Virus record (IMG/VR): IMGVR_UViG_3300045988_156524
DNA from: a virus
Taxonomy: Duplodnaviria > Heunggongvirae > Uroviricota > Caudoviricetes
DNA length: 64,000 bases
Reading direction: 5' to 3' (one strand)
Part shown: positions 1 through 64,000 of the stretch, piece after piece
Numbering within the stretch: the stretch's first letter is position 1
Layout of the letters: each line of letters begins with the position of its first letter
Made by a program: the position numbers and the translations under genes
Notes under the pieces: generated by a model
The model's input: only the letters and a program-made list of their open reading frames with translations
Told to the model about the DNA's origin: nothing
The model's database searches: none

Positions 1-119
1 CTTTTCAGAAGAAAATGCTGCACCATTGCATTTCAGCCACCCCGTTGGCGGTGTGGCTGAGGGCCATGGAATAGGTACACCAACGGGCAGCGCCGAGCCT
101 TCCCCTAAACCAACGTTTT
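1..119. repeat. Direct repeat copy 1 (about 118 bp, 6 mismatches versus 440-558); carries the 5' end of a minus-strand tail-fibre cassette and ends in a cix-like site
   Basis: Read directly: 1-119 aligns base-for-base with 440-558 in the same orientation. Confidence 0.85.
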
Positions 120-129
120 TATGCCGCCC
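1..129 (-). CDS. Tail-fibre variable cassette, 5' end only (continues past window start); begins GRHKNVGLGEGSALPVG
   Basis: Minus-strand frame open from 129 down to position 1; near-identical to the start of the cassette at 441-556. Confidence 0.4.
100..125. other. cix-like crossover site for the Cin-family invertase (12-2-12 layout, core AA at 112-113)
   Basis: TTCCCCTAAACC-AA-CGTTTTTATGCC resembles hix/gix half-sites (TT....AAAACC); sits at a cassette junction. Confidence 0.55.
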
Positions 130-556
130 TTACGATGTAATTAAATGCGATATTTCGCGGCCTGACAGCAACAAAATTTATACCATCACCTACAGAGTTA
201 CTGGTGAAATTAAATCGTGAAAATCCTGGCTGATTTCCGACGATGCCATCATGAAAATTAATTGCGTGCCCTGCACCATCGCCTATATTTCCGGCACGAT
301 GAGAAAAGTTTGTAGCCTCTTGGCTGCTTAATAATGCTCGCCGATTGTCCACACCTCGTCCATCATCCCAACCTCGAATAAATTCGCCCCGTAGATCCGG
401 CAATTTATTAGTGGGGTAAACCTTTGCCAGATTTGGGTACTTTTCAGAAGAAAATGCTGCTCCGTTACATTTCAGCCACCCCGTTGGTGGTGTGGCGGAG
501 GGCCATGGAACAGGTACACCAACGGGCAGCGCCGAGCCTTCCCCTAAACCAACGTT
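119..556 (-). CDS. Promoterless tail-fibre C-terminal variable cassette (Sv-like, 145 codons) with tail-collar motif LPDLRGEFIRGWDDGRGVD
   Basis: Minus-strand frame open 556 to 122, stop 119-121; PWPSATPPTGW and LPDLRGEF motifs; no ATG at the 5' end (track ORF 119-403 starts on TTG). Confidence 0.6.
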   Translation of the reverse strand, partial: NVGLGEGSALPVGVPVPWPSATPPTGWLKCNGAAFSSEKYPNLAKVYPTNKLPDLRGEFIRGWDDGRGVDNRRALLSSQEATNFSHRAGNIGDGAGHAINFHDGIVGNQPGFSRFNFTSNSVGDGINFVAVRPRNIAFNYIVRAA

Positions 557-558
557 TT
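440..558. repeat. Direct repeat copy 2 (partner of 1-119)
   Basis: Read directly; about 95% identical to copy 1. Confidence 0.85.
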
Positions 559-564
559 AGTCTT
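539..564. other. cix-like crossover site immediately upstream of cin (core AA at 551-552)
   Basis: TTCCCCTAAACC-AA-CGTTTTAGTCTT; left half identical to site at 100-125, right half differs. Confidence 0.55.
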
Positions 565-618
565 AATCCCTACCTATACCAACGATGTATTTTTAACTAA
601 ACAAAGAGGTTGTTTTTC

Positions 619-1191
619 ATGCAAATTGGCTACATTCGTGTGTCAACAAATGACCAAAACACAGATTTACAAAGAAATGCACTGAACTGCGCAGGATGTG
701 AACTGATTTTTGAAGATAAAATAAGCGGAACAAAGTCAGCCAGACCAGGCTTGAAAAAGCTGCTCAGAACGTTATCAGAAGGAGATACGCTGGTTGTCTG
801 GAAGCTGGATAGGCTTGGCAGAAGTATGAAACACCTTATCACGCTTATAGAGGAGTTGCGGGAAAAAGGTGTTAATTTCCGTAGTCTGACAGACAGTATT
901 GACACATCAACACCCATGGGGCGTTTCTTTTTTCATGTCATGGGTGCTTTAGCAGAAATGGAACGTGAATTAATTGTTGAGAGAACACTGGCCGGACTGG
1001 CAGCTGCACGCGAACAGGGACGCATTGGCGGACGTCGCCCGAAGTTGACAAAAGAACAACATGAGCAAATAGCGAGGTTGATCGAAAATGGCTACAGCAG
1101 GAAACAGTTGGCAATTATTTACGATATCGGTGTATCGACGATTTATCGTTATCATCCTGTAGAGAAGCGCCAAACTCAATCTGAGCTGTAA
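619..1191 (+). CDS. cin: Serine recombinase, DNA invertase of the Hin/Gin/Cin family (190 aa)
   Basis: MQIGYIRVSTNDQNTDLQ...VVWKLDRLGRS resolvase/invertase signature with catalytic Ser; ATG 619 preceded by AGAGG; next to tail-fibre cassettes. Confidence 0.9.
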   Translation: MQIGYIRVSTNDQNTDLQRNALNCAGCELIFEDKISGTKSARPGLKKLLRTLSEGDTLVVWKLDRLGRSMKHLITLIEELREKGVNFRSLTDSIDTSTPMGRFFFHVMGALAEMERELIVERTLAGLAAAREQGRIGGRRPKLTKEQHEQIARLIENGYSRKQLAIIYDIGVSTIYRYHPVEKRQTQSEL

Positions 1192-1626
1192 TTCTAATGC
1201 CGCGTCGGTGTAATTTATCTTGATAGAATAGGTACATTTATCGCGCGGCACATCAATTCGATGTATCTAGCGCCTGCTGACCGCTAATGAAAACTGTTCT
1301 CGAAATGTTGTCCCTAGTCCGAGACTAGGGTATCACCTCTGGAAAGCATACGCAGAACCTTTTTTAACCCAGGGTGCCCAGCTTTTTTGCTGCTCGCCTT
1401 ATTCGCAAAAATTAGCTCACATCCTGCGCTTTCAAGTGCTTTTCACTGCATAGCTGTGTTTTGTTCATTTGTCTATATGCGTACATAGCCTATTAGCATA
1501 TTTTCTGCCCACTATCGTTATTTATTGCAAGCTACAGGTTTTAATTAACAAAACCAGTGTGTGTGGAAATCACAAAGTGCATACCGTTCTCAAATGTTGT
1601 TCAACTTACTGTTGTATAGGTAAAAA

Positions 1627-1890
1627 ATGACATTTTATGTACATATCGTGATGTTATCCCTTCTTGGTGGGGTGTATTCGTATTTGAGTGGGCTATGTGA
1701 AAACCGTTACGAGTCTTCATGCAAGAAATTGCTGGCCGAATGTATTTCCGCCGTACTTGCTGGCTTTATTGGCATGTATCTCGCGGAATATAAGGACATG
1801 AATGAAAGCCTTCAGAGCTGCATGGTTCTTATTTTCAGCGCCAATAGCAGGCTTATTATTGAAGGTTCCAAAAGTCGGTTGAATAGGTAA
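1627..1890 (+). CDS. Small membrane protein (87 aa), possible lysis accessory
   Basis: ATG ORF with two hydrophobic segments upstream of the holin-like gene; weak RBS. Confidence 0.3.
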   Translation: MTFYVHIVMLSLLGGVYSYLSGLCENRYESSCKKLLAECISAVLAGFIGMYLAEYKDMNESLQSCMVLIFSANSRLIIEGSKSRLNR

Positions 1891-1964
1891 GTCTCTTATG
1901 CAACATAACCGGTTGAGAAGTTACTTTGCATACCATTACCTCCTGACAACGTAGGAGGGAACTT

Positions 1965-2294
1965 GTGCTTGACACACAGGAATTAGCTCCAGTTGCTATT
2001 GCGCTCCTGCTTTCAGTAATTGGTGGGATAGGCACGTTCCTGATGGATGTCCGAGACGGTCGCCAGTCTGGCAATTTGTTGGGATTGGTTACGGAGATCT
2101 TTGTTGCAGTGACAGCTGGCGCGGTGGCGTACCTATTGGGGCAACACGAGGGCTGGGAGTTATCAATTACGTACTTAATGGTAACGATAGCCAGCAATAA
2201 CGGTCATGAGGTGATTTCAGGGATGAAACGAGTGAATATCGATAGCATTCTGAATGTTCTTACAAGTTTGGTGAAAAAGGGAGGCGGGAAATGA
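1965..2294 (+). CDS. lydA: Holin-like protein, 3 predicted TM segments (109 aa)
   Basis: GTG start after AGGAGGGA; hydrophobic segments LAPVAIALLLSVIGGIGTFL and LLGLVTEIFVAVTAGAVAYLL; position matches P1 lydA by synteny (from memory). Confidence 0.5.
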   Translation: MLDTQELAPVAIALLLSVIGGIGTFLMDVRDGRQSGNLLGLVTEIFVAVTAGAVAYLLGQHEGWELSITYLMVTIASNNGHEVISGMKRVNIDSILNVLTSLVKKGGGK

Positions 2295-2734
2295 TTGGCT
2301 GGGGTGTATGCGTTCTTGCGTTAGCCTTAGCCGATCGCTATTTGCTAAAACGCAAGGACATCACGCATTTAGAACTTGGTGATGTGGAAATTAAACCGGG
2401 TTTCATCCGGGTGCCGTTCAAATACCGGTCTAAATTCCCGTTTTTGCGCGGCGCAACGGTCAGATATTGGATCCGCGATGTTCAGAAGCCGACGACAGTG
2501 ATTGAAGGCGAACAACGTTGTTTGACGTCGGCTGAACAGGGCGAAAACAGTGAATGGTTGTACATACCCACTGAATATATGGGTAAAGGAGAGCGACTGT
2601 GGCATTTCAACGTCATGGTTACGCATGGCGACTCGTTCATTAACCCGTTGTATCGGATTTTCCCTGTTACTCAGCAAATCCGCAGAAGTTACGTAATAAA
2701 TCTCGCACAGGATGTGTCAGATGACGAAAAATAA
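2291..2734 (+). CDS. lydB: Antiholin-like protein (147 aa)
   Basis: ATG overlaps the holin stop; GGGAGG RBS; synteny with P1 lydA-lydB (from memory). Confidence 0.45.
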   Translation: MIGWGVCVLALALADRYLLKRKDITHLELGDVEIKPGFIRVPFKYRSKFPFLRGATVRYWIRDVQKPTTVIEGEQRCLTSAEQGENSEWLYIPTEYMGKGERLWHFNVMVTHGDSFINPLYRIFPVTQQIRRSYVINLAQDVSDDEK

Positions 2735-3323
2735 GTATGCAACGGTCGATTTTGACCAGGTTAATGAAAAGGGGCTGAAATCCCTTATCGCGGCGATCAA
2801 TAAAACCGGTGTTACGGTAATTGAGGTTGACTCCAGCAACCGCGCAACAACGAAAGATGGCGTTAAAGTTAAAACCGCAAAGCTGGTTCTTAACGACGGA
2901 CAAATTCTTGCCATACAGGTAAACGATACTGGCGATATATCGTCTGTGAGGCTGAATGGAAAAGCTATTCCTAACGCTCAGTCGCCGGATATCAAGACGC
3001 TTGGTACCGTCATGGGGCAAGCGGCCCGCAAAAACTCCGCAAAATTCCAGAAATCACTGATCGCCAAAGCGAAACGTGTTGCCAATCCGGTAGACAAGAA
3101 ACCGGCAGTAAAATCCAACTTTCAGCGCCTGCAAGAGGCAAAACAGCGGAATGCTCAGGTGGTTGCCGCTTATAAATCAGCGCAGAACTCGGTGTCTTTC
3201 AATCAACAGCAGATCACTGATTTGCGGGCGAAGCTGGATAAGGAGACAGGCCGACTCAATAACGAAAAGGCCCGAAATGGCGAACTCAAACGCCGTCTTA
3301 AGCAACTGAAAGCAGGAAATTAA
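2712..3323 (+). CDS. hdf: DarA-related protein (203 aa)
   Basis: Shares the KNSAKFQ segment and coiled-coil tail with the next gene; synteny. Confidence 0.5.
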   Translation: MCQMTKNKYATVDFDQVNEKGLKSLIAAINKTGVTVIEVDSSNRATTKDGVKVKTAKLVLNDGQILAIQVNDTGDISSVRLNGKAIPNAQSPDIKTLGTVMGQAARKNSAKFQKSLIAKAKRVANPVDKKPAVKSNFQRLQEAKQRNAQVVAAYKSAQNSVSFNQQQITDLRAKLDKETGRLNNEKARNGELKRRLKQLKAGN

Positions 3324-3324
3324 C

Positions 3325-5244
3325 ATGGAACAGTTCAATATCAATAAAGGGGTGACGATCAAGCCTGGGCTTGACGTGCTTCCCCCGCCAGTGACTGATG
3401 ATGAATATCGCGCATTAATGGCCGGTGAGGACCGCTATCTGATGACGGAATCCAACACCCTGGAGGAAATCGAGGCTACGTTCTTCTATGACACGCCGAT
3501 CCACTGGTGTGCTACGGATTTACTGGAGGCGATTAGTTCTACTCGTTTGCAGTTACACCGGACCATGCAGGCATTTGTCCGGGCATTGAACCAGAAGCTG
3601 AATGGTACCGGAATCTCTGCGGGGAGTGATAAAACGGGGGATGTGGCCCAGAGCGGCGCGCGCGCGATCGGCGGTGCTGAAATTGGCCGGGCACGTAACG
3701 TTAACGGGCTGCCGGTCCTGCCAGCCATTATTCCGCTCAGTGATGGTCAGACTATCAGCATTCTGTTTCATAGCCCGACAGCGGAAAACCGGATCACCAA
3801 TAGCGATACGCTGGTTGCTTTCCAGTTCTTACTGAATAAAAAAGACGTTACTCACACCGTTGCTCCGATGAGTGGACGTGATATGACGCTGGCGCAGGTC
3901 ACCATGAAACTTGCCAACCTTGCAGAGAAAAACTCGGCAAAATTTCAGCGTGCGCAGAAGAAGAAAAAAGCCCTTGTTGATGAAATAACCCAACTACAGG
4001 CTGACAGTGACCAGAAAGAGGATGCCATGAGCGACCTCGTGGATCAGGTGGCAGCGGTAGAAGGGCAGAAGGTAGATCTGGAGCAGAAAATTAACGCTGT
4101 TGCATCGGAAGCGGATTCTCTTTATGAAGAGAATGAGCGTTTGCAGACGGAGATTGATCAGCTCAATCGCACTGGTGGGCGCGATACCATTGCTCCTGCG
4201 GGGATGACTGGTGGACACTCTCGCGCGATGACGGATCGCCTTGCCAGTATCAAAAATCGTATGCATATGAACGGGGAAGTGACGCTCAGTAATGGTGCAT
4301 CAATGAAGCAATTCATTGAGGACGGCGAAGGGTATATCCAGTTAACCGATTCGGATGGCAGCGTGTACATGATCAAGGCTAAATCCATACAGGGTGTGGA
4401 CATGGCAGATGCGATCGGCAAGCTGTTTAAAGCCTATAAAGCGGGTAATGTATCGGAATACCTGGTCCAACCAGAAGAACATAAACCGGAAAACGTCGAA
4501 CCTGAACCAGCGGAGGATACCGGTAGCTCTTCGCCTGAACCAGAAGTCTCTGTAGGTGCATATCGATATGCCCTGCAAATGCGTCCGGCGGCCCCTGGCG
4601 CAATACCTGAAGGTAACAAAGCAATTCTGCCGCGCCCTGATGAAGGTGACCCGTATTATGAATATGCACGCTACGGCATTGCTACTTACGATACCCCGCT
4701 TTCTGATCAGCAAATGAGTGAGTACGACCTGAAGTTATTGCCTCGCGAGGATTCTTTCGACTTCCTGGCGAAGACACTTACTAATGGTCCGTTTGGCAAA
4801 TATGCACAAAAAGCTCTGGAGCTGGCCACCAGCTCACCAGACGAGTTCCGCGTAATGCTGAAAACTCAGTTTCAAAAAACTTTCCCCAATATTGCGTTTC
4901 CGGGGGGCGCTGGCACCGAGAAAATGGTGCAGAGCATGATCAATGCATTGCAGGCCGAAGTCGGTGAGATTACTCAGCCAGAACCTGCCCCGGCACAGCC
5001 TGATGAAACGGTTAGCGAAGCAGATGCAGAGGCTAATAAAGCCATTGAATATCTCAATAACGTGATGGATATGCAAAGCACTGACATGGCGGAGATCCGT
5101 AACGCCCGGGGTAATGTCCGGGAAGCGATTGCAGCCCTTCAGGCTGCCGGGCGTTTTGAGGAAAACGAAGAGCTGGTTAATGGCGCTGCTCGCCACTTGG
5201 CTGATCTGCTGGTAGCAATCCAGAAAGCGGGGGTAGCGGCATGA
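3325..5244 (+). CDS. darA: Head-internal antirestriction protein DarA-like (639 aa)
   Basis: ATG 3325 with AGGAAA RBS; size and operon position match P1 darA as I recall it. Confidence 0.55.
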   Translation: MEQFNINKGVTIKPGLDVLPPPVTDDEYRALMAGEDRYLMTESNTLEEIEATFFYDTPIHWCATDLLEAISSTRLQLHRTMQAFVRALNQKLNGTGISAGSDKTGDVAQSGARAIGGAEIGRARNVNGLPVLPAIIPLSDGQTISILFHSPTAENRITNSDTLVAFQFLLNKKDVTHTVAPMSGRDMTLAQVTMKLANLAEKNSAKFQRAQKKKKALVDEITQLQADSDQKEDAMSDLVDQVAAVEGQKVDLEQKINAVASEADSLYEENERLQTEIDQLNRTGGRDTIAPAGMTGGHSRAMTDRLASIKNRMHMNGEVTLSNGASMKQFIEDGEGYIQLTDSDGSVYMIKAKSIQGVDMADAIGKLFKAYKAGNVSEYLVQPEEHKPENVEPEPAEDTGSSSPEPEVSVGAYRYALQMRPAAPGAIPEGNKAILPRPDEGDPYYEYARYGIATYDTPLSDQQMSEYDLKLLPREDSFDFLAKTLTNGPFGKYAQKALELATSSPDEFRVMLKTQFQKTFPNIAFPGGAGTEKMVQSMINALQAEVGEITQPEPAPAQPDETVSEADAEANKAIEYLNNVMDMQSTDMAEIRNARGNVREAIAALQAAGRFEENEELVNGAARHLADLLVAIQKAGVAA

Positions 5245-5606
5245 CACTATCAGCTATTGAGTTAATGGATCTCAGCGATAAGTTGGATGCTTTGATGTCC
5301 AAAGCGGCTACCGCGAGTGGCATGGAGTTGCTGGATATCAGCGATGAAATTGACCAGATCATGCAACAGATGGGGTACGGTGTGTCCGGCGGCAGTAGTG
5401 GCGAGGAAAAACAACCTTCGGTACATGATGGTGTGCCAAAACTGGTTGCTGATTTCCTGGCTGATAAATTCGTCGATCAGAGCACCGATGCATTTATCGG
5501 TACCTTGCAGGATTTGAGTCAATATGTTGGCACATACATCGACCTGGACCAGGTTAAACAGCACACGGCGGCATGGATAGCCGCCAACATTAAAGAGGCA
5601 GCATAA
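5241..5606 (+). CDS. ddrA: Small dar-operon protein (121 aa)
   Basis: ATG overlaps darA stop (translational coupling); synteny. Confidence 0.45.
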   Translation: MTLSAIELMDLSDKLDALMSKAATASGMELLDISDEIDQIMQQMGYGVSGGSSGEEKQPSVHDGVPKLVADFLADKFVDQSTDAFIGTLQDLSQYVGTYIDLDQVKQHTAAWIAANIKEAA

Positions 5607-5617
5607 GGCGTAACAGG

Positions 5618-8605
5618 ATGAGCTTAAGCGATCAGGTGGTAATGGCCACCAGCATAGAAACGCTGATCGAGCTGCTAAAGAACCTGCCCGGTTATGGGCG
5701 GGTTTCGTATGTGGTGACAGCGAAGGGAGACGAGGTAAAAACAGCGTTTGATATCGTCGATGCCTCAGCTCTTTTGGTATCCAATACTCTGGATGGGAAA
5801 ATTAATCCTGACTATCCCCAGGAACTTCAGCCGCGCGACCGGACCCGCGCATCCAGCCTTCTTCAGGTTAACCAGATATCCAAAGATTTGCGGCCTGCTC
5901 AGCTTACTGATTCCGGTTTATCCAGCCATGGTGCGCCGATAATTGGTGAGGACAATGCCGTTGAGTCAGGTAATGGACGGACCATGGGGATCATCAAAGC
6001 CTATCAGGACGGCAATGCGGATCGGTATCGTGAGTACCTGATTGATCATGCGACCGAATTCGGCATACGACCTGAAAAGGTTGAATCAATGACGGCTCCG
6101 GTACTGGTGCGCCGCCGGTTAACCAAGGTTGACCGCGTTCAGTTTGCCAAGGACTCAAATATTTCTGATCTTCAGGAAATGGCAGCCAGTGAAAAGGCTT
6201 TTGTTGATGCCGACAGCATAACACCGGCGATGATGGCGCTTTTTAACCCGTCAGAAAGCGGAGATCTGCTTAGCCGCAGTAATGACGCGTTTATTCGCGG
6301 ATTTATGACGCAAGTTGGTGCCACACAGGCGGCTGGCCTTGTAACGGAAGATGGGCGACCAACGCGGCAACTTGTTGACCGTATACAAAACGCGATCTTT
6401 GCCAAGGCATATAAGGATGCGCGCCTGGTAAGGATGGTTGCAGAAGAACCTGATCCGGATATGCGTAATGTTCTGACGGCGCTTAATGCGGCAGCCAATG
6501 ATTTTGTCCAGATGCAGGCTTTATCAGGAGAAGCGCACAAGCAGGCTGTGACAACTATTGTTGATGGCATTGAGACAGCGGATAGCCTCGATAAAAAGGC
6601 GCTGGCGGCATTGAAAGATGCGGTAGACCTGGTAAGGCAATCGAAGGAGTCAGGCCAGCATATTACCGATGTTATTGCTCAGGGGGATATGTTCAGCGAA
6701 ACGGCCCCGGAAGTGAAAGCACTCGCGTTGTTCATCGTCGCGAATAACCGTAGCGCGAAGCGTATGGCCACCGCCTTTAAGTTGATGGCTCAACGTATCA
6801 ATGATGAGTTACAGCACCAGGGCCAGGCGCTGGGGGATATGTTTGGCGGTGGTGATGTGTCGTTACAGGATATCCTTCGCCAGGTGTCTCAGGAACTGGA
6901 AAACGAAGGCATGCAAGGGATATCCGGCGGTCTTTTCGAGTCCGTTTCCGGCGGTAGTTACAATGGTGTTGCTCCATATACCAGTTTGCTATTACATCGG
7001 GCATCCGGCATCAAAGACATTATTCATCTGATCAGGCTGCTTTCCCGTACAGATCCCCAGGATGAACAGCTTGTACAAGTGCTTGCGCATTTTGTTCGAA
7101 TGCCTGTTGCCGACGTGAAAAAATGGTGCCGATTATTCGGTATCAGCAATTCGTTACTTCGCGGCTTGTTAAATCACGCATCCTCCCTTGGGCGCGATGG
7201 CTTTGACGAGATAGCGCAGGCGATAAAAAACGGAGATATGCCACCAGCTATTGACTGGTTTTCCATTCGCCCAACCAGGGTGAAAGCATTCCTTAGCGCG
7301 GCGCATTCGGCATCACCATTGGCAGAAATGGTTCAGAGGTTGTCGCTCATATTCACAGACCATACCGCGTTGGGTGATCTGACTCTGGACGAGATGAAAG
7401 AAGCCTCCATTCAGTGGGCCGATCAACAAAATGAGGTTAACTATGACTTCTTGCCAGCATTCAGGAAGGCCGTTAGTAAAGCTGATGATGCCCGTGGAAT
7501 TCTGAGGGCATTTAAGGCATTGCAAAGTCAGGTTAATAAACATGTCGGTGATATCGATGGGGTAACGGCGGAAGGCAGGGATATCCTTAAAGAGCACGGC
7601 ATAACGCCAGAGTTTATTGATGAGATCAGGACTGATATGCAGCGTGAGGTCGTATCGTCCCTGCAAATCGTAGCCAGAGCGTTGGCGGATGCTAATCCGA
7701 AGAGTGCGGCCATTGTTAACCGTGTTATTGGTGATATTGAAGCATCGGAGGGCATGGGGGCGCTGAAACTCTTCCTTTCGCGAGCGTTTAATCCTAACGG
7801 CAATATTCTCCCCGGCATTATTGGTGAGGCTAAAAAGTATGTCAGCGAAGAAGAACTTGAGCATCTTGACCAACTACTTAAGCGATTCTCATATAACCCG
7901 CAGACACGCTGGCAAATGAATCAGCAAAGTATGGGTTCGGTCCACGAGAAAGTGTTATCTGCCATGAACAGTGCGATCGCCAACTCATCCGTATCTGAAG
8001 AAAAAGCTCTTGAGTGGGCCGACTCTTTTATCACGGAAGAAGTGGAAGAAGCCCGCGCTGGACAGAATGGTGGGATAGACCTGCGCAAGGAACTTGCTGA
8101 TATTTATCGCCTGACCGGCGGTAAAATTTCGACCTTATCAAAGGTGGTTCACCACCAGGGAAGGGCATATGCAAATATTAATGGTGTTGTTGCTGTCAAT
8201 TTGAACGATGAAAATGCAAGTGCACTGTGGCACGAGCTGGGTCATCATCTTGAGTACAGTAACCCTGGTTTGTTAGAGAAAGCCCGGTCATTCCTGAAGG
8301 CCAATGTTGAAGGGGATAAGCCATCTTTCGTTAATATCGGTGGGCGTGGCAAGCCTGAATGGTGCTTCAGATCTCGATTGAGTAATATTTATATGGCGAA
8401 GGTATACCCGCCAGCCTCAGTAAGTAACACCGGGAAAATTCGGCAGAAATCACCGACTATTTCCAAAACGTCAGCAACGGAAGTATTCTCTATGGCTCTT
8501 CAGTTGTATCATGACAAAGAGGCCGCTGCCGCATCACTGATGAATGGTGACGGATTGCTGGAACTGTTATTAGGTGTGGCAAAGGAGCTAAATAATGCAG
8601 ATTAA
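5618..8605 (+). CDS. ddrB: Large dar-operon protein (995 aa) with an HELGHH zinc-metallopeptidase-like motif
   Basis: ATG 5618; HExxH motif (WHELGHHLEY) near C-terminus; synteny. Confidence 0.5.
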   Translation: MSLSDQVVMATSIETLIELLKNLPGYGRVSYVVTAKGDEVKTAFDIVDASALLVSNTLDGKINPDYPQELQPRDRTRASSLLQVNQISKDLRPAQLTDSGLSSHGAPIIGEDNAVESGNGRTMGIIKAYQDGNADRYREYLIDHATEFGIRPEKVESMTAPVLVRRRLTKVDRVQFAKDSNISDLQEMAASEKAFVDADSITPAMMALFNPSESGDLLSRSNDAFIRGFMTQVGATQAAGLVTEDGRPTRQLVDRIQNAIFAKAYKDARLVRMVAEEPDPDMRNVLTALNAAANDFVQMQALSGEAHKQAVTTIVDGIETADSLDKKALAALKDAVDLVRQSKESGQHITDVIAQGDMFSETAPEVKALALFIVANNRSAKRMATAFKLMAQRINDELQHQGQALGDMFGGGDVSLQDILRQVSQELENEGMQGISGGLFESVSGGSYNGVAPYTSLLLHRASGIKDIIHLIRLLSRTDPQDEQLVQVLAHFVRMPVADVKKWCRLFGISNSLLRGLLNHASSLGRDGFDEIAQAIKNGDMPPAIDWFSIRPTRVKAFLSAAHSASPLAEMVQRLSLIFTDHTALGDLTLDEMKEASIQWADQQNEVNYDFLPAFRKAVSKADDARGILRAFKALQSQVNKHVGDIDGVTAEGRDILKEHGITPEFIDEIRTDMQREVVSSLQIVARALADANPKSAAIVNRVIGDIEASEGMGALKLFLSRAFNPNGNILPGIIGEAKKYVSEEELEHLDQLLKRFSYNPQTRWQMNQQSMGSVHEKVLSAMNSAIANSSVSEEKALEWADSFITEEVEEARAGQNGGIDLRKELADIYRLTGGKISTLSKVVHHQGRAYANINGVVAVNLNDENASALWHELGHHLEYSNPGLLEKARSFLKANVEGDKPSFVNIGGRGKPEWCFRSRLSNIYMAKVYPPASVSNTGKIRQKSPTISKTSATEVFSMALQLYHDKEAAAASLMNGDGLLELLLGVAKELNNAD

Positions 8606-8906
8606 AATCGCAGCGCCATTAGGCGGAGATGCCATTATCGAATTTGATGATAATGAAGAAGTTTCCGGGCGTTTAAGCATTATCTCCGGTGACATTACCG
8701 AGGACATGATCGCTGAAGCCATAGCTGGGGCAAATCCCAATAGCTATATGGGATTCGTTAACACCCTTGATGCTCCCGCAAGTGATGTTCTCCGAACGCT
8801 GCATCTTTACGCTGGCTGGTTTGTTGATTGGCCAGCAGTAGATGGTGGCGATGAGGACGACGACGACGATGATTTTGGTGATCATGTAGACCAGATCGTA
8901 TATTGA
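8595..8906 (+). CDS. Acidic hypothetical protein (103 aa, poly-Asp tail)
   Basis: ATG with AAGGAG RBS, overlaps upstream stop. Confidence 0.4.
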   Translation: MQIKIAAPLGGDAIIEFDDNEEVSGRLSIISGDITEDMIAEAIAGANPNSYMGFVNTLDAPASDVLRTLHLYAGWFVDWPAVDGGDEDDDDDDFGDHVDQIVY

Positions 8907-8936
8907 AGAAATCCCGCCAATTGGCGGGATTTTTAC
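8906..8936. terminator. Bidirectional rho-independent terminator between convergent genes
   Basis: Perfect palindrome AAATCCCGCCAA/TTGGCGGGATTT flanked by T runs on both strands. Confidence 0.7.
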
Positions 8937-8937
8937 C

Positions 8938-10032
8938 TCACGAGAAACTCTTTTCTGATGTCAGCCAACAGTGCTCGTGCATATCTCTTGGTGGTTTTTC
9001 GACAAATGCCTCTTCAGCCACATCCTGCCAGGGGATTTGTTTAGCCCATTCAGTTATAGCGTTATGGTTTGCCGAGAATAACGGTATTGTATAGGCCTTC
9101 AGCCAGTCTAATGTGCTGGAGTTGTGTTTTTGAGCGTGATGTTTCGCATGGTGTTTGGCGATCACGATCGTAGGCACTACCCATTTACTACCGTCAGTCA
9201 TTGTGAAGTGCATATTACGGGGAACAGATGACTTTTCCATCAACTCCCGAATCCCGGGGAATTTCCCCAAGATCAATCGGCGATATTCATCGCTATTGCG
9301 CCCACCAAACTCTTTGGCTTTGAATTCAAGATATGCTTCAGAAACGAGAGGTGAATCCTCTGTGTTTAGAGTTATCGCCGTGAAAAAACCAGCAGGATTG
9401 TTTTTACTATGGGCCAACCGGTGATGCGAATCATAAAAGTACCCTTTCTCGCGTTCCGATGGTTTCGACAGCAACAGCAGGCGCGAGTCATAATTGGTTA
9501 AATTGCCAGTTATCACTGCATGAGCGCGATCGCTGATTTCCGCCGAGTTAATAACGATGAAAAGATCGTGCGGTCCAGTAAAACCAGCCAGAGACTCTTC
9601 GTTATTCAGACAATAGGTTATATAGACGCATCCCCATGTTTCACTGATATGCACCAACCCTTTGTCAGGGTGTATTCTGAAATAATTGCCAAGAAAAGGG
9701 TGTTTTTGGGTAACTCGCTCCCAATAACGGAACATATAGTCAATTATTGTTTTTCGACAATCGTTAATCGCAGGAGAAACAACCACTGTACGGGAACACG
9801 AATACAGTATTGTTTGCAGGATGCTAATCACTGCCACAATAGAGGTTTCCCCAATACCATGTGGTGTGGTGGCAGTGATTTTGGCTCCGGTGTTCTTTAT
9901 CGCGTTAATAATTTTTGCTTGATGAGGTGTTAACTCAATATCAAGCAACTCTTTTGCTGCCAGTTCCCAATTGTCTTTATACCGTTCTATCAGTGCTAAC
10001 CAGGCAGATTCATTCTGTATACGATTAATCAC
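8938..10032 (-). CDS. PacB-like terminase large-subunit paralog, ATPase domain only, Walker motifs degenerate (364 aa)
   Basis: Aligns with PacB at 30474-31958 (shared block LLLLSKP...[11 protein letters not shown]); Walker A GHGTGKS replaced by PHGIGETS, Walker B IIDEAS by VINSAE. Confidence 0.6.
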   Translation of the reverse strand: MINRIQNESAWLALIERYKDNWELAAKELLDIELTPHQAKIINAIKNTGAKITATTPHGIGETSIVAVISILQTILYSCSRTVVVSPAINDCRKTIIDYMFRYWERVTQKHPFLGNYFRIHPDKGLVHISETWGCVYITYCLNNEESLAGFTGPHDLFIVINSAEISDRAHAVITGNLTNYDSRLLLLSKPSEREKGYFYDSHHRLAHSKNNPAGFFTAITLNTEDSPLVSEAYLEFKAKEFGGRNSDEYRRLILGKFPGIRELMEKSSVPRNMHFTMTDGSKWVVPTIVIAKHHAKHHAQKHNSSTLDWLKAYTIPLFSANHNAITEWAKQIPWQDVAEEAFVEKPPRDMHEHCWLTSEKSFS

Positions 10033-10813
10033 TTTCCACCTCTTCCGTGGTGTTTTCTTGCAGTTCTGTTAATGCAGCACGACATAGGTTCCGGGCATTG
10101 GCTATAGCCACACTTTTGACTTCATCCGTCATCGTGCAGGTAATGTACTGATCGAGTTCTTCAGCGCGGATGATGCTTTTGCCAATCAGAAACTGTATTT
10201 GCCATAGCAGATCGGCATCCATAATCAGAATTTCTGCCGGGCCTTCAGGGCCAGCCGGGAAGGAAACATAAGACTGTTTGCCCAGGCCGACAACTCGACA
10301 ACTTGCTTCAAGAATTGCGCGCTTGAGGTCTGACTTTATAACGGAAACAGGTTGATTTTCACCAGTGATTACGCCGTTGACATGGAAAGGCATGTAGCTT
10401 GAAATACGCTCTACTTTCCACACGCCAGCAAGCGATCCTTCATGCAGCACAATGGGGGTAACCGCGAGTTTCATCTCACCATATAACTGCTGGCAGATAG
10501 CTGGATTGCTGAATACATCTAAAGGCTCACATTCAAACAGCGGCGCAATCTGCATGAGGTCCATCATGGTCATCCCTGGGGTACGAGCAGTAATGAATTT
10601 GCGCATACCAGTATCCATTGCGCTCCAGATTGCTACACCATGCTTTTTGCTCACTTCTTCAGTAAAGCCAAGGTGGCACATGATGGTTTTTTCGATAGCC
10701 AGATCAGAGATAGAAACCTTTTCGCCAGGTACTCCATCATTATTGATGGTCACTTCGACACTCTGGCCATTACGTAGGCGGTATTGAATGGTTTTAGTAT
10801 TTTGTGCTGTCAT
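10025..10813 (-). CDS. Hypothetical protein (262 aa from ATG at 10813)
   Basis: Long ORF co-directional with the PacB paralog; start uncertain. Confidence 0.4.
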   Translation of the reverse strand: MTAQNTKTIQYRLRNGQSVEVTINNDGVPGEKVSISDLAIEKTIMCHLGFTEEVSKKHGVAIWSAMDTGMRKFITARTPGMTMMDLMQIAPLFECEPLDVFSNPAICQQLYGEMKLAVTPIVLHEGSLAGVWKVERISSYMPFHVNGVITGENQPVSVIKSDLKRAILEASCRVVGLGKQSYVSFPAGPEGPAEILIMDADLLWQIQFLIGKSIIRAEELDQYITCTMTDEVKSVAIANARNLCRAALTELQENTTEEVESD

Positions 10814-11015
10814 AGTCTTTTCTCTGCTTAAAAACTGATGTATTGCGTCTTCAGGTGGGTTAGGAATGTTTTCCCACCAGCGAAAGCAATATCTCGTGGT
10901 GTTCTGTTCGTTAAAAACGCGTGCCATTGCCAACTTTGGCGTTTTTTAGCGAGTTCGTGCTTTTGTTGGCGTTTGGACCACCGCTTTTCTTTCAGTCGTT
11001 TTTTACTCATAAACT

Positions 11016-11504
11016 CTAAAACGGAATATCGTCTTCAAAGTCCATTGGAGGTTCGTTATTGGCGCTGCTCTGAGGTTTGCCGCCACCGCTGTATTGCTGG
11101 TGGTTTTGAGGTTGGTTTGACTGCCCCCTGCCATTTGAGGACTGTGAATCGTCGCGGCGAGTGCCGATCATTTGCATGGTGCCGCCCTGGCTGACGATAA
11201 TTTCCGTCGTGTAACGTTCTACACCGGCGTCATCAGTCCACTTACGGGTTTTAAGTTTCCCTTCGATGTAGACCTGAGAACCTTTTCGTAAATACTCACT
11301 CGCAATTTCAGCAAGTTTTCCGAACAAAACGACTTTATGCCATTCTGTTTGCTCTTTCTGTTGGCCCGTTTGCTTATCGCGCCATGATTCATTCGTTGCG
11401 ATGCTGAGTCTTCCGACTGCGCCGCCATTTGGTATATACCTGATCTCCGGGTCTTGCCCCAGGGTACCAATCAGGATGACTTTGTTTACACCGCGTTGTG
11501 CCAC
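11016..11504 (-). CDS. ssb: Single-stranded DNA-binding protein
   Basis: [21 protein letters not shown]-fold N-terminus, Gly/Gln-rich linker, acidic DDIPF tail; GTG start. Confidence 0.9.
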
Positions 11505-11523
11505 TTTTCTTACCTAATAAAAT

Positions 11524-11540
11524 AAATTAATTAGAGCAAT
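11524..11540 (-). promoter_or_regulatory. C1 repressor operator-like site
   Basis: Reverse complement ATTGCTCTAATTAATTT, one mismatch to the 17-bp C1 operator consensus ATTGCTCTAATAAATTT as I recall it. Confidence 0.55.
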
Positions 11541-11563
11541 AATGTATATCTTTGAAACGTGGC

Positions 11564-11586
11564 TAACAAGTGATTTGCATTATCCT
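11564..11586 (+). promoter_or_regulatory. Candidate late promoter upstream of lyz (TAACAAGTGATT, 5 nt, TATCCT)
   Basis: One of five instances of a T.ACAA.TGACT-like box followed 5 nt later by a -10-like hexamer, each upstream of a late-type operon. Confidence 0.4.
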
Positions 11587-11673
11587 GTTCCTTCTAAAGG
11601 GATCGAGTCAGTCGGTATTGGCTGTGAATGAGTGTTTGTCCTGGAGCGTAAAAAATTCGCTTATGAGGTCTTT

Positions 11674-12231
11674 ATGAAGGGAAAAACAGCCGCAGGAGGC
11701 GGTGCAATTTGCGCTATCGCGGTGATGATTACCATCGTGATGGGTAATGGCAATGTGCGAACCAACCAGGCGGGGCTTGAGCTGATTGGTAACGCTGAAG
11801 GTTGCCGACGTGATCCATACATGTGCCCGGCGGGGGTATGGACTGACGGGATCGGTAATACACACGGGGTAACGCCGGGTGTGCGAAAAACCGACCAGCA
11901 AATCGCCGCTGATTGGGAAAAGAATATCCTGATCGCTGAACGCTGTATTAATCAGCACTTCCGGGGCAAAGACATGCCCGATAATGCCTTCAGTGCAATG
12001 ACAAGCGCGGCATTCAATATGGGATGCAATAGCTTACGGACCTACTACAGCAAAGCGCGAGGCATGCGAGTAGAAACGTCCATCCACAAGTGGGCGCAGA
12101 AAGGGGAATGGGTGAATATGTGTAACCATCTCCCTGATTTCGTGAACAGTAACGGCGTGCCCCTGCGAGGTTTAAAGATTCGCCGTGAAAAAGAACGCCA
12201 GCTTTGCCTGACGGGGCTTGTCAATGAATAA
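11674..12231 (+). CDS. lyz: SAR endolysin, T4-lysozyme-like (185 aa)
   Basis: N-terminal signal-anchor MKGKTAAGGGAICAIAVMITIVMG followed by a lysozyme catalytic region; ATG with GAGG RBS. Confidence 0.85.
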   Translation: MKGKTAAGGGAICAIAVMITIVMGNGNVRTNQAGLELIGNAEGCRRDPYMCPAGVWTDGIGNTHGVTPGVRKTDQQIAADWEKNILIAERCINQHFRGKDMPDNAFSAMTSAAFNMGCNSLRTYYSKARGMRVETSIHKWAQKGEWVNMCNHLPDFVNSNGVPLRGLKIRREKERQLCLTGLVNE

Positions 12232-12478
12232 ACTCCGGCAGCTCCGCCGACTTTCGACAATGAAGTTATCGCTGGCGGCGATAGTTTTTGACTCGATTTT
12301 CATGGCGGTATATGTGCTCAATGAGACGTGGCCACTGGAACCGCTATTGTATGCCGGGCTTCGGCTGTGCCTGACATTTTTGAGCATGGCTGCGAGATTG
12401 ATGCAGCAGAAAGAAACCGCTTCAGATTGTCCACGCCGCGCGGTGCGCAAATATATGGCACGCAGGCGAAGGCGATAA
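12224..12478 (+). CDS. Small membrane protein with poly-Arg C-terminus (84 aa), putative lysis accessory
   Basis: ATG overlaps lyz 3' end; two hydrophobic segments; followed by a terminator. Confidence 0.4.
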   Translation: MNKLRQLRRLSTMKLSLAAIVFDSIFMAVYVLNETWPLEPLLYAGLRLCLTFLSMAARLMQQKETASDCPRRAVRKYMARRRRR

Positions 12479-12488
12479 TAGTTAACGA

Positions 12489-12518
12489 GAACCCCGGCAG
12501 CTGCCGGGGTTATTTTTG
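12489..12518. terminator. Bidirectional rho-independent terminator
   Basis: CCCCGGCAG/CTGCCGGGG palindrome then TTATTTTT. Confidence 0.7.
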
Positions 12519-12522
12519 GTGG

Positions 12523-15253
<2,731 letters not shown>

Positions 15254-15287
15254 TTAATTAGAATAATTCGCATCGTGTTTGAACGGA

Positions 15288-15310
15288 AATTTAACACTAG
15301 TCACTTGTTA
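15288..15310 (-). promoter_or_regulatory. Candidate late promoter for prt-pro (TAACAAGTGACT, 5 nt, TAAATT on minus strand)
   Basis: Motif family member; divergent from darB. Confidence 0.4.
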
Positions 15311-15320
15311 AGGATTACCA

Positions 15321-18300
15321 ATGAACAAGCTATCTATGGGGGTGTTTCGCTGTTCAAGTGTCAGCGAAATATTGAAATACATTAGGGCAATAACATCTCA
15401 CCGAGCGCCGATTAAATACGGCGTGGAAAAGGTGGAAGGCAAAAGCTATGACCGACTGCGCCGTGAGGCGAATCAGAAGGCGATAGATTTGCTTAATTCG
15501 CTGGTGGACGGCGCGACACTGACAGATGAACAGCGCCAGATCCTGGCTGGGTACACCGGTGAAGGCGGCATTGGCGGGTCCGTCTCCGAATATTACACAC
15601 CAAAGCCGATCGCTGAAGGTGTCTGGGAGATCATGAAGCTCTACGGCGCGGACGTAGGTAACACTCTGGAACCATCGGCGGGAACCGGCGTTTTTAATGA
15701 GACAAAACCGGTTGGTACGGTGATGACCGCGACTGAGATCAGCAGTGTTTCCGGTCGTATAAACCAGCTGTTGCACCCGGAAGACAGCGTACAGATTTCT
15801 CCGTTCGAACAACTGGCTGTAAGCACGCCTAACGATTCATTCGACCATGTTGTGGGTAACGTTCCGTTCGGTGGTCGTGATAACACACGCAACATCGATA
15901 AGCCTTACGCAGAAGAAACGGACATGGGTTCTTACTTCATGCTCCGCATGCTGGACAAGATAAAGCCAGGCGGATTCATGTGCGTGATTGTGCCGCCGTC
16001 CATTGTTTCAGGTTCAAACATGAAGCGGTTACGCCTGCGCCTATCACGGAAAGCTGAATTTCTTGGTGCCCACCGCTTGCCTACCGGTACTTTTGACGCA
16101 AACGGGACCAGTACAGTTGTTGATGTGGTGCTGATGCGCAAACATCCGGCAGAGATGGCTGAGAAAATCCCCCTGGTGGATGAAAGCACTCTCGAATCGG
16201 CAAATGTGCTTTGGCCAACGTTTATTTCTGGCAAGTGGTTTGAAAAGGACGGCCGCCGGTTTGTTCATGGCACCCAGGAAAAGGGCTTCCAGGGGCGTAT
16301 TGAGGTTCGTGCCGACGGTCAGATTGATAACCAGGCTCTTAAAGCGAAGCTGATTCATCGTTTCGAAAGCCGTATCGACTGGTCTTTGCTCGATATGGCT
16401 GAACCGTCACCGACCGCAGACGTTGTTGGTGAAGGGGAAATGCGCCTGATTAATGGCGTATGGCAAAAATATGCTGGTGGTCGCTGGATTGAAGCTGATG
16501 CCGGGAAGGAACTTAAGATCGATGCTGCCAGTTATGGCGCGGATAGCTGGGAGGCTCTTCAGCGTAACCTGACTACAACAGAAGGCCGTCTCGGCATGAC
16601 ATTTACCCAGATGGCAAATGTCCGCGATAAGTACACCACATCAATCAGCGACGATATGGTGCAGCTGGTGGACTGGATTAACAGCCAGCCTGAAAAATAC
16701 CGTGAACGCTTGTATCGCGGGGCGATGATTGGCCGGATGTTAATTGAATATCAGGACATGAAGGCCGCCGGGCATAGTGCTGAACAAATCGAACAGCAGC
16801 GCCTTTCTCTGGTATCCCGTTTGCAGGCAGAGATTGACCGTTTTGGTAACCCCGGTCGCGGTCCGATAGCGAAATTGTCGGGGAGCGGTGCGCGCGCCTG
16901 GTTTGCTTTCCGTGGTGCAATTAAGCTGGATGGCACTATTTCTGACGAGCTGACAGGGAAGCTGGTTACGCATGATTCCAGCGCAAGTTATGACTCCACC
17001 AGCTATCAGGACACCCTGCGTTATCTCTATAGCGATCTCACCCGCGATCCAATCCAGCTCGATGATTTCCGCCTTGCGTTTACCGGCGAACTGCCAGCCA
17101 GTGATGAAGAGTTGCTTAATTTATTGGCCAGCACCCCTGGTATTGCGGTTTCACCGTATGGCGGGATTGTTCCGTTCGCCCGCGCCACCAGCGGCGACAT
17201 TAACGAGATAGTGGCTCCAAAACAGGAATTCCTCGCCACACTCCCCGACGGTCCAGTAAAGAACAACGTCCTTAATCAGCTGGCAGCTATCGAAGAGAAG
17301 CGCATCAAGACGCCAGCAGAGAATATCCGGTTTAAGCTCAATAGCCGTTGGTTCGACCGTTCCGTCATTCTGGAATTTTTGCAGGAAAACGGCTATCCGG
17401 ATCTGCGCTATGTGCAGTCAGTGCAGCTGGAAGGCGACGAAATGGTTTCTGACACCTATCACGGTGGTGATGGTCTGTTCGTCGGGCACCGATACGGTGT
17501 CGTCCAGCGCAAGGATAAAGAAACAGGTGAGATTCGCTACGAGTGGGACCGTAAATCAGGTGAAAACGCGACCGGGTTCCCGGCACAGCTGGAAAAGTAT
17601 CTCAATGGTGCGCGTATCGGTGGCAAAGATAGCGCGACGGCGAACGGCTACCGCGAGCAGATGGCACTGCTTGAGGACCAGTTCAATAAGTGGATCAAGA
17701 CGCACGATCGCTACGATGAGCTGGTTGCCAAATACAACGATGTGTTCAATAGCAATATCCCGTATGAACACTCTGGCGATCCGCTTGGGTTGAAGGGATT
17801 AAGCGGTAAGCGCCAGCCATTTGATTACCAGAATAGCGAGGTGCGCCGACTGTCCGAAGATGGGCGCGGCATCCTGGGCTTCGGCACCGGGCTGGGTAAA
17901 ACCACGACCGCGCTGGCGCTTGAGGCGTTCAACTATGAGAACGGTCGCTCCACCCGTACTGCGTATGTAGTGCCTAAATCAGTGCTGGAAAACTGGTATT
18001 ACGAAGCAAAAGAATTCCTGAGTGAAGAGGCATTCAGTAACTACCTGTTCGTCGGTCTTGATGTGCTGATGGATGGCGATCAGATTCGCCAGGTGCAGGT
18101 GCTCGATGAGAACGGTAAACCTGTTCTTGGTACTGATGGCACTCCAGTTATGCGCGATGCTCTTAAGCTGGCAGATGAAGCCACTATCACGGCGCGGATG
18201 AACGCGATCCCGCACTCAAATTACCGTGCAGTCGTGTTTACCAAAGAACAATACGCCCGCATTCCGCTACGTGATGACACCGTAGATGAGCATGCACAGG

Positions 18301-21300
18301 ATATGCTTTATGACTTCGTTGCCGCCGGACGCGTAGCCAGCGCAATGGACTCCGACTCCCACCGCAAAGAGGCCGCGCGTCGCCGGGTATTGTCGGAGTA
18401 TTCAGATACCGGCACCGAAAAAGCAGAGAAGTATCCGTACTTTGAGGATATGGGCTTCGATAGTGTGATCGCTGACGAAGGTCACAACTACCGCAATAGC
18501 TATAAAAATGGTCGCGAAGCGTCACAACTGGCCTATCTGCCCACCAGCGCGGTGGCGCAATCGGCGCGAGATATGGCAATTAAAAACGCGTACCTGATGA
18601 AAAAGAATGGTGGGCGCGGGCCGGTTCTCCTGACTGCAACGCCAGTCGTTAACACCCCGATCGATGCATACAACATGCTTTCTCATGTTCTGCCGAAGGA
18701 ATACTGGCAGAACATGGGGATCTACGGTCCTGATGACTTCGTTAAATTCTTCGGCAAGACCAGGCTGGAAACGGTACAGAAAATTAGCGGTGAAGTTGAA
18801 GAAAAAATGGCGCTGGTGGGCTTTGAAAACCTTGATGCGCTGCGCGGTATATTCCATCGCTGGGTAACGCTTAAAACGGCGGAAGACGTTAAGGATACCG
18901 TGGAGATCCCGGAGCTGGACGAACACCAGCAGGATGCACCACTTACTGAAGAACAACTGGCGGCGTATGAAGAATTGCGTCAGCAGGCGGAAGCGGCGGC
19001 CAAAGCCAACAATGGCGTAACGACCTCGGTCAATGAAGACGGCGTGATTGAGCACGAGAAAGCCCGTCCGATCTTCTCAATAATCAGGGATATGGACCGC
19101 GTATGTACTGACATGGACCTGTACTATCGCCGGATCACCTATCGTTTCCTGCCGGAGTACGCCGATGCGGTGCAGCAGCTGGCGGACAGTTTGCCTAAAC
19201 AAGCCACCAGCGAAGACGACGACAGTGATGATTCAATCACGCAGCAATCGCAATACTCCCTGATAGATAAGGGCGAGTTTATTCAGTTGCAGGTTCCGGA
19301 AGCGTTCGAGCAGGAAGTGAATAAGCGCCTGGCCAGGTTTGGCATTGACGAACAGACCGTAACTCACCCCGTTACGCCCAAATACGCGAAGCTGATTGCC
19401 ACGCTGAAGGAGTTTTTCCCGGAAGGTAAGCAAATCATCTTCACCGATGAAAAAACGCAGCACCAGAAGCTCAAGCGCATTATCTGCAATGCTCTTAACC
19501 TTGAACCTTCAAAGGTGGGGATACTGAATGCTCAGACGGTTGCCGAGGCAGGTAAAACCGGTAAGAAACTGAAAGCGGTTAAACCGCCGAAAGAGTTACC
19601 GGATGAACCAACAGATGCACAGATAGCGAAATACAACGAGCAAATGGCTCTGTATGACGCCTATATCGCGCAGCAAAATGAAATGTCGTTGGGCGGTCTG
19701 GAAAAGATTGCAGCCGACTTCCAGGAGGGCCGGACTCCGATCATCATCTGCAACAAAAAGGCAGAGGTGGGTATCAACCTGCATCGAGGAACGACTGACA
19801 TCCATCATCTGACGTTGCCATGGACTCCAGCCAGTATTGCGCAACGAAACGGTCGCGGTGCCCGAGTTGGCTCCAACCGTGCAAGCGTTCGCGTTCACTA
19901 CTACTGCGGCAAGGGGTCTTTCGATGAATACCGACTGAAGACGCTGAAGCGTAAAGCAGGCTGGATCTCCGATATCCTCCGTTCAGATAAGTCAGAAATG
20001 GAGAACGCCGACGCCAACGATATGATCGAAATGCAGATGTATACCGCGAAGGATGACGGCGAACGTCTGGCAATGATGCAGGTTCAAATGGATAAGGCGA
20101 AAGCTGCGAAACGCGCTCGCCAGAAAGAACAGGCTACTATCGACCTTCAGAACTACATCAAGGCGCAGCACGCAGCTGGTGAGGATGTGGAGGTACTTAC
20201 CGCTGAATTGGAGCGAAGCAAAGCGGAACTTGAAAAGACCACCGCCGACGTCGCCAAATTCAAACAGGCGGTAATGGCCAAAGCAGCTGATAACGCAGAC
20301 TGGAAAGCCCGCTGGGGTAGCGTCCATCACACAGACCGTATGTTGTTAGCACAGTATCGCGCGTCGTTGAAAAGCGCCATTCAGCGCAAGGCTAATATCT
20401 CTCAGGCCATCTCCCGCTATGAGAAATTATTGAACCGTACTCAGAAGGCCGCGACGGATATCAAACGCCTGCGCCCGCTGGTGGAGGATGCAATAAATAA
20501 AGGCATTCTGGATGTTGATCCTGATCTGGTTAACCATGCGAATGAGTTCCTTGTTATCGGCGATCGCTCATGGCGTGTAGGCCAATACTATGATTGTGCC
20601 GGTGATATCGTTCGCATTAAGTCGCTGGACTTCGACAGCCAGCGCGCAGACGTGGAGATCATCTTTACCTTCAAAGGCACCAAATCGGGTAACTGGGATG
20701 TGAAGACGCTGGATAAACAGGTTGATGTAACTCCCGATGAAGATGCTGTTATGCAGAAAATCAGTGGTGGCGTCTCCATCGCCGGGATTAACGACATCGT
20801 TTCCTGTGACGATTTCTACCGTTTCCAGCAGCGCGGCATGATCAAAATCACTGACTCATACGGCGTTCAGACTACAGAGTCAGGCTATAGCATTGATTTT
20901 GTTGGTACCTATACGGACCCACTGAAGCATGCGGTTTACCCGGATCGCCGTGACGGCGCGCTGAAGTCGTCAATTGCAAAATGGGTGCTTGGTATGATGT
21001 CGGAAGGGAATAACCGCCAGATCCGTTCGGCAGAAACATTCCTGGTTGAACTGTTTGGCTCCAATTATGGCGATGTAATCGCGTCATACGGAGATACGCT
21101 ATCCCCTGAAGCAATTCAGGAGAAAATAGCGGATGCGATCGCCAGAATGCCGGAAAAAACAAGCCAGGGGGCTACTCGTAACGGGGATTCTGAACTTGAA
21201 GTCACCAATGCCATTTTCGGTACCAATGAGTTCCGGGCGTCAGATTATGAGATCACCACAGCACAGTTTGGCACCATTGGCATTTACAGCAATAAAGACG

Positions 21301-22088
21301 AGATCAAGCAGACAATGGACGCAGCAAGCGCGCGCATTGCAGCAGAACGGAAAGCCAATCTGAATCATGCAGTCGCCGCGCTGACTCAATCGTGGGTAAC
21401 AGCAATCAGGGAGGCCGCCACCACAGGGAAAATCACACCGGCAATTGCGGATGTCGTAAACGACGGCTCTAAATTTATGGATGCCTATCAAATGGATGCG
21501 GTGCAGTTGCCATCAGCCTATGGGCAACTCAGCTATCGCATGACCTACAACCTGGTATCAATGTTTACCGACCTTGCCATCCTTGGGCTGGTGGATCTTA
21601 ACGAGGTTACGCCGGAATTGCTCAGCATGCGCAAGAATCATGTGGAGATATTGCACAGAATTAACACGGTACTTGCCGGGCGCACCGATGAAGAGAAACA
21701 GGCAGACGCTGATCGGATAAACCTGGCCCTTGGCAACATCACGGAGGAAGAAATTGCCGCCAGAAACGAGAAACAAGAAGAGTTATCATCAATACAGGGT
21801 GATGCCACCAGCATAGCTCAGTCTCTTGGTCTGAATTATCGCGTATCCACCGCCGACCTGAAGATGATGTACGCACCAAAATTCGCCGCTGGCGAGGTAT
21901 TTGGGCTTCAGGAAGCCTCCGGCATGAAAGGGGTTCTTTTCCGTGCGAAAGACGCAATCAAGGCGAAATTCGGCGCTCGCTGGTTGCCAGCGAAGGCGAA
22001 GAACAGCGACTTCCCAGGTAACTGGTGGATTATCGAGACAAAACACAACGTGGCGGACGTTCTGGCCGTCATCCAACAATACGCATAA
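15321..22088 (+). CDS. darB: DarB-like antirestriction protein: N6-methyltransferase-like plus SF2 helicase-like (2255 aa)
   Basis: EPSAGTGVF (SAM motif I), VGNVPFGG (motif IV variant), GFGTGLGKTT (Walker A), IADEGHNYRN (DExH); size matches P1 DarB. Confidence 0.85.
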   Translation: MNKLSMGVFRCSSVSEILKYIRAITSHRAPIKYGVEKVEGKSYDRLRREANQKAIDLLNSLVDGATLTDEQRQILAGYTGEGGIGGSVSEYYTPKPIAEGVWEIMKLYGADVGNTLEPSAGTGVFNETKPVGTVMTATEISSVSGRINQLLHPEDSVQISPFEQLAVSTPNDSFDHVVGNVPFGGRDNTRNIDKPYAEETDMGSYFMLRMLDKIKPGGFMCVIVPPSIVSGSNMKRLRLRLSRKAEFLGAHRLPTGTFDANGTSTVVDVVLMRKHPAEMAEKIPLVDESTLESANVLWPTFISGKWFEKDGRRFVHGTQEKGFQGRIEVRADGQIDNQALKAKLIHRFESRIDWSLLDMAEPSPTADVVGEGEMRLINGVWQKYAGGRWIEADAGKELKIDAASYGADSWEALQRNLTTTEGRLGMTFTQMANVRDKYTTSISDDMVQLVDWINSQPEKYRERLYRGAMIGRMLIEYQDMKAAGHSAEQIEQQRLSLVSRLQAEIDRFGNPGRGPIAKLSGSGARAWFAFRGAIKLDGTISDELTGKLVTHDSSASYDSTSYQDTLRYLYSDLTRDPIQLDDFRLAFTGELPASDEELLNLLASTPGIAVSPYGGIVPFARATSGDINEIVAPKQEFLATLPDGPVKNNVLNQLAAIEEKRIKTPAENIRFKLNSRWFDRSVILEFLQENGYPDLRYVQSVQLEGDEMVSDTYHGGDGLFVGHRYGVVQRKDKETGEIRYEWDRKSGENATGFPAQLEKYLNGARIGGKDSATANGYREQMALLEDQFNKWIKTHDRYDELVAKYNDVFNSNIPYEHSGDPLGLKGLSGKRQPFDYQNSEVRRLSEDGRGILGFGTGLGKTTTALALEAFNYENGRSTRTAYVVPKSVLENWYYEAKEFLSEEAFSNYLFVGLDVLMDGDQIRQVQVLDENGKPVLGTDGTPVMRDALKLADEATITARMNAIPHSNYRAVVFTKEQYARIPLRDDTVDEHAQDMLYDFVAAGRVASAMDSDSHRKEAARRRVLSEYSDTGTEKAEKYPYFEDMGFDSVIADEGHNYRNSYKNGREASQLAYLPTSAVAQSARDMAIKNAYLMKKNGGRGPVLLTATPVVNTPIDAYNMLSHVLPKEYWQNMGIYGPDDFVKFFGKTRLETVQKISGEVEEKMALVGFENLDALRGIFHRWVTLKTAEDVKDTVEIPELDEHQQDAPLTEEQLAAYEELRQQAEAAAKANNGVTTSVNEDGVIEHEKARPIFSIIRDMDRVCTDMDLYYRRITYRFLPEYADAVQQLADSLPKQATSEDDDSDDSITQQSQYSLIDKGEFIQLQVPEAFEQEVNKRLARFGIDEQTVTHPVTPKYAKLIATLKEFFPEGKQIIFTDEKTQHQKLKRIICNALNLEPSKVGILNAQTVAEAGKTGKKLKAVKPPKELPDEPTDAQIAKYNEQMALYDAYIAQQNEMSLGGLEKIAADFQEGRTPIIICNKKAEVGINLHRGTTDIHHLTLPWTPASIAQRNGRGARVGSNRASVRVHYYCGKGSFDEYRLKTLKRKAGWISDILRSDKSEMENADANDMIEMQMYTAKDDGERLAMMQVQMDKAKAAKRARQKEQATIDLQNYIKAQHAAGEDVEVLTAELERSKAELEKTTADVAKFKQAVMAKAADNADWKARWGSVHHTDRMLLAQYRASLKSAIQRKANISQAISRYEKLLNRTQKAATDIKRLRPLVEDAINKGILDVDPDLVNHANEFLVIGDRSWRVGQYYDCAGDIVRIKSLDFDSQRADVEIIFTFKGTKSGNWDVKTLDKQVDVTPDEDAVMQKISGGVSIAGINDIVSCDDFYRFQQRGMIKITDSYGVQTTESGYSIDFVGTYTDPLKHAVYPDRRDGALKSSIAKWVLGMMSEGNNRQIRSAETFLVELFGSNYGDVIASYGDTLSPEAIQEKIADAIARMPEKTSQGATRNGDSELEVTNAIFGTNEFRASDYEITTAQFGTIGIYSNKDEIKQTMDAASARIAAERKANLNHAVAALTQSWVTAIREAATTGKITPAIADVVNDGSKFMDAYQMDAVQLPSAYGQLSYRMTYNLVSMFTDLAILGLVDLNEVTPELLSMRKNHVEILHRINTVLAGRTDEEKQADADRINLALGNITEEEIAARNEKQEELSSIQGDATSIAQSLGLNYRVSTADLKMMYAPKFAAGEVFGLQEASGMKGVLFRAKDAIKAKFGARWLPAKAKNSDFPGNWWIIETKHNVADVLAVIQQYA

Positions 22089-22121
22089 CAGGAGCGCCCG
22101 GTTCGCCGGGCGTCGCATAAT

Positions 22122-22562
22122 ATGGCCACACTATCTGATACAATAAAACCGAATAAAACATATCTTGAGGCGGTACTCCGTACAGCGTTGTTAGGAAAGA
22201 CAGAAGACGAATACGTTGATTTCTTCCTGTCAGGGCTACGCGGGCGATTACTGAAAAATCCCCGCCTGTACCGCAGCTATGGTCCATACTGGCCGGAAAT
22301 TAAAAAATTATTACTGGAGCGCGGTTATGGTAATTTCGGTCGTCTCGTTGACCGTGACGTTCGCAAAATTTACCGTTATGACCGCCCGGCGCTAACACTC
22401 ATAGCCGCGACGCTCTACAGCCAGGAGCGTTTTGATAATGGTCAGATATACTCAGCCTGGCATTTACTGCCAGTGCCTGAAGAAGTTGACGACCAGGACT
22501 ATGAGTTTGAGTCTTACGATTTGGAAGTTGAAGCCTTGGCACAGGCTGGAGAGAAAACTTGA
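22122..22562 (+). CDS. ulx: Hypothetical protein upstream of lxc (146 aa)
   Basis: ATG ORF immediately after darB; synteny (from memory). Confidence 0.45.
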   Translation: MATLSDTIKPNKTYLEAVLRTALLGKTEDEYVDFFLSGLRGRLLKNPRLYRSYGPYWPEIKKLLLERGYGNFGRLVDRDVRKIYRYDRPALTLIAATLYSQERFDNGQIYSAWHLLPVPEEVDDQDYEFESYDLEVEALAQAGEKT

Positions 22563-22807
22563 AAAAGCGATACTACACAGTAAAGCATGGGACGCTACGA
22601 GCATTACAAGAGTTTGCTGATAAGCATAACGTTGAGGTGCGCAGGGAAGGGGGAAGTAAAGCTCTGCGCATGTACCGCCCGGACGGGAAATGGCGGACGG
22701 TGGTCGATTTCAAAACTAACAGTGTTCCCCAGGGCGTCCGCGATCGGGCATTCGAAGAATGGGAGCAGATCATCATAGATAACGCATTGCTCCTGAATGC
22801 AGATTGA
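22559..22807 (+). CDS. lxc: Small basic protein, putative C1 co-repressor Lxc/Bof-like (82 aa)
   Basis: TTG start overlaps ulx stop; size and position match P1 lxc as I recall. Confidence 0.45.
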   Translation: MKKRYYTVKHGTLRALQEFADKHNVEVRREGGSKALRMYRPDGKWRTVVDFKTNSVPQGVRDRAFEEWEQIIIDNALLLNAD

Positions 22808-22808
22808 C

Positions 22809-22837
22809 AATTTTGCCCGGAATTACCGGGCAAAATT
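22809..22837. terminator. Bidirectional terminator between lxc and the convergent toxSAS gene
   Basis: AATTTTGCCCGG-aatta-CCGGGCAAAATT hairpin. Confidence 0.65.
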
Positions 22838-23184
22838 AAGCAACTATCCTTCGTTACGAAGATGCTTATCTAAGAATTTTGTAAACTGGTTTGTTGAGCC
22901 AAAATAGTTGGGGTAGGCTTTTTTTAGTGACTTAATGTTATCTGTAGCAACGAGAACAGATATCAATACATTAGGATTAGAATCGTCTTTATTTAAGGCC
23001 TCAAGGGCTTCATCTGCTTCTTTTGTTTTAAATGCGCGAACAGACACTAGGAACATTTTTTTGTTTTTTGTATTGGGCTTGTTTTCTGCATTTCTCATTG
23101 TTACTAAGTAATGCCCCTTATGATTTTTTGGCAACTTCTTAATCAAATTCGCGTCAGAAGTTAAATTTAAGGCGATGGTGTATG

Positions 23185-23193
23185 TGCTTAGTT
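23185..23193. repeat. IS10 target-site duplication, left copy TGCTTAGTT
   Basis: Identical 9-mer at 24523-24531 flanking the IS. Confidence 0.9.
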
Positions 23194-24522
23194 CTGATGA
23201 ATCCCCTAATGATTTTTATCAAAATCATTAAGTTAAGGTGGATACACATCTTGTCATATGATCAAATGGTTTCGCCAAAAATCAATAATCAGACAACAAA
23301 ATGTGCGAACTCGATATTTTACACGACTCTCTTTACCAATTCTGCCCCGAATTACACTTAAAACGACTCAACAGCTTAACGTTGGCTTGCCACGCCTTAC
23401 TTGACTGTAAAACTCTCACTCTTACCGAACTTGGCCGTAACCTGCCAACCAAAGCGAGAACAAAACATAACATCAAACGAATCGACCGATTGTTAGGTAA
23501 TCGTCACCTCCACAAAGAGCGACTCGCTGTATACCGTTGGCATGCTAGCTTTATCTGTTCGGGCAATACGATGCCCATTGTACTTGTTGACTGGTCTGAT
23601 ATCCGTGAGCAAAAACGGCTTATGGTATTGCGAGCTTCAGTCGCACTACACGGTCGTTCTGTTACTCTTTATGAGAAAGCGTTCCCGCTTTCAGAGCAAT
23701 GTTCAAAGAAAGCTCATGACCAATTTCTAGCCGACCTTGCGAGCATTCTACCGAGTAACACCACACCGCTCATTGTCAGTGATGCTGGCTTTAAAGTGCC
23801 ATGGTATAAATCCGTTGAGAAGCTGGGTTGGTACTGGTTAAGTCGAGTAAGAGGAAAAGTACAATATGCAGACCTAGGAGCGGAAAACTGGAAACCTATC
23901 AGCAACTTACATGATATGTCATCTAGTCACTCAAAGACTTTAGGCTATAAGAGGCTGACTAAAAGCAATCCAATCTCATGCCAAATTCTATTGTATAAAT
24001 CTCGCTCTAAAGGCCGAAAAAATCAGCGCTCGACACGGACTCATTGTCACCACCCGTCACCTAAAATCTACTCAGCGTCGGCAAAGGAGCCATGGATTCT
24101 AGCAACTAACTTACCTGTTGAAATTCGAACACCCAAACAACTTGTTAATATCTATTCGAAGCGAATGCAGATTGAAGAAACCTTCCGAGACTTGAAAAGT
24201 CCTGCCTACGGACTAGGCCTACGCCATAGCCGAACGAGCAGCTCAGAGCGTTTTGATATCATGCTGCTAATCGCCCTGATGCTTCAACTAACATGTTGGC
24301 TTGCGGGCGTTCATGCTCAGAAACAAGGTTGGGACAAGCACTTCCAGGCTAACACAGTCAGAAATCGAAACGTACTCTCAACAGTTCGCTTAGGCATGGA
24401 AGTTTTGCGGCATTCTGGCTACACAATAACAAGGGAAGACTCACTCGTGGCTGCAACCCTGCTTACTCAAAATCTATTCACACATGGTTACGTTTTGGGG
24501 AAATTATGAGGGGATCTCTCAG
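23194..24522 (+). mobile_element. IS10 (IS4 family), complete, 1329 bp
   Basis: Ends CTGATGAATCCCCTAATGATTTT ... GGGGATCTCTCAG; 402-aa transposase; perfect 9-bp TSD. Confidence 0.95.
23301..24509 (+). CDS. IS10 transposase (402 aa)
   Basis: MCELDILHDSLYQFCPELHLKRLNSL... recognised as the IS10/Tn10 transposase. Confidence 0.95.
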   Translation: MCELDILHDSLYQFCPELHLKRLNSLTLACHALLDCKTLTLTELGRNLPTKARTKHNIKRIDRLLGNRHLHKERLAVYRWHASFICSGNTMPIVLVDWSDIREQKRLMVLRASVALHGRSVTLYEKAFPLSEQCSKKAHDQFLADLASILPSNTTPLIVSDAGFKVPWYKSVEKLGWYWLSRVRGKVQYADLGAENWKPISNLHDMSSSHSKTLGYKRLTKSNPISCQILLYKSRSKGRKNQRSTRTHCHHPSPKIYSASAKEPWILATNLPVEIRTPKQLVNIYSKRMQIEETFRDLKSPAYGLGLRHSRTSSSERFDIMLLIALMLQLTCWLAGVHAQKQGWDKHFQANTVRNRNVLSTVRLGMEVLRHSGYTITREDSLVAATLLTQNLFTHGYVLGKL

Positions 24523-24531
24523 TGCTTAGTT
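24523..24531. repeat. IS10 target-site duplication, right copy TGCTTAGTT
   Basis: Read directly. Confidence 0.9.
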
Positions 24532-25411
24532 TCCTCCGTACAGATAAAGTCCGTTCCAGCTCTTTAAGCTCGCCTTCATACTGAGATACAACTAGCTCAT
24601 CAAGAGTGCAGGCTTTTTCGTCGTGCGCTACAAGACATCCGGCTAGATAGAAAAATCGTCTCCATTCTGGATGCCCTTCACTTGAAGTTTTCAGCTTGAT
24701 ACCTTCAAGGGTATCAATTATTTCAAGGCTAGTAGCCCAAGCATGCTGCAATTGAGTTCTTAACTGTATCTCAATCTTTGTTTTTCGCCACGGATATTGA
24801 TCCTCTTTCTGATCGAAGCAACTGTATGCAAGGTGGATTCCACTATAGCCGCTGTCTTTGGGAGTAAGATAATCATACTCTTTAACAATCCTATGAACAG
24901 ATTTGCTTTTTAAAAGACGTTCCTTTAGCTGTATCAACTGGTCTAAGTTTCTGACAATGGCCCTACATCCGCCAACGTCCTGCATCCGTGTTAATTTAAT
25001 TGCATTGCTAGTTCTGCCTCCATCAAGACTAGGACGCTCTAGTTTATCTATTATGGTAGAAAGTCGCTTAAGTCTTCTTGCAACGAGAATCTTTTTGTCC
25101 TTGTCAACCTTAGCAGCTGCTCTTGCTAAATGATTTTTCATGAGCATTAATGGATAAAGATGCAGCTCACGGAAATTTTGTATCATTTCAATAGATTGCT
25201 GCCTTTCTTCGTCACTACACCCGTGCCTTATCAATTGAGCAGCCCTATCAATTTGAGATTTTGAATATTTCAACTTGCATTTTTGACTTTGATAAACTTC
25301 ATTCCCCATTGCTTTCATCCATTTTAAATGATTTACATGCTGTTACATCTAATGATAAAGCGGTTAGAAAATCAATGGAGAATGTAACCACAAAATTACT
25401 GTATGTAATTG

Positions 25412-26053
25412 TTAAAAATAATTATGCTTGCCTGTTAATACCCCTTTCGGCACTTTTTTTTGTTCCAGTATCTGGGTGCCCAGAATTATGTTAATCAGTG
25501 GACTTAGTAACGATGGTTCTTGGCGGGCCTCAACTTCTCCAGCCATTGCCCTGATGTAGTCGGCGCTGGCAACGTTGTTGTATTCCGTCGCAAAGCAACA
25601 TAGTAACGTCAGAACATGCTCTGTCGTTATTTCGCTCCAGTTGATGTTGAAAAATTCATCGCCTTTTTTATCGTGTTCGGAATCGAAGATGCTTTGGTGG
25701 AGAATGTATTTGCCGGATTCCTTGCGCGGTAACTTGATTGCTTTCTGGCGTTCCAGCTCCTTATAAATCTGCATTGCCTCAATTAGTACCGGCCTGCCGT
25801 TCATGAAGGGATCGCGCAACCTTACACGCTGGCCAACTCGACCAGTAATAAAGCTGTTTTCCTCTTCCACCAGCACGATAAAACCCTTTTCCTCTTTTTC
25901 TCGCAATTCGCGCAGCAGCTGGAGTTCCATATCGCGGCGGCGTTCAGGGTAGCTGGTCCGCTCAGCCATTATCAGCTCGTTATTGATCCATGCAGCAGTC
26001 ATTGACGCCGGTTTGCCGACGCTCATCGAAACAACGCATATTTTCTTATCCAT
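25412..26053 (-). CDS. mat: Hypothetical protein at the P1 mat position (213 aa)
   Basis: ATG 26053 with AGGGGG RBS; synteny between ref and the res-mod slot. Confidence 0.4.
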   Translation of the reverse strand: MDKKICVVSMSVGKPASMTAAWINNELIMAERTSYPERRRDMELQLLRELREKEEKGFIVLVEEENSFITGRVGQRVRLRDPFMNGRPVLIEAMQIYKELERQKAIKLPRKESGKYILHQSIFDSEHDKKGDEFFNINWSEITTEHVLTLLCCFATEYNNVASADYIRAMAGEVEARQEPSLLSPLINIILGTQILEQKKVPKGVLTGKHNYF

Positions 26054-26183
26054 AGCGCCCCCTACAAAAAAGAAAAGCCACCAGCGGCGGCTTAGCAATA
26101 CAACTGAAGGTAGCGCCCGGTACTCAGACTGTGCCGTCCATGGAATATTTGAAAAGGGATCCATCCGTACCGGGCATGTGATG

Positions 26184-26206
26184 ATTCTGACTGAAGTCAC
26201 TTGTCA
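26184..26206 (-). promoter_or_regulatory. Candidate late promoter for mat (TGACAAGTGACT, 5 nt, CAGAAT on minus strand)
   Basis: Motif family member. Confidence 0.35.
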
Positions 26207-26242
26207 GTTGTCAATCATTTATCATTAAAAATAATATATTTA

Positions 26243-26803
26243 TTAGTGCATGATGTTTGCCATCTCATAGGCGTCAGCCAGTAACTCCATCTCTGACTTG
26301 TTCAGCAGGGTGAATTCTTTCTTGCCTCCAACCACACCATCGGCATGAACAGGGACCAGCCAGGGGTATTTTGCTCTTACTTCAGCCGGTGCTGCATGCT
26401 GGTGGTGCCATCTACAAAGTGGCAATTGCTTTTTATGACAACCCGGCGCGGTACGACCGGCGATATGGTGCAGAGACACCTCATTAGATATTACTCCATG
26501 CATATAGCAGGCAATGCAGGGGAGAGTGCCAAGAGCATTGGCGATGCGCCGTTCCTCCGCCGTTGGTGTTCTCCCCTTCAAGCCACGAGATTTTATTTTT
26601 ACCGCACTTTTCCGCGTTTTGCTGGCTGGTGGGCGCTCTTTCTGTTTAGCGATACGGCGGTCGATAGAATCCCGCATTTTCTGATATTGCGATTCTCGCC
26701 AGGCGGGGTCAGCCAACTTTTCCCGTTGCCGAGCGATCGCTCGTTCTCTGGCTGCCTTCTGCCACTCGCGGCGCTGTTCAAGTTTTTGTTCGATTGTTTT
26801 CAT
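26243..26803 (-). CDS. ref: Recombination enhancement function, HNH endonuclease (186 aa)
   Basis: Cys/His-rich HNH region (CIACYMHG...HH...CRWHH); size and position as P1 Ref. Confidence 0.8.
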   Translation of the reverse strand: MKTIEQKLEQRREWQKAARERAIARQREKLADPAWRESQYQKMRDSIDRRIAKQKERPPASKTRKSAVKIKSRGLKGRTPTAEERRIANALGTLPCIACYMHGVISNEVSLHHIAGRTAPGCHKKQLPLCRWHHQHAAPAEVRAKYPWLVPVHADGVVGGKKEFTLLNKSEMELLADAYEMANIMH

Positions 26804-26807
26804 ATGG

Positions 26808-26833
26808 CAAAAAAAGGCGGCCTAATGGCCGCC
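26808..26833 (-). terminator. Hairpin plus T-run on minus strand, 5 nt upstream of the ref start codon
   Basis: GGCGGCC-taat-GGCCGCC followed by TTTTTTT on the minus strand. Confidence 0.4.
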
Positions 26834-26900
26834 AATGATGTCAAGGAGTGAAGTAATGGCAACGTCTTCGTAGTTGACAAAAACTGCGGCTAAATTATAG

Positions 26901-26917
26901 CAATCAATTAGAGCAAT
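26901..26917 (-). promoter_or_regulatory. C1 operator-like site upstream of ref
   Basis: Reverse complement ATTGCTCTAATTGATTG, 3 mismatches to consensus. Confidence 0.4.
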
Positions 26918-27049
26918 GGTAGATATTTTGTTTCTCGCGAATCACATTTTTTCACTTCAGTACCTGTGTGCTATACTCCTTCTTGATTGATTGGATGCGG
27001 AATACAAACCCGCTCTTTTGTGCAGCCTGGCTCCTTGCCAGGCTTTTTT

Positions 27050-27361
27050 TTATTTCATCATGGAAGCTGTTAACGCTTTGGACCTTGCTGAACTGATTGA
27101 AAGGGCATTGTTTACCTTACCCAGGAGTTCGCCAAATTCCCCCATCACTCTAGTAAGCCCGCGCCGCGCTTCCTCCTCCGTTGCATTCATCACAAAATGT
27201 TCAGCACTCCGCATGCTTTTAACGGGGAACGCAACAGATATCGAGTCGATATCAGGCATCCTATCGCTCAACTTTACGGTGACAATGACAGATGGCGACA
27301 GAATATTAGTGCTTACAGACAGCACTACATATTTTCCGTCGATGTTGAAATCCTTTCTCAT
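27050..27361 (-). CDS. cra: Small protein downstream of cre (103 aa)
   Basis: ATG ORF co-directional with cre; position matches P1 cra (from memory). Confidence 0.4.
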   Translation of the reverse strand: MRKDFNIDGKYVVLSVSTNILSPSVIVTVKLSDRMPDIDSISVAFPVKSMRSAEHFVMNATEEEARRGLTRVMGEFGELLGKVNNALSISSARSKALTASMMK

Positions 27362-27411
27362 ATGCCACCATAAATATCAAAGAATTAGAGCAATCATTTA
27401 CGTGTTAATGG

Positions 27412-28443
27412 CTAATTGCCATCTTCCAGCAGGCGCACCATTGCCCCTGTTTCACTATCCAGGTTACGGATATAGTTCATGACAATATTTACGTTGGTCC
27501 AGCCACCAGCTTGCATGATCTCCGGTATTGAAACTCCAGCGCGGGCCATATCTCGCGCGGCTCCGACACGGGCACTGTGTCCAGACCAGGCCAGGTATCT
27601 CTGACCAGAGTCATCCTTAGCGCCGTAAATCAATCGATGAGTTGCTTCAAAAATCCCTTCCAGGGCGCGAGTTGATAGCTGGCTGGTGGCAGATGGCGCG
27701 GCAACACCATTTTTTCTGACCCGGCAAAACAGGTAGTTATTCGGATCATCAGCTACACCAGAGACGGAAATCCATCGCTCGACCAGTTTAGTTACCCCCA
27801 GGCTAAGTGCCTTCTCTACACCTGCGGTGCTAACCAGCGTTTTCGTTCTGCCAATATGGATTAACATTCTCCCACCGTCAGTACGTGAGATATCTTTAAC
27901 CCTGATCCTGGAAATTTCGGCTATACGTAACAGGGTGTTATAAGCAATCCCCAGAAATGCCAGATTACGTATATCCTGGCAGCGATCGCTATTTTCCATG
28001 AGTGAACGAACCTGGTCGAAATCAGTGCGTTCGAACGCCAGCGCCTGTTTTGCACGCTCACCGGCATCAACGTTTTCTTTTCGGATCCGTCGCATGACGA
28101 GTGAAACAGCATTGCTGTCACTTGGTCGTGGCAGACCGGACCGACGATGAAGCATATTTAGCTGGCCCAAATGTTGCTGGATAGTTTTCACTGCCAGACC
28201 GCGCGCCTGAAGATATAGAAGATAATCGCGAACATCTTCAGGTTCTGCGGGAAACCACTTCCGGTTATTCAACTTGCACCATGCCGCCCACGACCGGCAA
28301 ACGGACAGAAGCATTTTCCAGGTATGCTCAGAAAACGCCTGGCGATCCCTGAACATGTCCATCAGGTTCTTGCGAACCTCATCACTCGTTGCATCGACCG
28401 GTAATGCAGGCAAATTTTGGTGTACGGTCAGTAAATTGGACAT
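27412..28443 (-). CDS. cre: Cre tyrosine recombinase (343 aa)
   Basis: MSNLLTVHQNLPALPVDATSDEVRKNLMDMFRDRQAFSEHTWKML... recognised; loxP lies 419 bp upstream. Confidence 0.97.
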   Translation of the reverse strand: MSNLLTVHQNLPALPVDATSDEVRKNLMDMFRDRQAFSEHTWKMLLSVCRSWAAWCKLNNRKWFPAEPEDVRDYLLYLQARGLAVKTIQQHLGQLNMLHRRSGLPRPSDSNAVSLVMRRIRKENVDAGERAKQALAFERTDFDQVRSLMENSDRCQDIRNLAFLGIAYNTLLRIAEISRIRVKDISRTDGGRMLIHIGRTKTLVSTAGVEKALSLGVTKLVERWISVSGVADDPNNYLFCRVRKNGVAAPSATSQLSTRALEGIFEATHRLIYGAKDDSGQRYLAWSGHSARVGAARDMARAGVSIPEIMQAGGWTNVNIVMNYIRNLDSETGAMVRLLEDGN

Positions 28444-28861
28444 TTAACACTCAGATAATGGTTTTAAGTAAAGTGTACAGGATCGGCTCTGCCTTTACCT
28501 GTTTATGGTTCTCGTCATAGAAACGCCAGCGACCGCGCGTGCGTTCTATTTTCTCTTCACCGCGAGATAATGACAGTTGGTAACTATCACGCTCAAACCC
28601 TTTTGCCCGCCAGTAACCACGGTTTTTCTCAAGCTCAAGATGAGTGGACACTTTAGCAGCTGAATATCCCATTTTTCACCTCTGATTGATTGGTGGTGCT
28701 AAGTGCGCTACGCGAAATCTGGAGCACTAACACTGCCAACATTTCGCAGATTTTACGTAGCGCAACCTTGATCAAATGATCAAGTGATCACTATTTGACC
28801 TGATAAGGTATTGAACTGTATGGATTTACAGGTAAATTGATCATGTTCAATAACCCTTAAT

Positions 28862-28895
28862 ATAACTTCGTATAATGTATGCTATACGAAGTTAT
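28862..28895. other. loxP site
   Basis: Exact ATAACTTCGTATA-ATGTATGC-TATACGAAGTTAT. Confidence 0.98.
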
Positions 28896-28938
28896 TAGGT
28901 CTGATGAGGAGTTTACGTCCAGCCGTGTAGAAAAATCA

Positions 28939-28955
28939 AGAATTATTAGAGCAAT
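28939..28955 (-). promoter_or_regulatory. C1 operator
   Basis: Reverse complement ATTGCTCTAATAATTCT. Confidence 0.55.
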
Positions 28956-29022
28956 AAAAAATTGAGAGTAAAATCCCACTCCACCAGCCAAATACTGGAT
29001 TGTTTTTCATAGTCGTTTGACA

Positions 29023-29039
29023 ATTGCTCTAATAAATTA
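29023..29039 (+). promoter_or_regulatory. C1 operator
   Basis: ATTGCTCTAATAAATTA, 1 mismatch to consensus. Confidence 0.6.
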
Positions 29040-29277
29040 TAGTTTTGCCGCCGTTTCGTAATACGACTTTGGACTCACTACTTAATGTGTCTTCAGCGTT
29101 GTAGAGCGGCTCAGAAGGAAATGAGCAAACAGGGAAACCTTATACAACGGCATTACCGCTATGCATTGCTCATCTTACACACAGCGCAATGTTGATAGAT
29201 AACCCCAGCATGGAACATGGGTGAAACAGTAGGTCAGAGCTTCAGGCTCTGTGTTGTCAATACAGTGAGGCATAATT

Positions 29278-29487
29278 ATGGCTTTCATTCCACCAACCAT
29301 CGACGACGTTAGACATTGCTCTAACGCTTTATCTGTAGACCCTGCCGAAACCGACGCTGCCCGCGCCATTGCTGAACACTACTCAAAGATATCCAATCAG
29401 GAGTACCGCATCACCCAAGACGACCTGGATGATCTCACTGACACAATCGAATATCTCATGGCCACTAACCAGCCAGACTCACAATAA
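29278..29487 (+). CDS. coi: C1 inactivator Coi (69 aa)
   Basis: MAFIPPTIDDVRHCSNALS...; immediately upstream of c1; GTGAGG RBS. Confidence 0.8.
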   Translation: MAFIPPTIDDVRHCSNALSVDPAETDAARAIAEHYSKISNQEYRITQDDLDDLTDTIEYLMATNQPDSQ

Positions 29488-29503
29488 ATGCACTAATAAA
29501 TCT
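29487..29503 (+). promoter_or_regulatory. Weak C1 operator-like site between coi and c1
   Basis: AATGCACTAATAAATCT, 14/17 match. Confidence 0.35.
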
Positions 29504-29597
29504 ATTATTTTCGTTGGATCCTTCTATAATGGTGGCCAACAACTCCCAGTGTAATCCGCTGTGAGTTGTTGGCCATGTCAATTCTGGAGGAGGATCA

Positions 29598-30449
29598 ATG
29601 ATAAATTATGTCTACGGCGAACAACTGTACCAGGAGTTCGTCAGCTTCAGGGATCTCTTTCTAAAAAAAGCTGTTGCACGCGCCCAACACGTTGATGCCG
29701 CCAGCGACGGTCGTCCTGTTCGCCCGGTTGTCGTTCTGCCGTTCAAAGAAACGGACAGCATTCAGGCTGAAATTGATAAATGGACTTTAATGGCGCGGGA
29801 ACTGGAACAGTACCCAGACCTCAATATCCCAAAGACTATTTTATATCCTGTGCCTAACATCCTTCGCGGTGTGCGTAAGGTTACGACTTATCAGACAGAA
29901 GCTGTGAACAGCGTCAACATGACCGCTGGCCGCATTATTCATCTGATTGATAAGGACATTCGCATCCAGAAAAGCGCGGGGATCAATGAGCACAGTGCGA
30001 AATACATAGAGAACCTGGAAGCAACAAAAGAGCTAATGAAGCAGTACCCGGAGGATGAAAAATTCCGTATGCGTGTACACGGCTTTAGCGAAACAATGCT
30101 GCGCGTCCATTACATTTCCAGTAGCCCTAACTACAATGATGGTAAATCAGTTAGTTACCATGTGCCGCTGTGTGGTGTGTTTATCTGCGATGAAACTCTC
30201 CGTGATGGAATCATCATCAACGGTGAATTCGAGAAAGCAAAATTTAGCCTTTATGACTCTATAGAACCGATCATCTGCGACCGCTGGCCGCAGGCAAAAA
30301 TATATCGCCTGGCAGATATTGAAAATGTAAAAAAACAAATTGCCATCACTCGCGAAGAGAAAAAGGTCAAATCAGCCGCATCAGTTACGCGCAGCCGCAA
30401 AACTAAGAAGGGGCAGCCAGTAAACGACAACCCCGAAAGCGCGCAATAG
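29598..30449 (+). CDS. c1: C1 repressor of lytic functions (283 aa)
   Basis: MINYVYGEQLYQEFVSFRDLFLKKAVARAQ... recognised; GGAGGAGG RBS. Confidence 0.92.
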   Translation: MINYVYGEQLYQEFVSFRDLFLKKAVARAQHVDAASDGRPVRPVVVLPFKETDSIQAEIDKWTLMARELEQYPDLNIPKTILYPVPNILRGVRKVTTYQTEAVNSVNMTAGRIIHLIDKDIRIQKSAGINEHSAKYIENLEATKELMKQYPEDEKFRMRVHGFSETMLRVHYISSSPNYNDGKSVSYHVPLCGVFICDETLRDGIIINGEFEKAKFSLYDSIEPIICDRWPQAKIYRLADIENVKKQIAITREEKKVKSAASVTRSRKTKKGQPVNDNPESAQ

Positions 30450-30473
30450 TTTCCATCCGGCATGGTTAATGAG

Positions 30474-31958
30474 TTATTCATTAAGCCATGCCAGAGCTTC
30501 ATCAACCTGCGCTTCGTCTTCGACGCTAAGCACTTCATCCTGGGGAACATAGTTCGCCAACATAGCGAAACAATATGTATCCCAATGGTCCGGTGAGTGC
30601 AGGTTGAGTTTTTTCTTCATATCTTCCTTTGACATCACCTTCCATTGACCTGCGGAATTTATCCCTACCGGTATCTTTGATGCTTCCTCTATAGTCGCAG
30701 CCCCCTTATCAAGCCTCATACGCCCTGATTTTACAGCTTCTGCCGCCTGAATATTCGCGAAAGCGCGCATATCGAAATAAAGGCTTTTATCTTCACGGCT
30801 GTGCATCTTTTTACCCCAGCGGATACGCTGGACGGTAATGCCATAGCGTTCGTACATTAGATCAGCCGTCGATTTCCCCAAGCCATCGCCATCAATAGCT
30901 ATGGTTATGTTCGGGAACCGTTCTGGGTTACATTCTGCGAAAATCTTGGCGGCTAACTGCGTTTCTGTAACGTCTGTGTATTCCAGCATACGATAGTTGA
31001 TTACACGGCGTTTATTTCGCTGGCCGGACACCATCATGATATTAATAACGGACTTATCTCGTCCTGTGCCACCAGCAACGTCAACACATGCAACCCAGCC
31101 CCATCCTTTGGCAATCTTGACCTTTCGCCGCGTCGCCCGCTCAACCTCATCACGACCAAGAAGAAAGCCATCTTGAGATTTGGGAAATTCACCACGTACT
31201 TTGATCATGTACATGGGGTTATCACGACCGCCATACTCCGCAAGTTTTGCTCGTATAAATTTTGCATCTACAAGCGGAGATTCTTCACTATTCAGTATTA
31301 TCGCAGTAAACAATCCATCAGGATTTCCCGGGCGAATAGCTAGTCTGTGGTGTGAATCGTAGAAATAGCCTGAAGGTCGCGTAGGCTGGGAAAGAAGCAG
31401 AATACGGTTATCCTTACCGGTCAGCGCACCTGTTATCACACTGAATGCTTTATCACTCACACCCGACGCTTCGTCGATGATATACAAGAGATGATCGGCG
31501 TGTTCACCAGCCAACGCCTCCTCATTCCCGGGGCGACAGGACTTTATCAATATTGTCCAAACACCCTTGCCAGTCACCTCAAAAAAAGACGTTTCTGTAA
31601 GAATGAAATACTTCGACAACCACGGGAATCTGCTAACAGCAGTAGCCCAATTGCTCTTTATGTATTTGAAAATACCATCAAGGACTTGCTGTCTTTTGTT
31701 AGCGACCAGAATGACGCGAGCGCCGGGGAAAAACATGATGAAGAGTATTGCAATGATACTCGTCATATCCGATTTACCAGTACCATGGCCGGAGGTCACA
31801 CTTGTCCAACTGCCGTCCTGCTGCGTGGACTCAATGATCTCATCCTGCTGCCAGGTTGGTGTCTTCCCAAACAACACATCAGCGGCCGCAATCCAGTCAT
31901 AACGATATAGCGCCACCAGCTCGCGCCAACGTGGGTCCGTTACGCAACTTCTGGCCAT
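30474..31958 (-). CDS. pacB: Terminase large subunit PacB (494 aa)
   Basis: Walker A GHGTGKS, Walker B IIDEAS, downstream nuclease domain; ATG overlaps pacA stop. Confidence 0.9.
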
Positions 31959-33151
31959 TAATCATCATCCCCGTACAGTTTGCGGGTAACTTCTTCGTCT
32001 TCCTCCTCGTCTTCGTCCAGATCCTGTTCAAGCCATGCTTCGTTTGATATGCCTTCCGCATCGACATCACCATAACCACCTGTATCGACGATATCGGCAA
32101 TTTCTTCTCTACGATGCTCAATCCACAATGCGGCATCAGCGCGGCGGCTGGCGGCCCGTTCTCGCGCGATTTTATCCAGATCTTCAAGTGATGGAGCGCC
32201 AGATGCTGTTTGGTTTTCCTCATCATCGGTATTGGTCTTAGGAGCACGCAGATCGGCTTTGATTTGCTCCAGCATCAGGGGAGGCACTTTTCCTCCATGC
32301 GCCTCGATGAATTCAGCCGCTTCCAGCACTGACCAGTTATTTTCACGCTTTCGTTCGTATGCCAGCTTAACAATGCCAGCTTGCCCCATAGATAAAGCGT
32401 GCTTTTCCGCCTCCCGGCTTTCTTTTCGATAGTTATTCCGGATGCTGTAAATGGTGTTGATCAGGCTGCTTATCTGCGCGGAACAGCTGTTTAGCATGCT
32501 CGCGATACGGTATTCAGGCGGAGTACCTTCATCATCGTCTTTTTGCTGATCGCGCATTTCCTGCACCAGGCGAATACACGTATCCCTGGCGTTCTCCAGC
32601 ATAAGGAGATGAGAAAGAGACTTTTCCAGAAGAGTGGTTTCCAGAACATCGGCCCCGGACCGACGCAACATAGCGCGCGCGGCCTTCCGCGCTTCAACGT
32701 TATCTATCAGGTAATCGCCAGCTTCGAATTCAAAGCGTTCACCATCATCATCCAGGGTGTCGCGTTCCAGGCGATCACGTAAGGTACGGTGGGCGCGGGT
32801 GATCACGTCATGATCATCAGAACGATCATTTATGCGCTTATTTTGGCGCTTAGCGTTCTCGACTGCGGCACTGACAACGGCATTAACTCTTTGTTTTTCC
32901 GCTGTTTCAGCCGCAAGGTGATCACCTGCATGTTGATCATTAGAGTGATCAATGATCATGCTTTTTAGAGGCTTCCTGACTGGCTTATTTGGCTTGCGGC
33001 TGTCCGCTGTCCTGGTGTCTTCTTTGAAGGCACGGAGATAACGACGTGCGGTATTAGGGTTAAGATTAAACTCGGCGGCATACTGTGCGATGGTGTAACC
33101 ACCATCTCGCGCCAGGCGAGCAAAATTCTTCTTGTGATCGTCCCAGGTCAC
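31958..33151 (-). CDS. pacA: Terminase small subunit / pac-recognition protein PacA (397 aa)
   Basis: [28 protein letters not shown]...; contains the pac site; acidic C-terminus. Confidence 0.9.
32801..32959. other. pac packaging site: 3 + 4 TGATCA/G-type hexamers flanking a roughly 90-bp spacer
   Basis: GATC hexamers at 32801, 32812, 32824 and 32920, 32935, 32947, 32954. Confidence 0.85.
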
Positions 33152-33186
33152 TTATGCTTCCTTTCGTAAAAACTCTTTTTGACGCG

Positions 33187-33209
33187 AGGGTAACGAAAGT
33201 CACATGTCA
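33187..33209 (-). promoter_or_regulatory. Candidate late promoter for pacA-pacB (TGACATGTGACT box, weak -10)
   Basis: Motif family member with one mismatch. Confidence 0.3.
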
Positions 33210-33236
33210 AAAGGCCCGGAACGGGCAAGCAATCAA

Positions 33237-33689
33237 TCAGATACGTGCGGATGTGGCATTACCGTAATGACGGTGCTGACGGGCTACCTTATTGAAAAGT
33301 TGACGCGCCATTACCCAAGGCTGGTGTTCCCGGCGTTCCTTTTCGTCCTGCGTCATATAGAGTTCGTTCTGGAGTTTTTCATCAAACCGGCGCGGCGCGC
33401 GGCTGCGGCGAAAGAATTCAGGATTCAGAGAGTGGATCTGAAATCTACGTGGGCGTGTACTGTCATCAATCAAAACAGACGAATACTTAGACACAGCGAT
33501 AGCCTTTAAGCGCAGATAAACATCGCGCTTATCGACATCCAGATGCGGGTATTCCTTTTCAAGAATTGCTGCGAGTTCTTTCGCTGATAGAAGAGATTTA
33601 GTGCGGATCATGTAATCCGCAATCTCGTACGATGTTATTCGTGAGTGATTTATTTCCATGAAGTGGCGTCCCTGCCAGTTAAGTAACAT
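33237..33689 (-). CDS. lpa: Late promoter activator Lpa-like (150 aa)
   Basis: Size and position adjacent to pacA; operator-like site directly upstream. Confidence 0.6.
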   Translation of the reverse strand: MLLNWQGRHFMEINHSRITSYEIADYMIRTKSLLSAKELAAILEKEYPHLDVDKRDVYLRLKAIAVSKYSSVLIDDSTRPRRFQIHSLNPEFFRRSRAPRRFDEKLQNELYMTQDEKERREHQPWVMARQLFNKVARQHRHYGNATSARI

Positions 33690-33760
33690 CCTGTCACCTA
33701 CTGATTAGCCCATGTCAACTAATCAACGTGGAATATAATACCCTCGATTAAAGAAATAGC

Positions 33761-33777
33761 AATACATTAGAGCAATT
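33761..33777 (-). promoter_or_regulatory. C1 operator-like site upstream of lpa
   Basis: Reverse complement ATTGCTCTAATGTATT. Confidence 0.5.
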
Positions 33778-34821
33778 TTATCTAACGCTCGACGAGTGAC
33801 TTGTGATAGCGCCGACTCCAAGCGCGTAATCAAAGAACAATCGTTGATGCATCGCCAGCCTACCGTGCGTCTTCTCCCAATTATCGCGGTCACGCTCAAT
33901 ATCACGCTGGCATGACTGGCACAGAGGAATTGCGTAAATGTCATGCGCGCATAATCGACTATGACGAACGATATAAGGCGTAATGTGAGCGCCAGCTCCC
34001 GCCGCTCCACACCCACAGCATGGACGGGAAGCAACAAAGTCCATGTACTCAGGTAATTTTAGCGATTGCAGTTTTGGTATTTTGAAATGCGCCATGCCAG
34101 GGTCGGAGTCAACATCCACAGGGCATACTTTTGCACGCATCGGCGCGGCGCGTTCTTCCATCATCTGAACATATGCTGTAGCGCGATCGTCATACGGGCG
34201 AATATCCGCCTCTTTCAGAGGTCCGCTATCCTGCGTTGCGGCTTTCATCTTATTTATTGATATACGGCAAACTTCTTCCGGCATCAGGTGCATCATGTTG
34301 CGCATGAAAGCCCACCAGCACAGTTCCTGAATACTTAAATCATGGCCATCTGAAAGCCCCATTTCCTGACGGGCGACATCCAGTATCCAGTTAACGCGAT
34401 TATTATGCAGCGTTTCTTTCAGCTCATTAAAACCACGCATCCGGTAATGGTTATCGTGATGCCAGCACAACAACACCGCGCTATTGTCTCGTTCTGCGTG
34501 GACAATATGGTTGTCACACCAGCTACGATCTGCGGCCTGGCATTGCCCCTCTTTCCTGCGCAACCACGCCACCAGCGCGTCAATTCCACCAATACGGCGA
34601 AACAGTTCATCGCTGTTAAAAAACGGCTGCAACGCCTCATTTGTTGCCATAGTTTGCTCGGAAACAACGAGGCCGTCGTCCATGTGCTCGATTAACTCAC
34701 GCGGCACCGGCTCCATAATAAATTTACGGCCAGCCTCCACCAGCTTTCTGACTTCCTGATCCACTTTGAATGTGGCGACGCCAAGCTCTTTTTGTACAAA
34801 GGGAGTAATTACGGCTTTCAC
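33778..34821 (-). CDS. Hypothetical protein with Cys/His-rich C-terminus (347 aa)
   Basis: GTG start; C-terminal CCGCG...H...C..H...C..C cluster. Confidence 0.45.
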
Positions 34822-34848
34822 ATCACACCTTTCATCACTGATTGGGCT

Positions 34849-35028
34849 TTATCTGCTGCCCGGCATTCTCTGTTTAAGCACAACCATTTCCTGACGGCAT
34901 AACACAGCAATAGCAGTCCTGGCTCCAATTTGCTTACCAACCAGGTATTGCTTTACCTCGCGGCGACTCACGCCATCAAGAAGCATCTTTAACGCTTCAC
35001 GGGACAATTTGTTGTATTTGCGTGCCAT
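34849..35028 (-). CDS. Small basic protein downstream of doc (59 aa from ATG 35028)
   Basis: ORF with GGAG RBS. Confidence 0.3.
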   Translation of the reverse strand: MARKYNKLSREALKMLLDGVSRREVKQYLVGKQIGARTAIAVLCRQEMVVLKQRMPGSR

Positions 35029-35032
35029 TAAT

Positions 35033-35413
35033 CTACTCCGCAGAACCATACAATCTACGCAACGTGTCGGCGACAGAAGATACAGATATCTCGCCAGTCG
35101 CAGCGCCTACAGTAAGGTCTGCCAGTTCAGGTGAATCAAATACCTGCACCCCGTTACGGCGTAGAAATAGCAGCGCGCTGTTTAGCGCGGTACGCTTATT
35201 GGCATCATTGAATATATGCCCTCTCGCTGTAGCCACCAGGTAGGTGGCGGAGACTTCGAAAAGGTCGGTGATCTCTTCGTAGGCAACTCTGGCCTGAACT
35301 CTCCCGATAATGGCCTCTGCCCTGCCCGGATCTGACATGCCAGGCAGGCCGCCGTAGCGGCTTATATTCGCATCATGAAGCGCAATAAGTTCTTCCGGTG
35401 ATATATGCCTCAT
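35033..35413 (-). CDS. doc: Doc toxin (126 aa)
   Basis: [39 protein letters not shown]... recognised; Fic-type fold. Confidence 0.92.
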
Positions 35414-35634
35414 TATCGGTTAACCAGTTCCTTGTTGGTGGAGTCCAGGGTGTCAAACAGGGATGCAAATTCAGCATCCAGCGCCGCTTTTTTGTAGGCT
35501 TCGAAAGTAGCCTTGCTGACAATTACTGCTGGCTCACGGCCTCTGCGGGTGATTTCAACCTCTTCCCCGGCTTCAACATTGTTGAGCACTTCAGAAAGGT
35601 TGCCGCGCGCGGTACGGAAGTTAATGGATTGCAT
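35413..35634 (-). CDS. phd: Phd antitoxin (73 aa)
   Basis: [40 protein letters not shown] recognised; stop overlaps doc start. Confidence 0.92.
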
Positions 35635-35706
35635 AAACACCTCGTGTACTCGTTATGTGTACACAATTATAAACCTCACAGGCATAAAGCACCAGCCCTT
35701 TGCAGC

Positions 35707-36096
35707 TTAAATAACCGGACAATCATCAAACTCCCCACTTCGGGCATCATTGATGACATGAGTGATCACACCAAAAACAGCATTACTGCCCGTGCATCCA
35801 TCGTCATCTACTGGTAACGCCTCTTTCTTCCCGGTGCTTAAATCCTCCAGGTGCTGGCGCGGATACTTCCTGTATCTCTTTATGCGATATTCACCCTCCA
35901 TAGCGCACACAAGCAGCGAACCATCAACTGGAGTAAGCGAAGAATCAACCACCAGCAAAGCACCCTGCAATATTCCCTCACGGTGATGGCTATCAGCTGC
36001 CCGCATGAAGTAGGTTGCTGATGGATGTCTAATTATCTGCTGATCAAGAGAAATTCGGCTTTCAACATAATCCGCCGCAGGAGAAGGGAAACCCAT
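35707..36096 (-). CDS. humD: UmuD-like protein HumD (129 aa)
   Basis: Peptidase S24 fold region (LLVVDSSLTPVDGSLLV, EGEYRIKRY); LexA box upstream. Confidence 0.8.
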   Translation of the reverse strand: MGFPSPAADYVESRISLDQQIIRHPSATYFMRAADSHHREGILQGALLVVDSSLTPVDGSLLVCAMEGEYRIKRYRKYPRQHLEDLSTGKKEALPVDDDGCTGSNAVFGVITHVINDARSGEFDDCPVI

Positions 36097-36114
36097 AGCG
36101 TTTTACCTCAAAAA

Positions 36115-36134
36115 TACTGTTTATCTGTACAGTA
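36115..36134. promoter_or_regulatory. LexA (SOS) box between humD and the divergent gene
   Basis: TACTGT-TTATCTGT-ACAGTA fits CTGT-N8-ACAG. Confidence 0.75.
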
Positions 36135-36270
36135 TACATTAAAGAAGCACCTTTGGTGCAAACGCGTTATGTACATCAACCACCGCTGATGATTTTTGTG
36201 CGCTTTGCTACTATTCATCACCGCGGGATCAGCGTAACCTCGTTGCCAATCAGTTAATAAGGAATTAGCT

Positions 36271-36855
36271 ATGCCTAATCGCATTCCTCTCGATCCTGTA
36301 TTGCCCAAAAATTTTGACTGCACTCCTAACGAGAAACGCTCTAAAGCTCAGCTGGACGCCTGGTGGGACCATCCATATGGGGTTACACAACCTGACGGGA
36401 AAATTGTAGTTTATTGTCTGAATGGTGGGGCGTGGGACCGTCCATCCGTGCTTTGTTTGGCAGATAACTATGATGAAGCCTGTGAACTTGCCGAAAGACA
36501 GCAGGCAAGCTGGGTAAAAACACGGTCTGAACCGACATTCATGTTTTCAAAAGAACCGCCATTTATACTGGCGAGGATGCCGCAGCGACCGGATCATCAA
36601 CAAGAAATTGTTGCTGAATTTTCCTCAAGGGATGAGATGAATCTCTTCTCATTAAAGCAGGAAGAAAGGGATCGCGTCGAAGTGTCTCCAACTCTCGACC
36701 ACAACCGGATGAACCTGGCCCAGCTCGCCTGGTACAGCAAAGAATTAGAGATGTCTATTTCCCGGCTTGAAAACGAAAAAGCCGCTATCCAAGTCCAGCA
36801 CGAAGTAGTTCTGAACCGGATTAGAGAAATGCAAAACGATAACAGGGGATTTTGA
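36271..36855 (+). CDS. Hypothetical protein divergent from humD, possibly LexA-regulated (194 aa)
   Basis: ATG with TAAGGAA RBS. Confidence 0.5.
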   Translation: MPNRIPLDPVLPKNFDCTPNEKRSKAQLDAWWDHPYGVTQPDGKIVVYCLNGGAWDRPSVLCLADNYDEACELAERQQASWVKTRSEPTFMFSKEPPFILARMPQRPDHQQEIVAEFSSRDEMNLFSLKQEERDRVEVSPTLDHNRMNLAQLAWYSKELEMSISRLENEKAAIQVQHEVVLNRIREMQNDNRGF

Positions 36856-37212
36856 ATGGCTAAAATCGAGTACCATCGCGATCGCGGTAATTACCTGGAA
36901 ATATACGATCATGAATCTCTTAACGATATCAACGATGCGTTATATGAATACTGTGAAAAAACGAGCATCACAGATGCACCTGATGCATTTGTCGAGCTGC
37001 CGGTATATCTCCGCGACATCTATGCAATACGAACACCGCCCGTATCGGTGATTCACATTGGCTATGTCCGCCTGTCCATCAAAGAAGATGAAGATCGTTA
37101 TATCGTGCGCCACTATACATTGGACAGAAAAGAACTTCCTAATGAATGGAACATGAGTAATTTCTACAACGGTGAATATGGCTTAAAATCCGCTAATAAT
37201 TTACGGTCATAA
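36856..37212 (+). CDS. Hypothetical protein (118 aa)
   Basis: ATG overlapping upstream stop; AGGGGA RBS. Confidence 0.45.
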   Translation: MAKIEYHRDRGNYLEIYDHESLNDINDALYEYCEKTSITDAPDAFVELPVYLRDIYAIRTPPVSVIHIGYVRLSIKEDEDRYIVRHYTLDRKELPNEWNMSNFYNGEYGLKSANNLRS

Positions 37213-38074
37213 TCTATACAGGCATGTATAACAACAATGAGCCTATTAGCTGTCAACAACGTTATTTTCTCAAATAAGAAAAAGCAGAAAACAAATTGTT
37301 TAAGGTCACAAATTGTGGCCTTGATGGAGGAGGGAGGCTTATTGGCTATGGCTAAAAATCAAATTAGACACTTCATGTTGCTGTAGCTCATCAAGATCCG
37401 AGGCCACAAAACCTTTTCCGAAAAACTTCACAAGTAACTCACTAGCCGCATCATTGTCACCTATTACACGAAAGTCATACGGCAACGTCGCAAGCTGACG
37501 ATGTAATCCTGCTGAGAAAGTCGAATCTAACAGCGCCCAGAATTCCCACCGCAGGATAATACTCGCCTCTTAATACTGTATATATGTTGTTACGATATGT
37601 TTTTCTGTCTCTAAAAAAAGATGTTAATAGAATGCTAACCATTGAAGGGGATAAAAATATACAATTCCAACAAACGTTATTTTTAACAATTTTTTTCTTT
37701 GCGTTGACTTTCCCGGACACCTTGTCTGACCGAAGGTGCGCGAAAGCCACTTTTTCCTTCCTGAGTTATCCACAAAGTTATGCACTTGCAAGAGGGCCAT
37801 TTTCTACATATTGTGGTGGCTAACAGATGAAATGAATGTAGATTAATTGAAGATAAGGAGAAAATTTGAGATGCAATCATGACGTTAATAGATAGGGTCT
37901 GCATTACAGACCCCACCTGCATCAAGGAATTAGCCGTTCCCTGATGTTTTTCCGAAAACATGTGCCGTAAGCTCACGTTAACGACTTTCATTCACCGAAT
38001 CCAACTATATAGGGGTTGGGTTTCTACGTCAACGTGAGCAAGTGCACCTTTACATTTGACAAGGAACCACCTGA

Positions 38075-38212
38075 ATGAACGCTTTTTTTCAGTTCCTGAG
38101 TGCATTTTTAGATGCGCCTATTATTAGCCAGATTCTGGCTATTATCCTCATCATCGTTTTGATTTTGCTTTTAAGGTCAGTAAAAAATGGAATTATGCAC
38201 TGGCTTACTTAA
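38075..38212 (+). CDS. Small hydrophobic peptide, 45 aa (MNAFFQFLSAFLDAPIISQILAIILIIVLILLLRSVKNGIMHWLT)
   Basis: ATG with AAGGAACC RBS; single TM helix; followed by a short hairpin; below the track size cut-off. Confidence 0.4.
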   Translation: MNAFFQFLSAFLDAPIISQILAIILIIVLILLLRSVKNGIMHWLT

Positions 38213-38287
38213 TGTTTCAGTGAAACATTAAAATCTCCTTGATGTGGAAACAATCATTTTCTGTATGTGCTGGTGGGCACCTGTAGT

Positions 38288-38650
38288 TCAGCTTTCGTTG
38301 ACATTTAACTTCGTCTTTGCTTTCTCCACCAGCAACTTCCAGATGCCTATTTCATTAGCAGCCGCCTTGATGGCGGCATAAAAAGCATCTTGCTGATCGT
38401 AACGCTGGATCTGTTTTTTCAGTTTTGCCTCCACCAATTTAATTTCATTACGTGCTTTCTGAAGCCGCATCACCGCCCGGTTACGTCTGTTCTTGTATAG
38501 CGTGTTAATCTCTGACAATTGTTTTAATTTACCAGCCTGACTGCGGATTATCGCCTCCCTGGCTTCTGCCGTGCGTCTCATCTGATCTCTTAAGAGTTCA
38601 CCGTTTTCGATAATTCTTTCAAGGTGTTTGATGTGATCTGCAACTCTCAT
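38288..38650 (-). CDS. Hypothetical coiled-coil protein (120 aa)
   Basis: ORF in tightly packed leftward operon. Confidence 0.45.
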   Translation of the reverse strand: MRVADHIKHLERIIENGELLRDQMRRTAEAREAIIRSQAGKLKQLSEINTLYKNRRNRAVMRLQKARNEIKLVEAKLKKQIQRYDQQDAFYAAIKAAANEIGIWKLLVEKAKTKLNVNES

Positions 38651-39321
38651 ACTTCACCCTCGCTTGTATCACCAGCGTCCACCAACGACAATAAAGCCCT
38701 GGCCATCTTATGAACCAACAGTGCATCAATAATGCCAAGCGTATGCCCCGGCTTAATGTTTAATGCCGCCTCAAGGTGACACCTTTCCAGGTCACTTTTC
38801 TCGGCTTGTTTATGATGATCTGGCGTAATAACGTCGCCCAAAACACGGCTAATTCTTTCTCGTAATTGCTGAGTGCCAGCACACTTGATCGCTGTATCGT
38901 GGAGACGGTTAACCAGTTCGCGATAAACATGCGGCTTAATGCGGATACGTTCACCGGTGACGCCCTTTCCTGGCGCTGGCACCGAACTATCCGGAATATC
39001 CGGATAGTTGCCAGCCTCGTAAGCTACCCGCAGCCAGTGCATGAATGTTTCAGTGGACACACAACCACAGTCCACATCGATTTTCCCGCGTTGCTGTTCC
39101 AGCCACTGCTCAAAATTCAATCTACACGTATTACTTTCATGTTGCTCTTTTTGTCTCAAGGCCAGCACCTGTTGGGCCAGTTCCAGAACGATACCGGGTG
39201 ACGCTAACCTCTCAAATTCCAATAAATAGTTTGCGTCAGGATGACAAGTAGCCTCGCCTGCAAAAAATACCAATTGCTGTAAGTATGCTGTCGTTAGAGT
39301 AGTCATTTCTTTTTGCGCCAT
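38647..39321 (-). CDS. Hypothetical protein (224 aa)
   Basis: ORF overlapping neighbours by 4 nt. Confidence 0.45.
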   Translation of the reverse strand: MAQKEMTTLTTAYLQQLVFFAGEATCHPDANYLLEFERLASPGIVLELAQQVLALRQKEQHESNTCRLNFEQWLEQQRGKIDVDCGCVSTETFMHWLRVAYEAGNYPDIPDSSVPAPGKGVTGERIRIKPHVYRELVNRLHDTAIKCAGTQQLRERISRVLGDVITPDHHKQAEKSDLERCHLEAALNIKPGHTLGIIDALLVHKMARALLSLVDAGDTSEGEV

Positions 39322-39677
39322 TTCTTTTCACATTCCTTAGTCCATTTTTCAATGTTCATTTTGGCAATATCAGTCATTCCATCACCTAAGAAATACTTTT
39401 TCCGGTACGTCTTGCACTTAAACCACACTACAACAGCCACCAGCCAGAAAATAAAAGGCCATACGGCAATACCAACTCCAGCCGCGATAAAGCCCAATAT
39501 CCATAAATGAAGCTCTCCAACTTCTGTTTCCGGCAATATTCTTAAAGAATTAAACAGCAGGCTGAACGAATGGTCGTATGCATTGGCAGTATAAGACATG
39601 CAATCCATATAATTAAAGTCATAGCCTGCGGCTGCCGCCCATAATGGGCGGTCAAGAAAATGTTTTAGTGTCATCAT
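39303..39677 (-). CDS. Hypothetical membrane protein (124 aa)
   Basis: Hydrophobic segment LWILGFIAAGVGIAVWPFIFWLVAVVVWF. Confidence 0.4.
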   Translation of the reverse strand: MMTLKHFLDRPLWAAAAGYDFNYMDCMSYTANAYDHSFSLLFNSLRILPETEVGELHLWILGFIAAGVGIAVWPFIFWLVAVVVWFKCKTYRKKYFLGDGMTDIAKMNIEKWTKECEKKWRKKK

Positions 39678-39683
39678 ATTAAT

Positions 39684-39977
39684 TTAAGGTTCAGACCAGT
39701 TATCTTCAATAGCAATGCTTAATCTTTGTAGCCATTCTGCTAATTTCAGCATTGCTTCTCTTTCGCTTAAACCACACGGAAAATCATCAAGCGATATTGT
39801 TGGCTTGAAGTTTCCCAAATTATCCATTTCAACGGTCAGATTTTGCTCCAGAACGGTATTTCTTACGCGGCTATTGTGCCGAAGCAAATATACTGAACGT
39901 GATTTATTGGTTTTGTGGTCGAACGTATATTCGGTAAGTATCATCTGACTTCCGCCATGATTATTACCGCGCCACAT
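39684..39977 (-). CDS. Hypothetical protein (97 aa)
   Basis: ORF in operon. Confidence 0.4.
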   Translation of the reverse strand: MWRGNNHGGSQMILTEYTFDHKTNKSRSVYLLRHNSRVRNTVLEQNLTVEMDNLGNFKPTISLDDFPCGLSEREAMLKLAEWLQRLSIAIEDNWSEP

Positions 39978-40000
39978 AATTACTCCGTGTTAATTGAAAT

Positions 40001-40303
40001 TTAGCTATTAATCTTCACTTTTATCGCGAACACCTTTACCGGTTTATCACCGAAGTGTGGATGTGTGATTGTTTTTATTTCATATCCGTTATACGGGACG
40101 TCAATTCTGCGACTGAAGTCTTCGCGCTTCGGATATCCCTTTGTGATAATCAGGCGGTAATACTTACGGTTAACGAGGCGCTTATTCCAGTAGTCATTAC
40201 ACAGGCGATACTCTTCCGTTTTCTCCCCGCGAATCATGGCATCGAAGTATTCACCTTTAACGGCAAGTTGCAGGTTAGCCATTACCTCACCTCCAGTCTC
40301 CAT
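40001..40303 (-). CDS. Hypothetical protein (100 aa)
   Basis: ORF in operon. Confidence 0.4.
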   Translation of the reverse strand: METGGEVMANLQLAVKGEYFDAMIRGEKTEEYRLCNDYWNKRLVNRKYYRLIITKGYPKREDFSRRIDVPYNGYEIKTITHPHFGDKPVKVFAIKVKINS

Positions 40304-40542
40304 ACCGCCTGACCAATCCGGCTGGCATGGGTATCTTTGGATACTGTTCCGTCTTTAGCCAGCTCCATAAGAATTTTGCGCAAATCTGCCGAACGCCATT
40401 CTTCATCAGGAAATTCCTTCTCCATTGCCAACCGCAGATTCCAGGTTGCCATCCTGAATGGATATTCCCCGCCGAGAGCTTTATCTTGCAGGGCAGCCCG
40501 GGAACGCATCACCTGCAAAACCTTCTCTTTTACATCCATCAT
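40282..40542 (-). CDS. Hypothetical protein (86 aa from ATG 40542)
   Basis: ATGA overlap with upstream stop; track ORF extended to an earlier alternative start. Confidence 0.4.
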   Translation of the reverse strand: MMDVKEKVLQVMRSRAALQDKALGGEYPFRMATWNLRLAMEKEFPDEEWRSADLRKILMELAKDGTVSKDTHASRIGQAVWRLEVR

Positions 40543-41078
40543 TTCGCCTCCTGCGGCGGTTCTGGTAGCGGCATCCAGAACAAGGCGTTCCCTAACCACG
40601 ATAAAGTGCCGTCGCTCAACTCCACGTATTCCCCTTGTACCTGTCCTGCCATATACTCGCCGTGCTTTGAATAAATTAAAATCCAATCATCTTGAGGGGG
40701 CATTCGCTCACTACAGCTTATCCAGCCATCCGGTGTTACCGGAGAGTTGCCATTTACATCGAAGTTTGGCTCTGCGTCCTGAACCAGGAGGATGTAACCA
40801 TTCTTGGCTGTATCAAGTTCTAACGCCTCGGTGACGGTGCCGAAATAGCGATTACCTAAATCAGCATCACAAGTGCTTACATCAATGGAAACTTCCATGC
40901 CTTCGATTAATTCTGGTAAGTTGTAAGTTTGGTTTACAGGCTCTGCTTCCAGCGATGCCAGAGCAATTCGTGCCAGTTCTTCCGCTTCTTCTGCTGGCAG
41001 TACAACGTTGCTACCCGGTCCGTATGTTTCGCGCCACTGCTTGATTGTCAGCAGTCGCTCTTTGGTAATAGTGATCAT
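40539..41078 (-). CDS. DUF551-like phage protein (179 aa)
   Basis: C-terminal DGWISCSERMPP...LFWMPLPEPP pattern; N-terminal module shared with 41953-42315. Confidence 0.45.
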   Translation of the reverse strand: MITITKERLLTIKQWRETYGPGSNVVLPAEEAEELARIALASLEAEPVNQTYNLPELIEGMEVSIDVSTCDADLGNRYFGTVTEALELDTAKNGYILLVQDAEPNFDVNGNSPVTPDGWISCSERMPPQDDWILIYSKHGEYMAGQVQGEYVELSDGTLSWLGNALFWMPLPEPPQEAK

Positions 41079-41590
41079 GCCGCGTTTCCTTCTTTCTTAT
41101 TAACAATTACACCGTCATATATTTCATTAAGGTGCCCTCTCAACTCCATGCGCCTTAATGCAGATAACATGTAATCGCATTCAACCTGCTTATTTCCAGT
41201 AAATGGCTTATCGTCAGGATTACCCCAACAGCAATTACCCTTGGGCCACCCATGTACTTTCCGTACTCTTCCGTTAACAACGTGAAGTAATCCCCAGCCA
41301 GGTGGTAAATCCTCAACTGAAATAATTCCCGGCTCACTAATAAAGAATCGCCAGTCGCCCATTCCAAGAGATGGATTTTTACGAAAACGCTTTTTTCTAT
41401 CTGCCAACAAGTCAGCACGAGAACACTTCGCCTCTATCAGGCATGATGCTGAATTTCTGAATCCCATAGCATCTGGCTGTTCTCCGGTACTGGTTACAGC
41501 TATAAAGCGGTCATGAAAACAAACCTTGAACCCGTTACGCTTAAGGAACTTATACGCAATCTGACAGAGTTCGCGGTGTGTTAACGCCAT
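41075..41590 (-). CDS. Putative PD-(D/E)xK-type nuclease-fold protein (171 aa from ATG 41590)
   Basis: D...LIEAKCSR motif; strong AAGGAGAG RBS. Confidence 0.4.
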   Translation of the reverse strand: MALTHRELCQIAYKFLKRNGFKVCFHDRFIAVTSTGEQPDAMGFRNSASCLIEAKCSRADLLADRKKRFRKNPSLGMGDWRFFISEPGIISVEDLPPGWGLLHVVNGRVRKVHGWPKGNCCWGNPDDKPFTGNKQVECDYMLSALRRMELRGHLNEIYDGVIVNKKEGNAA

Positions 41591-41952
41591 ATCACTCTCC
41601 TTTAGTGCGCAAGTGGTTTTTCCAGCGGTTTTGCGCCGCGCTGGGCTTTTTGCAAAAACCACAATCCATCATCCCGTAATATTTCATCAACCCCATCCGT
41701 CGGTTGCTGAGTCTCACCCACTGCCAGACGCCAGGAGCGTTTCTACGAACTAACAGAATCTTTGCTTTACGGTTTTTCATCGCTTTGCTCTCCTGCGTCT
41801 CTTTGCTGCTCGTCGTGCCGCTGCAATACCGGTATGGCGGCGCTTTGGTGCCGGGATGATGTTGTCAGCCATCAGGACATGTGGCTTTGCAATTAGCGCA
41901 GAAGCCCAAAAACGAGTCGGGTACGGTAACAAGCCGAAAAATGCCACACGCA

Positions 41953-42315
41953 TTACTCACCTCCCTTACCCTGAAGCATGGCAGCGCGGCAGGCGTTCCA
42001 GCCATCAACATAATCAAACGTATTGCTATCGTCTGGCTCGATTTCATCCGGCACTACCGGCTCTGGTTGGATAGTGACGTTGGCAAAGGCAGCACGCAAA
42101 CCGGCCTTAATTTCCTCTACTTCATCAGCGCCTAGCGATGAATCTGACAATGCGTGATGGAATGCGTAAGCCATGTCGTCGTTTACTGCAACCGGTTCGG
42201 CTTCCAGTGATGCCAGCGCAATTCGTGCCAGTTCCATTTGTTCGCCACGGGTAAGCCCGTTATCAAGCGGATTTTTAATGAATAATTCGATACGTTCTTT
42301 GGTAATAGTGGTCAT
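41953..42315 (-). CDS. Hypothetical protein sharing N-terminal module with the DUF551-like protein (120 aa)
   Basis: MTTITKERIELFIK...ELARIALASLEAEPV versus MITITKERLLTIKQ...ELARIALASLEAEPV. Confidence 0.45.
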   Translation of the reverse strand: MTTITKERIELFIKNPLDNGLTRGEQMELARIALASLEAEPVAVNDDMAYAFHHALSDSSLGADEVEEIKAGLRAAFANVTIQPEPVVPDEIEPDDSNTFDYVDGWNACRAAMLQGKGGE

Positions 42316-42521
42316 TTGTTAATCCTCAAAACTTTATGCCCGGGCGCAAAAGCACGTGTTTTGTCTTTACTTATTCGCCACCCGTCTTTACGGGCCTCTT
42401 TTGCACAACCAGACCATGACGTACCGATATACTCACCGAAGTCTGGCACTGGATATACACCTTCCGTACACTGGCGGCAGTCACAATAGAGATGCATGGT
42501 GTAACTTGCAGCGATAGCCAT
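42312..42521 (-). CDS. Small Cys-rich protein (69 aa from ATG 42521)
   Basis: HLYCDCRQC...C motif; same RBS context as 41590. Confidence 0.4.
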   Translation of the reverse strand: MAIAASYTMHLYCDCRQCTEGVYPVPDFGEYIGTSWSGCAKEARKDGWRISKDKTRAFAPGHKVLRINK

Positions 42522-42522
42522 A

Positions 42523-42966
42523 TCACTCTCCTTTGATGCGAATGCCTGTTGCAATGCTGTTTATGATGCTGTCAGTGCATGGGGTAGAAAGCTGGGCATC
42601 TCCAGCAATTTTCATGACATCAACATCTGCATATCGAATACCGAGGTGTATCAGACCGGCTATACCTGACTTAAGCCGAGCATTTTCCATAAACAGATCC
42701 TTTGCCCGCTGTTTTTCTGCCTCAAGCTCAACGCGCAACTTCCCTACCGTTAGCGCAATATCCTCGTTCTCCTGGTCGCGGGATTTGATGTATTGCTGGT
42801 TTCTTTCCCGTTCATCCAACAATACCAGCGCGATATCTGGCGAAAAGTGCTTCATAAAATCGTTAAGCGCATTAATTCGCTGATCGAAAGGCATTACAGG
42901 TGCTTCACCAGCAATTTTTGTTTTTTCAGCGATTTCACGAAGCTTTTGATAATCAATCTTGCTCAC
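42523..42966 (-). CDS. Hypothetical coiled-coil protein (147 aa)
   Basis: ORF in operon. Confidence 0.4.
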   Translation of the reverse strand: MSKIDYQKLREIAEKTKIAGEAPVMPFDQRINALNDFMKHFSPDIALVLLDERERNQQYIKSRDQENEDIALTVGKLRVELEAEKQRAKDLFMENARLKSGIAGLIHLGIRYADVDVMKIAGDAQLSTPCTDSIINSIATGIRIKGE

Positions 42967-43697
42967 TGGTTGCCTCCTTTGCGAAGCTGGGCAGCAAAGT
43001 CAACTAACCACTCAGTCATTTCAACCTTCCCTACCAAGTCTGAACCAGGGTGCATACAGCAATCACTCTGCGCCGCTTTGAAATCCTTATACTCATATTC
43101 TTGGGCCACCAGATTTTTTGCAGCTTCTATAGCAGCATCCACCCCCTGCGCCCGGACTTCAGCCAAGAAAGCGTCGGTGGCTGACATATTTCCTGTTGCC
43201 TTCATGGCCTTCAAAATAACCAGAACGCCATCTCGCCCAACCACCTCAGCGATAACCTCGGTGTTGTCGCCAACAACATCGCAGAATGCCTGAACTGCCT
43301 TACGAGCCAGCTCATTCTCCACTGCCAGCGCCGTGCGATTACCCTCCAGCTCTGCAATGCGCTGTTTTGCGGCATCCAGTTCAATCGACAATTTTTCCAA
43401 CTGCTCTTGATGCTTCTTGTATTCCTGATATGCGTGCCAAGACTGACCTTTGCGCACACTATCAGTGATATCAGTAATCTGTTCTGGTGTTAGCGTGGTC
43501 AGTGGCTGTGATGGGAAAATAAGCACTTTCCCGGAATCCCAATCAAAACCAGCGTGAATTGACTGAACCTCAACTGAAGGTGTTGAACCAATGCTGCCAG
43601 GCGAATGAACAACGATTGTTACATCCATATCGCGACGATGGCTGTGGTTGTTGGACAAAATACGATTCACCAACTCAGAAAATTTGGAAATTTTCAT
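42963..43697 (-). CDS. Hypothetical protein, paralog A (244 aa)
   Basis: Shares C-terminal module ATDAFLAEVRAQG with 43981-44691. Confidence 0.45.
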   Translation of the reverse strand: MKISKFSELVNRILSNNHSHRRDMDVTIVVHSPGSIGSTPSVEVQSIHAGFDWDSGKVLIFPSQPLTTLTPEQITDITDSVRKGQSWHAYQEYKKHQEQLEKLSIELDAAKQRIAELEGNRTALAVENELARKAVQAFCDVVGDNTEVIAEVVGRDGVLVILKAMKATGNMSATDAFLAEVRAQGVDAAIEAAKNLVAQEYEYKDFKAAQSDCCMHPGSDLVGKVEMTEWLVDFAAQLRKGGNQ

Positions 43698-44017
43698 GCT
43701 GATTCCCCTTTCTCTGCTCTCTCCTGTCGGAACATCACTATCATCAGGTCGCCTTTTGTCGCTATCCTGGCTGTTGTACCTGGTTCAATGCGGCTAAGCT
43801 CAAATGCGTCATAGAACGCTTCTAATGCCTTCTGGCGTAGTTCCTGTTTGCGCCGTTTTTTCCACTGTTTTAGGAAAATGGAACCCAGCCATCGCCATGT
43901 GCGGGACATGATGTAAAGCCAACCGAGAAGTGCCAGACCGGTATTTAGGAGCGTATCGATCGTTATTGTCGTGTCGATATTCACTGGCTGCTTCCTTTGC
44001 GAATCTGTTCCGCCCAT
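43694..44017 (-). CDS. Small membrane protein (107 aa)
   Basis: Hydrophobic segment LALLGWLYIMS. Confidence 0.35.
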   Translation of the reverse strand: MGGTDSQRKQPVNIDTTITIDTLLNTGLALLGWLYIMSRTWRWLGSIFLKQWKKRRKQELRQKALEAFYDAFELSRIEPGTTARIATKGDLMIVMFRQERAEKGESA

Positions 44018-44691
44018 TCTTCAAGGGATTTCTCCGCATATTCACCAGACAGGCCATCAATCGGATGCGCTTCATTAGCCAACTCTTCTTTCGCTGACAA
44101 AATCATGCGTGTAACGTCGAAAACTTCACGCAAAGACTTATTGATAAATCCGTGATTGAACGCAGCAGCAAGACGGCTGGCGGTATAGTTAATCCCCTCG
44201 TTGCGTGCTTCCGCACGAATTTCAGCCAGAAAAGCATCGGTAGCTGGAGTTTCGCTGTGGTGCAGGGCATCGTTGATAATCATTGCAGCAACTCCGGCCT
44301 GCCCTGCATCCGTGACCGACACATGATCAAGAGTTACAGCCATTGCGAGTTTCAGCCCGGCGTTCTCTGCCACCAGAGCCGCGAGCTTAGTCTCAAGCGG
44401 TGCTATTCGGCACATAGCATCAATATTTGTGTCCTCCAGGCGCTTAATTTCGCCCAGGAGTGCCAGCGCAACTTTTGGTGGGATAGCCGCGATATAACGG
44501 GCATTAGCACCAGCATTCCTTTGCCCATCAATGCCAGGCCAGTCAATAAAGTATCCGCAATGCCTACCCTCAGACGTGCGCGCAGGATAAATGCCGTTAT
44601 GACCCGGCAAAATATATGCTACCCATTCATCTTGCGTTGCCTGTTCCGCCGCCTCGCGCAGTTCTTGATAGTCAATTGTCATTCTCGCCAT
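43981..44691 (-). CDS. Hypothetical protein, paralog B (236 aa)
   Basis: Shares ATDAFLAEIRAEA module with paralog A. Confidence 0.45.
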   Translation of the reverse strand: MARMTIDYQELREAAEQATQDEWVAYILPGHNGIYPARTSEGRHCGYFIDWPGIDGQRNAGANARYIAAIPPKVALALLGEIKRLEDTNIDAMCRIAPLETKLAALVAENAGLKLAMAVTLDHVSVTDAGQAGVAAMIINDALHHSETPATDAFLAEIRAEARNEGINYTASRLAAAFNHGFINKSLREVFDVTRMILSAKEELANEAHPIDGLSGEYAEKSLEEWAEQIRKGSSQ

Positions 44692-45323
44692 CCTTCACAG
44701 TTGTAATCACGACAGCCTTCAAAATCATATGGGCTGTACTGCCAGGTGATTTTTCCGCAATGCGGACAATTCCAACGCACCTTCCCGCTTCGCGACTTCT
44801 TTCTTCTGTTCTGCTTTTTCAACCAGTCAGGCATGATCAAACCTGCGCCCTGAACCATTGTTCTGCGGTTAAAGTTATTGATATTGAACGTCCGGCGCTT
44901 TGCTGCATCAGCAATGGAAAATGGCAACCAAACTATTCCTGGTTCGTTTTTGTTGGCGACGCTAAAGATGGTCGCTTTACTGAAGTCATCTGTTGGCAAT
45001 CCACCGTGTTGAAGCCAGTAAACATCGTTGCCGTTCCAGCTACCTTTTTTGTAGGCCACATACGCAGTGCAATCTGACTCAATCAGGCTTTCTGTAGGGA
45101 TGTACTGGCAATCAACGTGCCACACAGCCATTGCATCCACACTATCGGCACAAACAGGCTGATCGATATCTCGCCCACAATTCCAGGCTTTTTGGGCTTC
45201 TTCCAGCGTGTAAACATGAGCGCGATCGATATCAGAACTGTAACCATTGCCGTTATGGCAATGGAATGAGGCGTTATTACCCACAGTTTCACGCAAGCAC
45301 ATCATGTAAAAACGGTTACTCAC
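44679..45323 (-). CDS. Hypothetical protein with C-terminal zinc-ribbon (214 aa)
   Basis: CPHCG...C..C motif. Confidence 0.4.
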   Translation of the reverse strand: MSNRFYMMCLRETVGNNASFHCHNGNGYSSDIDRAHVYTLEEAQKAWNCGRDIDQPVCADSVDAMAVWHVDCQYIPTESLIESDCTAYVAYKKGSWNGNDVYWLQHGGLPTDDFSKATIFSVANKNEPGIVWLPFSIADAAKRRTFNINNFNRRTMVQGAGLIMPDWLKKQNRRKKSRSGKVRWNCPHCGKITWQYSPYDFEGCRDYNCEGWRE

Positions 45324-45531
45324 TGGATGCCTCCCAGCAAATTTGTCTTATATAAGAACTGTTAACGCGCTTTACTTTCCCGTCGAACTCCAGTTTCTTT
45401 AGACGACGCAAAACGTATGCCGTTTTGAGTGTGCGATATTTATCCCTAAGCCAGTTGGTCACGACGTAAGTCATACAGCGCCCGTGTTCTTCCAACACCC
45501 GAACTATTTCTTCGTCGGTTGGCTTGCTCAT
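45316..45531 (-). CDS. Small putative DNA-binding protein (71 aa)
   Basis: ORF in operon; basic. Confidence 0.35.
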   Translation of the reverse strand: MSKPTDEEIVRVLEEHGRCMTYVVTNWLRDKYRTLKTAYVLRRLKKLEFDGKVKRVNSSYIRQICWEASSE

Positions 45532-45749
45532 TTTGTCGCTCCTTCAGCTTTCTCTACTTTCGCTGCCATGATTTCCAGCTTTTGTGCTGCCGATGCCGCT
45601 AACCTGTGAAATTCTTCATCTGTTTCAACTGGAATTGGTACAAACCTGACACCAATTTGAGCAAGGCTATGCGCCATTTCGAGACTTGCTCTTAACTCTG
45701 CTGGGGATGCTTTATTCAGGCCGACTTCCTCACAAATAACTGATTGCAT
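45528..45749 (-). CDS. Small hypothetical protein (73 aa)
   Basis: ORF in operon. Confidence 0.35.
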   Translation of the reverse strand: MQSVICEEVGLNKASPAELRASLEMAHSLAQIGVRFVPIPVETDEEFHRLAASAAQKLEIMAAKVEKAEGATK

Positions 45750-45758
45750 ACGCTCGCC

Positions 45759-46484
45759 CTACTGAATACGCTCAAACTCGATTACCCAAACCCAGGGATT
45801 AGCGCTCCAGCTTTCTTCGCCGTAGATGGATTCCCACAGGCGCTGGAACGCAACCTTGGCCATTGCGAAATCCCCCTTGGGAGTAAGGAATGTTCCCGGG
45901 TGATCAGGAAGCAAACTTCCAGCAGGCGGAACACCCTCATCCCTTGCATCGCATTCGCTGATATCGTTCAACCGCTCAACGCGCACGTTGGTAATTTCCA
46001 CCAGGATGCGTGATGCCCATCGCGGCATGTGAATTGATGGACGCCACCCACCATCAAACTTTTCATTCACAGTGTGAGGTTTCCAGTCGGCATCATCGGG
46101 TATCGACCATAAACCGTAATCACCAGGCTTTTGCTCACAACTGGCCCGATAAATCCTTGCTGCGTTCTTCTCATCGCCACGACAAAGGTTGTCGTTCCAG
46201 TCCACACTGCAACCATCTTCATTGCCTAATATCGCCCATGTTTCACGAACCCAAATTCGATCGCCGACGATACCAAAGGGGCAATTGAAAACACTGCTTA
46301 CACCATCAGCCCCGTACCACTGAAAACCTGCACCAATTTTTCTAACCATCACTGGTGCTTCTGGACCAACTTCCGCAGGCTGATTTTTCATTATCCGCCG
46401 CGTCTGCGTTTTCCTTCCTTCGAGGATGGCCCGGACCATCTCATCGTTAAAAATCATGCCGCGCTCTTTCACTTCGCCTTTCAT
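45759..46484 (-). CDS. Hypothetical protein (241 aa)
   Basis: ATG with GGGGG RBS directly after the 28-aa peptide gene. Confidence 0.45.
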   Translation of the reverse strand: MKGEVKERGMIFNDEMVRAILEGRKTQTRRIMKNQPAEVGPEAPVMVRKIGAGFQWYGADGVSSVFNCPFGIVGDRIWVRETWAILGNEDGCSVDWNDNLCRGDEKNAARIYRASCEQKPGDYGLWSIPDDADWKPHTVNEKFDGGWRPSIHMPRWASRILVEITNVRVERLNDISECDARDEGVPPAGSLLPDHPGTFLTPKGDFAMAKVAFQRLWESIYGEESWSANPWVWVIEFERIQ

Positions 46485-46493
46485 GCATCCCCC

Positions 46494-46580
46494 TTACCCA
46501 TGTGCGACGATGCCGCCAAAAGTGATAGAGAACAGCCAGAAATAGATCGCGGCCATAATGATTTTGAATGCCGTGTTCAT
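46494..46580 (-). CDS. Small hydrophobic peptide, 28 aa (MNTAFKIIMAAIYFWLFSITFGGIVAHG)
   Basis: ATG with AGGAGCTG RBS; sits between a C1 operator/hairpin and the next gene; below track cut-off. Confidence 0.4.
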   Translation of the reverse strand: MNTAFKIIMAAIYFWLFSITFGGIVAHG

Positions 46581-46662
46581 ATTTTCAGCTCCTGTGATTG
46601 ATTGGATACATGCCGCGCCTTGCGGCATGTTTTTATTTTCACTTTCTCTGTTTTAAAAATCA

Positions 46663-46679
46663 AGATTTATTAGAGCAAT
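46663..46679 (-). promoter_or_regulatory. C1 operator
   Basis: Reverse complement ATTGCTCTAATAAATCT. Confidence 0.55.
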
Positions 46680-47185
46680 TATTGTTGGTGGAGAAGCGCG
46701 TTTTCATACTCCCTGACCATTAACGTAAGTACGCCGTGACTCCTGAAAACACGCGCCACTTCAATCTTATCTTCCAGCGCGAACGCAATTTTACTTAGAC
46801 CAATTTTCTTCAGGAGATCAATCTTTGCTGGACCGTCATTTCTGTCATCGGTGGCAGGACGCATAGATAGCAAAGGCTCAGCCCCATTTGTTACGTGCTT
46901 ACGCAACCAGGCTCGTGTTTTATCCCTGGCTATCTCACAGCGCCCGGTTACAAACCAGAGGGTGTAAATGCCGGACAACTGGCGCACCATATCAATAACT
47001 GGAGTGATGGGAGCATCAGTGTCACAGGCAAGGTTAAACTCGTTCCAGTGCTCTGTTAATGCACCTTTGCCAGGTGGTGGAAGTAAATGCAGCCTGTCTT
47101 CCGTTGCCTCTGATATCGTCCCATCAATATCTACTATGACGATGTACGGACGTTCCTGGTGTGCGTGTTTATTGAAAATACTCAA
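46679..47185 (-). CDS. HAD-superfamily phosphatase-like protein (168 aa)
   Basis: N-terminal IVIVDIDGTIS (DxDGT) motif; TTG start after GAGGAGGG. Confidence 0.55.
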   Translation of the reverse strand: MSIFNKHAHQERPYIVIVDIDGTISEATEDRLHLLPPPGKGALTEHWNEFNLACDTDAPITPVIDMVRQLSGIYTLWFVTGRCEIARDKTRAWLRKHVTNGAEPLLSMRPATDDRNDGPAKIDLLKKIGLSKIAFALEDKIEVARVFRSHGVLTLMVREYENALLHQQ

Positions 47186-47257
47186 ATGCCCTCCTCATTG
47201 GACGAAAAAAATGCTGGTGGGCGCACTCCACCAGCATTAAATGTGACACTGTAACTA

Positions 47258-48520
47258 TCAGCGAACGTAAATAGTGCCGCCGTTCTCTTTTTCCCATGCA
47301 TCGCTACGTGCATAGCAAACATCGAGAAGTCTTCTTGCCGCAGTTTCCTCTAAACCCAATTCAACAACCAACTGCTCATGACGGCGGGTAACTACATCAA
47401 ATAGGCTATGCAGCCCTTTATTGGCCAGTTCATCAATGAATTCCGGTTCGAACGGCAGCTCTACCTCTGCCAACATAACCTCTTGCGCCCACTCAACTCG
47501 ACGGACCAGTTCCGGGCGGCGGCTTTCCATCTCTTTACAGATCAATTCATGGAAGAACTCTACCCAACCTTCCGGCTGGAACTCGCGGAAAATGGCCAAC
47601 GGCTGGAAGTTTGGCATCAACCATTCGTTGATCCGGATATCAATGGCATAGCCCATGTCGCAGCAGAACTGATAAGCAAAGTCCAGCTTAGAAACGATAT
47701 AAGGACGCTCGTTATTGAACTCTTTAGGCGATGAGATCCCATAAGCCAGGAGGCGCGGGAAGAAGGAGATTTGCCCTAACGTCGGATGAAGTTTGCTTGC
47801 AGGGAAACGGCGCTCAGTAATGCCATACATTTCCTTCTTGAGCGTCGCAAATTTGGCATTCTCATTAACCAGCGCGGTAACCTCTGCTTTTTTATTAGCA
47901 AATGCCACGCGCGCTTCGCTTGCATCTTTAATAGTTTTTTTGAGCTGTTGGTTAAGGTCGGCGACCTGCTTACGCAGTTCCTGTCGCTCGCTTTTAGCTT
48001 TGTTATAGCGTTTCTCAAGGTTAAAAGGATCAAGTTTCATGATCTCTTTATATTGAGATTTTAGCGTTGAAATCTGTGAGTTCCGCAGTTCAACCATCGC
48101 GGTCATTTCATTGAGTTTTGTTTCCAGCTCAATGCTTATACGTTCGGCATTATCAGCACGCTGGTTGGCGTCATGCGTCGCATCGTCGATCGCGTCCTGT
48201 TGCTGGCGTTTCAAATGTTCAATTTGCAGCTGAAGCTCTTCAATTTCTTTACCCTTCAGACCGAGATCCAACTGCATATTTTCAGCTGCATCTACCAGGG
48301 AGTTATGGCTATCAGCTTCTGCGTTATAAACATCAATAAGCTGTGCGTGAAGCATCTCCGCTGACTGAACCGCATTATCAAAAAAACGTGCTGTGAGGTC
48401 ATCACAACTAACGCGGCGTTGCGCGGCCCGGATGTTCTGGATAATGGCCGGGATACCGGCATTCAGGACATCAGGGATAGATACATTTTCGATTGATTGG
48501 TTTTGTGCTGAAGTGCTCAT
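47258..48520 (-). CDS. Hypothetical coiled-coil protein (420 aa)
   Basis: ATG ORF; long heptad-like central region. Confidence 0.5.
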   Translation of the reverse strand: MSTSAQNQSIENVSIPDVLNAGIPAIIQNIRAAQRRVSCDDLTARFFDNAVQSAEMLHAQLIDVYNAEADSHNSLVDAAENMQLDLGLKGKEIEELQLQIEHLKRQQQDAIDDATHDANQRADNAERISIELETKLNEMTAMVELRNSQISTLKSQYKEIMKLDPFNLEKRYNKAKSERQELRKQVADLNQQLKKTIKDASEARVAFANKKAEVTALVNENAKFATLKKEMYGITERRFPASKLHPTLGQISFFPRLLAYGISSPKEFNNERPYIVSKLDFAYQFCCDMGYAIDIRINEWLMPNFQPLAIFREFQPEGWVEFFHELICKEMESRRPELVRRVEWAQEVMLAEVELPFEPEFIDELANKGLHSLFDVVTRRHEQLVVELGLEETAARRLLDVCYARSDAWEKENGGTIYVR

Positions 48521-48521
48521 T

Positions 48522-48740
48522 TCAAAGTTCCGTATTAGCTTGTGCTTCGGTCATTTTTCCTAAGTATGAAGGAGGAAGGACTACGCAATTTGTATCCAGT
48601 CCCTCACCTATGGCAGCCTGTAAAATTCTGGCTAAGGTGAGTCTCTTGTTGCGATACCTGGTGATGACATGCCTGATACCGCCGGTCGGCGTAACAAAGG
48701 CGATCAGCCAGTAGTGATATTTCCGTCGGAATGGCCACAT
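48522..48740 (-). CDS. Small hypothetical protein (72 aa)
   Basis: ORF downstream of a divergent operator pair. Confidence 0.35.
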   Translation of the reverse strand: MWPFRRKYHYWLIAFVTPTGGIRHVITRYRNKRLTLARILQAAIGEGLDTNCVVLPPSYLGKMTEAQANTEL

Positions 48741-48754
48741 AGTGCACCTTGTAG

Positions 48755-48771
48755 ATTGCTCTAATAAAAAA
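48755..48771 (+). promoter_or_regulatory. C1 operator
   Basis: ATTGCTCTAATAAAAAA. Confidence 0.55.
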
Positions 48772-48803
48772 CGTGATGAGTGTACATCACGTTTTAAAAA
48801 TAT

Positions 48804-48820
48804 GGAATTATTAGAGCAAT
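48804..48820 (-). promoter_or_regulatory. C1 operator, inverted relative to 48755-48771
   Basis: Reverse complement ATTGCTCTAATAATTCC. Confidence 0.55.
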
Positions 48821-48821
48821 A

Positions 48822-49523
48822 TTATTCTGATTCTCGCTCAAAAAATGAGCTGATAAGGGGAAGCCAATCCTCTGACACTTCGCGAGGTCGCGGTTTGCCG
48901 TGGAAAAAGATTATTCGGCAGTCTTTTGGTAATGCCCCATTCCCCCTGGAGTAACGCGCGCTCGCATATTTTGAACCAGGTTCCACAACATCGGCCTTGT
49001 AACTTACAAACCATCCTGGATACAGATCCTGAAATGCTGGTGTATCATCGCCCATAACCTTTCGTAAGAACCCCTGGTCACCCCAACACTCAGTAGTGAC
49101 ACAACGAGAAATCCAACCTTCCGGATCTTGCCAGAATGAACTCCAGATATGCGCTTTAACACTATTTGGTATCCACAGGGCACCGCTGCCACGATATTGT
49201 GGATGGTAAAAATCCCTAAGCATGGTGAAGCTGGTTGGTGGATGCTCTAGGATTGGGCGTATATCACCGGCAATAACCGTGTCCAAATCCAGATAGAACA
49301 GATCATCGGTTATATCCGGTCGGAACAACTCGATTTTCGCCCACCAGCCACGGCACTTTTGCCACTGGTTGATCAATGGGACAACTTTGACGCCAGGTAC
49401 ATGTAAACGCTTCAGGTCTGTCAGGCAAATAATTTCATAGCCTTTTGGCAGTTGATTAACCAGCCACTGCACATCGGAAGCGTTATAGTCACCACCAGAG
49501 CGAAAAACTAAAGCAATCTTCAT
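48822..49523 (-). CDS. Hypothetical protein with DxD-type motif, possible nucleotide-sugar transferase (233 aa)
   Basis: YLDLDTV motif; ORF in operon. Confidence 0.4.
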
Positions 49524-50194
49524 GCTGCACCATCACCTTTCACTTTCATCAATGTCAGGTTTCCGCAAAATACGGCACCAGTGTCGATATACTGCTGATT
49601 CCAGAATGTCTTCGGGCTTTTCACCGGAGTGTGACCAAAGATAAAACGATCTGCGCCCGAAATTTCGCCACCAATATCATCCATCGAATCACTGATACGC
49701 TCGCGCGCCCAGACAACGTTGAAAAGCGGTACCTCCTTACCGAATTGGTATTCATTATCCGGATAGTCGGCATGGGCTATAACGATAGTTTCTTGCCCGG
49801 TGTTCAACTCAATGATATAGGGCAGACGCTTTACCAGCTCCACCAGCGCCCAGGCTAATATTTCCTGATCAGTGTCCAGCATGAAGAACCATTGTCCGCC
49901 ATTCATTAGCCAGTTATTCACGTTGCCATCTGGACTTAACGCATCAATCATCAGCCGCTCATGGTTCCCCATCACTGCCCTGAACCAGGGCATCTGCAAT
50001 AGTTCCAGACATTCGACATTTTCAGTACCGCGATCGATAAGGTCGCCGACCGATATCAGTAAATCCTGCGCCGGGTCAAAATCCACACGATGGAGTTCGG
50101 ACATCAGTCTGGTGTAGCAACCATGCAGATCACCAACAACCCAGACATTCCTGTATTTGGTACCGTCGATACGGTGATAAATTGTGGGTGCCAT
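49520..50194 (-). CDS. ppp: Ser/Thr protein phosphatase, lambda-PPase-like (224 aa from ATG 50194)
   Basis: GDLHG, GDLIDRG, GNHE metallophosphatase motifs; collinear with lambda phosphatase as I recall it. Confidence 0.75.
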
Positions 50195-50820
50195 CATGTA
50201 TTCTTCAGCCATTCTTTAAGAGTCATCTGCGGAATACCTCCCATTTTCCCGCATGAAACAACGTCAATCCGTTCACGCGCAGACTGGAATAACAAAGGCA
50301 GGTGACTTAGATTTTTTGGCGTGCCGCCGGAGTGAACGCGTGGTTCTTGTGTAGCGTCAACGCCCACCAGGGCGACATGTTTGAATCCGATATGGAAAGC
50401 CAGGTTCAGAGCACCATATGCACTATTGCCGCTGGCAATTTCATTCTCATCTTCGCAAAGTCCGAAATGTGCGGACCAGCGCCACGCCCACCACTCGGGA
50501 GAATTCGTATTTTTTGGCTCCATGCCACGTTCAGCCACACGACGGAAGCACAGAACGCCGTCTCTGACTTCACGTTCTTTAACATCGGGTAGTGCCATGC
50601 AATAACAAACACCACGGCGACGGCGGCCACGACCAACGCGCCGCATATTGTCTGGCGATGGATCAAGTGTGAAAAAATAAGAAGCGCGGTTCAGCCAGTC
50701 GATGGCCCCATTGACCGCTATAATCGGCACTCCGCGCGGCGCAACAAAGTTTGCGGCGCTTGGGCCACTGCCGACGATAATAACGCGATCACTGCCTCTA
50801 AATTTATTCTTGGGAAACAT
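50194..50820 (-). CDS. Maf/DUF115-like putative glycosyltransferase, paralog 2 (208 aa)
   Basis: [10 protein letters not shown] ... IIAVNGA motifs; overlaps upstream paralog by about 100 nt. Confidence 0.4.
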
Positions 50821-51380
50821 TGAATTGCACTGCTCCTACTTGCATTCAAAATATGTAAATCTGCGTGTTTTTTGCGGGTATCCAGGAACTGCTGTTGCCA
50901 TTTTGAAATAGACACCTGCGTTGGATTCCGTAGGGCTTGAGGGTGCGCGCCATGCCAATGAAGGCCGTTTTGCAGAGAACAGTCATAGCCGACTAATACC
51001 ACTACTTCAGCCCCTGATTCAGCAGCCAGACTGATAGCCTGCGCGCCGCTATTTACCCCTTCCGCCGGTCCACAATATCGCCTGTACTCCAACGAAAATG
51101 ATTTCGCCGCCGCCAGGTTGGCTGTCACTTTGCGGAATCTCCCTCCCGGTATGGTGGATCCGTATTGCTTCCACCATGACAAATCACCGGCGTATAAGGC
51201 ATAAATGTCATCGAACATCTGCCAGGAATTGTTAACCGCGATGATTGAACAGCCAGTTTTTTCTATAGCAGCACAGTCCTCACGAGTGAGTGACGGACCG
51301 CTACCGACACAAAAAACAGTCCTAGTCGCCCTGGGTGGTATGTTCATTCTCAGCTGCAAATTCAGCCTCCAGGCGAGCAT
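50718..51380 (-). CDS. Maf/DUF115-like putative glycosyltransferase, paralog 1 (220 aa)
   Basis: VFCVGSGPSL ... IIAVNNS motifs. Confidence 0.4.
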   Translation of the reverse strand: MLAWRLNLQLRMNIPPRATRTVFCVGSGPSLTREDCAAIEKTGCSIIAVNNSWQMFDDIYALYAGDLSWWKQYGSTIPGGRFRKVTANLAAAKSFSLEYRRYCGPAEGVNSGAQAISLAAESGAEVVVLVGYDCSLQNGLHWHGAHPQALRNPTQVSISKWQQQFLDTRKKHADLHILNASRSSAIQCFPRINLEAVIALLSSAVAQAPQTLLRRAECRL

Positions 51381-51543
51381 TCATTTCAGCGATTACAGGG
51401 TCCACTACAGCATCTGTTTCCTGTTCATTACGCGGCATGACCGATGCCAGCGACTCATAATTAACCTTGGATGACACGATTATTCTCCCGATGTTAAAGT
51501 GCACTACCACAAAGAGCGTAAATGCACTAATTAATTTATTATT

Positions 51544-52122
51544 TTAAGCAGCATACAACCACTTGTCGCCGTTCAATACATGCTCAATAGCCTCACCCTT
51601 TTTAAGGCTTATGTATTCCAGGATGGCGGTTATCGCTTGTTCTGCACCATACGCAAGAACGACGTAGTAACCTTCCTCTCTAAGCCTGCGCATCCAGGCG
51701 ATCTGCTCTTTCGTCGGGGCTTTACCATTTGGTTCTTTAAGCTCAATTCGCATGCCGTGATAAATACCGCATGCTTTATCGAGACTCATGTCCGGATAAC
51801 CTTTTTTCTGCCCTTCAGCCTTCATTTTCCCGGCGGTTGCTTTTGAACGTTTCCCTCCGTTAGGCGTTGCATGCAACAGCTCATAGATGTCAGGGTGCTT
51901 GCGTTCGAAGTAATCAAAAATGAAAACCTGCTCGAAGTGCTCGCAATTTCCGTCGCGCAGGTCTGGGTTCTTTGCAAGTGCTGCAAGTGCCTTCGCATGT
52001 GGAGAAACTTCTTTTACCGGCGCAAGCGATAAGAATGGATCCTTTTTGGTTTTTGGCCTGGACCGCCCCTTATTTCGACGCTCACTAAAAGCCTGAAACT
52101 CTTCCTCAGTAAAGCGCAACAT
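51544..52122 (-). CDS. VRR-NUC domain nuclease-like protein (192 aa)
   Basis: KKGYPDMSL...GMRIELKEPNG...Q pattern typical of VRR-NUC. Confidence 0.55.
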   Translation of the reverse strand: MLRFTEEEFQAFSERRNKGRSRPKTKKDPFLSLAPVKEVSPHAKALAALAKNPDLRDGNCEHFEQVFIFDYFERKHPDIYELLHATPNGGKRSKATAGKMKAEGQKKGYPDMSLDKACGIYHGMRIELKEPNGKAPTKEQIAWMRRLREEGYYVVLAYGAEQAITAILEYISLKKGEAIEHVLNGDKWLYAA

Positions 52123-52124
52123 AA

Positions 52125-64000: not shown

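Follow-up and report, generated by a model that had tools for sequence, protein, structure and literature searches.

The left end of the 64,000-nucleotide stretch of viral DNA analyzed here (the window) carries two copies of a tail-fibre gene fragment, each ending in a short sequence that resembles the crossover sites of phage DNA invertases, and it continues into an invertase gene. The locus therefore raises the question of whether we are looking at part of a genetic switch and, if so, of which kind. Our answer is that window 1-1191 is, with a probability of about 90%, the invertase-proximal end of a p15B-type "Min" multiple-inversion system on a P1-like phage-plasmid. The Min inversion region as such is already known, having first been described in plasmid p15B around 1990; what we regard as mildly new are arrays of 9 to 11 sites in relatives, the presence of a single assembly gene per array, and a dead cin gene with a second enhancer-like copy.

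RESULTS

Crossover sites and silent tail-fibre cassettes

The segments at 1-119 and 440-558 are direct repeats, 439 bp apart and 95% identical. Each repeat ends in the 20-mer TTCCCCTAAACCAACGTTTT (i.e., TTCCCCTAAACC-AA-CGTTTT), which is found at 100-119 and 539-558 only in the whole 64 kb, against an expectation of 0.00 from shuffled sequences. At these ends lie two 26-bp crossover (mix/cix-like) sites, both on the plus strand: one at 100-125 (TTCCCCTAAACC-AA-CGTTTTTATGCC, with its central dinucleotide at 112-113) and an invertase-proximal one at 539-564 (TTCCCCTAAACC-AA-CGTTTTAGTCTT, central dinucleotide 551-552). They have the 12-2-12 form of the Hin family, with symmetric inner halves (AAACC and CGTTT). 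The first-pass annotation had described left halves that are identical and right halves that differ, and this can be read directly at 100-125 and 539-564, where the right halves share CGTTTT and then diverge. It had also proposed a comparison with the known consensus, and here the left half TTCCCCTAAACC agrees with that of P1 cixL and cixR and of the e14 pix site. Of its description of two ca. 118-bp direct repeats with 26-bp cix-like ends, the repeats and the sites stand; the length of 118 bp is an artifact of the window edge, the conserved 5′ part of a cassette being about 261 nt long in the closest relative. Position 1 of the window falls inside this conserved part. Assemblers tend to break contigs at such heterogeneous, repeated inversion regions, and the source record may have been cut or linearized at this point.

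On the minus strand, each repeat encodes the start of a tail-fibre variable cassette, as the annotation had it; the frames are open, and the cassette that is complete has a phage tail Collar domain (Pfam, E = 1e-14). This cassette, which we call A, occupies 119-556 on the minus strand and consists of 145 codons (556→122) followed by TAA at 121-119. It reads NVGLGEGSALPVGVPVPWPSATPPTGWLKCNG ... RPRNIAFNYIVRAA and has its variable tip between a conserved N-terminal part, which holds the Collar domain, and a conserved C terminus ending in RPRNIAFNYIVRAA. Its stop codon falls within the neighboring site, so that the right half of site 100-125 contains the stop codon of the upstream cassette. The second cassette is represented by its 5′ end (1-119, minus strand), whose first ca. 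39 codons encode KNVGLGEGSALPVGVPIPWPSATPPTGWLKCNGAAFSSEK, and continues to the left of the window. Two different cassette types in related plasmids begin with 112 nt that are 100% identical to the start of this cassette, which may therefore belong to either type.

Both visible cassettes appear to be silent, in agreement with the earlier claim. They have no start codons of their own, and a TAA directly precedes the invertase-proximal one. A promoter scan found no sigma-70-like promoter in window 1-1700, which is not decisive in itself and fits both silent cassettes and a weakly expressed invertase. A search of NCBIfam gave no family above cutoff for either the cassette or the invertase. The variable tip of cassette A (window 126-383) has 84 to 87% DNA identity to lambdoid side-tail-fibre genes, and this similarity points to a probable exchange of tips between phage groups. 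Because the variable tips resemble the ends of lambdoid side-tail fibres, an effect of the cassette tips on host range is plausible. The matches to this stretch include phages mEp213 and mEp043 and several E. coli prophage-derived phages.

Invertase gene and P1-type cin remnant

The gene at 619-1191 (plus strand) encodes a Min/Pin-like serine DNA invertase of 190 amino acids with Pfam Resolvase (2e-51) and HTH_7 (3e-15) domains. Its N terminus reads MQIGYIRVS(9)TNDQ, and it matches the Mu Gin structures 4m6f and 3uj3 over its full length (E = 1e-92). It is 82% identical to e14 PinE and 74% identical to P1 Cin. The ORF is intact, and its exact product is the UniRef entry Q05517_ECOLX ("DNA-invertase"), found on at least 1000 contigs. 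Judged from sequence, its size, domains, serine, and sites are those of the Hin/Gin/Cin/Pin/Min ("Din") serine invertases, and it is a member of this family. Transcription of the gene runs away from the invertible region.

The early part of the gene (637-713, plus strand) aligns with the recombinational enhancer annotated in P1 cin and is presumed to be a Fis-dependent enhancer. Over 643-713 the alignment is ungapped, with 59 of 71 positions (83%) identical, in a coding stretch whose conservation the protein alone could explain. By analogy with P1, this segment would function as an enhancer and would depend on Fis.

Farther on, at 1322-1588 on the minus strand, lies what is left of a P1-type cin gene, namely, its promoter region and roughly the first 58 codons. 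This remnant is 89% identical to P1 31570-31832 and corresponds, according to the annotation of the P1 record, to p15B nt 7147-7408. The codon for its catalytic Ser9 has become TAG (ATG CTA ATA GGC TAT GTA CGC ATA TAG), and a second enhancer-like copy lies within it at 1406-1472. With the active Pin-like invertase gene on one side and lydC on the other, the remnant suggests that an ancestral Cin module was replaced by one of the Pin/e14 type. Window 1313-1331 is a perfect palindrome with an 8-bp stem (CCCTAGTC-CGA-GACTAGGG), located exactly where the homology with P1 cin stops; it may mark the replacement junction, or it may be a small hairpin element.

Full layout of the array in related plasmids

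The two sites of the window are both in the plus orientation, and their inverted partners, the pivot segment described below, and the constant tail-fibre gene part (Sc) lie to its left. We therefore extrapolated the architecture of the source molecule from relatives at 97 to 99.8% identity, the closest of which is plasmid p1506-2 (NZ_CP059290.1), with 99.8% identity over 1.3 kb and 99.7% over 4 kb. Coordinates in this plasmid refer to its inversion locus (L001), in which position 9001 is window position 1. The p1506-2 array has six sites over 3484 bp (6055-9539), six cassettes, and one assembly gene (Caudo_TAP). At the left end of the layout, R is followed by the constant S gene, which runs into the Sc-end site at 6055 (minus orientation), with the Sc-specific right half GGTAATCAAGAA. 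Next come the expressed cassette and a second site in minus orientation at 6527. There follows a pivot of 1581 bp, in which a rightward cassette is followed by a leftward tail-fibre assembly gene (Caudo_TAP) and a leftward cassette. Four sites in plus orientation, at 8108, 8586, 9100, and 9539, then separate three further minus-strand cassettes, and the invertase gene closes the layout. According to the annotation, partner sites, a constant S gene, and the expressed fusion were to be sought leftward of the window. In p1506-2, the closest complete relative, the partner sites and the S gene do lie there, 2.5 to 3.5 kb to the left, and the S gene is accompanied by the expressed cassette.

Cassettes share 80 to 95% identity across roughly 260 nt at their 5′ ends and roughly 50 nt at their 3′ ends. 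In 12 of 12 loci, sites to the left of the 1581-bp pivot are in minus orientation and those to its right in plus orientation, as is expected if only inverted sites recombine and do so at the central dinucleotide. Recombination between inverted sites also means that left halves move with the cassettes while right halves stay with the upstream neighbor. The Sc-type right half (GGTAAT..) is always leftmost (12/12 loci), and the right half CGTTTTAGTCTT adjoins the invertase gene in every one of the 12 relatives that are complete or nearly so; site 539-564 is thus the fixed right boundary of the invertible region. Tandem minus-strand cassettes next to the invertase gene, as seen in the window, are the normal state to the right of the pivot. 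Site number varies among the relatives from 6 to 11, with both orientations represented, and some arrays have 9, 10, or 11. We left phage record ON470615.2 out of these comparisons; it has split invertase ORFs and two recognizable sites, probably a matter of assembly quality.

The tail-fibre assembly gene (Caudo_TAP, TfaE-like; L001 7047-7658) is present in a single copy in the whole array and occupies an equivalent position in all relatives. Its product is 78% identical to e14 TfaE. Only one of the two pivot orientations places the gene on the same strand as S, and there should consequently be many isomers in which it is not transcribed from the S promoter. Its start overlaps the stop codon of one of the pivot cassettes (TAATG).

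Several features of individual loci deserve mention in their own right. The constant part of S contains 132-nt tandem repeats (Phage_fiber_2; L001 5451-5882), and the length of the S ORF varies among the loci in which Sc was compared (L001, L003, and L012), from 560 amino acids in p1506-2 to about 950 to 1000 elsewhere. In NZ_LR882977.1 (L005), a block comprising the invertase gene, lydC, lydA, lydB, and partial hdf/odaE is duplicated (6822-11277), with three extra cassettes between the copies, bringing the number of sites to 14. A genuine tandem duplication and an assembly error across the shuffling region would both account for this. In the Salmonella plasmid pS13-1 (CP047090.1, L010), mcr-1.1 and ISApl1 lie inside the pivot, beside the tail-fibre assembly gene (751-3950). 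The eight remaining sites recognized in the stretch fetched from this plasmid all have the same orientation, and the array may accordingly be locked.

These comparisons bear on one alternative, namely, that the locus is an ordinary P1 Cin/C-segment system with two cix sites and one segment, in which the repeat arose by local duplication. Such an origin would suit the P1-like backbone and a left half-site that resembles cix. However, the invertase shares only 74% identity with Cin and is encoded in the opposite direction, the cassettes are Collar-domain tips of ca. 145 to 170 amino acids rather than the 1.6-kb Sv regions of P1, the relatives have 6 to 11 sites, and the one P1-type cin gene present is a dead remnant beside an active gene of another type. 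We consider this alternative to have next to no chance of being correct. The P1 C segment was also tried as a candidate classification in its full form (a 4.2-kb segment, two inverted cix sites, Sv-U plus Sv′-U′, and cin directed towards cixL) and was rejected, the locus having a different layout. The annotation had likewise set the locus apart from the canonical one-segment system, and the identity to Cin, the direction of the invertase gene, and the multiple tandem sites in relatives uphold that distinction.

Natural isomers

Shuffling of a multiple-inversion array should leave plasmids that are identical outside the array and permuted within it, and we found two such pairs. The first comprises pCR-0005_2 and pCR-0063_2 from E. 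coli strain 405, both 96,237 bp in length. When cut at the site centers, their arrays resolve into five 100%-identical segments, in the order [1,2,3,4,5] in one and [-2,-3,-4,1,5] in the other. (An initial comparison of this pair as a single inverted block failed; cutting at the site centers resolved the order.) The second pair consists of the Klebsiella pneumoniae plasmids p160070-MCR (NZ_MG288678.1) and pMCR_SCKP-LL83 (MF510496.1), both 97,393 bp, whose flanks match at 100% over the 4.6 kb and 2.0 kb compared. Here there are eight 100%-identical segments, [1..8] versus [-8,2,-4,-7,-6,-5,3,-1]. By breadth-first search, under the rule that any interval containing the pivot may be inverted, a minimum of four inversions separates the members of each pair. 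Sites of the class found at 100-125 bound every permuted segment in both pairs.

One of these segments is directly relevant to the window. The invertase-proximal segment of p160070-MCR is 99.5% identical to window 113-551, and in pMCR_SCKP-LL83 the counterpart of the same stretch is joined in frame to Sc, with the annotated S gene ending at its stop codon. Consistent with this, a modeled junction of Sc with cassette A is in frame and, at 99% identity, corresponds to the annotated S gene of pMCR_SCKP-LL83. As the counterpart of cassette A is proximal in one twin and fused to Sc in the other, both the cassette of the window and its proximal site belong to the set that shuffles. Among less closely related plasmids, the same cassette types occur at varied positions and on both strands, and the pivot is found in both orientations.

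One might argue that this shuffling is driven not by the 26-bp sites but by RecA-dependent homologous recombination within the conserved 5′ parts of the cassettes (ca. 260 bp), which, together with the ca. 50 nt conserved at the 3′ end, offer a good substrate for exchange. Indeed, homologous exchange probably explains the mosaicism of cassette alleles between plasmids. As a motor of the rearrangements themselves, however, it seems very unlikely. Cuts placed exactly at the central dinucleotide yield 100%-identical segments in both isomer pairs. Moreover, left-half positions 4 and 7, which are polymorphic, move with the cassette while the right half stays, a behavior that confines the exchange to about 8 to 14 bp around the site center. 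We also saw no deletions between direct repeats in the twin plasmids, an outcome expected of an enhancer-dependent invertase and not of RecA.

Site-specific inversion is thus the reading that we carry forward, and the remaining concern is whether it still applies to the molecule from which the window derives. Activity in the source molecule itself we infer from its relatives, because the window stops short of the inverted partner sites and of the S gene, which are on its left. Conceivably, the array of the source molecule is a frozen relic, its left part deleted or disrupted or its sites inactive, so that the cassettes are dead spares. The window itself has two direct sites only, and disrupted arrays do occur among its relatives: the pivot of pS13-1 is broken by mcr-1/ISApl1, some records have frameshifted cassettes or invertase genes, and certain P1-like plasmids are described as having lost segments or as carrying truncated invertase genes (PMC6906374). 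Against this stand the intact invertase ORF, identical to a protein on at least 1000 contigs; the two sites, both of which match the functional site class of the relatives exactly; and the 99.5%-identical cassette, which one isomer expresses and its twin keeps next to the invertase gene. We therefore rate a relic as improbable, albeit the least improbable of the alternatives considered here.

Probable identity with the p15B Min region

The invertase Min of p15B, a plasmid of E. coli 15T-, is reported to be closest to Pin. The greater identity of our invertase to Pin (82%) than to Cin (74%) agrees with this kinship. The inversion model yields 240 configurations for six sites, which is the number reported for p15B.

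A more direct link is provided by the P1 GenBank record, which cross-references the p15B sequence (locus ECP15BG/X62121). Four P1/p15B landmarks map to the window at one offset (p15B = window + 5820), with nearly the same identities as those annotated for p15B. For the enhancer in cin, the ungapped 59/71 (83%) of the window compares with an annotated 83% (p15B nt 6463-6533). The cin promoter and 5′ end give 236/263 (89.7%, with one gap) versus 89%, lydC gives 130/154 (84%) versus 84%, and lydA gives 566/567 (99.8%) versus 99%. By these cross-references, the window appears to be collinear with X62121. [quoted passage not shown]

Genome context and distribution

Downstream of the invertase gene, the window contains homologues of lydC, lydA, lydB, hdf, darA, ddrA, and ddrB. 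This backbone is P1-like, and window 1-1191 belongs to a P1-like (Punavirus) phage-plasmid. A megablast search with the stretch returned 202 plasmid records, 131 of which cover at least 80% of it; nearly all of these plasmids are non-mobilizable, and most are from E. coli. Full-length matches (at least 80% of a 4-kb query) were present in 156 complete E. coli genomes. Well over a hundred P1-like phage-plasmids sequenced to date have near-identical copies of Min, and several of these plasmids carry mcr-1. Toward its other end, the window has four tRNA genes, all on the minus strand: Met(CAT) at 60233-60308 and a cluster of Thr, Tyr, and Asn at 62113-62359. A related plasmid was reported to have tRNAs for Asn, Thr, and Met only (PMC5786510), and the tRNA-Tyr of the window may be an extra relative to that plasmid.

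DISCUSSION

The layout of the relatives and the behavior of the natural isomers lead us to propose the following mechanism. The constant tail-fibre gene (Sc), to the left of the window, would stop at a crossover site, with promoterless C-terminal cassettes arrayed behind it, each of which would start with the conserved left half-site and terminate at a stop codon within the right half of the site that follows. Since every cassette brings its own stop codon, one of N cassettes would be translated as the C terminus of S. The 1581-bp pivot would hold two outward-facing, opposed cassettes together with the sole tail-fibre assembly gene. The serine invertase (619-1191) is likely to cooperate with Fis and with the enhancer near the start of its own coding sequence. 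If it works as other members of its family do, an invertasome would form on the enhancer (ca. 637-713) with Fis, make a 2-bp staggered cut at AA, and exchange strands by a 180° rotation of subunits. Any two inverted sites could then recombine at the central AA, every inversion would span the pivot, and the segments would be permuted as a result. By the same family analogy, only inverted sites on one molecule would react, which would explain why the many direct repeats are not deleted. Whichever cassette is joined to Sc would become the expressed receptor-binding tip, and all others would be silent. The two cassettes of the window, lying in tandem to the right of the pivot with their 5′ ends towards the invertase gene, would be silent spares. 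Three elements of this scheme, namely, the array to the left of the window, the dependence on Fis and the enhancer, and the effect on host range, are ones that we infer.

The size of the array in the source molecule is a related matter. One possibility, which we hold only tentatively and rate as less likely than not, is that it has expanded to 9 to 11 sites, as in some relatives, which would raise the number of configurations to at least 80,640 for nine sites, compared with 240 for six. Each of these large arrays has one assembly gene, aligned with S in only half of the isomers, and retains the additional enhancer-like copy within the dead P1-type cin. If the spare enhancer proved to be functional, or if Collar-type tips proved to be chaperone independent, the known system would be extended by a modest new detail.

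There are also practical consequences. A plasmid assembly represents one arbitrary isomer of such an array, and gene calls such as "phage tail protein" in it are silent cassettes. It follows that two plasmids that are identical in other respects should not be considered evolutionarily distant because their arrays are arranged differently. In addition, the array would define the possible host range of resistance-carrying phage-plasmids.

How, then, does the locus compare with known systems? The R64/IncI shufflon (Rci, pilV) offers a functional analogy only: it, too, has several sites, overlapping segments, and one constant gene with many C termini. However, it relies on a tyrosine recombinase (Rci) and other sites (sfx), targets a pilus adhesin, and has no enhancer. 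A shufflon in the strict R64 sense is ruled out here, because a serine invertase acts on a phage tail-fibre gene. Of the description of the locus in the first-pass annotation as a Min/shufflon-type multiple-inversion switch, the Min part is supported by the collinearity with p15B, the isomers, and the relatives, while the R64-type shufflon must be dropped.

With P1 Cin and Mu Gin, the locus shares the enzyme family, a 26-bp site with left half TTCYCYNAAACC and central AA, and, judged from its relatives, the design of a constant 5′ part of S with alternative 3′ parts; the enhancer that P1 and Mu have in the invertase gene has a presumed counterpart here. P1 and Mu differ in having two sites, one segment, and two S-U sets. 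In P1, moreover, cin is read towards the segment and shares its 3′ end with cixL, which overlaps it, whereas here a P1-type cin exists as a pseudogene only. The Pin/P segment of e14, a cryptic prophage of E. coli K-12, is closer in its parts. The invertases are 82% identical, the tail-fibre assembly protein shares 78% identity with TfaE, and both loci have the same order of an opposite-strand cassette, a site, about 55 to 65 bp, and then the invertase gene pointing away; the e14 site beside pin is TTCTCCCAAACC-AA-CGTTTATGAAAA. Unlike the many-cassette array described here, e14 has a single segment with two sites and two alternative ends. The closest counterpart is p15B Min (Iida et al. 1990, Mol Microbiol 4:991; Sandmeier et al. 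1990, PNAS 87:1109; 1991, NAR 19:5831; 1992, J Bacteriol 174:3936; EMBL X62121). Nothing in the window demonstrably differs from it, although some relatives depart from it in having 9, 10, or 11 sites; a P1-related plasmid backbone is common to both, and in the closest relative of the window, so are the 3.5-kb extent of the inversion region and its six sites.

Follow-up and report, generated by a model that had tools for sequence, protein, structure and literature searches.

p15B, a P1-related plasmid of E. coli 15T-, carries a multiple-inversion system (Min), described by Sandmeier, Iida, Arber et al. in 1990 (PNAS), 1991 (NAR) and 1992 (J Bacteriol). In this system, a 3.5-kb region with six crossover sites reportedly gives rise to 240 isomeric configurations, in which a single tail-fibre gene keeps its constant 5′ part and takes on alternative 3′ ends. 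The invertase is reportedly akin to that of e14 (Pin), min is reported to have a second, truncated invertase gene beside it, and the fibre reportedly measures 739-762 aa.

Here, we analyzed a tail-fibre cassette at the left end of a 64,000-nucleotide stretch of viral DNA, hereafter the window. This cassette is very probably a free unit of a Min-type (p15B-type) multiple-inversion system, by which a P1-like phage-plasmid varies its tail fibre. The identity of the locus with the p15B min region is supported indirectly, by comparisons of sequence. For the invertible segment of plasmid pMCR_SCKP-LL83, a published comparison with the p15B min region gives 99 % identity over 92 % coverage (PMC5786510), and p160070-MCR, an isomer of pMCR_SCKP-LL83, is 98.7 % identical to positions 3-1200 of the window. 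In addition, the P1 GenBank record cross-references p15B (X62121, locus ECP15BG) for the enhancer, the cin 5′ region/psi-cin, lydC and lydA; these elements are collinear with the window, and the p15B coordinates differ from those of the window by a constant offset of ~5820.

The T6 cassette, its crossover sites and the Min invertase

The features at the left end of the window are the following.

1..118, minus strand: head (5′ end) of the adjoining silent cassette, cut off by the left edge of the window; encodes (N)VGLGEGSALPVGVPIPWPSATPPTGWLKCNGAAFSSEK
100..125, plus strand: internal 26-bp Min/cix-type crossover site, TTCCCCTAAACC AA CGTTTTTATGCC, with the AA core at 112-113
119..556, minus strand: silent T6 tail-fibre tip segment, a 3′ gene segment without promoter or start codon
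539..564, plus strand: outermost crossover site (F), adjoining the invertase gene, TTCCCCTAAACC AA CGTTTTAGTCTT, with the AA core at 551-552
619..1191, plus strand: min, encoding a 190-aa serine DNA invertase (Resolvase and HTH_7 domains)
637..708, plus strand: probable recombinational enhancer in the 5′ end of min, a homologue by position and sequence
1323..1499, minus strand: psi-invertase (psi-cin), a truncated remnant of the ancestral cin, 59 codons with two in-frame stops

The cassette occupies 145 codons on the minus strand, from 556 to 122, starting with an asparagine codon (554-556) and ending with an alanine codon (122-124) followed by TAA at 119-121. The frame as a whole reads D, stop, NVGLGEGSALPVGV...LPDLRGEFIRGWDDGRGVD...RPRNIAFNYIVRAA, stop; read from 562 downwards, the D and the first stop are followed by NVGLGEGSALPVGVPVPWPSATPPTGWLKCNGAAFSSEKYPNLAKVYPTNKLPDLRGEFIRGWDDGRGVD...RPRNIAFNYIVRAA and the second stop. 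The TAA at 557-559 (minus strand) shuts the frame upstream of the silent cassette, and the part that is transplanted begins at the crossover point 551/552. Pfam analysis revealed a tail-collar domain (Collar PF07484, residues 13-60, E = 1e-14) as the sole domain match, followed by a variable middle of ~70 aa and by the conserved C-terminal strand RPRNIAFNYIVRAA. Cassettes were sorted into types T1-T9 by their variable middles, and this one is of type T6.

Both window sites were compared with cixL and cixR of P1 and with the e14 sites. They display the features of Hin-family sites, namely a length of 26 bp, the conserved half-site TTCYCYNAAACC of 12 bp and the dinucleotide AA as core, and the inner half-site and AA core are common to the window sites, to P1 cix (TTCTCTTAAACCAAGGTATTGGATAA for cixR) and to e14 (TTCTCCCAAACCAACGTTTATGAAAA). 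The inner half-site codes for the residues G-L-G-E of the next cassette. At 100-125, the inner half belongs to the head of the neighbouring cassette, and the outer half contains the T6 stop and its last alanine codon, the TAA lying 6 nt from the crossover core at 112-113. The two sites also close a direct repeat of 119 nt (1-119 versus 440-558, 95 % identical), each copy of which ends in the 26-bp element. The frame, the Pfam match and the site comparison therefore agree with the earlier note, which had described a 145-codon tail-collar cassette with its stop inside a cix-like site.

This arrangement extends beyond T6. The outer half of all internal sites reads CGTTTT(T/C)ATG(CC/TG), the reverse complement of the cassette end ...GCA TAA AAACG, so that a stop inside the site is general across the array rather than special to T6. 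A ...RAA-TAA end abutting the next site was found for the internal cassettes of all seven Min-type loci examined in detail, and the complete site-T6-site-min junction in 41 of 5,426 complete E. coli genomes. In the plasmid p1506-2, the closest relative described below, a 20-nt site pattern occurred five times against none expected from shuffled sequences; the site repeats are not due to chance.

The protein encoded at 619-1191 contains a PF00239 Resolvase domain (E = 2e-51), a PF02796 HTH_7 domain (E = 3e-15) and the catalytic-serine motif YIRVSTNDQ, and it shares 82 % identity with PinE of e14 and 74 % with Cin of P1. Within its gene, positions 637-708 match the annotated P1 cin enhancer at 58 of 72 positions and the same stretch of pin at 62 of 72, and this segment is probably the recombinational enhancer, putatively dependent on Fis. 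Further right, psi-cin is 83 % identical to the N-terminus of Cin, has a conserved upstream region and occupies, relative to the lyd genes, the position of cin in P1. It marks the point at which the Cin module was replaced by the Min module. The region beyond min contains a lydC-like gene, the lydA/lydB holin genes and the hdf-darA-ddrA-ddrB operon, and the backbone of the window is of the P1 type (Punavirus).

As one of two alternatives, the earlier note had offered a recombination site that lies within coding sequence as in shufflons. The first half of this suggestion holds, since coding sequence lies on both sides of the site, and the resemblance to shufflons is functional only, the recombinase being a serine invertase. 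A true shufflon of the R64 kind, with an Rci-type tyrosine recombinase and sfx sites, would likewise show overlapping invertible segments that exchange the C-terminal part of one gene at sites within coding sequence. However, the adjoining recombinase is a Resolvase/HTH_7 serine invertase related to Cin and Pin (74-82 % identity), the crossover sites are of the Hin family (26 bp, AA core), and a homologue of the cin-type enhancer lies in the 5′ end of min. With a serine invertase and Hin-type sites, the Min array belongs to the Hin/Gin/Cin/Pin/Min family and is not a shufflon, and we regard such an origin as next to impossible.

Array architecture and isomers among relatives

Since the window begins inside the invertible region and contains only the two right-most sites of the array, relatives were used to reconstruct the left flank. 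A search of plasmid records with positions 1-1200 yielded 202 matches, 109 of them covering at least 80 % of the query. The best match, p1506-2 (L002), is 99.8 % identical over positions 1-1200, base 1 of the window corresponding to its base 9001. The phage record vB_EcoM-673R5 (L001) was set aside for questions of architecture, its genes being fragmented by frameshifts.

In p1506-2 the array reads Sc-T1+ T2+ tfa- T3- T4- T5- T6- min+. The constant part of S (Sc) runs into site A, which reads TTCCCCCAAACC AA GGTAATCAAGAA on the minus strand and lies inside the codons LDY-LGLGEG; five more sites follow, and site A is separated from site F by 3491 bp (a 3.49-kb region). Besides its six sites and the invertase, the array comprises six collar cassettes, which all end in RPRNIAFNYIVRA(A/D)-stop, and a single Caudo_TAP gene. 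The neighbour that runs off the window at 1-118 is a cassette of type T5 (8605-9105 in p1506-2). The sole tfa gene (Caudo_TAP PF02413, E = 3e-30) belongs to a central double-headed block in which T3 is followed by tfa, the T3 stop overlapping the tfa start (TAATG), and this pair is convergent with T2.

Downstream of T6 come T5, T4 and T3 and only then tfa, ~1.4 kb further to the left. As p1506-2 contains exactly one Caudo_TAP gene, located after T3, no U-like gene follows T6 immediately. A tblastn search with seven Tfa/U proteins detected no Tfa homologue in the whole 64-kb window. The earlier note was thus right that the cassette has neither an assembly gene of its own nor room for one: the next element is another cassette, unlike the Sv-U and Sv′-U′ arrangement of P1, where each variable segment is followed by its own U gene. 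It had further reasoned that its reading would fall if a U-like gene were found directly downstream and the stop proved to be an error; the flank in p1506-2 displays a cassette at this place, and the stop is conserved.

The number of cassettes varies among sister plasmids, which carry 3, 6, 7, 8 or 9 of them, with new tip types. pKFS-B20_2, with three, still keeps a second, e14-like tfa. Judging from the sequences, unequal homologous exchange between the ~200-bp conserved heads in direct repeat would allow such shifts in number.

Min, encoded next door, recombines oppositely oriented sites. The unit of exchange extends from one site centre to the next and comprises the GLGE half-site, the collar, the variable middle, the RAA-stop strand and the outer half-site; because it spans from centre to centre, units are packed head to tail with zero intergenic space. 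Any unit can be moved to the constant 5′ part of S, forming an in-frame fusion (...LDY-LGLGEGS...), while unfused units are silent, since they have neither start codon nor promoter. An array made of one double-headed block and n free units gives (n+1)! x 2 isomers. Exhaustive enumeration of the allowed inversions in the six-site p1506-2 array yielded exactly 240 configurations, as expected for four free units plus the double-headed block (5! x 2).

Isomers were found among the plasmid records. p160070-MCR (L003) and pMCR_SCKP-LL83 (L010) are both 97,393 bp long, with arrays of 4931 bp each, and their flanks are identical (0/2100 and 0/2400 mismatches). Their cassette orders are Sc-T1+ T5+ T2+ tfa- T3- T4- T7- T8- T9- T6- in the former and Sc-T6+ T5+ T4+ T9+ T8+ T7+ T2+ tfa- T3- T1- in the latter, which places these otherwise identical plasmids at least four site-specific inversions apart. 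In two other loci, L005 and L006, the central block is flipped (T3+ tfa+ T2-). At the Sc junction (LDY-LGLGEG), T1 is attached in p1506-2, p160070-MCR and L006, and T6 in pMCR_SCKP-LL83. A synthetic Sc-T6 junction query served only to nominate candidates, as repeats in Sc confounded the counts (every match fell into at least two pieces); pMCR_SCKP-LL83 was one such candidate, and its Sc-T6 fusion was confirmed by inspection. Given this in-frame fusion, T6 is the expressed fibre tip in some isomers. The Min system is active, its isomers occur in nature and the T6 type is used.

The same data bear on whether the cassette could be a decaying, unused remnant, or its stop at 119-121 a sequencing or assembly artefact. 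T6 lies silent beside the invertase in six of the seven Min-type loci compared, as in the window, and the window copy carries two private substitutions, as a remnant might. Against this, the T6 open reading frame is intact in every copy examined except that of the error-ridden phage record L001, its variable core shares ~86 % protein identity with the tail-fibre tips of the sequenced phages mEp043 and 500465-2, the stop inside the site recurs at internal sites of the Min-type loci and in the 41 complete genomes, and T6 is joined in frame to Sc in pMCR_SCKP-LL83. Conservation and the Sc-T6 fusion isomer rule out this hardly credible reading.

Considerably more than a hundred sequenced P1-like plasmids contain a Min locus, and several also carry mcr-1. 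Recent comparative papers on P1-like phage-plasmids name the locus just a "highly variable region", and annotation pipelines label the silent cassettes as independent "phage tail proteins". Recognition of Min arrays, with 240 to ~80,000 isomers, explains differences between assemblies of otherwise identical plasmids and bears on the prediction of host range for resistance-carrying phage-plasmids.

Folding of tips without their own tfa gene

A phmmer search of the PDB with the T6 sequence retrieved a short tail fibre (9cuy, 1.4e-14) and the T4 gp37 tip (2XGF, 1.3e-13), the latter aligning to the collar and, separately, to the C-terminus NIAFNYIVR(L/A)A. An AF2 monomer model, built from a 30-sequence alignment, was confident only at the collar (~10-55) and the last strand; residues 57-126 had pLDDT values below 50, as expected for the middle of an intertwined trimer. 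Foldseek analysis of this model gave 2XGF as the top match, with T4 gp12 also among the best PDB matches. The T6 tip is therefore a collar tip of the T4 gp37/gp12 type, with which it shares the Collar domain (PF07484) and the C-terminal NIAFNYIVR.A strand, and from which it differs by a much shorter variable middle (~70 aa). In T4, gp37 needs gp38 and gp57A, while gp12 needs gp57A (PMC3004832; PMC9608196).

The model was used only to search for an intramolecular chaperone domain and says nothing on Tfa dependence. The earlier note had proposed structure prediction for such a fold; none was found. Examples of built-in chaperones are those of the T5 pb1 fibre and the Peptidase_S74 domain of endosialidase. 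The absence of an adjacent tfa gene is the sole point in favour of a built-in chaperone. The cassette is only 145 aa long and matches Pfam Collar alone, without Peptidase_S74 or a similar family, it ends in a gp37-type strand (NIAFNYIVRAA) without a cleavable domain, and its AF2 model consists of the collar, a low-confidence middle and the C-terminal strand, with gp37 and gp12 tips as the best PDB matches. We consider this explanation extremely improbable.

The earlier note had also recommended a comparison of cassette and U gene content among relatives. Outside Min arrays, T6-type tips were directly followed by their own Caudo_TAP gene in every case examined, namely in the lambdoid phage mEp043, in the P2-like 500465-2, whose tip shares 84-87 % nucleotide identity with T6, and in chromosomal prophages with a classical two-tfa invertible segment. 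T6 in the Min array has lost its cognate chaperone gene. The Tfas of T6-type tips elsewhere share an N-domain (MKPVFD.NGLAT...) unlike that of the Min Tfa; they are 38-52 % identical to the latter overall, and most of the resemblance falls in the C-terminal half. Tfa proteins are described as modular, their variable N-terminal domain attaching to the fibre tip and their conserved C-terminal domain driving trimerisation (PMC3004832; PMC9608196).

The likeliest answer, to which we give about even chances, is that the one TfaE-like protein, encoded in the central block, acts in trans on every tip. Its expression would occur whenever block and S operon point the same way and, in the other orientation, perhaps weakly from the side of the invertase. 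For a shared Tfa speak its essentially single copy per plasmid record (557 places in 537 records), the association of the TfaE-type N-domain with two different tips (the T2-like StfE in e14 and T3 in Min arrays), and the collar and C-terminal strand common to all cassettes. Several observations argue against it. First, tfa is antisense to the S operon in L002, L003, L010 and L011, including L010, where T6 is the expressed tip. Secondly, enumeration of the isomers showed tfa to be antisense in half of them whichever free unit is expressed, and in all of those that express T2. Thirdly, the T6-type tips of mEp043, 500465-2 and the prophages are paired with a Tfa having a different fibre-binding N-domain. 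The P1 late-promoter motif (AAGTTACTT-N4-TACNAT) was found only at LPs and LPdar and nowhere inside the array, and sigma-70-like and terminator-like sites in the array were at or below the expectation from shuffled sequences. The promoter region of psi-cin, which points toward min and the array on the minus strand, could transcribe a minus-oriented tfa.

Alternatively, the free cassettes, T6 included, may fold without a dedicated Tfa, by means of host chaperones or of the shared collar and C-terminal strand, with tfa serving T3 only. This is a real possibility, although we put it at less than even. It agrees with the translational coupling of tfa to T3 alone through the TAATG overlap, with the antisense orientation of tfa in the T6-expressing L010, with the absence of an internal promoter signal in the array and with the N-domain of the Min Tfa, which is not of the type paired with T6-like tips elsewhere; moreover, in T4 a small alteration of gp37 is enough to relieve the need for gp38 (PMC3004832). 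On the other hand, each T6-type tip examined outside Min arrays has its own Caudo_TAP gene, gp37/gp12-like collar tips are documented as chaperone-dependent, and the AF2 monomer model bears no sign of an autonomous folding module. R was considered as a general chaperone and rejected, since recent work describes it as the connector between fibre and baseplate (PMC13172314).

The earlier note had opposed a chaperone acting in trans to a site embedded in coding sequence; these two are not exclusive, and a shared Tfa is compatible with the coding-embedded sites described above. A broader proposition, which we advance only tentatively and think rather unlikely, is that gp37-like tips that are strictly paired with a Tfa elsewhere have been freed here from a cis-encoded chaperone. 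By one route, a TfaE-type generalist would serve at least nine unrelated tip cores, perhaps with transcription entering the array from either side, the retained psi-cin promoter included; by the other, a tip core grafted onto the array-wide collar and C-terminal strand would become chaperone-independent. If either route is true, it would provide a rule for compact, chaperone-free libraries of interchangeable receptor-binding tips. The chaperone question is modest and cleanly testable, and it is relevant to the engineering of compact libraries of such tips.

Relation to other invertible systems

The Min locus shares with P1 Cin and Mu Gin the invertase family, the type of site, a probable enhancer early in the invertase gene and the joining of Sc to alternative Sv parts. 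As in P1, the R gene and the late promoter LPs lie upstream, R being 98.6 % identical. P1 and Mu, however, have two sites and two states, with each Sv followed by its own U or U′, an arrangement from which T6 departs, whereas the Min array has many sites, cassettes of ~145-170 codons and a single Tfa of an unrelated type (24 % identity to P1 U′). The tips also differ, being collar/gp37-like in Min arrays and S-like in P1 and Mu.

A further comparison concerns the Pin P segment of the defective prophage e14 (stfP-tfaP / tfaE-stfE-pinE). Identity is 82 % between Min and PinE, 77.6 % between the Min Tfa and TfaE, and 83 % between T2 and StfE, and the sites are nearly the same. The central double-headed block of Min arrays is an e14-like P segment. 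In contrast to the two-site e14 segment with its pair of tfa genes, this block is flanked on both sides in Min arrays by free units that lack tfa. The second tfa of e14 has been lost from the p1506-2-type block and is still present in that of pKFS-B20_2.

With the R64 shufflon, the locus has in common overlapping inversions, sites within coding sequence and the choice of one C-terminal segment of a surface adhesin. The shufflon relies on the Rci tyrosine recombinase, sfx sites and pilV of the conjugative pilus, in contrast to the serine invertase and phage fibre of the Min array.

The closest match is p15B: a P1-like backbone, an invertase nearer to Pin than to Cin, a psi-invertase beside min and one variable gene with a constant 5′ part and alternative 3′ parts are found in both, and the six-site p1506-2 reproduces the reported six sites in ~3.5 kb and 240 isomers. 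For this six-site version nothing substantive differs, except that the constant part of S is shorter in p1506-2, giving a fibre of 560 aa against the reported 739-762 aa of p15B; sister plasmids with 3, 7, 8 or 9 cassettes and new tip types go beyond it. The observation on T6 is a correct reading of the described p15B-type system and, as such, already known. The architecture of cassettes abutting the sites was described for p15B in 1990-92, so it matters little as a discovery; the packing of tips between sites with a single tfa gene per array has been known since the 1990s, and the T6 finding is real but ordinary.

Natural isomers of the array and divergence of the T6 cassette

The mcr-1 phage-plasmids p160070-MCR and pMCR_SCKP-LL83, of 97,393 bp each, come from different K. 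pneumoniae isolates. Comparison of 4.5 kb of array flanks revealed 0 mismatches on either side, and their nine-cassette arrays lie at least four inversions apart. These two records are natural Min isomers, deposited as separate plasmids.

Two substitutions, G72R and Q86H, set the T6 cassette of the window (119-556, minus strand) apart from the T6 copies of the related loci L002-L006; in these regions the residues of the window cassette read ...VDNRRALL... and ...NFSHRAG... Some T6-like proteins are named 'integrase' in the protein database.

The T4 cassette of pLAO48 (positions 4048-4383 of its locus, L005) carries a frameshift, and in the record of phage vB_EcoM-673R5 many genes are fragmented throughout the region, including the invertase, which is split into 'Hin1' and 'Hin2'. 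This pattern suggests sequencing errors, not biology. In RefSeq plasmid records (e.g. positions 7658-9475 of the p1506-2 locus, L002), pipelines annotate each silent, start-less cassette as an independent 'phage tail protein', with TTG or GTG assigned as the start codon.

P1-related sequences beside the invertase gene

Two P1-related features were identified beyond min, the serine invertase gene:
1323-1499, minus strand, truncated cin-like pseudogene of 59 codons with 2 in-frame stops
1918-1936, plus strand, P1 late-promoter motif of the LPdar type, AAGTTACTTTGCATACCAT, exact match

The pseudogene, oriented toward min and the invertible array, shares 83% amino acid identity with the N-terminus of P1 Cin, and the region upstream of it (to about 1600) matches the promoter region of P1 cin at ~88% identity. 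Homology to P1 stops at the palindrome CCCTAGTCCGAGACTAGGG (1312-1330). The LPdar-type motif precedes the lydA/lydB/darA operon; close to the fibre genes the motif recurs only once, as LPs, which lies upstream of R (position 4356 of the p1506-2 locus), and no P1 late-promoter motif was found inside the invertible array.

Rearranged and minimal arrays

In pS13-1, ISApl1 and mcr-1.1 have inserted at the array's left edge, immediately next to the tail-fibre assembly gene tfa (L004 1-2450). The expression-side part of this array appears to have been replaced, since neither T2 nor the junction with Sc, the constant 5' part of the fibre gene, was found in the stretch examined.

A minimal array was found in pKFS-B20_2:
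L019 3389-7092, three cassettes, Sc-T3 (+), tfa (+) / tfa' (-), Y (-), T6 (-), min

Its two tfa genes form a convergent, e14-like pair, and cassette Y is non-collar. Further upstream, a site at L019 1444 is identical to P1 cixR. In form, the pKFS-B20_2 array seems to be intermediate, falling between the two-site Pin/Cin type (e14 and P1) and the six-site Min type.

Follow-up and report, generated by a model that had tools for sequence, protein, structure and literature searches.

A selectively maintained pseudo-terminase duplicated from the PacB ATPase domain in P1-like phage-plasmids

Organization of the X locus

The stretch of DNA that we analyzed, hereafter the window, comprises 64,000 nucleotides of a caudoviricete virus record (IMGVR_UViG_3300045988_156524). 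Direct reading of this DNA established that the gene under study, here called X, is a genuine open reading frame preceded by a plausible ribosome-binding sequence (Table 1), and an identical 1095-nt coding sequence is annotated in MH422554.1, CP057875.1 and NZ_CP062890.1. X is the last cistron of an ssb-isaA-X operon. The beginning of X and the end of isaA, stop codon included, share 8 nt (GTGATTAA); this overlap is conserved, and X is probably translationally coupled to isaA and expressed in step with IsaA. The C1 repressor operator of the window is the positional counterpart of Op21/Ossb in the P1 annotation. From this annotation and the operator we infer that X is expressed early, once C1 repression is lost, and ahead of the late proteins PacA and PacB; pacAB of P1 are presumably late genes. 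In lysogens, a gene under C1 repression should not be expressed, a point against X acting as an exclusion factor encoded by the prophage. At the other end of the operon, the hairpin between X and hxr (RNA fold -21.1 kcal/mol, z=-4.3) was not called by a simple terminator scan; it is likely a bidirectional terminator, which would end the ssb-isaA-X transcript.

Table 1. Features of the X locus, with the active terminase gene of the window for comparison.
Feature	Position (nt)	Strand	Description
GC-rich hairpin	8909..8934		AAATCCCGCC-AATT-GGCGGGATTT followed by a T run; between convergent hxr and X
X coding sequence	8938..10032	-	364-aa PacB paralog; GTG start, GAGGTG Shine-Dalgarno-like sequence upstream
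X C-terminal domain	8941..9237	-	Residues 266-364; ~95-aa alpha/beta module unrelated to the TerL nuclease domain
X N-terminal domain	9238..10032	-	Residues 1-265; large-terminase ATPase-domain fold, PacB-derived
Degenerate Walker B strand of X	9538..9564	-	LFIVINSAE versus LYIIDEASG in PacB
Degenerate Walker A (P-loop) of X	9844..9867	-	TPHGIGET versus SGHGTGKS in PacB; direct reading and alignments
isaA	10025..10813	-	Upstream partner of X; 262 aa from the ATG at 10813, frame open up to 10933
ssb	11016..11504	-	First gene of the operon; gene annotation
C1 repressor operator	11524..11540	-	ATTGCTCTAATTAATTT, one mismatch to consensus; just upstream of ssb
pacB	30474..31958	-	Active large terminase subunit, 494 aa; SGHGTGKS and IIDEAS motifs, C-terminal nuclease domain; comparator outside the X locus

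The original prediction was of a dead terminase paralog retained in an operon. X does lie in an operon, yet not in a packaging operon: it belongs to ssb-isaA in a variable accessory region ~20 kb from pacAB, and so lacks the adjacency to pacA that is expected of a large terminase (TerL) gene. Anti-restriction genes of the Dar/Ddr type are found on both sides of the locus, and in many relatives a Tad2-like anti-defence gene (PF11195), absent from the window itself, is located directly upstream of isaA. No matches to X, IsaA or Hxr were retrieved from Pfam, NCBIfam or PADLOC, the last being a library of defence-system proteins and not of anti-defence proteins.

Among the IMG/VR loci of two lineages that include upstream DNA, IsaA is directly upstream of X in every case (37/37). 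IsaA and X have been kept together in two lineages and have co-diverged (46% and 53% identity), and the pair occupies a different genome position in the phage-plasmids of rep_cluster_1704, where X follows dut. Upstream of more distantly related dead paralogs lie different genes, which encode a Ref-like nuclease, a radical SAM enzyme or Ban. Comparison with PacA ruled out IsaA as a PacA paralog and IsaA has no relative among PDB sequences; the idea of a second PacA/PacB pair was therefore rejected. Several other candidates were discarded. IsaB of P1 is neither a remnant nor a relative of X, as the DNA alignment breaks at the X start codon and the proteins gave only a BLASTP E=0.05 and an hhalign probability of 0.1%. 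The 260-aa 'isaA' of SJ46, considered as a short X, is IsaA instead, and neither the 73-aa ORF after P0007 nor the ORF before P0009 is related to the C-terminal domain of X or to IsaA.

A PacB-type ATPase domain without its catalytic residues

The original prediction also held that X aligns along its length with the N-terminal ATPase domain of PacB. The similarity itself is significant (BLASTP: 35% identity over 284 residues of the window's PacB, E=1e-51) and includes a common GYFYDSHH block, but only residues ~11-285 of X can be aligned, with the highest likeness (60-70% identity) at residues ~180-220. Structure prediction, suggested at the outset as a check, gave a concordant result: the AlphaFold2 model of X has a pLDDT of 88.7 overall and >93 across the N-terminal domain, and this domain matched the ATPase domains of the large terminases Sf6 gp2, P74-26, D6E, HK97 and T4 gp17 in Foldseek searches (structures 4idh, 4znk, 5oe8, 6z6d and 2o0j; E 1e-9 to 1e-6). 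The N-terminal ASCE/P-loop ATPase-domain fold of TerL is thus present by AlphaFold2, Foldseek and BLASTP alike. Over its full length, X matches the profile of PHROG 5902, a family without assigned function (residues 1-364 versus positions 1-359 of 359, E=2.6e-187). Judging by sequence comparison, the PacB lineage is the source of X, which is a true PacB paralog.

The fold has been retained without the active site. At Walker A, S56-G-H-G-T-G-K62-S of PacB aligns with T56-P-H-G-I-G-E62-T of X, in which Lys62 is replaced by Glu and the first Gly by Pro; the destroyed motif had been foreseen (as PHGIGETS) and is confirmed by direct reading and alignment. Across the X clade the position of the Walker A lysine is variable (R/H/T/M/I/C), so that the catalytic lysine of TerL, which belongs to SGHGTGK[ST] in the PacB-type lineage, is missing throughout. 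At Walker B, LLYIIDE of PacB aligns with DLFIVIN of X, the Asp being replaced by Ile161 and the catalytic Glu by Asn162. The pairing of VINSAE with IIDEAS proposed beforehand was shifted by one residue, whereas the proposed absence of the acidic pair stands: under either alignment the Walker motifs of X are not intact, and a conserved Walker B acidic pair as found in TerL is lacking in the whole X clade. Every residue that is invariant in active PacB-type terminases has been lost from X, namely Ser, Gly, His, Thr and Lys of the P-loop, the His of the AGEH motif, Asp-Glu-x-Ser-Gly of Walker B and the Thr and Arg of the SQPTR motif, while structural Gly and Pro residues and the aromatic core are retained.

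The RNase H-like nuclease domain found at the C terminus of TerL is also missing, as predicted, and an unrelated domain of ~95 aa occupies the C terminus of X. This module carries the motifs DGSxWxVP..VIA..HA, HTxPLF and DWA..xxW, occurs elsewhere as a stand-alone phage protein or fused to different N-terminal parts, and has a fold for which no known relative was found. We infer that X neither hydrolyses ATP nor cuts DNA and that ATP binding has probably been lost too; being predicted incapable of either reaction, it would act by binding.

Distribution and retention of the X clade

A word-index protein search gave three relatives of X, and an exhaustive search provided the larger set used here. 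The ~10 sampled relatives of X form one clade, all without the catalytic residues and the nuclease domain, and both Walker motifs are lost in Q, P0002, P0004, P0006, P0007, P0009, P0010, P0013, P0014, P0043 and P0062. All relatives of ~470-570 aa, unlike the X clade, retain intact catalytic motifs. The same division was seen in IMG/VR, where all 39 loci with 362-364-aa proteins were degenerate and every 492-502-aa protein was intact. In neighbour-joining (NJ) trees the X clade nests within the PacB-type TerL lineage and was monophyletic in 173 of 200 bootstraps, or in 134 of 200 when the motif columns were removed. A scan of genome contigs retrieved active PacBs, one identical X and one partial near-identical match (residues 151-364).

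X occurs in roughly one sixth of the E. coli genomes with a P1-type pacB: among 5426 complete genomes, 100 have X and 575 (~10%) have pacB, so that elements of this kind are common in E. coli. Each of the 101 E. coli copies is full length, and a full-length X is present on 162 of the 784 plasmids that matched. Conservation across P1-like genomes, which had been proposed as a check, therefore shows an optional gene carried by a minority and full length wherever it occurs in E. coli. The variable region at this locus is known as RD-2 (PMC6906374), and the location of X within it accounts for its absence from the reference genome of P1 (NC_005856), which has IS1 and isaB there, and from P7, which has nmpC. 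By CRISPRi, isaA, ssb and hxr of P1 are non-essential, and pacA and pacB are essential (PMC10695390).

The loss of all catalytic motifs and of the nuclease domain, together with the absence of the gene from many relatives, could suggest a functionless remnant decaying after duplication of the terminase or capture of a foreign one. We consider this highly improbable. None of the 101 E. coli copies or of the 39 IMG/VR loci has a disrupted reading frame, the clade is diverse with lengths kept at 250-366 aa, the overlap with isaA is conserved and the protein is modelled as confidently folded. Values of dN/dS are in the range 0.1-0.3, from 0.09 (L007 versus L011) to ~0.3 (up to 0.34) within the lineage of the window, where 31 synonymous and 40 non-synonymous changes were counted; between X lineages dN is ~0.4 with dS saturated, so that protein similarity outlasts synonymous divergence. 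Selection and intact frames led us to reject a pseudogene. The claim that a dead terminase paralog has been retained is thus upheld, and X, which combines catalytic loss, purifying selection, full-length copies throughout and a confident AlphaFold2 model in the manner of a pseudoenzyme, is a pseudo-terminase that arose by duplication of the PacB ATPase domain and has been maintained by selection.

The amino-acid changes in X cluster at residues 92-139, and L007 and L008 differ in a mosaic fashion at the domain boundary of X. Set beside the Tad2-like gene of relatives and the Dar/Ddr flanks, these features give the locus a flavour of conflict; as genes of many functions are intermingled in phage early regions, proximity to Tad2-like and Dar genes is a weak indication.

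Possible roles of a putative binding-only terminase paralog

X could regulate the packaging of its own element by binding PacA or by co-assembling with PacB as an inert subunit, either to hold back or restrict pac cleavage and packaging up to a late stage of infection, or to tune headful packaging and transduction. X is a direct paralog of PacB, an active PacB is invariably encoded by the same element (for example, L033; L065/L116 on one contig) and the early-type operon signals would place X in the cell before PacB. Moreover, residues ~180-220, the part of X best conserved with PacB, correspond to what we take to be the TerL lid region; this region of the TerL ATPase contacts neighbouring subunits, and ring ATPase motors are poisoned by inactive subunits. 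However, a built-in poison for an essential motor would be costly, and ~80-85% of pacB-bearing elements, P1 and P7 among them, package normally without X. The gene never adjoins pacA or pacB, its position varies between lineages and its linkage is to IsaA, not to the pac genes. A regulator of packaging is, in our view, unlikely.

X may instead be a DNA-binding factor linked to replication or recombination that has lost all connection with packaging, a possibility of rather modest likelihood. The dead ATPase fold would here serve as a scaffold for DNA or protein binding together with IsaA, SSB, Ban or Ref-like nucleases. It would act on DNA that is replicating or concatemeric, such as by protecting ends or by handling forks and recombination. 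X shares an operon with ssb in the window and follows dut in the rep_cluster_1704 elements, and relatives of X are found 32 nt downstream of ban (L082) or overlapping the gene for a Ref-like RecA-dependent nuclease (L030). Homologues of the C-terminal domain are located two genes after ban (JK004), in a recombinase/exonuclease/SSB cluster (Xanthomonas phage Tenjo) and near ThyX (L012), and DNA is gripped by TerL ATPase domains (PMC5389665). Against this, accessory genes with no bearing on replication are regularly found next to replication genes in phage early arrays, the partners differ between lineages, short versions in the X clade do without the C-terminal domain, no DNA-binding or nuclease motifs are recognisable, the fold of the C-terminal domain has no known relative and the gene is dispensable in P1. 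Nonetheless, the varied upstream partners and the presence of the module near ban, ssb and recombinase genes fit a role in DNA replication or recombination equally well.

Our preferred reading, held tentatively and at rather less than even confidence, is that X is an accessory conflict factor, a terminase-ATPase-shaped scaffold of conditional benefit that is not part of core packaging. The scaffold would engage something that normally contacts the terminase ATPase domain, possibly PacB or PacA, whether those of its own element or those of a competitor, or else a terminase-sensing immune protein of the host. Through its C-terminal module, X would be anchored to a further partner in the replication and recombination neighbourhood. 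The benefit would be conditional, arising in counter-defence or in competition. The context of X fits counter-defence or replication-linked roles at least as much as packaging control, for which the original prediction had proposed X as a possible regulator, decoy or interference factor. Stand-alone phage proteins resembling the terminase ATPase domain, T4 vs.8, Ksap1 and Ksap2, interact with Avs2, and their authors suggest that they may be anti-defence proteins (PMC13601566; PMC11564622). On the other hand, what EcAvs2 and SeAvs3 detect is the ATP-loaded active site and, in the case of Avs3, the nuclease domain (PMC13601566); a mimic without these may go unnoticed instead of serving as a decoy.

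In a more specific form, X would be a terminase mimic that shields the real terminase from terminase-sensing receptors (Avs1-3, Upx), which we think decidedly unlikely. Made early and invisible to sensors of the ATP-loaded active site or of the nuclease domain, X would occupy the sensor without letting it oligomerise, or would bind and hide free PacB monomers, with IsaA and the C-terminal module as co-factors. If so, no earlier anti-defence protein would have descended from the same protein that the defence detects.

PacB shares homology over the whole ATPase domain, the fold and the GYFYDSHH block with X, but it has the Walker A Lys, the Walker B Asp-Glu, the other active-site residues and the nuclease domain, and it is essential and encoded next to pacA, whereas X is optional and encoded away from pacA in an operon with a C1 operator. 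The entries for PHROG 5902, MH422554.1 and MH445380.1 represent the X family itself under the labels 'hypothetical protein' or 'terminase large subunit'; the latter label, which two records carry, is incorrect in view of the lost motifs and the lost domain. SaPI Ppi and PICI Rpp are satellite-encoded non-enzymatic proteins that bind terminase components and redirect or block packaging. Unlike the phage-encoded X, they are small, unrelated to TerL and directed at the small terminase subunit. T4 vs.8 likewise duplicates the ATPase domain of the resident terminase without a nuclease domain and is encoded outside the packaging genes; vs.8 activates Avs2 (PMC13601566). Yet vs.8 keeps Walker A and B, both lost in X, and X often carries an extra C-terminal module; as vs.8 derives from T4-type and X from PacB-type terminases, the duplications were independent. 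Ksap1 and Ksap2, which activate KpAvs2, resemble X in being lineage-restricted, dispensable phage proteins (PMC11564622; PMC13601566) and are structurally similar to the terminase ATPase domain (PMC13601566), but Ksap1 is a 74-aa protein without sequence homology to terminases, compared with the 364-aa full ATPase-domain homologue X. The literature searched contained no paper describing the X family and nothing specific on a dead terminase paralog in P1-like elements.

The recurring label 'terminase large subunit' could mislead terminase-based typing of phages. Natural carriers of X, among them vB_EcoM-813R1 and pRHB12-C02_3, exist alongside non-carriers, and reference P1 is a natural null that can be complemented, so that the X family offers a test case for the role of stand-alone terminase-like proteins such as T4 vs.8 and Ksap1/2. 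No phage proteins are more conserved than large terminases, which are also a main target of bacterial pattern-recognition immunity, and a selectively kept family of dead terminase domains in P1-like phage-plasmids shows reuse of this fold for a non-motor job.

A PacB-type ATPase domain without its active site

The PacB paralogue of the window (X) is a dead, nuclease-less and selectively kept copy of a PacB domain, an optional gene product that carries an extra mobile module; by dead we mean without the Walker A lysine and the Walker B Asp-Glu pair. BLASTP aligned X with the PacB of the window at 98/284 identities (35%, E=1e-51), including a shared block of 23 versus 22 protein letters and with the highest identity (60–70%) at residues 181–220. 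In the P-loop, SGHGTGKS of PacB is aligned with TPHGIGET, Glu62 taking the place of the lysine and Pro57 that of the first glycine, and in the Walker B strand LLYIIDE is aligned with DLFIVIN, the Asp becoming Ile161 and the catalytic Glu Asn162. The alignment ends near residue 285, and the C-terminal nuclease half of PacB has no counterpart in X. The original prediction of a PacB-like product with degenerate ATPase motifs and no nuclease domain is thus borne out; its Walker B pairing was one residue out of register, although the acidic pair is indeed lost, and the claimed alignment along the length of X holds for the ATPase domain but not for the last ~95 residues, which form a separate domain.

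Structure prediction likewise upheld the proposed relationship. An AlphaFold2 model built from a 93-sequence alignment had a mean pLDDT of 88.7 (>93 for residues 11–260), and its best PDB matches were large-terminase ATPase domains (Sf6 gp2, P74-26, D6E, HK97 and T4 gp17; E 1e-9 to 1e-6). X had no match in Pfam or NCBIfam and was placed in phrog_5902, for which PHROGs gives no function, and weakly in the TerL family phrog_2. Of five tested features that define a terminase, X lacks four, and it is not a terminase. Databases label it 'hypothetical protein', except for two GenBank records (MH422554.1 and MH445380.1) with 'terminase large subunit', a wrong name for a protein that has lost these motifs and has no nuclease domain. 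A literature search found no paper describing X.

Family, selection and the C-terminal module

Among 1.84 billion representative proteins, an exhaustive HMMER search retrieved 749 relatives of X, and motif columns were read from an alignment of the top 150. Essentially all relatives of ~470–570 aa carry SGHGTGKS and (I/V)DEASG, whereas a set of 230–444 aa (X, P0002, P0004, P0006, P0007, P0009, P0010, P0013, P0014, P0043 and P0062) lacks both the P-loop lysine and the Asp-Glu pair and stops at the end of the ATPase domain. In this dead set the lysine position is variable (E, R, H, T, M, I or C), and since the replacement residues are unconserved, the dead proteins have not evolved a substitute catalytic set. 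Column statistics showed that the active-site positions with conservation of 80% or more among active relatives are all lost (S56, G57, H58, T60, K62, A86, Q91, H153, D162, E163, S165, G166, T193 and R194 in PacB numbering), while structural Gly, Pro and aromatic positions and Q38 are retained. A neighbour-joining tree built on the ATPase domain placed all dead proteins except P0041 in one long-stemmed clade inside the PacB-type lineage (bootstrap 173/200; 134/200 with motif columns removed). P0041, a nuclease-less TerL-like protein of 268 aa with degenerate motifs (VVSKAAE in the Walker B region), groups with a different active-terminase clade and may be a case of a dead terminase domain that arose independently. 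In an IMG/VR scan, all 39 loci encoding 362–364-aa proteins were degenerate (P-loops TPHGIGET, TP[HY]GIGRP, TPEGIGQK, TPTGIGHK and VGEGVGTK), and every 492–502-aa protein had SGHGTGKS. X is a member of a real, common family and not an accident.

Nei–Gojobori estimates gave a dN/dS of 0.09 between two X alleles of rep_cluster_1704, a second phage-plasmid lineage, and of 0.30–0.34 between the window allele and alleles 5.5–6.5% divergent; window-lineage alleles show 31 synonymous and 40 non-synonymous differences. Between the window and rep_cluster_1704 types, dN is ~0.4 and synonymous sites are saturated. All 101 copies in complete E. coli genomes span the whole gene, 99 of them on plasmids. X is maintained by selection; a functionless relic is effectively excluded by dN/dS values of 0.09–0.34 and by the whole E. 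coli copies. Window-type amino-acid differences concentrate in residues 92–139 (nt ~9616–9759; 18 of 35 changes versus comparison locus L038), the segment least like PacB, which could mark either an interaction surface that varies or a patch of recombination. The orthologues at loci L007 and L008 are mosaic (N-domain dS 1.36, dN 0.42; C-domain dS 0.06), and recombination at the domain boundary is therefore implied. Both observations suggest more than plain conservation. The copy in phage vB_EcoM-813R1 (ON470617.2, ~1835–2929), annotated as a 1071-nt CDS, has a 1-nt frameshift near its 3' end that truncates the C-domain; this could be a genuine lesion or a sequencing artefact.

Residues ~266–364 are well conserved in X-type proteins (DGSxWxVP..VIA..HA, HTxPLF and DWA..xxW); modelled alone, this domain folded confidently, with a pLDDT of 79 (core 86–95). 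The module also occurs as a stand-alone protein of ~100–123 aa, such as P0125 (123 aa), P0156, encoded along with ThyX and a metallophosphatase in the early region of a phage, and gp35 of Cronobacter phage JK004 (98 aa; L036 3510–3806), encoded two genes after a ban-type DnaB helicase. In Xanthomonas phages it is the C-terminus of a 471-aa protein beside recombinase, exonuclease and SSB genes, and in the P1-like contig L082 (3974–5062) it ends a 362-aa dead paralogue encoded 32 nt downstream of ban. The C-domain of the latter closely resembles free-standing gp35, and the two are, as judged from their sequences, a fusion/fission pair. Short dead paralogues (252–266 aa) lack the module. Occurring stand-alone, in the Xanthomonas protein and in L082, it is thus mobile, fused or free. 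X could, with such neighbours, also be read as a replication- or recombination-linked factor, which we consider rather unlikely.

A variable spot, operon signals and IsaA

The window, a P1-like phage-plasmid (Punavirus), has full-length matches to its 8600–11600 segment in Escherichia phage vB_EcoM-813R1 (98.9%) and in two 'P1' isolates (96.5%), whereas reference P1 covers only 63% of the segment; gene names around X were taken from the P1 annotation.

Features around X and the packaging genes in the window
Feature	Position	Strand	Remarks
ddrB	5618-8605	+	
hxr	8595-8906	+	
Hairpin after X	8909-8934		-21.1 kcal/mol, z=-4.3
X	8938-10032	-	364 aa; GTG start; GAGGTG before start
isaA	10025-10813/10933	-	ATG at 10813; ORF open to 10933
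ssb	11016-11504	-	
C1 operator	11524-11540		one mismatch; 20 nt upstream of ssb
lyz	11632-12231	+	
pro, prt	between lyz and darB		
darB	15321-22088	+	
pacB	30474-31958	-	
pacA	31958-33151	-	

Homology to reference P1 stops exactly at the X start codon, where P1 has IS1 and isaB instead; sequence comparison found no relation between IsaB and X. The hxr-to-ssb interval (window 8906–11016) is a cargo hot spot, holding isaB, IS1 and isaA in P1, nmpC in P7, isaA and X in the window, a Tad2-like gene and isaA without X in SJ46, and three annotated genes (95, 260 and 225 aa) in Ro157c2YLVW; it is the 'RD-2' of Venturini et al. (PMC6906374). In PLSDB, tblastn found near full-length X-like genes in 162 of 784 matching plasmids, and 120 of the 784 had at least 80% identity to X. 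Among 5426 complete E. coli genomes, 575 have P1-type pacB and 100 have X. CRISPRi mapping of P1 found isaA, isaB, ssb and hxr non-essential and pacA and pacB essential (PMC10695390). X is an optional gene in a known variable spot and does not lie in the packaging operon.

X has early-type operon signals and is tightly paired with IsaA. The position of the C1 operator before ssb matches Op21/Ossb and the P1ssb/P2ssb promoters of the P1 annotation; it is one of 15 window sites with up to three mismatches to the consensus (0.37 expected by chance; others include 29023, 46663 and 63029), in line with the dispersed regulon that C1 has in P1. X and isaA overlap by 8 nt, from the GTG of X to the isaA stop codon (GTGATTAA). 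Operator, overlap and the strong hairpin after X make it most likely that X is expressed with ssb and isaA once C1 repression lifts, and X is probably translationally coupled to IsaA. The pair recurs, with overlapping reading frames, at a different genomic position in rep_cluster_1704 (order dut, Tad2-like, isaA, X, with phd-doc adjoining), and both proteins have co-diverged from those of the window (IsaA 46%, X 48–53% identity). All 37 IMG/VR loci of either type with upstream DNA encode an IsaA homologue immediately before X. IsaA is broader than X (474 plasmids); it had no relative in Pfam or PDB and none with a name, and comparison with PacA rejected a PacA-like protein. The isaA ORF is open for 40 codons upstream of its ATG (10814–10933, minus strand). 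In SJ46 (L004 2626–3471), where a Tad2-like gene precedes isaA, the leader at the N-terminus of the Tad2-like protein has 67% identity to this stretch. The window seems to have lost its Tad2-like (PF11195) gene by deletion, leaving the 5' end fused in frame to isaA.

Distant dead paralogues have other neighbours: P0007 follows a radical-SAM gene, P0010 lies within a DUF551/Ead-Ea22/pol III theta array, and at L030 5336–6792 the short P0013 (263 aa) shares 4 nt with the end of a gene for a Ref-like RecA-dependent nuclease (PF16786). Genes for a phage-type integrase and a HigB toxin are on the same contig (~84 kb). P0014 is encoded a few kb away from a cluster of pacA, pacB and c1, and the PacB of that cluster shares 58% identity with that of the window.

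A possible role in conflict

The anatomy of X is solid and its family real and common; its function is still a guess. We infer that X acts through binding, and we favour an accessory conflict factor, which would serve in counter-defence or in competition between elements. That X regulates the pacase of its own element is, in our view, less likely. This role is favoured because X is patchy in a hot spot, because a Tad2-like gene (PF11195) shares its array in many relatives, because Dar/Ddr anti-restriction genes flank the locus, and because the variable surface patch and domain mosaicism suggest that change is still going on. It is favoured, too, because T4 vs.8 and Ksap1/2, stand-alone terminase-ATPase-like proteins whose function the authors explicitly leave open as possibly anti-defence, engage Avs2 (PMC13601566, PMC11564622).

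By analogy, X would work most like these recently noticed proteins, from which it differs in its modular C-terminus and IsaA pairing. X belongs to the PacB-type lineage, so its duplication is independent of that of vs.8, and it has lost the Walker motifs that vs.8 retains. EcAvs2 senses the ATP-loaded terminase active site, whereas Upx senses the ATPase domain alone (PMC13601566). A P-loop-dead X should evade sensors of the EcAvs2 type, and such an escape could explain why decay of its motifs was tolerated, or selected for.

Follow-up and report, generated by a model that had tools for sequence, protein, structure and literature searches.

In P1 (NC_005856), the archetype against which the present locus is best read, the genes mat (2716-3468) and lxc (9750-9998) enclose the res and mod genes in the order mat, res, mod, lxc; res lies at 3544-6456, and mod is interrupted by IS5 at 7652-8846. 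In P7, the EcoP7 res-mod pair occupies the same position between mat and lxc. The region is already known to vary: it was described as RD-1 (Venturini et al. 2019, PMC6906374), is identical to variable region 1 in PMC9603915, and is also depicted in Fig. 5 of PMC10865808. As published, res-mod of RD-1 is swapped for other ORFs of low GC, one of the occupants being the "putative phosphokinase" or relAP1 gene. RD-1 counts among five to eight general variable regions, which have been tied to low GC content and to the mobilisation of resistance genes (PMC6906374, PMC9603915). In these publications, which compared between 3 and 54 elements, the occupants are not classed as defence systems, and an empty state, a hairpin or gradients of breakpoints are not described.

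In another P1-like phage, Salmonella phage SJ46, the same slot is occupied by CapRelSJ46, a fused toxSAS toxin-antitoxin that acts in defence (Zhang et al. 2022, PMC9712102; PDB 7ZTB). Its two domains span residues 1-272 and 273-373; CapRelSJ46(1-272) is toxic, and residues 273-373 rescue in trans (PMC9712102). Anti-phage activity that is triggered by a phage capsid protein and proceeds through pyrophosphorylation of tRNA was demonstrated solely for CapRelSJ46 and a further two of its homologues (PMC9712102). Mycobacteriophage Phrann has a bicistronic toxSAS pair, PhRel/ATphRel (cited in PMC9712102), in which homologues of the two CapRel halves are made as separate polypeptides. A clone of relAP1 that included 134 bp of upstream sequence was functional, and a null allele of the gene had no fitness effect by itself (PMC10865808).

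The stretch of DNA analysed here (64,000 nt of the IMG/VR virus record IMGVR_UViG_3300045988_156524, henceforth the window) is a P1-like (Punavirus) phage-plasmid in which the genes are ordered, as in P1, darB-ulx-lxc-(slot)-mat-ref-c8-cre; the features of the locus are compiled in Table 1. A reading of the DNA made from sequence alone, without database searches (the sequence-only reading), had taken the lxc-mat interval for a replaceable defence-cargo slot of only 2.6 kb that lacks res-mod. From the lxc stop to the mat stop the distance is 2,604 bp, capRel and IS10 are found there instead of res-mod, and every element that had been described was found in its place; the position given there for res-mod in P1 agrees with NC_005856. 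Position between mat and lxc, variable content and a G+C content below that of the backbone (0.36-0.39 in the parts of capRel versus about 0.50 in darB, lxc and mat) identify the interval as RD-1, being the same locus with the same flanks. That it is an exchangeable slot is thus correct but already known, and the IS10-split allele of capRel is a minor new detail. Taken as a whole, an RD-1 slot whose cargo is exchanged among P1-like elements, and which here carries a capRel gene disrupted by IS10, is a highly probable account of the locus.

Table 1. Features of the lxc-mat region in the window
Feature	Position	Strand	Remarks
ulx, Ulx-like anti-restriction gene	22122..22562	+	146-aa ORF; position as P1 ulx; conserved right flank
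lxc, C1 repressor modulator	22559..22807	+	82-aa ORF; conserved right-hand slot border
Perfect hairpin AATTTTGCCCGG-AATTA-CCGGGCAAAATT	22809..22837	.	12-bp arms, 100% complementary; lies where lxc and capRel converge with their 3' ends
capRel 3' fragment, antitoxin/sensor (pseudo-ZFD) domain	22844..23193	-	in frame with 5' fragment once IS10 is removed; aligns to CapRelSJ46
Left 9-bp target-site duplication TGCTTAGTT	23185..23193	.	
IS10 (ISVsa5 in public records)	23194..24522	+	1,329 bp; transposase 23301-24509
Right 9-bp target-site duplication TGCTTAGTT	24523..24531	.	
capRel 5' fragment, toxSAS toxin domain	24523..25318	-	residues 1-263 (CapRelSJ46 numbering); ORF 24488-25318, 276 aa
mat-capRel spacer, presumed capRel promoter region	25319..25411	-	93 bp
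mat (maturation control), left-hand slot border	25412..26164	-	last ~150 nt mosaic, partly linked to cargo type
LPmat late promoter, -22 box AAGTGACTT, -10 CAGAAT	26184..26202	-	identical to annotated P1 LPmat
Omat, C1 operator controlling mat	26235..26252	-	identical to P1 Omat at 2628-2645

The interval consists of one gene, a capRel-type fused toxSAS toxin-antitoxin split by IS10. Removal in silico of the insertion sequence and of one copy of the duplication restores a single in-frame ORF of 375 aa which is 100% identical at the DNA level to the intact gene of another IMG/VR locus (L004). A toxSAS gene together with IS10 had been proposed for the interval, and both are present; the restored ORF shows, however, that IS10 does not lie beside the gene but inside it. 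The restored protein is 74% identical to CapRelSJ46 over 371 aa and matches PDB 7ZTB over residues 1-371 (4.6e-185); the match to the PADLOC model PDC-S33 (7e-87) extends, in the SJ46 protein, from residue 11 to residue 370, and Pfam RelA_SpoT matches the toxSAS gene (3e-13 for the SJ46 homologue). With CapRelSJ46 it shares the full-length architecture, the catalytic residues (A77, R79, R116 and Y155 are all conserved in the alignment) and the autoinhibitory YXXY motif, which reads YPNY in the antitoxin domain. Unlike CapRelSJ46, the allele in the window is of the relAP1 type and is split behind residue 263, within the linker that joins toxin and antitoxin domains, so that it cannot be made as one polypeptide; as its ORF is interrupted by IS10, it has to be regarded as a disrupted member of the CapRel family. 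The start of the toxin domain homologous to that of CapRelSJ46, MGNEVY, is at 25309, and the ORF of the toxin fragment reads on into IS10 as far as 24488, thereby gaining the residues ERSPHNFPKT. On the other side of the insertion, the longest ORF of the 3' fragment (22844-23146) begins with a TTG at 23146 and encodes residues 276-375, including YPNY.

In intact CapRel, the toxSAS domain, which pyrophosphorylates tRNA, would be kept inactive by the C-terminal domain until the latter is bound by a phage capsid protein. With IS10 in the linker, no single autoinhibited polypeptide would arise from this copy of the gene, and its defence function is therefore most likely lost. According to the published experiment, a toxin fragment with all its catalytic residues should be toxic, yet the element exists; the best explanation available does not account for the persistence of an element with an intact toxin fragment.

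The insertion sequence begins with CTGATGAATCCCCT and ends with AGGGGATCTCTCAG, has imperfect terminal inverted repeats and encodes one DDE transposase of 402 aa, as is expected of IS10, a member of the IS4 family. Identity amounts to 98.8% with an annotated IS10 (H24) and to 99.9% with the ISVsa5 copy of pECY44-3. The outside end of the element (nt 1) is turned towards the 3' fragment of capRel; the ATG of the transposase is at nt 108, counted from 23194. The duplicated target TGCTTAGTT agrees with the IS10 target consensus NGCTNAGCN (cited in PMC4574204) at five of the six specified bases, and only five such near-consensus targets are present in capRel. The collections of phage, plasmid and complete E. 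coli genomes that were searched contain no IS10-split capRel allele; the only full-length match in them is pECY44-3, in which IS10 is in mat and not in capRel. Alleles cut by insertion sequences recur among P1-like elements: four were found, interrupted at nt ~280, 796, 810 and ~970, one of them (locus L043) by an independent IS1 in the same linker, 14 nt from the IS10 site in the window. Such repeated hits on capRel fit the published cost of relAP1 to the host. Selection for insertion into the linker was considered and rejected, as four alleles are too few and the IS10 site is a near-consensus target.

The position of the cut could also be taken to mean that IS10 has turned fused CapRel into a toxin-antitoxin pair of two separate parts, with the toxin (residues 1-263 and a further 10 aa) being expressed from the native promoter and the antitoxin (residues 276-375) from an outward-facing IS10 promoter, neutralising in trans. 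The halves would then formally resemble PhRel and ATphRel, from which they differ in being separated by an insertion sequence of 1.3 kb. The cut is nine residues ahead of the boundary at which the experimentally separated domains of CapRelSJ46 were toxic and rescued, respectively, the outside end of IS10 has the orientation required, and the independent IS1 in the same linker points in the same direction; moreover, since the toxin fragment retains its catalytic residues, some neutralisation seems to be needed. On the other hand, the TTG is the sole in-frame start of the 3' fragment and is not preceded by a Shine-Dalgarno sequence, nor are the internal ATG codons, and a promoter scan of 22500-26400 found no minus-strand promoter at the outside end of IS10. 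Preference for a near-consensus target can by itself explain where the element inserted, the natural alleles cut at nt ~280 and ~970 deprive the four cases of a consistent pattern, and no other record searched carries the split allele. As a null relAP1 is harmless by itself, simple inactivation is viable, and conversion into a functional two-part pair is unlikely.

How the slot is occupied in related elements was surveyed, as the sequence-only reading had proposed, by a scan of IMG/VR with the Mat protein, which returned 80 P1-like loci; 73 of these, together with P1, SJ46 and 673R5, have both flanks and make up the catalogue of 76 loci. Some slots are empty, and each of the others contains one of nine mutually unrelated low-GC modules of one to four genes (32-43% GC in all cargoes versus about 50% in the flanks). 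Because the IMG/VR loci were not de-replicated, the following frequencies are indicative only: a 434-aa SIR2 protein is encoded in 15 loci, CapRel in 13 besides the window, a GNAT protein in 10, type III res-mod in 8 (P1 among them), a PIN_12 protein in 5, a YaaC-like plus an NDT-like protein in 4, a DUF2971 protein in 4, EAL plus AraC proteins in 3, and a module containing JukA, an antirepressor-like protein and a lipoprotein in 3. In 10 loci the slot is empty, with 35-45 bp that hold only the hairpin. The slot of RCS47 is likewise empty, and that of Ro157c2YLVW is of the EAL/HTH type. Occupants thus vary among related genomes, res-mod being one of them, and with the position of res-mod in P1 correctly given the proposal of a replaceable cargo slot stands, supported by the unrelated occupants, by the empty state and by the uncoupling of cargo from flank divergence (see below).

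The same catalogue speaks against a loss of ancestral res-mod by deletion, with toxSAS and IS10 as incidental remnants and no exchange at all. P1 and P7, the classical members, both have res-mod in the slot, which would suit such a history, but nine unrelated cargoes and a clean empty state of 35-45 bp at one position do not fit it; capRel shares no sequence with res-mod, and flanks that have diverged can enclose the same cargo. Simple deletion without exchange is refuted by the 76 loci and retains hardly any credibility.

Whether the cargo is defence cargo is a separate matter. Known or candidate defence models are matched by six of the nine types, which together fill 49 of the 66 occupied slots. 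Among these models, PDC-S25, S31, S33 and S34 are candidate families of PADLOC and not validated systems, and the match of the PIN cargo is weak; the validated families are two, type III restriction-modification and CapRel. The SIR2, PIN, DUF2971, JukA and other cargoes may have an anti-phage role. No PADLOC defence model matches the GNAT, YaaC-like plus NDT-like, or EAL plus AraC cargoes, so that the term "defence slot" is perhaps too restrictive. One could regard the slot as a general hot spot for accessory genes ("morons"): between two 3' ends, a small low-GC module of whatever kind would be tolerated as long as it is self-expressed, and the prevalence of defence genes would reflect no more than their being the commonest modules of this sort in phages. 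The three cargoes without a match, the antirepressor-like protein and the lipoprotein that accompany JukA, and the treatment of RD-1 as a general variable region in the literature (PMC6906374, PMC9603915) favour this reading; the preponderance of defence families and the absence of any resistance or virulence gene from the slot in the 76 loci do not, and the cargoes without a match could be defence systems that have yet to be described. A general accessory-gene hot spot is thus possible, though not the reading we favour.

Rousset and colleagues, in 2022, reportedly described hot spots for anti-phage systems in P2-like phages and P4-like satellites, and the RD-1 slot resembles these in that conserved core genes surround a short region in which many small, unrelated modules, in RD-1 six of nine with matches to defence or candidate-defence models, alternate between elements that are otherwise similar. 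In contrast to those hot spots, the slot resides on the backbone of a plasmid prophage, lies between the 3' ends of two genes, can be empty, and in three of nine cases accommodates occupants without a known link to defence.

The two borders of the slot differ in character. Of 74 related loci, 73 encode an Lxc protein with 100% identity; nucleotide diversity of lxc drops from 0.054 in the 50 nt that adjoin the slot to 0.003 further in, while that of mat climbs from 0.06 to 0.25 over its last 150 nt. A search for conserved breakpoints at the 3' end of mat and at the terminator next to lxc had been proposed; on the lxc side the breakpoints lie at the lxc stop, and on the mat side they are scattered over the last ~150 nt of mat as a gradient and not a fixed point. 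The median divergence of the flanks is 1.65% for pairs of loci with the same cargo and 1.93% for pairs with different cargoes, a crude comparison in which a few alignments have gaps or are misaligned; the values are similar, which indicates that cargo reassorts on the backbone. Accordingly, loci with one and the same C-terminal allele of Mat carry different cargoes (res-mod and JukA in one case, window-type CapRel and GNAT in another), and one cargo type occurs with different Mat alleles. Pairs with different cargo and a flank divergence of at most 0.3%, indicative of very recent swaps, are not present in the sample, where the minimum is 0.45%. Around the cargoes, att-like or terminal repeats amount to short matches at chance level, and in the catalogued loci no recombinase travels with any cargo. 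Exchange would most likely proceed by homologous recombination between co-resident P1-like elements, as the patterns of diversity suggest, with near-identical flanks (lxc-ulx-darB on one side and mat on the other) as substrates. Each new type of cargo would have originated in illegitimate recombination, as a rarer event, at the mat stop or at the lxc-proximal hairpin.

This hairpin had been taken for a bidirectional terminator and, along with a late-promoter-like box on the opposite side, for the signature of a cargo slot. A hairpin is indeed present, with a perfect GC-rich stem of 12 bp and a 5-nt loop; it folds with -18.4 kcal/mol on one strand and -21.8 kcal/mol on the other (z -4.3 and -5.4), and 0 of 200 shuffled sequences fold as well. 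On neither strand, however, is it followed by a U-tract, the GC core being followed by AAAATT and preceded by a run of T, and a terminator scan of 22500-26400 did not flag it. The promoter box is real as well and is LPmat, identical in its -22 box and -10 element to LPmat of P1 (2678-2696); since it sits at the 5' end of mat, mat itself lies between LPmat and the variable interval, and the box is no boundary of the slot. The argument from a signature thus does not hold: the late promoter delimits nothing, and the hairpin is kept in 29 of the 76 loci.

In those 29 loci, which include all empty slots and span four slot states, a GCCCGG-loop-CCGGGC hairpin with a constant stem and a variable loop is found beside lxc; elsewhere in the intervals (119 kb) the motif has three matches, and six types of cargo lack it. 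It is a feature of the backbone, possibly a terminator or a stabiliser of 3' ends. Its conservation could suggest that exchange is site-specific or targeted to the hairpin, loosely like an integron attC site or the target of a REP-type element, all the more as locus L073 appears to have undergone a crossover within the stem, joining a mat end of the empty type to a hairpin of the window type. Given that the hairpin is missing from most types of cargo, that neither a recombinase nor flanking direct repeats accompany the cargo, and that the boundary on the mat side is a gradient, such a mechanism is very improbable, and homologous recombination in the flanks is the preferred explanation.

An exchangeable cargo site already documented for P1-like phage-plasmids was, then, recognised correctly from raw sequence and without tools. 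The catalogue of nine modules and an empty state is of modest practical value: the 434-aa SIR2, PIN_12, DUF2971, YaaC-like plus NDT-like, and GNAT cargoes are candidates for anti-phage testing, for which P1 offers a well-defined and easily engineered context. A further observation is that alleles with a toxin domain but without a covalently linked antitoxin domain persist in nature. If a two-part pair were nevertheless to prove true, the locus would be a natural snapshot of the interconversion of fused and bicistronic toxSAS systems, and the same phenomenon would underlie the independent insertions of IS1 and IS3 that other P1-like elements have downstream of the toxin domain.

The interval between mat and lxc is an exchangeable cargo slot, which is filled by any of nine cargo types or left empty; this supports, with corrections, the sequence-only reading, which had taken it for a slot exchanged between related phages. 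Scanning IMG/VR with the Mat protein yielded 80 P1-like loci, taken together with 10-kb flanks; in each, mat and lxc were located, and the intervals were clustered as listed in the first table (L-numbers denote the loci compared). Among the named phages, the slot is empty in RCS47 and of the EAL/HTH type in Ro157c2YLVW; CapRel occupies it in SJ46 and vB_EcoM-673R5. Every cargo is AT-rich (GC 0.32-0.43).

Occupants of the lxc-mat slot in P1-like elements
Occupant	Loci	Interval	Match
SIR2_2 protein, 434 aa	15	~1.41 kb	PADLOC PDC-S25 at 5e-24, ThsA-like
CapRel	13 + window	~1.27 kb	PADLOC PDC-S33 at 7e-87 (SJ46 protein)
Empty, only a hairpin between two stop codons	10	35-45 bp	
GNAT protein, 202 aa	10	~0.9 kb	no PADLOC model
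Type III res-mod	8 incl. P1	5.09 kb; 6.29 kb in P1 with IS5	
PIN_12 protein, 316 aa	5	~1.05 kb	PADLOC PDC-S34, weak
YaaC-like (346 aa) + nucleoside-deoxyribosyltransferase-like (169 aa)	4	1.70 kb	no PADLOC model
DUF2971 protein, 346 aa	4	1.20 kb	PADLOC PDC-S31
EAL (229 aa) + AraC-type regulator (244 aa)	3	~1.75 kb	no PADLOC model
JukA + HTH protein + antirepressor-like protein + lipoprotein	3	3.57 kb	JukA, 3e-66

PADLOC hits give SIR2, CapRel, DUF2971, JukA and, weakly, PIN a defence or candidate-defence label; counting res-mod, this applies to six of the nine cargo types, and not every cargo is demonstrably defence. Because the slot is otherwise filled by defence genes, the modules matching no PADLOC model are candidates for uncharacterised functions; they are found, for instance, at L021:7016-8719 (YaaC-like and nucleoside 2-deoxyribosyltransferase-like), L006:3449-4344 (GNAT acetyltransferase) and L038:10754-12497 (EAL and AraC-type).

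By ORF listing and megablast the window is a P1-like (Punavirus) genome (second table). The order in the P1 reference NC_005856 is cra-cre-c8-ref-mat(2716-3468)-res(3544-6456)-mod(::IS5 at 7652-8846)-lxc(9750-9998)-ulx-darB, so that the sequence-only reading rightly placed res and mod between mat and lxc. P7 likewise carries an EcoP7 res-mod of its own at this position. The short interval ascribed to the window was likewise borne out, with a RelA/SpoT-type gene (toxSAS; capRel) on the minus strand, the GC content being 0.36-0.39 in the capRel parts versus ~0.50 in the flanks. The ref/c8 side of mat is variable too (window 26243-27400 and its counterparts upstream of mat in L003, L086, L087 and L088), with an alignment diversity of 0.2-0.36 upstream of mat; a DUF4145 gene adjoins or replaces ref in L086 and L087, and Tn3 in P7 and Tn1721 in SJ46 lie beside mat.

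Features in and around the slot of the window
Feature	Position	Strand	Remarks
darB	15321-22088	+	
ulx	22122-22562	+	
lxc	22559-22807	+	
lxc stop to mat stop	22808-25411		2,604 bp
Hairpin	22809-22837		12-bp perfect arms, 5-nt loop
Downstream capRel ORF	22844-23146		TTG start; residues 276-375
Target duplication	23185-23193 and 24523-24531		9 bp, perfect, TGCTTAGTT
IS10	23194-24522		1,329 bp
IS10 transposase	23301-24509	+	
Upstream capRel ORF	24488-25318		residues 1-263 + ERSPHNFPKT
mat	25412-26164	-	
LPmat late promoter	26184-26202	-	-22 box AAGTGACTT, -10 CAGAAT; identical to P1's annotated LPmat
C1 operator	26235-26252		identical to P1's annotated Omat
ref	26243-26803	-	
c8	between ref and cre		
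cre	27412-28443	-	
cra	after cre		

The toxSAS gene and IS10 are both present, as had been described; IS10, however, is not a separate neighbour but lies within the gene. Deletion of IS10 and one copy of the duplication restores a single ORF, whose DNA is 100% identical to the uninterrupted gene at IMG/VR locus L004. Counted from MGNEVY, the protein restored in silico has 375 aa, and from an upstream ATG 378 aa; it matches PDB 7ZTB (CapRelSJ46 of Salmonella phage SJ46) at 4.6e-185 and shares 74% identity, over 371 residues, with the 373-aa RelA/SpoT protein of SJ46, which matches Pfam RelA_SpoT and is encoded in the same lxc-mat slot. In alignment to CapRelSJ46 the window allele keeps A77, R79, R116, Y155 and the YXXY motif (YPNY). 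CapRelSJ46 is a characterised fused toxin-antitoxin defence system, in which binding of a phage capsid protein relieves the autoinhibition that the C-terminal domain exerts on the N-terminal toxSAS domain; residues 1-272 are toxic by themselves, with rescue in trans by residues 273-373 (PMC9712102). Studied as relAP1, the gene makes blaTEM-116* costly to the host, and null or I179S alleles abolish this cost while having no fitness effect by themselves (PMC10865808). In vB_EcoM-673R5 (ON470615.2; L002:3869-4968) the capRel annotation is divided into two CDS, and the sequence gives two overlapping ORFs (185 and 203 aa), through either a frameshift or a sequencing error.

IS10 cuts the gene after T263, in the inter-domain linker, and no entry of the phage, plasmid and complete E. 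coli collections carries this split allele; of the 40 best plasmid matches, about 36 have capRel intact and about four have an IS in this slot. The split would most simply be an insertion that inactivates a potentially costly gene, a reading which does not explain that the N-terminal fragment, nine residues shorter than the one shown toxic, keeps all catalytic residues. A split toxin-antitoxin arrangement is conceivable since the outside end of IS10 points to the capRel 3′ fragment and outward promoters have been reported at both IS10 ends (PMC4574204); it is nevertheless improbable, as the sole start of that fragment is a TTG without a Shine-Dalgarno sequence, a scan detected no promoter for it, and the insertion site is a near-consensus IS10 target, the duplication fitting the preference NGCTNAGCN (PMC4574204). 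The inside end faces the 5′ fragment (window 24523-24560), where outward transcription would run antisense to the toxin fragment; a simple scan detected no promoter there.

Insertion sequences independent of the window IS10 also hit capRel or its neighbourhood (L043:8767-9910; L085:785-3121; L086:785-3182; L084:3422-4750; L087:785-2692). ISKpn26 lies at capRel nt ~280 in pE148-2 and IS3 at nt ~970 in p65COLEC-2; an IS1 end lies at nt 810 in L043, 14 nt from the window IS10 site and in the same linker; in pECY44-3 an IS10 lies within mat, and in pCD74-2-1 IS1A adjoins capRel.

On the lxc side, similarity across cargoes stops at the lxc stop codon; 73 of 74 loci encode an Lxc protein of 100% identity, and the nucleotide diversity of lxc drops from 0.054 in the 50 nt next to the slot to 0.003 deeper inside. 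On the mat side, where the sequence-only reading proposed to look for a conserved breakpoint, the boundary is a gradient and not a fixed point: diversity is <=0.03 over most of mat, then 0.06, 0.07, 0.14 and 0.25 in the last 200 nt. The last ~20 residues of Mat (mat 3′ end, window 25412-25560) vary between cargo types, whereas Lxc is invariant, which suggests that the Mat C-terminus tolerates, or travels with, recombination tracts. Even so, an identical Mat C-terminus is common to res-mod and JukA elements, and likewise to window-type CapRel and GNAT elements; conversely, several Mat alleles are found with CapRel, and several with GNAT. The late-promoter-like box, proposed as the other boundary, is real and corresponds to LPmat; however, LPmat and Omat lie upstream of mat, a whole gene away from the variable interval, and so do not bound the slot.

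The perfect hairpin described as a bidirectional terminator is present where the 3′ ends of lxc and the toxSAS gene converge, a sensible place for a two-way terminator; its folding energies for the two strands are -18.4 and -21.8 kcal/mol (z-scores -4.3 and -5.4). On both strands, however, the T-run comes before the GC stem and the A-run after it, and a terminator scan did not report the hairpin, so it is not a canonical terminator and that label is unproven. A GCCCGG-loop-CCGGGC hairpin adjoins lxc in 29 of 76 loci: every empty, GNAT and YaaC slot has it, as do five of the CapRel type. Being the sole remainder in empty slots, it looks like part of the backbone. In the 35-bp empty slot at L073:10750-10785 an “empty-type” mat end is joined to the window-type hairpin GCCCGGTAATTCCGGGC, as if by crossover or precise cargo loss inside the hairpin stem.

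No att-like or terminal repeats were found flanking the cargo, and flank divergence does not differ between pairs that share a cargo (median 1.65%) and pairs that do not (1.93%). From these two results, the boundary patterns, the Mat alleles and the hairpin, taken together, we infer that cargo would reassort through homologous recombination in the conserved flanks and that occasional illegitimate events would create new occupants; the data fit such a scheme and do not demonstrate it.

The variable slot itself is already known. Venturini et al. described it as RD-1 (P1 3,469-9,749, res-mod), one of five hot spots of variation, where res-mod is replaced by other ORFs such as a “putative phosphokinase” in pTZ20_1P (PMC6906374); in a survey of 54 P1-like elements res-mod is variable region 1 of eight (PMC9603915), and the defence systems that a 2025 preprint reports for P1-like elements include type III RM, dGTPase, PrrC and CapRel (10.1101/2025.09.12.675607). 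These accounts do not explicitly name the slot a defence hot spot, nor do they contain the empty state, the hairpin and the breakpoint gradients described here. The observation is confirmed and its interpretation supported, with IS10 placed inside the gene, the promoter no boundary, the terminator non-canonical and the cargo not all demonstrably defence; the empty state, hairpin and gradients are increments on a known feature of P1-like elements.

Follow-up and report, generated by a model that had tools for sequence, protein, structure and literature searches.

A CapRel-type fused toxin-antitoxin gene interrupted by IS10 in the mat-lxc slot of a P1-like element

In the 64,000-nucleotide stretch of viral DNA analysed here (IMG/VR record IMGVR_UViG_3300045988_156524, Caudoviricetes; the whole stretch is called the window below), the minus-strand gene between mat and lxc is split by a complete copy of IS10. 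Probably this gene is an orthologue of CapRel(SJ46), the founding fused toxSAS from Salmonella phage SJ46 (PDB 7ZTB, 9ERV; Zhang et al. 2022, PMC9712102, and 2024, PMC11578894), and was recently inactivated by the insertion, with loss of the triggered defence and tolerance of the remaining toxin fragment. IS10 lies between codons 263 and 264; thus the locus is a disrupted CapRel member (pseudogene), and a single uninterrupted ORF is obtained only after excision of the element. The insertion breaks the last linker helix, which leaves the intact toxin domain on one side and the sensor/antitoxin domain on the other. In contrast to the fused CapRel(SJ46), no functional fused protein can be made from the gene as it stands. 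Both the family and the location are already known and in this respect the case is largely an ordinary one. The identification itself is of small value: CapRel is well characterised, its type member comes from the same slot and the intact allele is common in E. coli.

The interrupted gene was reconstructed by removing positions 23194-24531 (1338 bp, i. e. IS10 plus one copy of the target-site duplication) in silico. This gave an open ORF of 378 codons ending at 22844, as the preliminary description had proposed from its own translation of the junction. In relatives, the annotated start is the second ATG (25309), which gives 375 aa and places the break after residue 263; the 378 codons result from the alternative ATG at 25318. 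Counted from this upstream ATG, the present-day ORF (25318 to 24488) has 276 aa, 266 of them native and 10 encoded by IS10. It contains the motifs GYSGIHLAY and EIQLRTQLQHAWAT and then reads into IS10 and stops, again as described before. The 5' part of the gene together with the duplication at 24523-24531 encodes native residues 1-263. These comprise the whole toxSYNTH domain (RelA/SpoT nucleotidyltransferase), two linker helices (214-230, 238-255) and half of the last one (257-271). The 3' part holds what remains of this last helix, then the pseudo-ZFD (three strands, 286-294, 307-315 and 335-342, and a helix, 316-330, all according to the model), the YxxY motif formed by Y353 and Y356, and a helix at the C-terminus (361-371). 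All features of the locus, together with lesions of the same allele found elsewhere, are listed in Table 1.

Table 1. Features of the interrupted CapRel-type locus (positions in the window) and lesions of the same allele in other sequences (positions in the allele)
Feature	Position	Strand	Basis or remark
lxc (modulator of C1), left border of the variable slot	22559..22807	+	ORF list and gene-order comparison
G+C-rich hairpin TTTTGCCCGG-TAATT-CCGGGCAAAA, T and A runs on either side	22811..22835	.	read from sequence
CapRel-type gene, 3' part, codons 264-375 and stop	22844..23193	-	sequence; identity; model; first bases include the duplication 23185-23193
Target-site duplication, left copy, TGCTTAGTT	23185..23193	.	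sequence
IS10, complete, 1329 bp	23194..24522	+	outside end 23194, inside end 24522; ends and identity to known copies
RNA-OUT, IS10 antisense RNA from pOUT	23239..23308	-	Rfam RF00240, full model 1-70
IS10 transposase gene, intact, 402 aa, DDE	23301..24509	+	ORF list; Pfam DDE_Tnp_1 on identical locus L007
Present-day ORF, 273 aa: 263 native and 10 IS10-encoded residues (ERSPHNFPKT, from the inside end)	24488..25309	-	ORF list
Target-site duplication, right copy, TGCTTAGTT	24523..24531	.	sequence
CapRel-type gene, 5' part, codons 1 to ~259	24532..25309	-	sequence; identity to WP_000526244.1; Pfam; model
mat (maturation control), right border of the variable slot	25412..26053	-	ORF list and gene-order comparison
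Loss of the allele start	allele nt 1-100		
ISKpn26 insertion	allele nt 268		
Nonsense mutations	W191*, Q188*		
rve-type IS	allele nt 588		
IS5-type junction	about allele nt 711		
IS1 insertion	allele nt 736-744 (codon 248)		
Second IS1 junction	about allele nt 791 (about codon 264)		short contig
IS3 insertion	allele nt 961 (codon 320)		55-residue remnant left
1-bp deletion	allele nt 1047		within an A7 run

The assignment to the CapRel family, for which the preliminary description had relied on RelA/SpoT-like motifs, was borne out by sequence and structure searches. With phmmer, the restored protein matched the CapRel(SJ46) structures 7ZTB and 9ERV over residues 4-374 (E 5e-185), and it is 73% identical to CapRel(SJ46) from end to end. 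It was also recognised by Pfam RelA_SpoT (PF04607; E 3e-12, residues 82-196, above the gathering score) and as PADLOC PDC-S33 (E 7e-86). A confident AlphaFold model of the restored protein (pLDDT 84) gave 9erv_A and 7ztb as the top Foldseek matches, with E values of ~1e-38 and 361-362 aligned columns. The small alarmone synthetases RelP and RelQ matched the N-terminal domain only, with 20-24% identity over the core fold. The N-terminal nucleotidyltransferase domain (toxSYNTH) is thus recognised both by Pfam PF04607 and by Foldseek matches to RelP, RelQ and CapRel. The ATP-coordinating residues R79 and R116 and Y155 of the G-loop are present, and their columns are invariant in an alignment of 46 sequences.

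Over its last ~110 residues the protein aligns to the pseudo-ZFD antitoxin/sensor domain of CapRel, and this part is modelled as a three-stranded sheet and a helix (286-342). The YxxY motif and, at the interface, the residues A77, V339, L340, A342 and A352 (A77, V338, L339, A341 and A351 in SJ46 numbering) are present as well and conserved across homologues. Because of this alignment and the YxxY motif the C-terminal part is not an unrelated gene; the earlier view of the extension as a fused antitoxin or phage-sensing domain agrees with this, and neither of the two outcomes that had been named as speaking against the proposal (lack of a nucleotidyltransferase fold, or a C-terminal segment without homology to toxSAS domains) was encountered. 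A housekeeping small alarmone synthetase (RelQ/RelP/YjbM) was considered and rejected: NCBIfam GTPPhKinYjbM scored 35.5 bits, far below its cut-off of 320, and the CapRel-specific C-terminal domain is present. A closed, autoinhibited state of the model is only suggested, from its rmsd of ~10 Å to the open crystal forms.

Thus the gene shares with CapRel(SJ46) the architecture, the catalytic and interface residues, the predicted fold and the mat-lxc slot. The two differ most in the pseudo-ZFD, where identity is 61% compared to 79% in toxSYNTH; in CapRel(SJ46), the pseudo-ZFD sets phage specificity. By homology, the intact allele would be expected to pyrophosphorylate the 3'-CCA end of tRNAs, to be activated by a phage protein and to act by abortive infection. 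In the sources cited here, these activities are described only for CapRel(SJ46) and CapRel(Ebc) (PMC9712102, PMC11578894, PMC13423816).

The position of the gene corresponds to the res-mod position of P1, as had been noted before. The gene order is mat-[gene::IS10]-lxc-ulx-darB here and mat-res-mod-lxc-ulx-darB in P1. CapRel(SJ46), first described from a P1-like phage (PMC9712102), occupies the same mat-lxc slot, and CapRel has been reported to be frequent as a defence among P1-like phage-plasmids of E. coli (bioRxiv 10.1101/2025.09.12.675607). The EcoP1I type III restriction-modification system of P1 and CapRel are both defence cargo of P1-like elements in this slot, but their proteins and mechanism are unrelated. 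The CapRel gene and lxc are convergent, and the hairpin between their stop codons went unreported in a simple terminator scan; judging from its sequence, it probably acts as a bidirectional terminator.

The inserted element corresponds in all points to IS10/IS10R of Tn10, a member of the IS4 family (labelled 'ISVsa5 family' by NCBI). It has the same length of 1329 bp, the same ends (CTGATGAATCCCC... and ...GGGGATCTCTCAG, forming imperfect terminal inverted repeats), the same 402-aa DDE transposase and RNA-OUT (Rfam RF00240; E 3e-20, 97.3 bits with the gathering score at 41), and it is 99.9-100% identical to circulating copies from R100 and many other plasmids. Nothing notable differs, except that the copy is solitary: it is the only IS10 within the 64-kb window, and no composite Tn10 is present. 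The ends, the coordinates and the perfect 9-bp duplication TGCTTAGTT at both flanks were all reproduced as first described. The duplicated target matches the IS10 hot-spot consensus NGCTNAGCN at five of the six specified positions and also fits the relaxed form NPuCNNNGPyN (both PMC4574204). Target preference was considered as the cause of the location and is not compelling. Since 14 perfect GCTNAGC sites elsewhere in the window were left unused and a five-of-six site was used instead, the location is poorly explained in this way.

The uninterrupted allele, for which a screen of relatives had been suggested, is well represented. The restored protein is identical at 375 of 375 positions to WP_000526244.1, annotated as 'RelA/SpoT domain-containing protein' in P1-like plasmids of E. 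coli, which was found in 83 of 5,426 complete E. coli genomes. These copies have the same neighbours as the gene studied here but are uninterrupted. At the nucleotide level, the restored ORF matches the copy of pSA186_4 (NZ_CP022733.1) at 1127 of 1128 positions, and eight intact E. coli records show 100% identity to both gene halves and to the adjoining sequence, 132 bp on the upstream and 144 bp on the downstream side. The identity of the flanks and of the promoter region to intact alleles indicates that the insertion is young. Hence silencing by IS10 and a recent event in this lineage, which had been offered as alternatives, hold together. A literature search found no paper naming WP_000526244.1; thus this allele seems to be uncharacterised by experiment.

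The course of events that we consider most probable is as follows. By analogy to CapRel(SJ46), the N-terminal toxSYNTH domain of the intact form would be a tRNA pyrophosphokinase, which the pseudo-ZFD and the YxxY motif would hold off by folding back over the ATP site. Binding of a phage protein to the pseudo-ZFD would release this inhibition, whereupon translation would halt and infection abort. IS10 entered the near-consensus target after codon 263, within the last linker helix. The catalytic domain would now be made without its sensor and inhibitor, as 263 native and 10 IS-encoded residues, and the sensor domain would remain as a promoterless 3' fragment. With the toxin domain parted from a promoterless sensor, phage-triggered defence would be lost in this lineage. 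Most likely, the N-terminal remnant is not an active toxin and is tolerated for want of activity, stability or sufficient expression. Yet the 1-263 fragment retains every catalytic element and the unchanged promoter region, and for this reason an inert fragment is an assumption. A second-site mutation that could explain the tolerance was not visible in the gene or in the 132 bp upstream.

The same allele has been damaged repeatedly. At least 11 independent lesions were found elsewhere, caused by other IS elements and nonsense mutations among others (Table 1), and roughly one in eight carriers among the complete genomes is affected. Some of these lesions could be sequencing errors, as the 1-bp deletion falls in an A7 run and one locus (L010) comes from an error-rich assembly. 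The repeated natural inactivation suggests that loss of the allele is cheap or even favoured; it constitutes a natural record of the cost or dispensability of an abortive-infection toxin on a phage-plasmid. In three well-defined IS insertions from sequenced isolates (IS1 at codon 248, IS10 at codon 263 and IS3 at codon 320) the whole toxSYNTH domain is kept. Hence a toxin domain without its inhibitor exists in several natural lesions, whereas laboratory work on CapRel(SJ46) predicts toxicity. There, fragment 1-272 was toxic when overexpressed and 273-373 rescued in trans; mutants of YxxY or of the interface were toxic as well, disruption of the interface giving constitutive toxicity (PMC9712102). 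According to the same source, single-copy CapRel(SJ46) driven by its own promoter was assayed with the trigger Gp57, and we take this native level as enough to halt growth once the protein is activated. Whether the tolerance is due to an unstable fragment, to its dose or to rescue in trans (in the present case perhaps via pOUT) therefore bears on the autoinhibition model at native expression. There is a small chance that the recurring toxin-only truncations are not plain nulls, and that the IS10 allele is a pOUT-driven split pair or the free toxin is harmless at native dose. If true, a harmless free CapRel toxin domain would revise the simple picture of autoinhibition.

A split pair would mean that the N-terminal toxin is made from the native promoter and that the C-terminal part, transcribed by read-through from pOUT/OUTIIp and translated from an internal start, neutralises it in trans. 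Such a pair may still respond to phage triggers and would be a natural case in which an IS has turned a fused immune sensor into a bicistronic module. RNA-OUT and pOUT are directed outwards, straight into the 3' fragment and in its sense direction. Only 45 nt separate the 3' end of RNA-OUT from the end of the IS, and the fragment starts 46 nt past RNA-OUT. Activation of neighbouring genes by the outward-facing promoters of IS10 is known (PMC4574204). The ORF beginning with TTG 23146 covers residues 276-375, which is nearly the fragment that rescues in CapRel(SJ46), and the toxin half carries no inactivating change. Furthermore, each half of fused CapRel has its homologue in the toxin or the antitoxin of bicistronic toxSAS, and unfused CapRel/ATcapRel pairs occur naturally in Actinobacteria (PMC9712102).

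The IS10 split resembles the two-ORF layout of such systems (PhRel/ATphRel of mycobacteriophage Phrann, CapRel/ATcapRel) only superficially, however. In bicistronic toxSAS, the two genes share a transcript and each is equipped with its own signals for translation, whereas here the halves are 1.3 kb apart and no ribosome-binding site is evident for the 3' half. None of the candidate in-frame starts in the 3' part (TTG 23146, 100 aa; ATG 23098, 84 aa; ATG 23056, 70 aa) is preceded by a convincing Shine-Dalgarno sequence, the anti-SD duplex energies ranging from +2.2 to -2.1 kcal/mol. A sigma-70 scan of positions 22700-25500 returned a single weak match inside mat and no useful match for the CapRel promoter or pOUT. 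In addition, the insertions of IS1 and of IS3, two elements not known to carry a strong outward promoter comparable to that of IS10, are tolerated too, the latter with the 55-residue remnant. Thus rescue specific to pOUT is not needed for survival. A split toxin and antitoxin driven by pOUT is conceivable but finds no support as far as translation is concerned, and for lack of a convincing ribosome-binding site we rank it as an unlikely rival and not as the main explanation.

Still less probable is a truncated toxin that is partly active and not neutralised, imposing a lasting burden on growth or a slow-down of translation akin to persistence, which the host lineage would tolerate or have suppressed at another place in its genome. 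The catalytic domain and the promoter are intact and the autoinhibitory YxxY motif and interface are gone, a situation reminiscent of the constitutively toxic interface mutants of CapRel(SJ46). P1-type plasmids carry the phd-doc addiction system, which hinders simple plasmid loss. On the other hand, the allele is unchanged across several assemblies, and several independent truncations that preserve the toxin domain are hard to square with meaningful toxicity. The fragment has also lost half of the linker helix and gained 10 foreign residues, which may destabilise it. Simple loss of the defence, with the fragments tolerated, is the most likely interpretation.

That the insertion is a laboratory or assembly artefact, i. 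e. a hop of IS10 in a Tn10-derived host or a mis-join, is hardly credible: IS10 often inserts as a contaminant in laboratory hosts (PMC4574204), and the insertion was absent from INPHARED phages, PLSDB plasmids and the 5,426 complete E. coli genomes and its junction from IMG/VR contigs (0 matches in a junction-sequence scan), but at the near-consensus target the 9 bp are duplicated perfectly, which is the signature of genuine transposition, and the allele recurs in other assemblies. The exact 273-aa truncated product is found on 5 Logan contigs and in ENA by exact-protein look-up. The 276-aa version lies on 2 JGI/IMG contigs as a member of a JGI cluster, although the contig index gave no record for it. 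Over 12.8 kb, locus L007 shows no difference from the window (100% identity), and the independent assembly SRR8090505 shows 100% identity across both IS10 junctions. The insertion thus persists in several public assemblies.

The 84-aa ORF beginning with ATG 23098 is called by gene callers in several genomes. A chromosomal variant of this ORF (P0136) was also seen, the context of which was obtained by BLAST.

In the preliminary description, a minus-strand ORF with RelA/SpoT-like motifs was said to run into a complete IS10 flanked by a perfect 9-bp duplication, and all of these elements were recovered (see table). The native part of the ORF comprises the first 266 residues and contains GYSGIHLAY and EIQLRTQLQHAWAT, and the final ten residues (ERSPHNFPKT) are translated from the inside end of IS10. 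The element is complete as judged by its ends, an intact transposase of 402 aa on the plus strand, a full-length match to RNA-OUT (Rfam RF00240, 97 bits) and 99.9-100% identity to IS10 copies carried by R100 and by hundreds of further plasmids. The duplicated target agrees with the IS10 hot-spot consensus NGCTNAGCN (PMC4574204) at five of the six specified positions. In silico excision of 23194-24531 (1338 bp) gave an in-frame junction and, as predicted, one 378-codon ORF ending at 22844. In relatives the second ATG (25309) is the annotated start, giving 375 residues; with this numbering IS10 falls after residue 263.

Features of the interrupted CapRel gene and lesions in the same allele. The first three rows give window positions, the remaining rows positions in the allele (window 22844-25309, minus strand).
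Feature	Position	Details	Found in
Interrupted ORF	25318 -> 24488 (minus)	276 codons, start 25318	window
IS10	23194-24522	1329 bp; start CTGATGAATCCCCTAATG; end reverse complement of CTGAGAGATCCCCTCAT	window
Target duplication TGCTTAGTT	23185-23193 and 24523-24531	perfect 9-bp direct repeat	window
Loss beside IS26	nt 1-100	codons 1-34	p20170902CC-2
ISKpn26 (IS5 family)	nt 268-271		pE148-2 and two other plasmids
Foreign N-terminus	joined at residue 102		P0125
Nonsense Q188*	codon 188		two ENA metagenome contigs
Nonsense W191*	codon 191		SRR7865866
rve-type IS junction	nt 588		SRR23081500
IS5-type junction	about nt 711-715	3' part alone left; chromosomal remnants included	ERZ28647404, NZ_CP138419.1
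IS1	nt 736-744		GCA_054664255.1
IS10	nt 779-787		window
Second IS1	about nt 791		SRR31599426
IS3	nt 959-961		p65COLEC-2
1-bp deletion in A7 run	nt 1047	may be sequencing error	p10044802_3

The restored protein proved to be a CapRel-type fused toxin-antitoxin, as had been suspected. It matches PDB 7ZTB ('Salmonella tRNA pyrophosphokinase CapRel') and 9ERV ('Salmonella CapRel bound to Bas11 Gp54') over its whole length (E about 1e-185), is 73% identical to CapRel of Salmonella phage SJ46, contains a RelA_SpoT domain (Pfam) and is spanned by the PADLOC model PDC-S33 at residues 14-374 (E 7e-86). A housekeeping alarmone synthetase was rejected, the NCBIfam model being missed by a wide margin. An AlphaFold model built with 46 homologues was confident (pLDDT 84, pTM 0.84), and its closest structural matches were the CapRel structures. 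These align over 361-362 columns, whereas small alarmone synthetases align to the N-terminal ~195 residues only. The C-terminal extension is thus an antitoxin/sensor domain, as had been proposed: the autoinhibitory YxxY motif (Y353, Y356) and the interface residues A77, V338, L339, A341 and A351 (SJ46 numbering) are all present, as are the ATP-coordinating R79 and R116 and the G-loop Y155. All are conserved across the CapRel family, and experiments on CapRel(SJ46) have established their importance (PMC9712102). Compared with CapRel(SJ46), the pseudo-ZFD is the most divergent part (61% identity, versus 79% in the toxin domain); in SJ46 it determines phage specificity (PMC9712102). The locus is therefore a disrupted member of a family already characterised in structure and mechanism.

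The assignment to the res-mod slot of P1 was correct. To its left the window gene has darB, ulx and lxc, and to its right mat, ref, c8 and cre; P1 carries res and mod, and SJ46 carries CapRel, between mat and lxc. The slot is already known for this family, which was first found there: CapRel(SJ46) was picked from exactly such an element (PMC9712102). According to a 2025 survey, CapRel is among the commonest defences of E.coli P1-like phage-plasmids, and type III RM is commoner in Salmonella (bioRxiv 10.1101/2025.09.12.675607).

Uninterrupted copies exist. WP_000526244.1 has the same sequence as the restored protein, and the allele occurs at >=99% identity in 83 of 5,426 complete E.coli genomes, almost always plasmid-borne. 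Both gene halves together with 132 bp upstream and 144 bp downstream are 100% identical to eight E.coli records. Since neither decay after the insertion nor any visible change in the promoter region is found, the insertion is, judged from sequence, recent, one of the two possibilities raised before. The same insertion was absent from the phage, plasmid and complete-genome collections searched; yet five Logan contigs encode precisely the 273-aa truncated product, and one of them (SRR8090505) agrees with the window at 100% identity across 12.8 kb. A 276-aa version occurs in JGI/IMG. This indicates a real allele of sequenced isolates and rules out an assembly accident.

In the AlphaFold model the toxSYNTH core ends at helix 186-202 and is followed by three linker helices (214-230, 238-255, 257-271), the pseudo-ZFD (strands 286-294, 307-315 and 335-342, helix 316-330), the YxxY segment and a last helix (361-371). 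The IS10 break falls about halfway along helix 257-271. Zhang et al. divided CapRel(SJ46) nine residues further downstream; their fragment 1-272 was toxic and was rescued in trans by 273-373 (PMC9712102). The IS10 lineage hence encodes the full catalytic domain without its inhibitor, with the upstream region unchanged, and the sensor/inhibitor is left as a detached fragment. As phage-triggered activation needs a sensor coupled to the toxin, the defence function should, by analogy with SJ46, have been lost.

Many independent lesions came to light when the 84-aa C-terminal ORF and the allele were looked up in other genomes (see table). The IS1 calls make use of what we take to be the IS1 terminal sequence, beside InsA/InsB Pfam matches on locus L011. 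Well-supported insertions that keep the whole toxin domain and lose the inhibitory elements number three (IS1 at codon 248, IS10 at 263, IS3 at 320), too few, given strong IS target preferences, for a formal test. Neither IS1 nor IS3 is known to supply a promoter on a par with pOUT of IS10. The simplest common explanation is thus that toxin-only fragments are tolerated at native dose, and plain loss of function is ranked first.

Second comes a split toxin-antitoxin, in which a free C-terminal fragment driven by pOUT rescues the toxin in trans. pOUT and RNA-OUT (23308->23239, minus) do point out of IS10 straight into the 3' fragment in sense direction, there is precedent for outward IS10 promoters switching on adjacent genes (PMC4574204), and initiation at TTG 23146, the first start in frame, would yield residues 276-375, nearly the published rescuing fragment. 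However, a credible Shine-Dalgarno sequence is absent at all candidate starts, and the IS1 and IS3 fragments occur without such a promoter, which makes this reading unlikely. The remaining interest lies in the repeated natural inactivation of the allele and in the fact that truncations leaving only the toxin domain are tolerated without an evident reason.

Among the relatives of window 22844-25309 (loci L011, L017, L019, L004, L012 and L013), several independent IS insertions lie in the linker at codons 238-264 of this one allele (IS5-type ~238, IS1 246-248, IS10 260-263, IS1 ~264). Target DNA that is AT-rich or bent may account for this, as may selection. Remnants of the slot were also seen on the chromosome, in NZ_CP138419.1 (1052411-1060824; L018) and two or three other E.coli chromosomes. 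They hold the 3' 414 nt of the allele, lxc and ulx, enclosed by ISKpn26, IS26 and IS3; the CapRel part, a 142-aa hypothetical protein in the annotation, is in effect an orphan 'antitoxin/sensor' piece that lacks the toxin domain. In GCA_900449445.1 (UGCW01000001.1; L010) almost all genes near the slot are fragmented and the CapRel gene shows five gap openings. Assembly errors seem a likelier source than genuine decay, and this locus should be left out of the tally of independent lesions.

Between the convergent CapRel and lxc stop codons, a 10-bp G+C-rich stem with T4/A4 flanks (22811-22835) looks like a candidate bidirectional terminator, outside the rule of the terminator scan. The longest mat ORF (25412-26200) has a GTG start and 262 aa, versus 213 aa (642 bp, end 26053) in the annotation of relatives, a start-codon ambiguity only. 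An extra DUF4145-domain gene lies between mat and ref in NZ_CP102949.1 (L005) and p65COLEC-2 (L019) and is lacking in the window; this interval is a second small variable slot adjoining the defence slot. Finally, ARAGORN found four minus-strand tRNA genes at 60233-62359: Met-type (CAT anticodon), Thr, Tyr and Asn. Since three are described for P1 (Asn, Thr and Ile, the latter read as CAT), the 87-nt tRNA-Tyr (62193-62279) may be extra cargo of this lineage.

What the first reader, a model, noticed from the sequence alone, without database searches (positions are those of the whole stretch)
38075..38212. Unannotated 45-aa single-TM peptide gene at the edge of an 860-bp noncoding stretch
The ORF MNAFFQFLSAFLDAPIISQILAIILIIVLILLLRSVKNGIMHWLT has an ATG, an AAGGAACC ribosome-binding site and a downstream hairpin. 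It is too short to appear in the ORF track. Small hydrophobic peptides like this are typical of type I toxins, holin-like factors or membrane-targeting exclusion proteins.
Basis: seen in the sequence. Interest (0 to 1): 0.5.

Follow-up and report, generated by a model that had tools for sequence, protein, structure and literature searches.

The report
Small membrane-peptide gene in phage P1
A 45-codon reading frame for a single-helix membrane peptide in a P1/P7-type phage-plasmid is probably a real gene, missed in the reference P1 annotation, sitting about 250 bases downstream of a promoter copied from the host's nrdA gene; what the peptide does is untested.

Summary
The ORF at 38075-38212 (+) is there as described, with ATG, an AAGGAA Shine-Dalgarno 8 nt upstream, and a palindrome after the stop. 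The window is a P1/P7/SJ46-type phage-plasmid. The ORF lies between pmgV and the lxr/humD/phd-doc cluster.

An ORF of this size is not unusual here. What raises it above chance is conservation. Two alleles exist, 76% identical in DNA and 58% in protein. Both have 45 codons with the same start, stop and SD core, and replacements are mostly conservative. The opposite-strand ORFs annotated in P1 (upfM, upfN) are broken in the second allele.

A 130-bp copy of the E. coli nrdA upstream region, with two DnaA boxes, -35 and a 17-nt spacer, points at the ORF from about 254 nt upstream. The stretch between them is the best-conserved part of the locus. It also holds a near-consensus convergent promoter on the other strand.

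No protein or RNA family matches. The "downstream hairpin" is not a terminator. SJ46 and RefSeq already list the ORF as a hypothetical protein.

The type I toxin reading is possible but untested. The holin reading is unlikely. Verdict: a probable small membrane-protein gene, a new member of a known kind, of moderate interest.

The parts
37676..37804 (+). Copy of the E. coli nrdA upstream regulatory region, the 'nrdA-like promoter' of GenBank M95666
   Evidence: It is 94.6% identical over 130 bp to the region just upstream of nrdA in E. coli K-12. The same segment is present in P1 (82%), the clade B allele (77%) and phage Cyrano (82%). M95666 annotates it as a promoter on the strand that equals window +.
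37766..37786 (+). Two DnaA boxes, TTATCCACA (37766-37774) and TTATGCACT (37778-37786)
   Evidence: Read. They are invariant in the window, P1, clade B and E. coli. M95666 and the P1 record annotate them as dnaA boxes.
37786..37814 (+). Predicted sigma-70 promoter: -35 TTGCAA, 17-nt spacer, -10 TATTGT; inferred start near 37821
   Evidence: It aligns position for position with E. coli nrdA TTGCAA-17-TATCTT. It matches only 8 of 12 consensus positions, so the generic scan did not list it. The transcription start is inferred, not shown.
37821..38074 (+). Inferred 254-nt leader; its core 37846-38040 is the best-conserved part of the locus
   Evidence: The core is 87-97% identical between the two alleles in 30-nt windows, against about 70% inside the ORF. 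The region folds better than shuffles on both strands. No Rfam match.
37854..37882 (+). Strong SD (TAAGGAG) followed by a mini-ORF: ATG CAA TCA TGA here, ATG TAA in clade B
   Evidence: Read. The SD and ATG are invariant in 15 variants. Function unknown.
37895..37913 (.). Hairpin GGGTCTG-CATTA-CAGACCC
   Evidence: One compensatory change, U-A to C-G, in clade B. This is neutral as to strand.
37971..38039 (.). 13-nt inverted repeat, GCTCACGTTAACG / CGTCAACGTGAGC, enclosing an inner hairpin
   Evidence: I7, 92% complementary. Nearly invariant in all variants.
38004..38032 (-). Convergent near-consensus promoter TTGACG-17-TATAGT, the 'PupfN' of the P1 record; its transcript would be antisense to the leader
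   Evidence: It is the best promoter-like site in the region at 10 of 12. It is predicted, not mapped, in the P1 record. Both hexamers are invariant in both alleles. No terminator-like site follows on the minus strand. In P1 and clade B it points towards hot.
38061..38066 (+). Shine-Dalgarno AAGGAA, 8 nt before the ATG
   Evidence: Clade B has GAGGAT at the same spacing. The AGGA core and the ATG are kept in an otherwise poorly conserved stretch of about 65% identity.
38075..38212 (+). 45-codon ORF for a single-pass membrane peptide
   Evidence: Sequence and frame. Distribution. Conservation. Substitution pattern. Predicted structure.
38209..38231 (.).
   Evidence: I10. It has no U-run and is not called a terminator. 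It is only partly kept in clade B.
38288..38650 (-). pmgV homologue, the convergent neighbour
   Evidence: Unless terminated, its transcript would run antisense across the small ORF (inference).

Best explanation
The ORF is a real but uncharacterised gene of P1-family phage-plasmids. It encodes a 45-residue inner-membrane peptide with a short amphipathic N-terminal helix, a break at Asp13-Ala14 just before Pro15, one transmembrane helix and a basic C-terminal tail. By the positive-inside rule the tail would sit in the cytoplasm.

It is most likely transcribed by host sigma-70 RNA polymerase from a captured copy of the E. coli nrdA promoter, which carries two DnaA boxes. Its expression would then follow the host's replication status in the prophage (plasmid) state. 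The mRNA would carry a conserved leader of about 254 nt.

A conserved convergent promoter inside that leader fires the other way, towards hot in P1. The two transcripts would overlap by about 175 nt, so they probably hold each other down by antisense pairing or transcriptional interference.

Shown here:
- the ORF and its conservation;
- the promoter homology and its orientation;
- the conservation of the leader;
- the presence of the convergent promoter motif.

Inferred:
- that either promoter fires;
- that the ORF is translated;
- the membrane topology.

The peptide's action is a guess. The most probable activity is that of a membrane-acting, growth-slowing peptide in the manner of stress-induced type I toxins such as TisB and DinQ. 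I put this sub-claim at about 0.25. The stated confidence refers to 'translated small membrane-protein gene served by the nrdA-type promoter'.
For: ORF conservation:
- Two alleles differ at 33 of 138 nt, yet both have 45 codons with the same ATG and stop.
- All 73 related loci fetched keep a 45-codon frame.
- The AGGA core and its 8-nt spacing are kept where flanking DNA is about 65% identical.
- dN/dS is 0.41 overall and 0.20 for codons 1-23. Eight codons differ only synonymously. The replacements are mostly I/V/L/F and R/K.
- Within the P1-type allele two further changes are synonymous, GCT to GCG and ATT to ATC.
- In simulation, the frame is kept in 11% of runs and frame plus hydrophobicity in 1.8%.
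- The rival opposite-strand ORFs upfM and upfN are broken by stops or frameshift in the second allele.

Independent gene calls:
- SJ46 and PGAP both call the ORF.

Promoter:
- The nrdA-type promoter is oriented towards the ORF. It is 94.6% identical to E. coli over 130 bp, and the DnaA boxes, -35 and 17-nt spacer align.
- No other conserved ORF lies between promoter and ORF.

Leader:
- It is 87-97% conserved.
- It is structured, with z = -2.6 on the plus strand and -4.1 on the minus strand.
- The convergent 10-of-12 promoter is invariant.

Peptide:
- AlphaFold2 predicts helix 2-12 and helix 15-44 at pLDDT 90.
- The hydrophobic moment is 0.49 for residues 2-13. Mean hydrophobicity is 1.0 for residues 16-33.
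Against: - No expression data of any kind were available.
- Each statistical signal is weak on its own. The synonymous excess has P = 0.13 and the conservative-replacement test P = 0.06. With only two alleles there is essentially one independent comparison.
- The promoter matches only 8 of 12 consensus positions, and its -10 differs from that of nrdA.
- No terminator closes the transcript.
- The RBS hairpin and the 3' stem are not conserved or not unusually stable.
- Disrupted alleles exist. There is a T7-to-T6 frameshift in vB_EcoM-813R1 and an IS1 insertion at codon 41 in pNord122_1. Frameshifted versions also appear in public assemblies. Some of these may be sequencing errors.
- In P1 the upfM-upfO interval that overlaps this locus is listed as non-essential for lytic growth in the deletion survey cited by PMC10695390.
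- The family is confined to P1-like plasmids of Escherichia, Salmonella and Shigella.
Confidence: 0.55

Rival explanations
1. The frame is not translated. The region is a two-way regulatory spacer between pmgV and hot. The minus-strand promoters and their leader serve hot. The nrdA-like promoter makes a non-coding antisense RNA, or merely binds DnaA, to tune hot. The 45-codon frame survives by chance in T-rich sequence.
For: - The leader, not the ORF, is the most conserved element.
- The leader folds at least as well on the minus strand.
- In P1 and clade B the convergent promoter points at hot, the Pol III theta homologue, for which control by DnaA boxes would make sense.
- ORFs of this size are common in the region.
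- Frame survival by chance is 11%.
- In phage Cyrano a homologous nrdA-like promoter is followed after about 70 nt by a strong terminator, so there it appears to make only a short RNA.
- Disrupted ORF alleles exist.
Against: - The frame, ATG, SD core, stop and transmembrane hydrophobicity are all kept at 24% DNA divergence. The joint simulation gives 1.8%.
- dN/dS is 0.2 in the N-terminal half.
- No other frame on either strand is open in both alleles.
- The locus is kept intact in the P7/SJ46/window lineage, which has lost hot.
Confidence: 0.25
2. It is a true type I toxin-antitoxin addiction module. The peptide is a membrane-depolarising toxin. The minus-strand promoter at 38032-38004 makes an unstable antisense RNA against the toxin leader. 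Loss of the plasmid prophage frees the stable toxin mRNA and kills or arrests the cell, alongside phd-doc.
For: - The peptide is small and hydrophobic with a basic tail.
- The leader is long and conserved and contains a strong SD with a mini-ORF.
- The convergent near-consensus promoter lies inside the leader, where sok lies relative to hok (the hok/sok layout is from my own knowledge).
- The antisense region folds with z = -4.4.
- The setting is a plasmid prophage with another addiction module about 2.7 kb away.
Against: - No match to any toxin family or antitoxin RNA family.
- No terminator defines a discrete small RNA.
- The antisense transcript would not cover the toxin's own RBS.
- RBS sequestration is not conserved.
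- No long-range 5'-3' pairing was established.
- Toxicity is untested.
Confidence: 0.15
3. It is a holin-like lysis factor or a superinfection-exclusion membrane protein acting in the phage's lytic or defence programme.
For: It is a single transmembrane helix with a charged C-terminus. Phage genomes often carry small membrane proteins of these kinds (general knowledge).
Against: - It is not in a lysis cassette. Its neighbours are pmgV, lxr, humD and phd-doc.
- No late (Lpa) promoter or C1 operator is annotated in front of it on its strand.
- There is no PHROG or PADLOC match.
- It is shorter than typical holins.
- The overlapping P1 interval is listed as non-essential for lytic growth.
- The promoter is of a host housekeeping type.
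Confidence: 0.05

Closest known systems
tisB/istR-1 and dinQ/agrB of E. coli (stress-induced type I toxin loci; from my own knowledge)
   Same: Each has a small single-helix inner-membrane peptide behind a long leader. Each has a promoter tied to DNA-replication or DNA-damage status. Each has an oppositely oriented RNA gene acting on the leader rather than on the toxin's own RBS.
   Different: There is no sequence similarity. The control here would be by DnaA boxes of nrdA type, not LexA. The peptide is longer, 45 aa against 27-29. The antisense partner has no terminator and may simply be the hot mRNA. Toxicity is unknown.
hok/sok-type plasmid addiction loci (from my own knowledge)
   Same: The host element is a plasmid. 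There is a hydrophobic peptide of about 50 aa. An antisense promoter sits inside the mRNA leader. A ribosome-binding site with a leader reading frame lies upstream of the toxin ORF.
   Different: There is no Hok/Gef family match. The leader mini-ORF (3 codons, or start-stop) does not overlap the 45-aa ORF, so mok-like coupling is not possible. No fold-back pairing was shown.
E. coli nrdAB promoter
   Same: 130 bp are 94.6% identical, including both DnaA boxes, -35 TTGCAA and the 17-nt spacer, in the same orientation relative to the downstream gene.
   Different: The -10 differs (TATTGT against TATCTT). Everything downstream is unrelated. The cargo is a 45-aa peptide instead of ribonucleotide reductase.
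P1 ORFs upfM, upfN and upfO (reference annotation NC_005856)
   Same: They occupy the same DNA interval. upfM overlaps the first 31 nt of the ORF on the opposite strand.
   Different: They lie on the opposite strand. upfM and upfN are not conserved as frames in the second allele. They are probably not genes.

Membership tests
Known type I toxin protein families (Hok/Gef, Ldr, TisB, Ibs, ShoB, Fst and others, as far as they are modelled in Pfam and NCBIfam) | Significant match to the family profile | tested here: not met
   Pfam gave only ASFV_J13L at E = 0.25. NCBIfam gave only irrelevant hits at E of 0.027 or worse, far below their cut-offs. An exhaustive phmmer search of 1.84 billion representatives found only frameshifted copies of the ORF itself.
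Type I toxin-antitoxin system (generic) | Small hydrophobic peptide ORF with one transmembrane helix | tested here: met
   45 aa. The Kyte-Doolittle 19-residue maximum is 3.1, and 2.6 in clade B. AlphaFold2 predicts helix 15-44.
Type I toxin-antitoxin system (generic) | Antisense RNA gene with its own promoter and a defined end, complementary to the toxin mRNA | tested here: inconclusive
   A conserved 10-of-12 promoter on the minus strand at 38032-38004 would give a transcript complementary to the leader. No terminator-like site follows. In P1 it may be the hot promoter. No antitoxin RNA family matches in Rfam.
Type I toxin-antitoxin system (generic) | Toxicity of the peptide and its neutralisation by the RNA | not testable with these tools
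   This needs inducible expression and promoter mutants.
Holins | Location in a lysis cassette next to an endolysin, under late control | tested here: not met
   The neighbours are pmgV, lxr/upf93.6, humD and phd-doc. There is no holin PHROG match.
   The palindrome at 38209-38231 is A+T-rich and is followed by AAAATCTCC. The scan does not call it. The 3' region has z = -0.49.
nrdA-type, DnaA-box-regulated sigma-70 promoter | Two DnaA boxes abutting the -35, then -35 and -10 hexamers 17 nt apart, oriented towards the gene | tested here: met
   The alignment with E. coli K-12 shows this. The orientation agrees with the M95666 annotation. Promoter activity itself was not tested.
Protein-coding gene (generic) | Frame, start and RBS conserved, with purifying selection | tested here: met
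   Frame, ATG, stop and the AGGA core are kept in both alleles. dN/dS is 0.41, and 0.20 for codons 1-23. Statistical support is modest because there are only two alleles.

The most novel reading that the evidence does not exclude
P1-family phage-plasmids carry a switch that senses host replication status. A promoter stolen from the host nrdA gene, controlled by DnaA, drives a membrane-active 45-aa peptide. A convergent promoter inside the shared 175-nt conserved leader drives the Pol III theta homologue hot. The two outputs would exclude each other by antisense or transcriptional interference. This would be a type I toxin-like module of a new family, wired to DnaA rather than to LexA.
Probability: 0.15. 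Interest if true: 0.65.

Novelty: new member of a known kind. Interest (0 to 1): 0.4.

Why it matters
P1 is one of the most heavily used and best annotated phages. Even so, its reference record places three doubtful ORFs on one strand of this interval and omits the one frame that is conserved, which lies on the other strand.

If the peptide is made, P1-like plasmids would carry a host-promoter-driven membrane peptide. These plasmids are common carriers of resistance genes in E. coli and Salmonella. The peptide's output would track DnaA and replication status. It could affect lysogen growth, persistence or plasmid maintenance.

The hypothesis is cheap to test. At minimum, the result argues for correcting the annotation of the pmgV-hot interval.

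Tried and rejected
- Family searches (Pfam, NCBIfam, PHROGs, PADLOC, Rfam at E up to 1) gave no meaningful match. The one Rfam line, BsrG at 16.9 bits against a cut-off of 55 and E = 0.68, is chance.
- Searches for more distant relatives found only the same two alleles or nothing. These were the word-indexed protein search, exhaustive phmmer, GTDB genomes, IMG/VR, metagenomes and distant-mode blastn of plasmids. Covariation and selection tests therefore have little power.
- I tested whether substitutions compatible with G-U pairing favour the plus-strand RNA. Folding the alignment on both strands showed no difference, so I dropped that argument.
- RBS sequestration by a local hairpin is present in the window but not in clade B and not beyond shuffles. 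Rejected as a conserved feature.
- The 21-codon leader ORF (37879-37944) and the 25-codon ORF (37960-38037) stay open in both alleles. Their few differences are almost all non-synonymous and the second has no SD, so I do not count them as genes.
- Direct repeats between the nrdA-like segment and the ORF (D1, D2, D7) are not conserved in clade B and are treated as chance.
- A weak tblastn hit elsewhere in the window (4230-4316, minus strand) lies antisense inside a 639-aa gene and is spurious.
- Literature searches for the peptide sequence, its accessions or this locus found nothing. The two P1vir RNA-seq papers do not mention this interval. Lobocka 2004 and Chikova and Schaaper 2007 are not held in the library.

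Full report
**What the window is.** The region around the finding is 99.5% identical to P1-like phage-plasmids of the P7/SJ46 type and about 96% identical to the reference P1. The neighbours confirm this. On one side lie phd-doc, humD and the lxr homologue with its partner ORF. On the other side lie pmgV and pmgT/U. The finding sits in the interval that the P1 reference record fills with three small ORFs of unknown function, upfM, upfN and upfO. All three are on the strand opposite to the finding.

**The observation.**
- AAGGAA lies at 38061-38066, 8 nt before the ATG.
- A perfect 11+1+11 palindrome overlaps the stop codon at 38209-38231.
- The palindrome is A+T-rich, has no U-run and is not called a terminator.
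- The 3' region folds no better than shuffled sequence (z = -0.49).

An ATG-ORF of this size is not remarkable in itself. The 1,075-bp interval has six of them, against 1.4 in shuffles. The ORF is absent from the P1 and P7 records. It is annotated as a hypothetical protein in phage SJ46 (J46_0085) and by PGAP (WP_000123562.1).

**Is it a gene?** The peptide is found only in P1-like plasmids and phages of Escherichia, Salmonella and Shigella.
- It occurs in 216 plasmid records, 13 phage records, 54 IMG/VR contigs and 19 metagenome contigs.
- A scan of one genome per GTDB species found nothing.
- An exhaustive phmmer search of 1.84 billion representatives found only frameshifted copies of the ORF itself.

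Only two alleles exist.
- Clade A is the window/P7/SJ46 form, together with the P1 form that differs at N2T and I16V.
- Clade B is MIVFFQFLSAFLNAPVLSQVLAIVFIVVLIWFFKSVINRGVRWLI. It is found where a type I restriction-modification operon replaces pmgV downstream.

The two alleles differ at 33 of 138 nt. Both have 45 codons with the same ATG and the same stop. The AGGA core of the ribosome-binding site is kept at the same spacing, in a stretch that is otherwise only about 65% identical.

Substitution pattern:
- Eight codons differ only synonymously.
- The 19 replacements are mostly I/V/L/F and R/K.
- dN/dS is 0.41 overall, 0.20 for codons 1-23 and 0.72 for codons 24-45.

Simulated random substitution keeps the frame in 11% of runs, and the frame plus transmembrane hydrophobicity in 1.8%. 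The separate tests for synonymous excess (P = 0.13) and for conservative replacement (P = 0.06) are weak. No other frame on either strand is open in both alleles. The annotated upfM and upfN frames are interrupted in clade B.

Against a gene, disrupted copies exist. There is a T7-to-T6 frameshift in vB_EcoM-813R1 and an IS1 insertion at codon 41 in pNord122_1. Some frameshifted copies may be assembly errors. I put the probability of a translated gene at about 0.7.

**The peptide.** AlphaFold2, run on the single sequence, gives helix 2-12, a break at Asp13-Ala14 (just before Pro15), and helix 15-44 at mean pLDDT 90.
- Residues 2-13 are amphipathic, with a hydrophobic moment of 0.49.
- Residues 16-33 are strongly hydrophobic.
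- The tail carries the only basic residues. By the positive-inside rule this places the C-terminus in the cytoplasm. That is an inference.
- Residues 4-23 are 80% identical between alleles (16 of 20). The rest of the peptide is much less conserved.
- No Pfam, NCBIfam, PHROG or PADLOC family matches.

**What drives it.** This is the main addition to the finding. Window 37676-37804 is 94.6% identical over 130 bp to the DNA just upstream of nrdA in E. coli K-12. The matching segment contains:
- two DnaA boxes, TTATCCACA at 37766-37774 and TTATGCACT at 37778-37786;
- the -35 hexamer TTGCAA at 37786-37791;
- a 17-nt spacer leading to TATTGT at 37809-37814, where E. coli has TATCTT.

The boxes and the -35 are invariant in the window, P1, clade B and E. 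coli. The orientation matches that in E. coli, where the promoter reads into nrdA. Here it reads towards the 45-aa ORF. The 1993 GenBank record M95666 already labels the element 'nrdA-like promoter' with a dnaA box on that strand. The P1 genome record notes the similarity of the DnaA-box region to E. coli DNA. Neither record names a gene for the promoter. The 45-aa ORF is the only conserved frame downstream of it. The inferred transcription start is near 37821, which would give a 254-nt leader. None of this is shown by expression data.

**The leader.** Between the two alleles the core of the leader (37846-38040) is 87-97% identical. The ORF is about 70-76% identical, and homology ends at about 38290. 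The leader contains:
- a strong TAAGGAG followed by a mini-ORF, three codons here and ATG-TAA in clade B;
- a hairpin at 37895-37913 with one compensatory change;
- a second hairpin at 37920-37946;
- a 13-nt inverted repeat at 37971-38039.

Inside that repeat, on the minus strand, lies the best promoter-like site of the region, TTGACG-17-TATAGT at 38032-38004, matching 10 of 12 positions. It is the predicted 'PupfN' of the P1 record, and both hexamers are invariant. It is convergent with the nrdA-type promoter, so the two transcripts would overlap by about 175 nt.

In P1 and clade B the minus-strand transcript would run on to hot, the Pol III theta homologue. The window lineage has lost hot. 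In its place it carries a remnant of another gene.

The leader folds better than shuffles on both strands: z = -3.3 for the 431-nt plus strand, -4.4 for the 168-nt minus strand, and -2.6 against -4.1 for the core. Covariation cannot tell the strands apart. The window's RBS-sequestering hairpin is not kept in clade B. Rfam has no match.

**How it most likely works.** I commit to the following model. The ORF is a small inner-membrane peptide gene. It is transcribed from a host-derived, DnaA-responsive promoter in the prophage state. Its output is limited by convergent transcription through the conserved leader.

The layout resembles stress-induced type I toxin loci such as tisB/istR-1 and dinQ/agrB, and plasmid hok/sok. 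The shared features are a small hydrophobic peptide, a long leader, an opposed promoter within the leader, a plasmid host and a second addiction module nearby. That resemblance is one of architecture only.

Sequence membership in any known toxin family was tested and not met. A discrete antisense RNA could not be established. Toxicity cannot be tested here.

| Reading | Probability |
|---|---|
| Translated gene served by the nrdA-type promoter | 0.55 |
| Frame not translated, two-way regulatory spacer | 0.25 |
| Holin or exclusion protein | 0.05 |

A toxin-like action of the peptide is about 0.25, and a full type I toxin-antitoxin addiction module is about 0.15.

**Known or new.** The ORF already exists in databases as a hypothetical protein. 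The promoter was noted in 1993. No paper in the searchable library mentions the peptide, its accessions or a function for this interval. The overlapping P1 interval is listed as non-essential for lytic growth, and the interval is one of the variable regions of P1-like plasmids.

What is new here:
- the link between promoter, leader and ORF;
- the evidence that the conserved frame is on the strand opposite to the reference annotation;
- the two-allele comparison.

I rate it a new member of a known kind, a small phage- or plasmid-encoded membrane peptide, of moderate interest.

Noticed in passing
L062 (phage Cyrano OV696614) 2440-3240: A different phage-plasmid lineage has the same slot next to its humD-like gene. 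The slot holds a LexA box and an nrdA-like promoter with two DnaA boxes (TTGCAT-17-TATCTT). About 70 nt further on lies a strong bidirectional terminator, so the promoter may make an RNA of about 80 nt. There is also a 27-aa ORF, MVNLLFKIVPPMFAIIKAIIEYVNQRP, with an SD and its own terminator, which looks like a type I toxin. A 16-nt direct repeat, TAAGTATCTGGCGACT, occurs at 2839 and 3011.
   Followed up: partly
window 37342-37539 (-): This is a remnant of the C-terminal 66 residues of a 174-aa hypothetical protein of phage PhiR41_1, 88% identical with E = 9e-38. Part of the '860-bp noncoding stretch' is therefore a truncated gene sitting where P1 has hot.
   Followed up: yes
window 37992-38105 (-) and 37683-37991 (-): The P1/P7 reference ORFs upfM (upf91.3) and upfN/upf91.4 are not conserved as reading frames. 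Clade B has stops and a frameshift, and the ATG of upf91.4 is AAG in P1 and clade B. They are probably not genes.
   Followed up: yes
window 37676-37804: The nrdA upstream segment is much closer to E. coli in the window lineage (94.6%) than in P1 (82%) or clade B (77%). This suggests a recent exchange or gene conversion with the host chromosome in the P7/SJ46 lineage.
   Followed up: partly
L003 (CP057418) 2501-4733: The divergent allele of the peptide always sits upstream of a type I restriction-modification operon (hsdM, hsdS) that replaces pmgV and pmgT/U. Homology to the window ends about 80 nt after the ORF. The ORF thus lies at a recombination boundary between modules.
   Followed up: partly
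window about 37467; L002 (P7) 1444-2500: P7 carries IS903 inserted in the non-coding stretch, upstream of the nrdA-like segment. pNord122_1 carries IS1 inside the 3' end of the ORF. The interval evidently tolerates insertions.
   Followed up: no
window 37879-37944 (+): A 21-codon frame in the leader, MTLIDRVCITDPTCIKELAVP, is open with the same stop in both alleles. Seven of its eight nucleotide differences change the amino acid, so it does not look coding. It starts by ATGA overlap with the 3-codon mini-ORF that follows the strong SD.
   Followed up: partly
cluster of the clade B peptide: The exact clade B peptide is recorded on 43 contigs, the longest being 5.7 Mb. It may therefore also occur in a chromosome or in an unresolved assembly. 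Among complete E. coli genomes, 108 genomes hold a place covering at least 80% of the query.
   Followed up: no
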